Below, one piece after another: positions 1 through 14,419 of a stretch of DNA of 14,419 bases. Both the position numbers and the translations under genes were made by a program. Below the pieces are notes generated by a model. The model was not told the origin of the DNA and did not search any database. It was given only the letters and a program-made list of their open reading frames with translations. Positions within the stretch are counted from its first letter, which is position 1. Each line of letters begins with the position of its first letter. Source of the DNA: Ignisphaera sp. (lineage in GTDB: Archaea > Thermoproteota > Thermoprotei_A > Sulfolobales > Ignisphaeraceae); the NCBI GenBank assembly GCA_038821645.1, contig JAWBDT010000024.1:1-14419 (forward strand), in the 5' to 3' direction.

Positions 1-27
1 TAGAGCTTATGTTCAAGGTGTAGCTAT

Positions 28-1593
28 TTGGATGTAAGTATATGTGGAAAAGCACTTGTAGAACCTAGATTCTATGGCTCAGTAGAAGGCTACGTAATTG
101 TAGAACCATTCTCTAGAGATTCTCGAGAAACAGTTGTAAAGGTGTATATAAAGAATTATGGTTTTGGAAAGAGATACACTATAGATCTATTGGTATGTAA
201 TGATCTAGTTGAGAGAAGAAGTGCAAAACTTGAGGTAGGAGAGATTCTAGGGTTTGAGGTAGATGTTAGAGCTAGAGATAGATGTAGTGTGAAGCTTAAG
301 GTAGATGGATATACTATTGACTATATAGACCAGATGGTTGTGTACAGCGAGTACTCTAGACCTATATCTATTGTTATTGTTTTTCATCATCATCAACCTC
401 CAAACTATGGCCCAGATAAACGCTACTTATCTCTATGGCCCTTCATATATGTTTGGAGACCTATTCTCTCTCCCTATGGATTAGGTCCTTATCATTATCA
501 TGCCTCTATCTTGAGCAAGTATAGAGGATACACATATATAACGTATAATCTAAGTCCATCTCTATTAGCTCAATGGATAGATATAGTCGATAATGGTATC
601 ACAACAGTTTCAGGAGAATCAATAGAGAAATCATCAGGACTTGCACAAATAGTTAGAGAGGCTATGGATATGTATAGAAGTCTAGCAGAAAGCAACTCGA
701 TAGAGGTTTTAACAAGCATATATGCACATACTATAGCAGGCTATATCGTAGATCATCTAGAGCTTGATAGAGTTATCTCGAGAGAACTTGAATACGGATT
801 GAACATATCTAGAAAATTTCTAGGTAGAGATCCTAGAGGAATCTGGCTTCCCGAAATGTCTTTCTCTATGAAGCTCATACACATACTATCATCATTCAAT
901 CTCGAATACACATTTCTAGATGAGAGATATCACTTCCTATCATCACAAGGAGATAGAGAAAGTCCATATGAACCCTACATTGTGCAAGATGCTGTAACTG
1001 GAGAAAGTGTTGTTGTTTTCTTTAGAGATACAGAACTCAGCAACGATATAGGATTCAACAATAACTACTGTAGCGAGATTCATGCAATTAAGGGGGCATA
1101 TGCTTTTGTAACCAAACTATTGACAAAAGCGATCAATAATAGAGCTAGAGTTATAACACTAGCTCTAGATGGAGAAAACTGGATGATTGCTTCAAGAAAT
1201 CCACCAGCTACAGCAGTATTTCTAGATATTCTTCTAAACCTTTTTACCAAAATGAAGAAGATAGGTATAGCTAGAACTATACTTCCTAATGAAGTACTTA
1301 GAGATAATCCACCTAAAAAGAAACTTACATTTATACCATCAACAACATGGCTAGGCTCTTACACAAAATGGAGAGGTGAGGTCAAGGAGCACGAGGTATT
1401 CTGGAGAGAAGTAGAGTCTAGAGTAAAGAAGTTCAAAGAGTATATCAATAGGTATGGATATAATGAAAAAACTGAAAAAGCTGAATGGGCTCTATGGCAT
1501 ATACTTGATAGTGATTATTGGTGGGCAGAATTCTGGAGTAGAGAAGTAATATCTCTATGGATTAAAGAATTCGATAACCACATTAAGCACTAA
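28..1593 (+). CDS. Glycoside hydrolase family 57 protein (amylopullulanase/cyclomaltodextrinase-like) with a ~110-aa N-terminal beta-rich extension
   Basis: GH57 conserved regions: FHHHQP, GIWLPEM (nucleophile E276), ALDGENW (acid/base D381), ILDSDYWWAEFW. TTG start with AGGTG SD at 16-20. No signal peptide seen. Substrate specificity is inferred. Confidence 0.9.
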   Translation: MDVSICGKALVEPRFYGSVEGYVIVEPFSRDSRETVVKVYIKNYGFGKRYTIDLLVCNDLVERRSAKLEVGEILGFEVDVRARDRCSVKLKVDGYTIDYIDQMVVYSEYSRPISIVIVFHHHQPPNYGPDKRYLSLWPFIYVWRPILSPYGLGPYHYHASILSKYRGYTYITYNLSPSLLAQWIDIVDNGITTVSGESIEKSSGLAQIVREAMDMYRSLAESNSIEVLTSIYAHTIAGYIVDHLELDRVISRELEYGLNISRKFLGRDPRGIWLPEMSFSMKLIHILSSFNLEYTFLDERYHFLSSQGDRESPYEPYIVQDAVTGESVVVFFRDTELSNDIGFNNNYCSEIHAIKGAYAFVTKLLTKAINNRARVITLALDGENWMIASRNPPATAVFLDILLNLFTKMKKIGIARTILPNEVLRDNPPKKKLTFIPSTTWLGSYTKWRGEVKEHEVFWREVESRVKKFKEYINRYGYNEKTEKAEWALWHILDSDYWWAEFWSREVISLWIKEFDNHIKH

Positions 1594-1811
1594 ATCATTT
1601 TATTATTTAGCTGTGTTACCTAATCTATTCTTTAACAATGATGTATCTAGCCTAGGAAACATAGCTTAACTATTAATAAATATATAGAACTAGCTACAAC
1701 ATGAACTACTACAATTAGGTGGAAACTGTATGATATTATGAGTTATTTACTAAGAAGTTGAAGGTATAGGATCAAAATCTATATGCATCTCTATAGACTA
1801 GCTATTGCTCA

Positions 1812-2906
1812 TTATCTTGAATATTTATCATATATCTTGCTAAGTATACCACCTATTAATGCAGCAACAATATCGTCTGCTATTGGTGGTAGAAGCTTCA
1901 GTACCGGTGTTTCTCCTCTTTCTTTTAGTCTCTCAATCCAGTAGTACATGAGTAGACCTTTGAACCCGTTTATATATTCTGCTAGAGCTTTACCAACAAG
2001 TTCATCAACTATGATTCCTGGTGAATCTGATTTATACTCATGTATATTGACACCAGGTAAAATGTTTATGGAGAGTGCCGCTTCTAGCATTCTCATACCT
2101 TTTATGAATAGCAATATATTGGGATCTCTAAGAACTCTACCCATTTCCTCTCTCACTTCTTTCTCTATCTCGTTATCAGCTAGATGAGGTATTCTCGCTT
2201 TTGTGTAAACTTCTTTAGCTATGTCAATGACGTTATCTATTCGATCAAAACCTAGAGTCTTAGCAATATATTCTTCTCTAGATATGTTTCTTATGTGTCT
2301 AGCTAAAGCACATATAACAGCCATAGATGAAGCTATACCGACATCTGTAGATATTCCTGCAAATCTCTCATCACCAGCTGGTGCAGCAACTAGAGTTGCA
2401 TCAGATGCTGTACCTATAGATGGGCTAGAGATACACATAGGTCCTCCTAAACCCATAACCATACCCTTTACCTCTGATACTGTTCTAAATAGATCTAGAA
2501 GACCAATATTATTGAGCGGTGTATCTACAACTACAGCTACATTTATTGTACCAATTCCTCTAGAGTTTTTAGGACCTTCGGTACCTATACAAGATGGTGT
2601 ATCTATGCCTAGGGTTACAAATGCTTCAGCTTTTATGTTCCTGTATATAGAGAATCCATGGCTACATGAAGATACATCTACAGCTGTAAGGAATATAGAG
2701 GATTTTGAGTAGTCTATACCTATACTTGAGGCTATGTCTCGACAGTAGCTATCTAGATCAACATATTCAAAGTCTTTGGGCACTCTTCTGAAAACTATGT
2801 ACCTTATCTCTGAGTATATCTTTGGGCATCCAGCTGTAGATATAGCTACATATTCTCGCTCGAGATCTATTGTAAAAGTATCTTTATCTCTAGTCAGGAT
2901 TTTCAC
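1812..2906 (-). CDS. cbiS: Bifunctional adenosylcobinamide amidohydrolase (CbiZ) / alpha-ribazole-phosphate phosphatase (CobZ) fusion, CbiS-type
   Basis: The N-terminal ~205 aa carry CbiZ motifs FLTAVDV, GTINVAVV, TVSEVK, GTASDATLVA. The C-terminal ~150 aa match archaeal CobZ (PgpA-like): DPNI...LE, DELVGKALAEYING.KG, PPIADDIVAALIGGILSKIY. GTG start 6 nt after the cobT stop. Confidence 0.82.
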   Translation of the reverse strand: MKILTRDKDTFTIDLEREYVAISTAGCPKIYSEIRYIVFRRVPKDFEYVDLDSYCRDIASSIGIDYSKSSIFLTAVDVSSCSHGFSIYRNIKAEAFVTLGIDTPSCIGTEGPKNSRGIGTINVAVVVDTPLNNIGLLDLFRTVSEVKGMVMGLGGPMCISSPSIGTASDATLVAAPAGDERFAGISTDVGIASSMAVICALARHIRNISREEYIAKTLGFDRIDNVIDIAKEVYTKARIPHLADNEIEKEVREEMGRVLRDPNILLFIKGMRMLEAALSINILPGVNIHEYKSDSPGIIVDELVGKALAEYINGFKGLLMYYWIERLKERGETPVLKLLPPIADDIVAALIGGILSKIYDKYSR

Positions 2907-2912
2907 TATACC

Positions 2913-3992
2913 TCAACCACCTTGCTTTATCAATCTCTCGTACTCTATATATATAGCTTTCACTAAATCAGATACTTCTATGCCCTTGAGAATAGCTAGA
3001 AATGCTGTTCCTCCAGCACCTACACCTTCTTTAACGAATCCTTCTTCGTAAGCTCTAAGCCCATCAAAAGGTGCATCACTAAAATCTAGATAGCTATACA
3101 CAATAGACATCTGTGGTGCAACCGACTCTATGAAACTCGTTATCTCTCTACCTTTATCCATAACGATCCATCTAGTTGTTGCTAGAATCATTCTCTCTTG
3201 TCTAAACTCTGGAGATATTGCCTTCATGAGGGCTATTGCTGCCAGCATCTGGGTTCCACCAGCAAGAATTACAAAACTCTCTGCCTCAAGCGCACCTAGA
3301 GCTAGACCTGCTACAGATATGTGGAGAGGATCTCCAGCAACATCGTTTACAGTAAATGGATCTCTAGAGTTCTTGAGTCTTTCAATAGCTTTATTAGCGA
3401 CTAATCTCTTTAGGTCTACAGGATTGTTCTTCATCGAGCTACTGACCAGGTTATAGGCATTATAGCCAAGTCCCTGTAGAATGGCCATAGCTGTTGTAGT
3501 TCCACTAGGTATGCTTTCACCAACTAGTACAACATCTGTTGCAGAACCAAGCATATAGCCTATAGATCTAGCTTCTTCGAATAGTTTTTTCGATGTTCCT
3601 CGAGGTAACGCATCTTCTACATCTATTCTTCCACCTACACATCTGCTTGGAAGATCTATTACAGGTATTTTTGGGGTTATGTAGGATCCTGTGTTTACAA
3701 TTATGAAAGGTGTTCTAGATAGTTGGAGAGATACTCTCGTTATTATTGCTGGTGTTGGTATACCTGTAGGTGTTGTTGGTATTATGTCTAGTGTCACAGG
3801 TTTTCCGTAGTGAACATACTCTACATCAAGTGCTGGTGTAAATAGTGTTGCTATAGGCATAGCTCCAGCTATAGATATATTGGGTATAGTTGAAGTCATA
3901 GTTGATCCTATTGCATAGAGAGCTAGAGTTTTCCCATATCTAATCTTATCTAGAGGGATATCCCCATATATTACCTCAAACCCTTTAACCAT
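2913..3992 (-). CDS. cobT: Archaeal-type nicotinate-mononucleotide:base (DMB) phosphoribosyltransferase, MJ1598-like CobT
   Basis: Motifs GIPTPAIITR, VGESIPSGTTTA, LAGGTQM, YEEGFVKEGVGAGG. GAGGTGA SD 6 nt upstream of ATG. Cobamide-gene context. Confidence 0.9.
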   Translation of the reverse strand: MVKGFEVIYGDIPLDKIRYGKTLALYAIGSTMTSTIPNISIAGAMPIATLFTPALDVEYVHYGKPVTLDIIPTTPTGIPTPAIITRVSLQLSRTPFIIVNTGSYITPKIPVIDLPSRCVGGRIDVEDALPRGTSKKLFEEARSIGYMLGSATDVVLVGESIPSGTTTAMAILQGLGYNAYNLVSSSMKNNPVDLKRLVANKAIERLKNSRDPFTVNDVAGDPLHISVAGLALGALEAESFVILAGGTQMLAAIALMKAISPEFRQERMILATTRWIVMDKGREITSFIESVAPQMSIVYSYLDFSDAPFDGLRAYEEGFVKEGVGAGGTAFLAILKGIEVSDLVKAIYIEYERLIKQGG

Positions 3993-3998
3993 ACCGAA

Positions 3999-4005
3999 TC
4001 ACCTC
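3999..4005 (-). promoter_or_regulatory. Shine-Dalgarno site (GAGGTGA) of cobT
   Basis: tcacctc on the + strand, 6 nt from the ATG at 3992. Confidence 0.8.
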
Positions 4006-4026
4006 AAAACCTAGATCCAGGTCACC

Positions 4027-4809
4027 TTAATTTGATTTAGGTTTCGGAACAACGATTACGGTGTTATCCCCTATCTTTATAACCTCGATCTCTACACCAT
4101 ATACTTCTTCAACAACTTTATCCATAAACACTTCATGTGGTGATCCACAAGCCACAATTCTACCTCTATCTAAAAGGACAACAGTATCACAATATACTGA
4201 AGCTAGATGTAGATCATGGATAGCTACAACAGTTGCTATACCTTCTCTAACAGTATACCTCTTTACGTAATTGAGTATCTCGAATCTATATCTTATGTCT
4301 AGAAATGCTGAAGGTTCATCAAGTAACAGTATCTTGGGCTTCTTTGCTAATGCATGTGCTATTAACACTCTCTGTAGTTCTCCACTACTTATCTGGTCAA
4401 GTTTTCTCCCAAGGAGATGAACTATATCGAGCTCTCTAGCTATTTCCTCAATAATCTTTAGATCTTCAGATGATTCAAAGTATTGAAGAGTGTTGTGGTA
4501 GGGGTATCTAGCTGTTGAAAGAAAATCTAGTACAGTCATAGGTAGACTTCTAGATATATATGGTTCTGAATATGCGATAATCTTAGCTATATCCCTAGGG
4601 CTGTAAAGTCTAGAGTCTTTTCCATCGATATAAACCACACCTCTTGTTGGCATCAAGATAGATGCCAAGATCTTCAGAAACGTGGTTTTTCCAGCACCAT
4701 TAGGACCTATGATACATGTCATTTTTCCTGCTTCAATCTTTAGTGTAACGTCTTTTAGTATTGATGTAGAGTTGTAGTTGAATGAGACGTTCTCTACCTC
4801 TATCTTCAT
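4027..4809 (-). CDS. btuD: ABC transporter ATP-binding subunit, cobalamin/Fe-siderophore family (BtuD-like)
   Basis: Walker A GPNGAGKTT, signature ISSGELQR, Walker B LLLDEP, H-loop AIHD. ATGA overlap with the permease. Cobamide substrate inferred from context. Confidence 0.85.
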   Translation of the reverse strand: MKIEVENVSFNYNSTSILKDVTLKIEAGKMTCIIGPNGAGKTTFLKILASILMPTRGVVYIDGKDSRLYSPRDIAKIIAYSEPYISRSLPMTVLDFLSTARYPYHNTLQYFESSEDLKIIEEIARELDIVHLLGRKLDQISSGELQRVLIAHALAKKPKILLLDEPSAFLDIRYRFEILNYVKRYTVREGIATVVAIHDLHLASVYCDTVVLLDRGRIVACGSPHEVFMDKVVEEVYGVEIEVIKIGDNTVIVVPKPKSN

Positions 4810-5840
4810 CTCTTACCACTCTTAATGATTAGATATGCAAGAAAAGGTGCACCAATTATGCTTGTCACTACCCCTAACGGGAATTCTCCTTGTCTTGTTG
4901 TTACTGCAAGTATTCTAGCCAAAATATCTGCTGATGTTGCTAGTGAAGCGCCTATGAATATTGATAACGCTAGAGTTACTCTATGATCTGAAGAACCAGC
5001 TATCAGTCGAGCTATATGGGGTGCTGCAAGTCCTATAAACCCAACTATACCTACAACAGCAACTGTTGTACCTGTCAATAAGCTTGCTAGTAGAGCTGAT
5101 ATAATTGATAAAAGTTTTGGGTTATAGCCAAGTTGTTTAACAAAGCTATCTCCAAAAACATATACATTAAGTTTCTTCGGTAGTCCAAAGATGTATATAA
5201 AGAATGTGCAACACAGTAGAGTAGAGGTGAGTATTAAGACGTCTTGAGTAAGAGCTGTAGAGGTAGAGCCCATGAGTAGAAGATAATAAGGTGATTTTAG
5301 TTTGCTTTGAACTATATAGAGAAGAACATGAGATAAGCCTGAGAATATAGATGTAATAGCTATGCCCGAGAGTATGAGTGAGTATCCTGTTGAACCAGCT
5401 AAAACACTTAGAGCTGTAGTTAGAAGGTATCCAGCTATAGCCCCAATAAAAGCTATAACCATCATATAGTACCTATAGGCTATTACTGTAGGCCATATCA
5501 GGATAGCTATTGCTAGAGCTGTTAGAGCTGTTGAAGATAGCCCAAGGATATAGGGTTCAGCTAGAGGATTTCTAGCTATAGACTGTATCAATGTTCCTGA
5601 AAGAGCGAGAATAGCTCCAGTAAGTAGTGCTGTAGATGATCTTGCCAATCTGTAGCGAAGTATTGATTCAGAAATATCTCTACACTCTATCCCAAAAAGA
5701 CATAGAAATACATCTCTGATCGGCAACATAGAAGAACCTATAGATATTGAGACTATGTATATAAGACATAGAATTAGTATAGAGAATATGAGTGAAAAAA
5801 TAAATCTCTTAACATTCTGTTCATGTATCTCTAGAGCCAT
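4806..5840 (-). CDS. btuC: FecCD/BtuC-family ABC transporter permease
   Basis: Multiple hydrophobic helices; motifs RNPLAEPYILGLSS, GIVGFIGLAAPHIAR, PLGVVTSIIGAPF. Confidence 0.85.
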   Translation of the reverse strand: MALEIHEQNVKRFIFSLIFSILILCLIYIVSISIGSSMLPIRDVFLCLFGIECRDISESILRYRLARSSTALLTGAILALSGTLIQSIARNPLAEPYILGLSSTALTALAIAILIWPTVIAYRYYMMVIAFIGAIAGYLLTTALSVLAGSTGYSLILSGIAITSIFSGLSHVLLYIVQSKLKSPYYLLLMGSTSTALTQDVLILTSTLLCCTFFIYIFGLPKKLNVYVFGDSFVKQLGYNPKLLSIISALLASLLTGTTVAVVGIVGFIGLAAPHIARLIAGSSDHRVTLALSIFIGASLATSADILARILAVTTRQGEFPLGVVTSIIGAPFLAYLIIKSGKR

Positions 5841-5851
5841 AATCTATCCAC

Positions 5852-6967
5852 TTACTTATGCATCCTATAGACTATAGGTGTATCTGGTTCACCAAATATC
5901 TCTGGATAAAGTATCTTAGCGACAAGTACAACAGCTTTACCTACTCTAGGACCAGGTCTAACCAAGATATCGTTAGCCTCTTTATCCAATACATATGCCC
6001 TACCCTCTTTAAACGCTCTAGTATCGGTTAGAGGCGTTCCTCTAATCTCTTCTATTATTGCTGTATAGTTTGCACCCATAGCGCTTACTATAATCACATC
6101 AGGATTTTCTGCAATCACGAACTCATAATCAAGTTGAGGCCATCCAGTAAACCTCTGCGCTATATTGATTCCTCCTGCAGTTGATATAACCCATCCAATG
6201 AATGTATTTCCACCAGCGCTATAGAGTCCCCAGCTGGGTGGACCTGCGAGTTGAAGAACCTTTAGTTTCGTTACATTAGCTTCACCTAGTTTTTGAGTAA
6301 CGTACCTTATTTCGTTATCTATATCCTGTATGATTTTTCTAGCTATATCTTCTACCCCAAATATCTTCGCTATTGTTGCTATATCTTCATATATTTCATA
6401 GATATTGGTTGCTCCAGATCCTTTTATGTATATGATCTTTATTCCTGCTTCTTCAAGTCTTTCTCTAAGCTGTATATGTGGTCTTGTGCCAGAAGATCCT
6501 ATAACTAGATCAGGTTTGAGAGCAAGTATTTTCTCTACATCGGGTGTCCAGTAACCACCTATAACAGCTATCTTACCTTCTTCTACAAGTCTCAATACTT
6601 CTGGTGGATAGTTACAGTAGCTAGTCACACCAACAACTCTATCTCTAAGACCTAGAGCAAACAGTATCTCTGTTATAGATGGAGCTAATGAAACAACTCT
6701 CTCTGGAGTTTTCTCGAAAACAATACTTCTACCTAAAGCATCAACTATAGATATAGGAGTTTCTTGAACAACTGTTAGAGTTTCAATAACTGTTAGAGTT
6801 GTATATATAGGTGATGGTGTAATTGTTTTCTCAACCACATGTGTATACGTAACAGTAGCAGTAATTGTGGTGATGGTTGTAGGTGCTGTAGTCTGACCAA
6901 TGTAGTAGCCTCCTATCAGCATAACTATTGCTACAATGACTATGAGTCCTAGATACTTCATATCCAT
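5852..6967 (-). CDS. btuF: Membrane-anchored ABC substrate-binding protein (BtuF/cobamide-binding family) with Thr-rich stalk
   Basis: N-terminal hydrophobic helix, Thr-rich linker, then DALGR...PERVVSLAPSITEILFALG, EKILALKPDLVI, NPDVII, RPGPR, typical of helical-backbone binding proteins. Confidence 0.85.
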   Translation of the reverse strand: MDMKYLGLIVIVAIVMLIGGYYIGQTTAPTTITTITATVTYTHVVEKTITPSPIYTTLTVIETLTVVQETPISIVDALGRSIVFEKTPERVVSLAPSITEILFALGLRDRVVGVTSYCNYPPEVLRLVEEGKIAVIGGYWTPDVEKILALKPDLVIGSSGTRPHIQLRERLEEAGIKIIYIKGSGATNIYEIYEDIATIAKIFGVEDIARKIIQDIDNEIRYVTQKLGEANVTKLKVLQLAGPPSWGLYSAGGNTFIGWVISTAGGINIAQRFTGWPQLDYEFVIAENPDVIIVSAMGANYTAIIEEIRGTPLTDTRAFKEGRAYVLDKEANDILVRPGPRVGKAVVLVAKILYPEIFGEPDTPIVYRMHK

Positions 6968-6977
6968 GGCTTACCAC

Positions 6978-7002
6978 ACATATGGCTAGTCTAGCCATAT
7001 GT
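6978..7002. repeat. Perfect inverted repeat ACATATGGCTAG-T-CTAGCCATATGT (candidate operator or hairpin)
   Basis: 12-bp perfect arms with a 1-nt spacer, filling most of the 35-bp gap between the radical SAM stop and btuF. The repeat is directly seen; its function is inferred. Confidence 0.85.
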
Positions 7003-7821
7003 TCAGCCCGTATATAAGTTTTGCGTACTGTTTCTATCTAGAGGTCTAGGGTAGATGAGGTAGACTTCTCCCCTCAAGCCACTCGATATAGTTCTACCTC
7101 TTACATACACATTCTCTAGATATTTTGAGGCTTCTTGTTCTACTCTATCTAGTTCATCTATTGTAGGTTTTCTCCATAGAGCTCCTGGAACAGGTATGAA
7201 GGAGTCTATTATTAGCGGTATATCTCTATCTAATGACGCTATGAATTTAGCTAATCTACGTATCTCTTCAACATCATTGAAACCAGGTATCAGGATTGTC
7301 TCTATAGCTATGTTTATGTCTGCTTCATACATATTGATTATGTTGGTGAGAACTGGTTCTAGAGGAAAACCTGTGTATTCTTTATGTTTCTTTGGATCTA
7401 TATTCTTTACACTAGCTATAACTGTGACACGAGGATCTCTAAGTTCTTCAACTAGATCTCTACTCAGACTATAGGAGTTTGTAAGCATCTTGATCTCTAG
7501 TCCAAGATCCTTAAGCATTCTGGTAATCATAGCTATAGCTGGATCTATACTTGGTTCACCACCTCCTAGAACAACTCTCTTCATATTGTATACAGAGATT
7601 AGTTCTTTTGCTAGAGTCTCTAAACCTCTATAGGATAGAAATCCGCTAAATCTTAGACTCGAAATAGTTTCACTAGGTAGATGGCAATCCCATATAGATA
7701 GCCTTCTTATACACCCTAGACATCTAAAGTTGCAGTTGTAGAAGTGTATATAGGCTGAAGAATCATAGTCGAAGTAAACTATATGAAAAACATGTGTATA
7801 AATGTTATCGCTGTATTCTAT
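7003..7821 (-). CDS. Radical SAM protein (~272 aa), probable non-canonical ATA start; longer than the tracked 7003..7584 ORF
   Basis: The frame stays open upstream of the ATG at 7584 up to the TGA at 7830-7828 and encodes YIHFYNCNFRCLGCIRRLSIWDCHLP (CxxxCxxC at 7734-7711). GGGEP, MLTN and IETILIPG follow. The extension has no in-frame ATG/GTG/TTG. ATA at 7821 lies 6 nt after GGTGA. Confidence 0.85.
   Translation of the reverse strand: MEYSDNIYTHVFHIVYFDYDSSAYIHFYNCNFRCLGCIRRLSIWDCHLPSETISSLRFSGFLSYRGLETLAKELISVYNMKRVVLGGGEPSIDPAIAMITRMLKDLGLEIKMLTNSYSLSRDLVEELRDPRVTVIASVKNIDPKKHKEYTGFPLEPVLTNIINMYEADINIAIETILIPGFNDVEEIRRLAKFIASLDRDIPLIIDSFIPVPGALWRKPTIDELDRVEQEASKYLENVYVRGRTISSGLRGEVYLIYPRPLDRNSTQNLYTG
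7011..7025 (-). promoter_or_regulatory. Candidate internal BRE/TATA promoter for btuFCD-cobT-cbiS
   Basis: The minus strand reads CGCAAAAC-TTATATA, a purine-rich BRE followed by a TATA box, in the last codons of the radical SAM gene. Predicted TSS is about 6990. Confidence 0.6.
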
Positions 7822-7827
7822 AGATGG

Positions 7828-7865
7828 TCACCAAAGCTGTGGTGAGTTTAAACAAGATATATCTT
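7828..7865. promoter_or_regulatory. Three abutting palindromes upstream of the radical SAM gene, containing its SD and a possible TATA box
   Basis: TCACCA-AAGCTG-TGGTGA (7828-7845), GTTTAAAC (7846-7853), AAGATATATCTT (7854-7865). Confidence 0.55.
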
Positions 7866-7925
7866 CTTATGTATCTCTATTCAACTTATTAAACATGTGG
7901 GAATAGATGGTTCTGGCTATATTAT

Positions 7926-9023
7926 CTACTTTCTTTCTATACAGCACCTATAGCAAGCTTCTGCTAGATAAGCTATAATCTCTAGAGGAGCTGGTGGATA
8001 AACCTCTATATTGATCATCAATCCACTTGATTCTGTCTCTAGCTTCTCTACAGTGTTTCTAATGTAGTTCAAGATCTCTTCTCTAGATTTGTTGAGAATT
8101 AGATGCTCTTTATCGATATTGAGATCTATACATACTTTGCCTCTAAATAGGGAAGCGATATTGTCTATACCGTTAGCGCTATCCTGTATATTCAGCACAT
8201 CTACATCCATTTCTAGAAATACATTAGCTAGAGGAACTATGTTGCCATCGCTATGGAAGTATATAACAGCATTCATACTCTTCACCTCATTGAAAAATCT
8301 TCTATAGTATGGTAGAAAGTATTCTCTGAGATGATGCGGCTTTATCAGAGGAGAATCTTGTGCACCTAGATCCTCTAGAAATACAACAACATCAATTCCT
8401 CTATATCTCTTAACCACTTTAAGTAGACCAAGCTTGTATTCCGCAATCTTGTTTAAAGCTATAAGCAACCTCTCGTCACGTCTGTATAGAGCTGGAATAA
8501 GCTTGTTTAGAGGAACTAGATCCATAAGCTTCTGGAACAAGAAATGATGTAGGTTGAAGACTATGAGTCGACCGCGTTCTTTCAGTTTATCGAAATAGTT
8601 GAACAGTTCTTCCCATGGGATTAGAGGTCTAGGATCAGCAAAACCTACAGGATAGCCTGTTTCTGGATCAGGTAGAGACCATTCTCGAACTCTATCTAGA
8701 TCCTCTAGAGGATAGCGATGAGGTATACCGACAAACCCCTTTATCCTAAATCTCCAGATCGTTCCATAAACATCTACAGTATATCTATCTTCATAGATGT
8801 CTCTGGATTCTTCATCAAACCTCAGCTCTTCTGGATCGTAGTCAGGGAAAGCTAGAGGATATTTATTGATTATCTCGATGATCTTTTCTCTATAGATGTT
8901 TAGAATGGGTTGAGAAAGATTGATTCTACATGGCGTGAACATAGGTTTCTCAAGTCTGGCACACTTCAAGAAGTTTAGTCTATGTATTCTCCAAATCTCT
9001 TCAATATCTAGGCGAGTTTTCAC
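7926..9023 (-). CDS. Uroporphyrinogen decarboxylase (URO-D)/MtaA-CmuA-like TIM-barrel family protein, putative corrinoid-linked methyltransferase
   Basis: DVYGTIW, YPLEDL, FLEDLGAQDSPLIKP..LREYFLPYY, YFHSDGNIVPL, VDVLNIQ, P.APLE are typical of this superfamily. GTG start with AGGTGA SD at 9033-9038. Not recognisably HemE. Confidence 0.75.
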   Translation of the reverse strand: MKTRLDIEEIWRIHRLNFLKCARLEKPMFTPCRINLSQPILNIYREKIIEIINKYPLAFPDYDPEELRFDEESRDIYEDRYTVDVYGTIWRFRIKGFVGIPHRYPLEDLDRVREWSLPDPETGYPVGFADPRPLIPWEELFNYFDKLKERGRLIVFNLHHFLFQKLMDLVPLNKLIPALYRRDERLLIALNKIAEYKLGLLKVVKRYRGIDVVVFLEDLGAQDSPLIKPHHLREYFLPYYRRFFNEVKSMNAVIYFHSDGNIVPLANVFLEMDVDVLNIQDSANGIDNIASLFRGKVCIDLNIDKEHLILNKSREEILNYIRNTVEKLETESSGLMINIEVYPPAPLEIIAYLAEACYRCCIERK

Positions 9024-9148
9024 TAAATTTAGTCACCTTTATAGATCTCTTGCTGAAGCTGGATATAGGGTTTAGCGTATATCGAGAATTGTGATAAAGA
9101 TTTGAATACGTAGCAACATTCTCTATAGCTATAGGGTGGCTACATTAT

Positions 9149-10744
9149 ATGGCTAGAATACTTATCGTTACAAGTAGATTGGCTGAACCTATTGTTAGAG
9201 AAGCTGTTGCTCTCAGCAATACTAAACATCATGTAGAGATACTTGTGGCACCTGTTGATGTAGCTGCATTTCTGTCTACAGACTATATAGCTAAACTCTT
9301 GTTGAGTAGAGGTATTAAGAAGGGAGATTACGACTATATCCTTGTCCCTGGTCTAGCGAGAGGTTCTGGTAGAGTTGTTGAAGAAGCCATAGGTATAAAG
9401 ACCTTCAAGGGATGCACAATAGCTTACGATCTTACCGAGCTACTTAAGCTTGAGGATCTGAGTACCTTATCTGAAGATAGCCCTGCTGATGATATTCTTC
9501 AGAAACTTTTTATCGATAGGAATAAGAGGTTGTTGATTGAGGTAGAAGAGAAAGCACGTTTAAACGGTTTCTCTGTAGGAAATCTGCATATACCTCTGAT
9601 ACCTCCCCCGATAAGAGTTGCATCAGAAGTAGCGTTTGCTCATAGAGTCGATGAGTCGTTGCTCTACAAGAGGGTAGTGTATCTAATTGAGAGTGGAGCA
9701 GATATTGTGAGTCTCGGTTTCGAGGCTCTAGAGCCTCATCCTGATGATGTATATAGGATTGTTAGATTCTTGAAGAGAGAGTTTGATGTAGCTATAGCTA
9801 TCGATACACCGATTCCTAGCGAGATATCTAGAGGTGTTGAAGCTGGATGTGATATGGTTATAAACATAGACTTAACTAATATCGATAGAGTTGTAGACTA
9901 TGTTAAAGATGTAGCTGTAGTTGTTATTCCTCGAGATCCTTCAACAGGATCTATACCCTTTAGCTCTAGCCAAAGAGTTGAGCTATTGATTAAGACAATA
10001 GATTATGTAAAGAGCTTAGGTGTAGAAAAGATTCTAGCTGATGCTGTACTTGATCCTCCTGGCTCTACATTCAATTCAATGATTGCTTACCATAGCTTCA
10101 AGATGCTACATCCCGAGATCCCTATGTTCATGGGTATAGGCAATGTTGCAGAACTAGTTGATATAGATAGTGTAGGTGTTAATGCACTTCTTGTGCTACT
10201 TGCACAAGAGATAGGTGTAAGTGTTGTTCTGACTTCTGAATGTAGCACCAAGACCTATGGATCTACAAGAGAAACAAAGATAGCTACACAAATGGCAGCT
10301 CTAGCGAAAACCATGAAAACTATGCCGAAGAATCTAGGTATATCTCTTCTCATTCTTAAAGACAAGAAGAGAGTTAAGGTACCTCTAGATAGTGATGCAG
10401 AAATCGTTACAGCTACCGAAAAGGATACAGAATATGCTCTAGATCCTTTAGGTATCTTTAAGATAGATGTGAATCATGATGAAGGCTTTATAGAGGCTCT
10501 CTACATAGGCAGAAAGGGAAAGATATTGATAAGAGGTAAAACAGCGAAAGCAATACGAGACGAGATACTATCTAGAGAACTTGTTTCATCTCTCTCACAC
10601 GCAATATACCTAGGTATAGAGCTTGCTAAAGCTGAAGAAGCTCTAAGAACAGGTAAAAACTATATCCAGGAGCTCCCTTTATTCACATTACCGAAACCAA
10701 TAGAATTGAGGAATAGCGGTATTGAGACCTTAGCTAAGAAGTAG
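9149..10744 (+). CDS. Dihydropteroate-synthase-related pterin-binding protein (archaeal MJ0107-like) with C-terminal DUF4346-like domain
   Basis: N-terminal ILIVTSRLAE...VDVAAF...DYILVPG; TIM barrel GADIVSLG, IAIDT, ILADAVLDP, MGIGNVAELVDIDSVGVNALL, PKNLGISLLILKDK; C-terminal LDPLGIFKI...SHAIYLGIELAKAEEAL..GKNYIQE. Confidence 0.85.
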   Translation: MARILIVTSRLAEPIVREAVALSNTKHHVEILVAPVDVAAFLSTDYIAKLLLSRGIKKGDYDYILVPGLARGSGRVVEEAIGIKTFKGCTIAYDLTELLKLEDLSTLSEDSPADDILQKLFIDRNKRLLIEVEEKARLNGFSVGNLHIPLIPPPIRVASEVAFAHRVDESLLYKRVVYLIESGADIVSLGFEALEPHPDDVYRIVRFLKREFDVAIAIDTPIPSEISRGVEAGCDMVINIDLTNIDRVVDYVKDVAVVVIPRDPSTGSIPFSSSQRVELLIKTIDYVKSLGVEKILADAVLDPPGSTFNSMIAYHSFKMLHPEIPMFMGIGNVAELVDIDSVGVNALLVLLAQEIGVSVVLTSECSTKTYGSTRETKIATQMAALAKTMKTMPKNLGISLLILKDKKRVKVPLDSDAEIVTATEKDTEYALDPLGIFKIDVNHDEGFIEALYIGRKGKILIRGKTAKAIRDEILSRELVSSLSHAIYLGIELAKAEEALRTGKNYIQELPLFTLPKPIELRNSGIETLAKK

Positions 10745-11003
10745 AGGTGATAGATAGAGCTATCGATGAAGAATCCCAATACTAAAGAGATCATGTTACA
10801 GTGGTATCGATACTCTAGATTCTGTTGATAGTGGATTAGTTAAATCTATTTCTTAATAGCTATCAAACACATAGAAACCGTAGATACATTAAGATGATTT
10901 ACAGCATAAGACCTAGTTGAATTTGAATGAATGAGTAAGATTTTTATATCGTATATCTATAGCTATGTGTTCTTGGTGGTATGTTTAAGCTAGGTGTTGT
11001 GTA

Positions 11004-13514
11004 TTGAGTAGCAAATTGTCTCAAATCTCTATACCGATCATCATATCTATGGTTGTTATAGCTAGTGTAGCTGGAATCATTGGCTATATAGCTGGAGGCT
11101 CTAGAGCTCCAGTTACATATACACATACATATGTCTTAACATCACCAGTAACATCAACTAAAACAGTTACTGAAACAACTACATCAATTCTAACATCTAC
11201 CTTAATATCTACCTTGAGAGAAGCTGTAGAAACTACACATACTATCACTATGCCTACAACATATACACAAACAGTCACAATCACAAGAACAATTACAGCA
11301 TTACCTCAACAAACAGTTGTACCAGAAGGTAGTAGACTCTTCTACTTCTATCTCCCTTGGGATGATTCTATACAGACAGATATAAGTCTTGCTGATTATC
11401 TCCATAAACCTGCTGGTAAGTATGGTCATGTGTATGTGGGTAGCGATGGACGTCTCTATGTAGGTAACCAGAGGATAAGGTTCTTAGGCGTTAGTGTAGT
11501 GGGTCCAGGAGCTTTTCCGACGAAAGAGGAGGCAGAACTTATAGCTGCTAGATTAGCTAAATTTGGTGTAAATCTTGTTAGGTTTCATGCTCTTGACGCT
11601 AACTGGGAGCCTTACAACAATATATTTTCTCCTCCAGGTACAACTAGACTGAATCCAACGAATTTAGATAGAATGGACTATTTCGTTGCTCAACTAAAGA
11701 AGAATGGGATCTACATAAACATAAACTTGATGTGCTATAGACAATTCTCATCAGCTGACGGTCTTCCAAGTGAGGTAAACATTATGGCTGTTAAAGATCA
11801 GCATATACTGCCATTCTTCTATGAACCGGCTAGAGAACTTGTGAAAGACTTTGCTAGAGCTCTTCTAACTCATGTGAATCCCTATACAGGGTTATCATAT
11901 GCAGAAGATCCTGCAGTAGCTATGATAGAGATTCTTAATGAATATGGAGCTACTTTTGGATGGCTTGATGGAGCTGTAGATAGACTTCCAAAGGTTTTTA
12001 GAGATGCTTTAAGAGAGAAATGGAATCAGTTCCTCATAGAGAAATACGGTACTACAGAGAACTTGGTGAAGGCCTGGGGATCAGACAGTATTCTACCTGG
12101 AGAAAATCTGGAGAACAAGACTGTCGATGTATTTGATCTCAAGGACCTGATGCTGAAGAGACCTTCACAAAGAGCTCGAGAAGATTGGGCTGAATTTCTG
12201 TGGAGACTTGACTACGAGTATTTTATGGATATGTACAATTTCTTGAAGAACGAGCTAGGTGTTAAAGCCCTTATAGCTGGAACACAATCTGCTTGGGGAG
12301 GAATGCCGAACATAATGGCTCAACTAGATATTGTTGATGCACATCACTACTGGAGATATCCTGTTGGTTCTGGAAACAATTGGTATGTACAGAACGACGC
12401 TATGGTGAACTTTCCAGAGTCTAATACCTTATCTCAACTAGCTTTCAGAAGTGTCTATGGTAAGCCTTTCACAATAAGTGAATATAATCATCCTGCACCA
12501 AATATGTATAGAGCTGAAGGTTTTGTATTTCTATCAGCTTATGGAGCTCTTCAAGACTGGGATGCCTTAATGCCTTATAGCTATGGACCTTATACCTCAG
12601 GACATATAGCTATGGCAAGCTGGAACTCTATGATGATGAGAGGTACACTAGACTTTGATCAAGATCCAGCTAGATGGGCTATGATGATCACAGCATTTAT
12701 GCTTTTCGTAAGAGGTGATGTATCTCCAGCTAAACATTTTGTAGCTATAGAGATGGATAGAGAGATAGAGATACAGCTTGTAGCTACACAAAGAGCTAGT
12801 GCATGGAATATGCCCAATGGTGTTCATCTAAATATACCATACTATGTGCCTCTAATCCATAGAGCTAGACTAGTTGTAGCTAATACAACAAAACCTGTTG
12901 ACGCTCTTTCACCAAGAGATGTAAAACCACCTGAGGGAAGCATCATAAAGTCTGATACAGGTGAACTTATATGGGATTGTAGAGATGCTGGAAGATGCGT
13001 CTTTATTGTTAATACATCTAGAAGTATAGTTTTGACGGGCTTCATAAGCGGTAAGAGGTTCGATCTAGGAGATATAGTTATAGAAGTTAAAGATACTTTA
13101 CTAGATGGTTGGGCAACAATAGCTCTACATGTGCTAGAGGGAACAAGCTTTAGAGATGCCAGAAAAATACTCATAATAACTATAGGTGCAGCTTTTAACA
13201 ACAATATGCCTATCTATAACTTCGATAACAGGCAACTCTTATTTAGAACATCATTAAATCTAACGAAAGATGACTTAAGCAATCTCTATGGAAGAAAGAT
13301 ATCGAATTTCGGTAACTGGGGAAGAGGTCCAACAATTGTTGAAGGTATTGAGGCAACAATATCGATTAAAACAAATAGAAACATTATTGCATGGTCTTTA
13401 GACAATATAGGCAGAAAAACAAGATCACTTACTGTAGTAACTAGACAAGAATACAAAGACATACTACTGCTACCTACACATGGAACAATATGGTATCAAG
13501 CTGTAGTGTATTGA
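11004..13514 (+). CDS. Membrane-anchored/secreted multidomain clan GH-A (GH5-like) glycoside hydrolase with Thr-rich stalk
   Basis: TTG start with AGGTG SD (10992-10996), N-terminal hydrophobic helix, Thr-rich residues ~37-105. Catalytic barrel motifs RIRFLGV, GVNLVRFH, NPYTGLSYAEDPAVAMIEILNE (acid/base E313), DAHHYW, FTISEYNHP (nucleophile E493). Beta-rich C-terminal domains. Confidence 0.85.
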   Translation: MSSKLSQISIPIIISMVVIASVAGIIGYIAGGSRAPVTYTHTYVLTSPVTSTKTVTETTTSILTSTLISTLREAVETTHTITMPTTYTQTVTITRTITALPQQTVVPEGSRLFYFYLPWDDSIQTDISLADYLHKPAGKYGHVYVGSDGRLYVGNQRIRFLGVSVVGPGAFPTKEEAELIAARLAKFGVNLVRFHALDANWEPYNNIFSPPGTTRLNPTNLDRMDYFVAQLKKNGIYININLMCYRQFSSADGLPSEVNIMAVKDQHILPFFYEPARELVKDFARALLTHVNPYTGLSYAEDPAVAMIEILNEYGATFGWLDGAVDRLPKVFRDALREKWNQFLIEKYGTTENLVKAWGSDSILPGENLENKTVDVFDLKDLMLKRPSQRAREDWAEFLWRLDYEYFMDMYNFLKNELGVKALIAGTQSAWGGMPNIMAQLDIVDAHHYWRYPVGSGNNWYVQNDAMVNFPESNTLSQLAFRSVYGKPFTISEYNHPAPNMYRAEGFVFLSAYGALQDWDALMPYSYGPYTSGHIAMASWNSMMMRGTLDFDQDPARWAMMITAFMLFVRGDVSPAKHFVAIEMDREIEIQLVATQRASAWNMPNGVHLNIPYYVPLIHRARLVVANTTKPVDALSPRDVKPPEGSIIKSDTGELIWDCRDAGRCVFIVNTSRSIVLTGFISGKRFDLGDIVIEVKDTLLDGWATIALHVLEGTSFRDARKILIITIGAAFNNNMPIYNFDNRQLLFRTSLNLTKDDLSNLYGRKISNFGNWGRGPTIVEGIEATISIKTNRNIIAWSLDNIGRKTRSLTVVTRQEYKDILLLPTHGTIWYQAVVY

Positions 13515-13553
13515 TCAAAATATGATACATAGTTCATCAACTATATATATTCA

Positions 13554-13570
13554 TTATTTTTTCTAAATAA
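13554..13570 (+). terminator. Possible oligo-T terminator of the GH5-like gene
   Basis: TTATTTTTTCT tract ~40 nt after the stop codon, typical of archaeal intrinsic termination. Confidence 0.4.
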
Positions 13571-13572
13571 TT

Positions 13573-13630
13573 GATCATTTTTATATAATGATCTTATTTA
13601 TTGATATATTTATAGAAACATTTATAGAAA
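13573..13630. repeat. Inverted repeat GATCATT-N7-AATGATC plus tandem repeat ATTTATAGAAA x2
   Basis: IR arms at 13573-13579 and 13587-13593 flank TTTATAT; direct repeat copies at 13608-13618 and 13620-13630. Confidence 0.5.
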
Positions 13631-13948
13631 GATGCATGAAATATACACTAAACCTGAATAGGGCTTAACCATTTTCTGAATTCTGTAGTACACTATCTCT
13701 ATATACTTTCTATCTAATGTTAGTGTTATCTTTATCTGGAGAGCGAAGAACATTGATACTATATATATCTAGTTCTCTAGATATCTTATGTTTCTATACT
13801 CTAGTTTATTGTTATCTTGATTCTAAATGTTTCTGAAGATGTTTTGTTTTAGAGAATGTATATCACCTCTTTAGCTGGAGAGTGATGAATATTTTTAACT
13901 GTTGTTCTTTAGTAAGTTTTTAACCGAACGTTTATTGGTGTGAAAACC

Positions 13949-14419
13949 TTGGATATAGTGGATGAAATAATTAAGCTAAAGAAAGAGACTGGAGCAGTCA
14001 TCTTGGCACATAACTATCAGTCTCCTGAAGTTCAAGATGTAGCAGATTTTGTTGGAGATAGCCTCGAACTTTCTGTGAAAGCTCTAGAGAGTAGAGCAAG
14101 AGTCATAGTATTTGCAGGTGTAGACTTTATGGCTGAACAAGCAGCTATTCTGAATGAGGATTCTATTGTCCTTCACCCTGATCCAGAAGCTCAATGCCCT
14201 ATGGCTCAAATGATAACTGTTGAAGAACTTAGAAAGTTCAAGAAGCTTTATCCAGAAGCTCCAGCTATAGTTTATGTTAATAGTCCTGCTATAGTTAAAG
14301 CAGAAGCAGATTATGTTGCTACTAGCGCTAATGTTGTTGAACTAGTTAGATCACTATCATCTGATGTAGTTATCTTTGGACCTGATGCTCATCTAGCTCA
14401 GTATATAGCTGAAAGAACT
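13949..14419 (+). CDS. nadA: Quinolinate synthase NadA, 5' part (runs off the window; absent from the ORF track)
   Basis: Translated by hand from TTG at 13949: MDIVDEIIKLKKETGAVILAHNYQSPEVQDVADFVGDSLELS...IVFAGVDFMAE...AQCPMAQM...VYVNS...TSAN...FGPD, matching NadA motifs. GGTG SD at 13937-13940. An alternative in-frame GTG is at 13940. Confidence 0.95.
   Translation, partial: MDIVDEIIKLKKETGAVILAHNYQSPEVQDVADFVGDSLELSVKALESRARVIVFAGVDFMAEQAAILNEDSIVLHPDPEAQCPMAQMITVEELRKFKKLYPEAPAIVYVNSPAIVKAEADYVATSANVVELVRSLSSDVVIFGPDAHLAQYIAERT

Follow-up and report, generated by a model that had tools for sequence, protein, structure and literature searches.

Organisation of the locus

The locus lies in an Ignisphaera genome, in a stretch of 14,419 nucleotides (GCA_038821645.1, JAWBDT010000024.1:1-14419) referred to here as the window. 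It comprises genes for a CbiZ-CobZ fusion, CobT, an importer of the BtuFCD type, a radical SAM protein and a URO-D/MtaA-fold protein, together with a divergent gene for a DHPS-like protein (Table 1). The intergenic spacing from the fusion gene (cbiS) upward is 6, 34, -4, 11, 35 and 104 bases, the negative value being the four-base overlap of btuD and btuC. The window genes are also adjacent in a sister genome, where they are 94-99% identical. An earlier note on this DNA had called these genes at these coordinates from the sequence alone, and ORF, Pfam and NCBIfam analysis agreed with it. The same note had remarked on the lack of a corrinoid protein with a DxHxxG motif here; indeed, none of the window proteins reaches the Pfam cut-off for B12 binding, while two proteins of this type are encoded on other contigs of the genome.

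Table 1. Features of the Ignisphaera locus, numbered from the first nucleotide of the window
Feature	Position	Strand	Basis
CbiZ-CobZ fusion (cbiZ-cobZ, CbiS-like)	1812-2906	minus	PF01955, TIGR03161
cobT, archaeal type, lower-base phosphoribosyltransferase	2913-3992	minus	TIGR00303, NF003372
btuD-like ABC ATPase	4027-4809	minus	PF00005
btuC-like FecCD permease	4806-5840	minus	PF01032
btuF-like substrate-binding protein	5852-6967	minus	PF01497 (Peripla_BP_2)
Perfect 12+1+12 palindrome, 25 bp, candidate operator	6978-7002	no strand	sequence
Radical SAM protein, orphan family, 272 aa, probable start ATA at 7821	7003-7821	minus	PF04055
TTTAAA, possible TATA box	7847-7852	minus	inferred from sequence
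URO-D/MtaA-fold protein	7926-9023	minus	PF01208
TIGR00284 DHPS-like protein	9149-10744	plus, divergent	TIGR00284

Corrinoid import and salvage genes

All parts of a type II importer were identified by Pfam: a Peripla_BP_2 binding protein (148 bits) possessing an N-terminal membrane anchor and a Thr-rich linker, a FecCD permease (238 bits) and an ABC ATPase (98 bits). The NCBIfam equivalog models of BtuF, BtuC and BtuD all score under their cut-offs (for the binding protein, 98 bits against 234 with the E. coli-type BtuF model NF002894), and heme, corrinoid and siderophore ABC ATPases, likewise below cut-off, stand near the top of the list for the ATPase. Corrinoid is predicted to be the substrate from the operon that these genes form with cobT and cbiS and from their conserved context. 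CobT is above the archaeal equivalog cut-off (TIGR00303, 322.5 bits against 240) and scores 385.7 bits with NF003372. In the fusion protein, the CbiZ half (residues 15-200, 115.5 bits) exceeds its Pfam cut-off, and the CobZ half (residues 223-360) scores 99.2 bits with TIGR03161 (cut-off 152.5). Its top NCBIfam match is the CbiS model NF038002, aligned from end to end (12-357 of 364) at 197.5 bits against a cut-off of 250. A PduO-type adenosyltransferase is encoded elsewhere in the genome, as are CbiB and CobS, the latter two beside DUF71 and an AsnB-like gene. These gene identities bear out the core reading of the earlier note, a corrinoid import and nucleotide-loop salvage operon. The set from btuF to the fusion gene is itself an unremarkable archaeal operon for taking up and rebuilding vitamin B12, with the radical SAM gene beside it.

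A palindrome is situated between the stop codon of the radical SAM gene and the start of btuF. Scanning the genome with its 21-mer core (up to three mismatches) gave three sites, against none in five shuffled genomes. In this genome the palindrome also precedes a cbi/hem cluster and a corrinoid-protein operon, and ten relatives have related sites where btuF, btuF2 or cobT begins. As it marks several cobamide loci, it is a candidate operator of a cobamide regulon. No palindrome was found upstream of the URO-D-like or the DHPS-like gene; the radical SAM gene lies upstream of the one in the window, with no copy of its own.

The radical SAM gene and its product

No ATG, GTG or TTG occurs in the radical SAM frame ahead of the cluster motif, and the frame of the sister genome likewise has none of these codons; the gene probably begins at the ATA at 7821. 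This codon and the 50 bases upstream of it are identical in the two genomes. Contigs from three runs, belonging to three other studies, span 6900-9100, and those of a fourth run cover this region except for about 7579-7787; the four show no indels, and no base changes between 7652 and 7900. Because they agree, the missing start codon is not an assembly error. Some 28 bases ahead of the ATA stands a TTTAAA, also identical in the sister genome, which is a possible TATA box of a leaderless transcript. Both genomes keep the frame open through all 272 codons, with 26 substitutions between them, and its dN/dS of 0.38 (0.39 for btuF) makes the gene look alive.

The protein possesses one [4Fe-4S] cluster motif (CX3CX2C; C31-N-F-R-C35-L-G-C38), invariant in 34 of 34 family sequences, and a conserved glycine-rich motif (G88-G-E90-P91), which we take to be the SAM-binding motif. 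A T-x3-H ahead of the cluster and a D-x-H behind it are also family invariants. With only four cysteines in all, the protein has no second (auxiliary) cluster. Foldseek analysis of its AF2 model (pLDDT 91) returned only radical SAM cores, partial TIM barrels, with PFL activase as the best match (PDB accession no. 3c8f; E 4e-13, TM 0.63-0.70, 17% identity). The best NCBIfam matches include glycyl-radical activases, but this assignment was rejected, the scores being far under every activase cut-off (TIGR02494, 47.6 bits against 174.35), and no glycyl-radical enzyme was found among the 11 window proteins scanned with Pfam. MoaA was also rejected (TIGR02666, 54 bits against 284; no second cluster). 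Pfam lists PF04055 and a sub-threshold PF02310 only, with no ThiC-family domain, and a ThiC/BzaF-type model is absent from the best 25 of 29 NCBIfam matches. The protein is a member of an orphan, uncharacterised family.

Linkage of the radical SAM family to cobamide genes

Of 40 family loci, drawn from Omnitrophota and several archaeal phyla, 28 have btuF, btuC or btuD within 3 kb, 14 have cobT or cbiS within 8 kb, and 32 have one or the other; the linkage counts take in related, non-independent genomes and so overstate the support. Within the genus, the homologue adjoins btuFCD, or a btuF2 divergent from btuF, in all seven informative loci. A frequent arrangement places the gene between btuF and btuC, with stop and start codons that overlap (as at locus L041). 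An unbiased clustering of neighbours, 5 kb to either side in 43 loci and the window, yielded cobamide salvage genes only: BtuF-type (32), BtuD (28), BtuC (27), DUF71 (13), CbiZ (13), CobD-type aminotransferase (11), CbiB (10), CobT (6), CobS (6), AsnB-like (6) and CobY-like (5). Among 301 Thermoproteota genomes, CbiZ was found in 22 of the 25 strong carriers (radical SAM match E <= 1e-50) against 71 of the 276 others.

In the family tree, the copy of the window groups with Bathyarchaeia (support 96/80) and the other copies of the genus form a separate clade of 11 rows (support 96/91); two lineages of the family thus came independently to lie beside btuFCD. The radical SAM gene is missing from two genomes that possess btuFCD-cobT-cbiS (G011 and G038), and is therefore dispensable. 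Eight of the 40 loci show no btu, cobT or cbiS context; among them, two contigs are very short, another breaks off directly behind a CobY-like gene, and a further two loci are near DUF71. A second sample of 11 loci gave four adjoining btuFCD, two near DUF71 and five with no cobamide gene. Homologues of Thermodesulfobacteriota are located behind a different ABC transporter (PBP_like_2 type), and one of Aquificales has no cobamide context. Synteny and co-occurrence establish the family as an accessory that recurs in clusters for cobamide uptake and salvage, and the gene is a real, conserved companion of such genes in many lineages.

The URO-D-like and DHPS-like neighbours

The URO-D-like protein matches PF01208 with its C-terminal half only (36.8 bits against a cut-off of 23.9). 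Its AF2 model (pLDDT 90.6) gave MtaA as the top Foldseek match (4ay8, TM 0.62-0.66), followed by UROD, and its family profile matches CdmB (9rui, 6e-14) and MtaA (4ay7, 5.7e-9). Membership of the MtaA/CmuA family was rejected (TIGR01463, 25.2 bits against 235.4). In the profile alignment, LHICGN of MtaA corresponds to FHSDGN, with H257, S258 and D259 nearly invariant; the MtaA zinc site is presumably H-x-C ... C, and in place of the H-x-C motif this family has H-S-D. Orthologues in 10 of 10 other genomes have no adjacent cobamide gene; btuF, btuC, cobT, cbiS, the DHPS-like gene and the radical SAM family are found in none of these loci, and the neighbours vary from genome to genome. In one case (L022), a corrinoid protein is encoded 800 bases downstream of the orthologue. 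Across the genus, the presence of the URO-D-like gene does not track that of the radical SAM gene. It is a corrinoid-methyltransferase-fold neighbour of the right-hand, sugar-related genes and lies outside the salvage unit.

The DHPS-like protein (DUF6513, Pterin_bind and DUF4346) belongs to TIGR00284 (407.8 bits against 256.65; residues 3-511, model 2-497), which we take to be the pterin-condensing enzyme of methanopterin-type cofactor synthesis. The gene is single-copy and occurs in 39 of 41 relatives, whether or not they have cobT, and also in the controls M. jannaschii, S. acidocaldarius and M. acetivorans. In five relatives examined it is far from the btu loci; an exception is locus L076, from a MAG, where it is divergent from btuF. 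It is a near-universal housekeeping neighbour, also outside the salvage unit. Of the wider system which the earlier note had drawn around the operon, the radical SAM gene thus stands as a cobamide companion, being the only one of its three additional genes to be linked to cobamide genes elsewhere, and the URO-D-like and DHPS-like genes fall away, being unlinked or usually unlinked in other genomes and without the palindrome.

Proposed function and alternatives

The favoured reading, to which a probability of roughly two-thirds is given, combines a salvage unit at 1812-7821, a radical SAM enzyme acting on imported corrinoid, and URO-D-like and DHPS-like genes that are separate from it. BtuFCD would import corrinoids, CbiZ would strip the loop, CobT would activate the lower base and CobZ would dephosphorylate the product, with CbiB, CobS and the PduO-type adenosyltransferase supplied from elsewhere in the genome. 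The genes from btuF to cbiS would have their own promoter region, bearing the palindrome that marks cobamide genes in the genus and that is probably a repressor site overlapping the transcript start. As for the radical SAM enzyme, our best guess is a role in processing corrinoid that has been imported: it would apply a 5'-deoxyadenosyl radical to this molecule or to an intermediate of salvage, shortly after uptake and ahead of, or together with, rebuilding of the loop, with repair, upper-ligand chemistry and side-chain chemistry as candidate reactions. Direct radical adenosylation in place of PduO or CobA, otherwise an attractive candidate, is made less likely by the operons that the family shares with PduO (L076) and CobA (L066).

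It is unlikely, though it is the strongest of the alternatives, that the enzyme instead makes or tailors a lower ligand or small precursor for CobT or CbiB. The 14 loci with cobT or cbiS would suit this, as would the closest homologues, those of Bathyarchaeia, which adjoin cobY-like, cobS, DUF71 and cobT genes and are farther from btuFCD. Anaerobic benzimidazole synthesis, the analogy drawn in the earlier note, does use radical SAM chemistry, but the analogy finds no sequence support in this small, PFL-activase-like protein, which in Pfam and NCBIfam searches resembles neither ThiC/BzaF nor the B12-binding radical SAM methylases. Moreover, the transporter, not CobT, is the tightest and commonest partner, and the gene occurs in seemingly pure salvagers (CbiC was not found in genomes G006 and G015).

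Two further readings are less probable again. In one, the enzyme acts on a protein, as a PFL-activase-like maturase or radical installer for BtuF, a cytoplasmic BtuF-like protein or a B12-dependent enzyme. The closest solved fold, the activase matches and the frequency of BtuF-type neighbours are in keeping with this, but those matches are far below cut-off and the window has no glycyl-radical enzyme. BtuF itself is extracytoplasmic, and in four genomes with a cytoplasmic BtuF-like gene (G002, G009, G012 and G014) the radical SAM gene was not found. In the other, which is equally improbable, the gene is a passenger, horizontally acquired, perhaps untranslated and upstream of btuF by chance. 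Its unusual start, its grouping with Bathyarchaeia rather than the genus, its position outside the palindrome-marked promoter and its absence from the nearest orthologous btuFCD-cobT-cbiS operon (that of G011) fit such an origin; against it stand the intact, constrained frame and the conserved ATA, recovered in contigs of four runs, and it is improbable that the gene came to lie beside btuF by accident when most other lineages of the family have it in that position.

Very improbable is the integrated unit of the earlier note, in which the radical SAM, URO-D-like and DHPS-like proteins rebuild foreign corrinoids with a host-made lower ligand and feed pterin-cobamide methyl transfer: the adjacency in two genomes, the MtaA/CdmB fold, the arrangements at L022 and L076 and the corrinoid-protein/URO-D-like pairs of this genome, one adjoining a methenyl-H4MPT cyclohydrolase gene, speak for it, but linkage in other genomes, by which that note had proposed to judge it, largely refutes it. 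A pterin-cobamide methyl route may exist at those other loci of the genome.

Comparison with known systems

BtuFCD imports corrinoids, CbiZ acts on adenosylated cobinamide-type molecules by taking off their aminopropanol or nucleotide loop, CobT activates the lower base and CobZ dephosphorylates the product; in Methanopyrus, CbiZ and CobZ are fused as CbiS. The Ignisphaera locus has this archaeal cobinamide salvage gene set and the Methanopyrus type of fusion, but its CbiS and BtuF score under their equivalog cut-offs. It also has a radical SAM gene attached, whereas the pathway, in the part of PMC3541065 that summarises it, is without a radical SAM step.

The URO-D-like protein has the fold of MtaABC and CdmBCA components in common, CdmB being part of the corrinoid methyltransferase system CdmBCA (PMC13222342). 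Unlike in those systems, it is encoded alone, with no corrinoid protein.

The candidate operator resembles bacterial B12 riboswitches and B12-sensing regulators in placing a common signal ahead of genes for uptake and synthesis and of B12-dependent genes. Here, however, it is an archaeal DNA palindrome overlapping start codons, and no riboswitch was found in the window with Rfam.

With PFL activase, the radical SAM protein has in common a compact partial barrel and a single CX3CX2C cluster, but it scores below cut-off, is without a glycyl-radical partner and carries its own T-x3-H and D-x-H. BzaF/BzaAB and BzaD/E carry out anaerobic benzimidazole synthesis by radical SAM chemistry, and are comparable in bringing such chemistry to cobamide metabolism; the Ignisphaera protein differs in having no ThiC-type or B12-binding domain and in being linked to import more than to cobT. 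ChuW/HutW are radical SAM enzymes of anaerobic heme-uptake operons, and ChuW, which is HemN-like and about 450 aa, opens the ring to free iron. As there, a radical SAM enzyme is encoded with a FecCD/Peripla_BP_2-type tetrapyrrole importer and presumably acts on the imported macrocycle; the Ignisphaera protein, however, is 272 aa, is PFL-activase-like and is encoded beside genes that rebuild, rather than destroy, the cofactor.

Gene content and upkeep of the locus

The gene map proposed in the earlier note was confirmed by an ORF list and by protein family scans, and no RNA genes were identified in the window by Rfam and tRNA scans. The salvage operon it holds is of a known kind. Intergenic spacings on this strand, counted upward from cbiS (the cbiZ-cobZ fusion), are 6, 34, -4, 11, 35 and 104 bases. 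An 836-aa protein (11004-13514, +) gave only sub-threshold matches to GH5 and GH42 and no NCBIfam match; its paralogue on contig 27 is 56% identical.

Features of the window and sites of the palindrome core in genome G000 (Ignisphaera sp.)
Feature	Location	Strand	Remarks
GH57-family protein	28-1593	+	Ordinary flanking gene
CbiZ-CobZ fusion	1812-2906	-	CbiZ 115.5 bits; CobZ model 99 bits; CbiS equivalog 197.5 (cut-off 250)
Archaeal CobT	2913-3992	-	TIGR00303, 322.5 bits (cut-off 240)
BtuD/BtuC/BtuF-type importer	4027-4809, 4806-5840, 5852-6967	-	
Radical SAM gene	7003-7821	-	
URO-D-fold gene	7926-9023	-	
DHPS-like gene, TIGR00284	9149-10744	+	407.8 bits (cut-off 256.65)
Quinolinate synthase NadA, 5' part	13940-14419	+	Ordinary flanking gene; continues past window edge
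Palindrome site 1	Window, 5' of btuF		
Palindrome site 2	Contig 12, about 37718-37738 (L084:4719-4739)		21 bases before corrinoid-protein ORF
Palindrome site 3	Contig 22, 7573-7593 (L083)		Divergent cbiG/hemA region; overlaps hemA ATG

The frame of the radical SAM gene is open from 7827, and ATG, GTG and TTG are absent from it upstream of the CX3CX2C motif, the earliest lying past the motif at 7584. The sister genome G004 possesses an identical ATA at the equivalent of 7821 as well as identical 50 bases upstream, and an NCBI protein of 272 aa (94% identical) begins at the same equivalent position. Three runs from as many other studies have contigs that reach across 6900-9100, and those of a fourth run cover all of it except about 7579-7787; in the contigs of these four runs no indels were found, nor any base changes between 7652 and 7900. 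Comparison with G004 gave 11 synonymous and 15 non-synonymous changes (dN/dS 0.38; btuF, 0.39). We take the gene to be live and its start to be unusual. The sequence TTTAAA is found ~28 bases upstream of the ATA, a position that would fit a leaderless transcript.

Association of the radical SAM family with cobamide genes

Homologues of the radical SAM protein (40-45% identity) were identified in ten other genomes of the genus, and in all seven loci with enough flank they adjoin btuFCD. In five of these, btuF, btuC, btuD and the radical SAM gene are co-oriented; in the other two, btuF2 (a BtuF-like gene whose product is presumably cytoplasmic) and the radical SAM gene are divergent from btuF-btuC-btuD-cobT-cbiS. 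As a profile built from 16 sequences matched only 94 cluster representatives among 1.84 billion proteins (E <= 1e-30), the family is small. Its longer matches in that set carry no corrinoid-related domain, and the lack of fusion proteins at E <= 1e-20 among longer proteins is weak evidence.

A cross-phylum scan with one genome per species yielded 42 loci, 40 of them holding family members (seven on contigs already counted within the genus). A BtuF, BtuC or BtuD homologue was located within 3 kb in 28/40, which bears out in other genomes the linkage with cobamide genes that the earlier note had put forward; 32/40 have either such a homologue or CobT/CbiS within 8 kb. The arrangement btuF-[radical SAM]-btuC was seen in seven loci. 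Carriers include Bathyarchaeia, Methanomethylicia, Nezhaarchaeales, Nitrososphaeria, Thermoproteales, Alkanophaga, Methanophagales and two Omnitrophota bacteria. The eight loci without btu, CobT or CbiS context comprise two very short contigs, one that ends directly 3' of a CobY-like gene, two that adjoin DUF71, an Aquificales copy without a nearby cobamide gene, and two Thermodesulfobacteriota copies (L042 and L043) that follow a different ABC transporter, of PBP_like_2 type. The latter two homologues are 49-52% identical and overlap the gene of the importer's ATPase; this importer is possibly of the tungstate or molybdate type, given its PBP_like_2 binding protein and HTH_17/PBP_like regulator.

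Unbiased clustering of every ORF within 5 kb, over 43 loci and the window, ranked BtuF-type proteins (32 loci), BtuD (28) and BtuC (27) directly after the family itself, followed by DUF71 (13), CbiZ/CbiS (13), CobD-type aminotransferase (11), CbiB (10), CobT (6), CobS (6), AsnB-like (6) and CobY-like proteins (5). No cobamide-unrelated neighbour occurred in more than three loci of this clustering.

Of 301 Thermoproteota genomes sampled separately, 38 had a family match at E <= 1e-25. CbiZ was present in 22 of the 25 genomes with a match at E <= 1e-50 versus 71 of the 276 others, counts that overstate the case because kin are not independent. Eleven extra loci fetched from this sample (one being the same contig as locus L064) showed btuFCD adjacent in four, DUF71 nearby in two and cobamide genes absent in five; three of these five (L085-L087) come from complete genomes of one genus. 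The neighbours of the family in L085-L087 are a double HbpS-like (PF03928) protein, an FAD oxidoreductase and another radical SAM gene. Two genomes, G011 and G038, possess btuFCD-cobT-cbiS, and the radical SAM gene was not found in them. The association is thus strong, but the loci without cobamide genes and the operons of the G011/G038 type show that it does not hold everywhere.

Outside the genus, many cobamide clusters have, beside the family member, another small radical SAM paralogue that is more distant. The clusters concerned are L054, L055, L058, L059, L062, L069, L071, L072, L041, L053 and L075; in addition, a SPASM-type radical SAM gene, tetrapyrrole methylase genes or both are present in some of them.

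Phylogeny and features of the radical SAM protein

A tree built from 53 sequences places the window's copy together with three Bathyarchaeia sequences (support 96/80), nested in a clade that includes copies from Aquificales, Thermodesulfobacteriota and Methanomethylicia (98/91). The genus's other copies belong to a different clade, of 11 rows (96/91), along with one Nezhaarchaeales and one Methanomethylicota row. Two lineages of the family have thus come to lie beside btuFCD in one genus, and two independent joinings would be hard to explain without a shared function.

The protein has four cysteines in total and a single cluster motif. Residues invariant among 34 family sequences include T10 and H14, which precede the cluster, D46-x-H48, which follows it closely, and GGEP 88-91, T115-N116, K140, Y150-T151, N161, E175, D207 and W217. 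Every NCBIfam match is far under its cut-off. The AF2 model, a confident one (pLDDT 91), resembles the compact, open kind of radical SAM fold used for bulky substrates.

The URO-D-like and DHPS-like genes

Full-length orthologues of the URO-D-like protein (57-98% identity) were identified in eleven other genomes, with flanks of up to 9 kb per side, shorter at contig ends. The window's layout is kept only in G004, which is 94-99% identical across all genes. In all ten remaining genomes btuF/C, cobT, cbiS, the DHPS-like gene and the radical SAM family are absent around the orthologue; the proposal that this gene is part of the salvage system was accordingly not borne out. Generic ABC ATPase matches (26-28%) occur in loci L016 and L021, and in L021 a radical SAM superfamily match (27%) lies 8 kb from the orthologue. 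Neighbours vary by genome (MFS, DUF2139, UvdE, DUF72, LUD/CCG, MgtE, GH4, PfkB, GH31 and others; 34 proteins scanned). The order GH4-UROD-MgtE is common to three genomes, two of which also have near the orthologue the 836-aa glycosidase-like gene found to the right of the window's copy. These contexts place the URO-D-like gene in the right-hand neighbourhood, synteny breaking before the radical SAM gene. In locus L022 a B12-binding corrinoid protein is encoded 800 bases downstream of the orthologue.

Single-sequence searches of the PDB with the URO-D-like and DHPS-like proteins gave no match. A profile of the URO-D-like family matched CdmB (E 6e-14), then MtaA (5.7e-9) and UROD (1e-5). CdmB is described as the substrate-side methyltransferase of a corrinoid-dependent chloromethane system (PMC13222342). 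MtaA was the best structural match of the AF2 model (pLDDT 90.6), and its H-x-C aligns to a near-invariant H-S-D in the URO-D-like family. The protein is plausibly a corrinoid-type methyltransferase and would as such be a B12 user.

TIGR00284, which we take to be a housekeeping pterin-condensing enzyme of methanopterin-type cofactor synthesis, was detected in 39 of 41 relatives (29/29 high-quality ones; all 20 genera) and in the M. jannaschii, S. acidocaldarius and M. acetivorans controls. Our literature search returned no paper on TIGR00284 in that role. Seven of the relatives that encode it have no detected cobT (G026-G029, G032, G033 and G035), and in G006, G007, G008, G011 and G015 it lies on other contigs than the btu loci or hundreds of kb from them; in the MAG of locus L076 it is divergent from btuF. 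Being near-universal, cobT-independent and usually far from btu loci, the DHPS-like gene does not belong to the salvage system either. Of the integrated system that had been envisaged, the salvage operon and its radical SAM link therefore stand, and the URO-D-like and DHPS-like genes, largely unlinked elsewhere, are removed as false leads, saving effort on both.

A palindrome and a candidate cobamide regulon

The stretch from the stop codon of the radical SAM gene (7003-7005) to the btuF ATG (6967) holds a perfect 12+1+12 palindrome (6978-7002). Its 21-mer core, ATATGGCTAG-N-CTAGCCATAT, has three sites in the genome at <=3 mismatches versus none in five shuffled genomes. The corrinoid protein on contig 12 possesses a DIHDIG (DxHxxG) motif, and its gene is the first of an operon that continues with genes for a 436-aa URO-D-like protein and an MFS protein and adjoins a methenyl-H4MPT cyclohydrolase gene; near the contig 22 site there is a weaker second one. 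In 14 loci of relatives that hold btu genes, btuF2 or cobT, all sites at <=3 mismatches are found at the starts of btuF (10 loci), btuF2 (4) and cobT (1), the final AT of the palindrome and a G often forming the ATG itself. At the same threshold the palindrome is absent upstream of the window's URO-D-like, DHPS-like and radical SAM genes and near the URO-D-like orthologues of L014-L023; the window's URO-D-like gene stands alone, outside the candidate regulon. Sites with four or five mismatches, mostly other AT-rich palindromes, were left out. A loose-pattern match (C21:4044) inside a phosphohexomutase-like ORF, across its TASHNP motif, was treated as chance.

The palindrome is a candidate cobamide-regulon operator, at which a repressor would most likely bind across the start of the transcript. 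If it is an operator, btuF-cbiS keeps its own regulated promoter, with the radical SAM gene placed upstream. Archaea are not known to have B12 riboswitches. No archaeal B12 regulon was found described in the openly available literature searched, and the palindrome offers a concrete handle, as a 21-bp bait, on archaeal cobamide sensing.

Other cobamide genes of the genome

Contig 22 (900-11200, L083) encodes CbiG, five TP_methylase proteins, CbiD, a CbiX-CbiC fusion, a CbiT-like protein, and hemA, hemB and hemL, and has the look of a gene cluster for anaerobic corrin synthesis de novo. A search for CbiC in four further genomes of the genus gave no match; with this cluster, the organism may both make and scavenge corrinoids. 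CbiB and CobS are encoded on contig 19 beside DUF71 (TTX_0299 family), AsnB-like and weakly SerK-like proteins. Among these, a 231-aa protein between the DUF71 gene and cbiB (L081:6074-6769, -) has a weak likeness to the ADP-dependent L-serine kinase SerK (E 7e-11) and is a candidate for the missing archaeal threonine/serine kinase of the aminopropanol or ethanolamine linker. Methylmalonyl-CoA mutase was not found in G000.

The btuF2 gene (265 aa; contig 8, L080:5938-6735) encodes a BtuF-like protein that lacks both a signal peptide and a membrane anchor and is presumably cytoplasmic for that reason. Homologues of about 265 aa were identified in 13 of 16 other genus genomes, including some where the radical SAM gene was not found, and in several relatives (L024, L025, L027, L029, L033, L041 and L077) they adjoin the radical SAM gene or cobT. 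Three genes in a row on contig 16 (L082:5170-8570) encode a URO-D-like protein of 449 aa, a corrinoid protein and a protein of 424 aa that weakly resembles glucuronate isomerase; corrinoid-dependent demethylation of a methylated sugar acid is a speculation on their role.

Possible role of the radical SAM enzyme

As an accessory of gene clusters for cobamide uptake and salvage, the radical SAM gene is real and, as far as we searched, undescribed: no account of such an enzyme in btuFCD/cbiZ clusters was found in the openly available literature covered. We put the probability that it is functionally linked to cobamide uptake or salvage at about 0.85. Our committed reading is that the enzyme acts on an imported corrinoid or a salvage intermediate; direct action on the corrinoid itself we hold at a little under even odds. 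Lower-ligand or precursor chemistry is the first rival, to be viewed with the CobT neighbours of some loci and with a protein in which neither a ThiC-like nor a B12-binding domain was found. Under a second rival the substrate would be a protein. The closest solved structure is pyruvate formate-lyase activase (E 4e-13, TM 0.63-0.70), then NifB, SuiB and MoaA, and a complex prediction with the cytoplasmic BtuF-like protein scored 0.02, evidence neither way. A third, that the gene is a passenger in the window's genome, has on its side the operon of G011, where the gene is missing, and against it the position of the family beside btuF in most other lineages. Radical adenosylation replacing the ATP:corrinoid adenosyltransferase was weighed down: in L076 the radical SAM gene and PduO share one operon, in L066 the gene overlaps CobA, and PduO is encoded in 5/5 genomes tested, whether or not they have the radical SAM gene. 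Among these five are G000, where CobA was not found, and two genomes without the gene.

Action on an imported corrinoid or salvage intermediate can be joined with the palindrome in a wider, tentative proposal, which we hold at well under even odds. The family would carry out an undescribed, import-coupled radical step of anaerobic cobamide salvage in thermophilic archaea, for example one in which scavenged corrinoids that are damaged by heat or carry a wrong ligand are repaired or tailored anew by radical chemistry, partnered by DUF71/AsnB-like amidating enzymes and the cytoplasmic BtuF-like carrier. One protein regulator binding the palindrome would run cobamide import, synthesis and the corrinoid methyltransferase operon in Ignisphaera; if true, archaea would have in the palindrome their first described operator of a B12 regulon.

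The salvage of cobamides is viewed as a closed pathway. Here, a conserved, uncharacterised enzyme is found inside the salvage clusters of several archaeal phyla and Omnitrophota, among them those of Bathyarchaeia, Methanomethylicia, alkane- and methane-oxidising archaea and hot-spring Nitrososphaeria. Once its substrate is found, the B12 metabolism of anaerobes would gain a step, and radical SAM chemistry possibly a reaction on a corrin that is new to it.

Follow-up and report, generated by a model that had tools for sequence, protein, structure and literature searches.

Where does translation begin in a gene whose reading frame offers none of the usual start codons ahead of its cluster-binding motif? 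This question is raised by a minus-strand frame in the 14,419-nucleotide stretch of Ignisphaera sp. DNA that was analyzed here as a whole (the window) and that belongs to a draft genome (G000) of 31 contigs and 35% GC. This frame runs through 274 codons without interruption, from just after a TGA at 7830-7828 to the stop codon at 7005-7003, and its letters from 7830 onward read TGA (7830-7828), CCA, TCT, ATA (7821-7819), and GAA. The first 81 codons include no ATG, GTG, or TTG, and codon 82 is the ATG at 7584 (7582 to 7584, minus strand). Among 1042 stop-to-stop frames of at least 200 codons in this genome, the stretch before the first ATG, GTG, or TTG has a median of 4 codons and a 99th percentile of 57; the 81 startless codons rank fifth, and a stretch of this length is more than chance. 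An earlier note on this locus had described the frame, its missing ATG, GTG, and TTG, the motif CNFRCLGC, an ATA placed 6 nt after GGTGA, an ATT at 7803, and the same spacing at cobT, and every one of these details proved accurate. We consider it probable that initiation is led by a Shine-Dalgarno (SD) motif to the ATA at 7821, which would be read as methionine, probably with low expression.

The protein encoded upstream of the first ATG

The proposed full coding sequence (7003 to 7821, minus strand) begins at ATA 7821 and has 272 codons, followed by the stop codon at 7005-7003, and ATG 7584 encodes the internal methionine 80 of its product. The Pfam model Radical_SAM (PF04055) matched residues 26 to 196 of the open frame with 69.6 bits (gathering cut-off, 29.5), spanning profile positions 1 to 166 of 166, and the domain begins 56 codons upstream of ATG 7584. 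The motif CNFRCLGC (7711 to 7734, minus strand) is the CxxxCxxC that carries the radical SAM [4Fe-4S] cluster, and all 26 aligned homologues share its three cysteines (C30, C34, and C37). A glycine-rich GGGE (7555 to 7566, minus strand; G86, G87, G88, and E89), which we take to be the SAM-binding motif, is likewise invariant in the alignment (A1). The AlphaFold model of the 272-residue protein had a mean pLDDT of 89.9, with alternating strands and helices and a confident β-hairpin (residues 11 to 27) ahead of the cluster loop. All top fold matches were radical SAM enzymes, and the best Foldseek match was PflA (PDB code 3c8f; E value 3.5e-12, TM scores 0.64/0.70, 244 columns, 244/245 residues). 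PflA (PDB codes 3c8f and 8fo0) was also the best sequence match in the PDB, at 17 to 18% identity. The model and these matches argue, as the best explanation, for an intact radical SAM enzyme of 272 residues of a small PflA-like type.

The two proteins are of the same size, and both carry CxxxCxxC near the N terminus after a short β-hairpin. Here, however, the glycyl-radical activase models fail, and the window has other neighbors in place of a glycyl-radical partner. Scores fell far below the NCBIfam cut-off for the activase model TIGR02494 (47.5 versus 174.35) and below it for the activase model TIGR02493 (34.9 versus 231.75) and for MoaA (TIGR02666; 54 versus 284.05), and Pfam detected no glycyl-radical enzyme gene among the 10 open reading frames (ORFs) of the window. 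A protein atlas placed the product in generic "radical SAM" clusters only. The Pfam assignments of the 10 ORFs include BtuF, FecCD, and an ABC ATPase, CbiZ, CobT, an MtaA/URO-D-like gene, and a pterin-binding protein. Genes for FecCD and BtuF also adjoin homologues in sister species, and the radical SAM gene is tied to BtuFCD-type ABC transporter genes in this genus. At the end of the window, nadA appears mis-assembled or frameshifted.

Public gene calls for this locus fall into three groups. The exact 272-residue protein started at the ATA (P0050, with M for ATA) is found in NCBI records from 6 contigs, and another 12 contigs have close variants of it; calls of 248 residues that begin at ATA 7749 (7747 to 7749, minus strand; P0051, P0052, and P0054), which has no SD motif ahead of it, account for records on 15 contigs; and calls of 193 residues (P0057 to P0060), the product for gene callers limited to ATG, GTG, and TTG, occur on 24 contigs (14 + 5 + 4 + 1) from several public sources. 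The expectation that automated annotation would truncate the protein was therefore correct for the 193-residue calls, but not for the NCBI calls of 272 and 248 residues. It is very unlikely that the 193-residue product from ATG 7584, which would be a radical SAM remnant lacking the cluster, is the only one made. That ATG is the first canonical start and was the choice of callers at several sources on those 24 contigs; however, from the shorter product CxxxCxxC would be missing, as would the N-terminal hairpin and two of the helices in the PflA-like barrel. No SD-like motif is evident within 20 nt upstream of 7584, and every copy seen has the 79 upstream codons conserved and open. Any function inferred or structure predicted from the 193-residue calls would be wrong, the 272-residue form being the complete enzyme.

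The ATA itself recurs in other copies of the locus. Its surroundings (TGA CCA TCT ATA GAA) are identical in the sister species G004, the letters 7819 to 7832 are identical in contigs of four runs from four studies (depths of 9 to 57), and the ATA is also present in one JGI metagenome contig (L111). The four runs were compared as Logan contigs rather than reads, so that presence is visible and minor variants are not, and one of them may be the source sample. Of 24 listed sequencing runs, 20 (10 studies) contain the stretch, and no RNA run is among these holders. The earlier note had allowed for a sequencing error with ATG as the true codon. The draft state of the genome and the irregular nadA would fit a base-call or assembly error, but the ATA recurs in G004, L111, the contigs of the four runs, and at least 18 NCBI contigs called from 7821; this explanation is refuted as far as contigs can show, and we regard any error of base calling or assembly as next to impossible.

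The proposed start region around ATA 7821

The proposed start codon (7819 to 7821, minus strand) follows the core SD motif GGTGA (7828 to 7832, minus strand), whose own TGA (7830-7828) is the in-frame upstream stop, after a 6-nt spacer, CCATCT (7822 to 7827, minus strand), that is invariant in G004; ATA and spacing are the same in G004 and in the contigs of the four runs. The 3' end of the 16S rRNA in this genome reads ...GGATCACCTCCT. Canonical starts behind GGTGA were most frequent at a spacing of 6 nt (64 starts), followed by 5 nt (48), 7 nt (31), and 4 nt (24), and cobT has the same 6-nt spacing (GGTGA, ttcggt, then ATG 3992). The SD of the radical SAM gene consists of five contiguous nucleotides, the core only. 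GGUGA (7832-7828) would pair with the 16S rRNA tail and place the 30S subunit at the optimal 6-nt spacing, and the initiator tRNA would then decode AUA despite a mismatch at the third position, giving a protein that begins with methionine. The N terminus predicted from ATA 7821 is a peptide of the MEYSDNIYTHVFHIVYFDYDSSAYIHFYNCNFR type.

A start at another in-frame near-cognate codon, namely ATT 7803, ATA 7782, or ATA 7749, is unlikely. Each of the three has something in its favor: ATT 7803 (7801 to 7803, minus strand; alignment column 10) occupies the column of the ATG in 18 of 26 homologues, the position of ATA 7782 is where the protein P0003 was called from, and the NCBI records on 15 contigs begin at ATA 7749. 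Sequence inspection, however, found neither an SD motif nor a G-rich stretch ahead of any of them, and ATA 7821 is the sole in-frame near-cognate with an SD motif at the spacing preferred in this genome. In addition, G004 and run X14 have AGC in place of ATT 7803, so that this codon could not serve both alleles, and a start at ATA 7749 would, according to the structural model, remove the strand formed by residues 11 to 17 and part of the strand formed by residues 22 to 27, with residues T9 and H13, which are nearly invariant in the alignment.

Recoding offers a further route into the frame. An out-of-frame mini-ORF of eight codons (7805 to 7831, minus strand) starts at a GTG (7831) inside GGTGA, overlaps the ATA, and ends at a TAA (7807) in G000 or a TGA in G004; a +1 shift at this stop would lead into the main frame immediately ahead of the ancestral start described below, and the mini-ORF ends at the same place in both alleles despite four letter differences. 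We find such a shift extremely improbable. The last sense codon is CGA in one allele and CAA in the other, neither of which re-pairs in the +1 frame, GTG 7831 has no SD motif, and direct initiation is a simpler account of the genome-wide pattern and of orthologues with ATG at SD+6 (see below). A second route, from an out-of-frame ATG at 7793 with a -1 slip on a run of five T nucleotides, was rejected, as the residues T, H, V, and F, encoded in the main frame upstream of the run, align with the conserved N terminus of the family.

Two other elements lie close to the SD motif. The perfect inverted repeat TCACCA-N6-TGGTGA (7828 to 7845, minus strand) contains the motif in its 3' arm, and we infer from these letters that it might act as a hairpin masking the SD or as an operator; in RNA folding of the initiation region, the SD-containing hairpin was no more stable than in shuffled sequences (z scores of -1.4 and -1.2). 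A TATA-like hexamer, TTTAAA (7847 to 7852, minus strand), recognized from sequence only, lies 31 nt upstream of the ATA. From this position it could put the transcript start past the SD and yield a leaderless mRNA. A profile of TATA-box positions upstream of 373 confident starts in this genome showed no clear peak.

Homologues and the ancestral start

The earlier note had proposed an alignment of orthologues as a check on whether ATA or ATG occupies position 7821. The ATG of more distant homologues does not fall there: in 18 of 26 aligned homologues it aligns exactly with ATT 7803, six codons downstream. The idea of a recent mutation of the start codon was therefore right in that an ancestral start has been lost, but the lost ATG corresponds to ATT 7803 rather than to ATA 7821. 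Since the ancestral ATG aligns with ATT 7803, that start is gone and six residues have been added at the N terminus; N-terminal extensions of 4 to 9 residues also occur in the homologues P0005, P0009, and P0034. It follows as well that the argument from orthologues that applies to the flavodoxin, uracil-DNA glycosylase (UDG), and Fer4 genes (below) fails for the radical SAM gene. P0003, the closest outgroup protein (74% identity, known from Logan only), has its called start where ATA 7782 lies, although its first residue may be merely the first ATG, GTG, or TTG open to its gene caller. A metagenome scan with P0003 recovered four loci, one of the G004 type and three at 49 to 52% identity with a normal ATG.

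Comparison of G000 with G004 over the whole gene revealed 26 differences in 816 nt, 11 synonymous and 15 nonsynonymous, for a dN/dS of 0.38. In the N-terminal 72 codons outside the variable patch (7800-7585), there were 3 synonymous and 2 nonsynonymous changes, for a dN/dS of 0.18; both ratios rest on very few changes. The patch itself (residues 3 to 7; 7801 to 7815, minus strand) differs at 6 of 15 nt between the two types and changes faster than the synonymous rate. In this genome the ancestral ATG would have decayed to ATT, and in G004 to AGC, so that residues 2 to 7 would be a new and unconstrained extension. With a dS of 0.06 at the locus, and with relatives that keep ATA and SD only about 3% diverged, retention of the ATA between G000 and G004 says little, because the two species are very close at this locus.

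These data also bear on whether the gene is a young pseudogene that lost its start in the ancestor of G000 and G004 and whose frame is open only for lack of time, which we consider quite improbable. The ancestral ATG position is now ATT or AGC, the 15 nt around it have changed six times, and a dS of 0.06 is too small for dN/dS to exclude neutrality, with the whole-gene value at 0.38. However, 272 codons are free of stops and frameshifts in both species, in the NCBI variants, and in the contigs of the four runs, and this at a GC content of 35%, where stop codons arise easily; the dN/dS of 0.18 in the N-terminal codons outside the patch points the same way. Moreover, the combination of an SD with a near-cognate at optimal spacing recurs in genes for a flavodoxin, a GH35 glycosidase, a RACo-type protein, and UDG and in a gene found in 17 species, all of which, judged by their sequences, are clearly intact.

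Probable near-cognate starts elsewhere in the genome

The arrangement at ATA 7821, where we favor initiation, is not an isolated case in this genome. Our census covered GGTGA sites with an in-frame ORF of at least 120 codons (n = 97). The first canonical start was codon 3 (SD+6) at 43 of these sites, and 15 had no canonical start within 12 codons. In 11 of the 15 startless frames, codon 3 is a near-cognate (ATA in five, ATT in three, ACG in two, and CTG in one), whereas the nine other codon positions of the same frames held 21 near-cognates among 135 codons (P = 6e-6 versus codon 3) and codon 3 behind other stop contexts held 60 among 405 (Fisher P of about 1e-6). The excess is confined to a spacing of 6 nt: at spacings of 4 and 7 nt combined, one of seven startless frames had a near-cognate, against 55 canonical starts (a spacing of 5 nt could not be scored, the motif's own GTG being in frame). 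Seven of the 11 near-cognate sites have only the 5-nt SD, and mean SD length is 5.9 nt at both near-cognate and canonical sites. The earlier contention that an intact enzyme needs the ATA is supported indirectly by this genome-wide excess together with the SD spacing and the position of domain and hairpin upstream of 7584. In G015, of the same genus, both startless frames (19 sites) had a near-cognate, with ATT and CTG sites seen there, and the same census in 400 kb from each of two genomes of the order that lie outside this family gave one of seven (25 sites) and two of five (27 sites), numbers too small to tell whether Ignisphaera differs.

In a hyperthermophilic archaeon, start codons are checked by aIF1 rather than IF3, and Ignisphaera grows at around 90°C. 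Loss of aIF1 as the cause of relaxed start selection was discarded, as an aIF1/SUI1 gene is present in the genome. Initiator tRNAs carry three G-C pairs next to the anticodon loop; ARAGORN predicted 46 tRNAs, two of them with a CAU anticodon, and in this set neither CAU tRNA has the three initiator-type pairs.

Near-cognate initiation led by an SD is a mechanism already known from bacteria (infC and ccpN). The infC and pcnB genes of Escherichia coli have AUU start codons. To our knowledge, the use of AUA, AUU, or ACG as a sole start in archaea has little experimental backing, and a literature search that took in a minority of subscription journals returned nothing on Ignisphaera or on crenarchaeal ATA or ATT starts. 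In Staphylococcus aureus, one study describes AUA starts in infC, ccpN, and citZ and an AUU start in cvfC1; in reporters, such starts yielded roughly 10% of the ATG signal, with a maximum of 30% (PMC13009471). The arrangement is shared, with AUA or AUU behind an SD in an otherwise intact, conserved gene that is missed by gene finders limited to ATG, GTG, and TTG. All S. aureus sites described there have an extended SD, however, in contrast to the 5-nt core of the radical SAM gene (PMC13009471), and the share of near-cognate starts appears to be far higher here (11 versus 43 canonical starts at the same spacing). The low expression that we infer for the radical SAM gene is based on those reporter data; if bacterial AUA and AUU starts are a guide, its output is probably a fraction of that from an ATG, and throttled expression through the ATA start, which the earlier note had suggested, is plausible. 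Archaeal ribosomes also appear able to initiate at near-cognates of AUG: in a ribosome profiling study of Haloferax volcanii, about 30% of putative alternative initiation sites lie at near-cognates (PMC7261190). Those, however, are alternative or novel sites that the authors set aside as a guard against false positives, and not the sole starts of conserved enzymes; H. volcanii also differs in being largely leaderless and GC-rich.

Gene calls limited to ATG, GTG, and TTG go wrong in the same way for at least seven well-supported genes of this genome. Besides the radical SAM gene, these encode a flavodoxin, UDG, a GH35 glycosidase, a corrinoid activator of the RACo type, a protein with a ferredoxin domain, and a conserved protein of 317 residues, and further genes are probably affected. 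Whether AUA, AUU, AUC, ACG, and CUG are regular SD-dependent starts in Ignisphaera, used by roughly 1 in 10 core-SD genes at optimal spacing without an extended SD and drifting between species, is in our view evenly balanced. If so, this hyperthermophilic archaeal ribosome either proofreads its start codons much less strictly or is guided to an unusual degree by the SD, and many Ignisphaera proteins are mis-annotated. If a tenth of its optimally spaced SD genes do use near-cognates, cultivable Ignisphaera would suit the study of aIF1, aIF2, and SD stringency and could show whether weak starts keep certain enzymes scarce.

The codon at the proposed start differs between species in several orthologue sets. 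The ATA of the flavodoxin gene in G000 and G004 aligns with ATG in G001, G002, and G012. For UDG, the codon is ACG in G000, G004, G001, and G010, ATG in G014, G002, and G015, and ATA in G012, and the ATT of the Fer4 gene aligns with ATC in G002 and with ATG in G012 and G014. The ATA at position 28431 of contig C13, whose orthologue in G015 lies near position 1286928 of contig C1, has by comparison been retained by all 17 species of the genus; it overlaps the stop codon of an upstream zinc-ribbon gene.

A reading frame that lacks a canonical start

The window, 14,419 nt long, stands at the beginning of a 17,090-nt contig in a 1.57-Mb, 31-contig draft genome (35% GC) from Ignisphaera, a genus of hyperthermophilic archaea. 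On its minus strand, the frame of the radical SAM (rSAM) gene follows an in-frame TGA (7830-7828), begins with the codons CCA, TCT, ATA, and GAA, and stays open for 274 codons up to the stop at 7005-7003. There is no ATG, GTG, or TTG among codons 1 to 81; codon 82 is ATG 7584, the start of the ORF found by ORF listing. The Pfam Radical_SAM domain matches residues 26 to 196 of the frame at 69.6 bits, against a cutoff of 29.5. In the 1,042 frames of this genome that span at least 200 codons, the median start-free lead is 4 codons and the 99th percentile is 57; the rSAM gene, at 81 codons, has the fifth longest. An earlier note had observed that no canonical start precedes the stretch encoding CNFRCLGC (7734-7711, minus strand) and that an ATA (7821-7819, minus strand) lies 6 nt after the Shine-Dalgarno (SD) core GGTGA (7832-7828, minus strand), as does the ATG of cobT in the same window (GGTGA, ttcggt, ATG); every detail was borne out by our reading of the minus strand.

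The 3' end of the 16S rRNA of this genome is GGATCACCTCCT, and GGUGA therefore pairs with it. Canonical starts after GGTGA number 24, 48, 64, and 31 at spacings of 4, 5, 6, and 7 nt, respectively, and ATA 7821 sits at the modal spacing of 6. The start codons of NCBI table 11 include ATA, ATT, ATC, and CTG, and ATA 7821 is the sole near-cognate codon with an SD motif in the rSAM frame. This singularity, the modal spacing, and the genome-wide class described below support the main reading of the earlier note, an intact enzyme made by way of ATA 7821, and the sequence makes SD-led initiation at this codon likely. The rSAM SD motif is a bare 5-nt core; within this genome, SD length at near-cognate sites does not exceed that at canonical sites. 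TTTAAA lies 31 nt upstream of ATA 7821 and could let transcription begin past the SD motif; TATA positions upstream of 373 confident starts in this genome show no clear peak. Directly after TTTAAA is a perfect inverted repeat, TCACCA-N6-TGGTGA (7828-7845, minus strand), whose 3' arm is the rSAM SD motif; this repeat could mask the motif or bind a regulator, and the fold z score of the region is only -1.4.

Near-cognate, SD-led initiation is a known mechanism, to which the rSAM gene would add an archaeal case. Noncanonical codons are reported to initiate at 0.01 to 2% of the AUG level in Escherichia coli (bioRxiv 10.1101/063800), and Staphylococcus aureus reporters for infC, ccpN, citZ (AUA), and cvfC1 (AUU) are reported to reach about 10 to 30% of AUG (PMC13009471). 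The S. aureus starts are described as dependent on extended SD motifs (PMC13009471), whereas the rSAM motif is the bare core. A study of Haloferax volcanii reported near-cognate codons at about 30% of its putative alternative initiation sites, which the authors set aside (PMC7261190). Our literature search found no work on ATA starts in Ignisphaera or in crenarchaea.

Conservation of the ATA codon and the N terminus of the enzyme

The earlier note had allowed that the ATA might be a base-call error. The sister species (G004) carries TGA CCA TCT ATA GAA identically, with an equally long open frame and 95% amino acid identity, and the same letters occur in a JGI metagenome contig (L111). Contigs assembled from four sequencing runs in four studies span 7003-7950 with zero differences at 7819-7832; X1, one of these runs, is nearly identical and could be the sample of origin. 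Together with protein calls that start at the ATA, these sequences rule out a sequencing error as far as contigs can tell. Those calls belong to a 90%-identity cluster of 12 distinct calls. ATA 7821 is the start of five (on 7+6+4+1+1 contigs): four are 272 aa long, and the fifth, whose stop is altered, has 276 aa. One of the five, P0050 (272 aa), is the window's rSAM protein exactly, with M in place of ATA. Three start at ATA 7749 (each 248 aa, on 6+5+4 contigs), and four start at ATG 7584 (each 193 aa, on 14+5+4+1 contigs; sources NCBI, JGI, ENA, and Logan). The truncation that the earlier note expected of automated annotation thus exists in the 193-aa calls, but 272-aa calls from ATA 7821 are also public; the public records disagree with one another, and truncation is not universal among them.

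The window's genome and the sister species are close at this gene (dS of 0.06), with dN/dS of 0.38 over the whole gene and 0.18 over codons 7800-7585, few changes lying behind either value. The two alleles disagree at 6 of the 15 nt in the patch 7815-7801, well above the local synonymous rate, compared with 26 of 816 nt over the whole gene. The window's allele occurs in runs X1, X12, and X13 and the sister-species type in X14, which carries that type across the rSAM region; there are no intermediates among these.

We aligned 26 homologues that are 39 to 95% identical to the rSAM protein. Eighteen begin at one shared column, M-x-T-x-[IV]-[FY]-H-I-[VT], and in nucleotide views of homologues the canonical start, ATG or (in G001) GTG, coincides with this column or falls close by. 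This column is ATT 7803 in the window's genome and AGC in the sister species; the ancestral start is lost in both. Starting at ATA 7821 adds six residues ahead of this column, and N-terminal extensions of 4 to 9 residues are natural in the family (proteins P0005, P0009, and P0034). In the orthologue alignment that the earlier note had proposed, the ATA is preserved in the sister species, but it does not lie opposite the ATG of homologues, unlike the near-cognate codons of the flavodoxin, UDG, and Fer4 genes.

The AlphaFold model of the rSAM protein has a pLDDT of 89.9, with low confidence at residues 1 to 10; its nearest structural match is PflA (3c8f), over 244 of 245 residues. A confident hairpin (strands 11 to 17 and 22 to 27) precedes the cluster loop. 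Judged by the model, a 248-aa protein would be missing the first strand of the hairpin; one of 193 aa would have neither hairpin nor cluster motif and two helices fewer.

Near-cognate codons at SD+6 across the genome and genus

More interesting than the rSAM gene alone is the wider pattern of putative near-cognate starts across the genus. We took a census of GGTGA sites followed by an in-frame ORF of at least 120 codons in the window's genome (n = 97); at the census spacing, the TGA of GGTGA doubles as the upstream stop. At 43 sites, codon 3 (SD+6) is the earliest canonical start (25 ATG, 13 TTG, and 5 GTG, TTG being common as a start in this genome). No canonical start occurs in the first 12 codons at 15 sites, and codon 3 of these is ATA in five, ATT in three, ACG in two, and CTG in one, the remaining four being TTT, TTT, TTA, and GTT. 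By comparison, near-cognate codons make up 21 of 135 at the nine control positions of the same sites (1, 2, and 4 to 10; Fisher p = 6e-6) and 60 of 405 at codon 3 after all other stop contexts (p = 1e-6); of spacings 4, 6, and 7, the excess shows up only at 6. The Pfam domain begins within the start-free stretch in the genes (contig:position) for a flavodoxin (C8:59104, ATA), a GH35 glycosidase (C9:22491, ATA), a RACo-type protein (C18:653, ATA), and UDG (C7:25285, ACG). Three of the 11 near-cognate cases (GH3, DHquinase, and DUF2118) are ambiguous because a canonical codon lies 10 to 11 codons downstream, near the domain start.

Orthologue alignments support this class at the sequence level. 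The near-cognate codon is the same in the sister species for all five genes checked. For flavodoxin, the ATA of these two genomes lies opposite ATG in three other Ignisphaera species (G001, G002, and G012), with a shared N terminus, M-P-x-[VI]-L-V-x-Y-Y-S. For UDG, ACG in G000 (the window's genome), G004, G001, and G010 lies opposite ATG (G014, G002, and G015), ATA (G012), or GTA (G009); an in-frame GTG within the SD motif makes the reading ambiguous in G001 and G010. The Fer4 ATT of G000 and G004 lies opposite ATC in G002, where TAG stands two codons upstream, and ATG in G012 and G014. A 317-aa gene (C13:28431; 28108-29384, L041; other loci L042-L057), whose product has no Pfam match, has ATA in 17 of 17 Ignisphaera species at 30 to 87% protein identity. 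Upstream lies an RPB9-type zinc-ribbon gene, and its TAG or TAA stop shares nucleotides with this ATA; the last sense codon of the zinc-ribbon gene varies (ACA, GGA, and TCA) but always ends in A. The motif is GGTGA-N6-ATA in 15 species and has GGGGA in the other two; the zinc-ribbon protein has an acidic tail. In G015, a complete Ignisphaera genome, the initial 400 kb contains 19 GGTGA-plus-ORF sites, and both startless ones are near-cognate at codon 3 (ATT and CTG). In 400 kb of each of two genomes of the order that belong to other families, near-cognate codons occupy 1 of 7 and 2 of 5 startless sites, and the habit may not be special to Ignisphaera.

The MtaA/URO-D-like gene upstream of the rSAM gene reads GGTGA, ctaaat, TTA, GTG (9026-9021, minus strand), with TTA at spacing 6 and a canonical GTG at spacing 9. 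In five further genes, the Pfam domain starts 3 to 21 residues from the upstream stop and the first ATG, GTG, or TTG comes 57 to 158 codons later, with TTT or GTT at SD+6 or no SD motif present: DUF2204 (C5:81981, L014), NTPase_1 (C11:26762, L016), 2-hydroxyacid dehydrogenase (C3:15801, L017), HMGL-like (C17:27911, L023), and endonuclease V (C3:74660, L021).

Neighborhood of the rSAM gene and other window features

A small enzyme of PflA-like type, the rSAM protein scores far under every cutoff of the named NCBIfam subfamilies. Its neighbors in the window, by Pfam, are BtuF, FecCD, an ABC ATPase, CobT, CbiZ, an MtaA/URO-D-like protein, and a pterin-binding protein. Homologues adjoin FecCD or BtuF-type ABC transporter genes at no fewer than seven sister-species loci (L004-L011, L013), a conserved link to such a transporter. 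We infer a role tied to uptake or remodeling of a corrinoid or similar cofactor. A second homologue in the Ignisphaera species G003 (C4:3539-4144, L013) has two TGA codons and one TAG within the match and is probably a decayed paralogue.

Elsewhere in the window, an 836-aa ORF (11004-13514, plus strand) has no Pfam match at an E value of 0.001 or better. The quinolinate synthase gene nadA (13940-14419, continuing to C24:15105; L161) is divided between two frames that overlap: one ORF covers positions 2 to 154 of the Pfam NadA profile and the next covers 112 to 293. This pattern suggests either a frameshift combined with a partial duplication or a faulty assembly.
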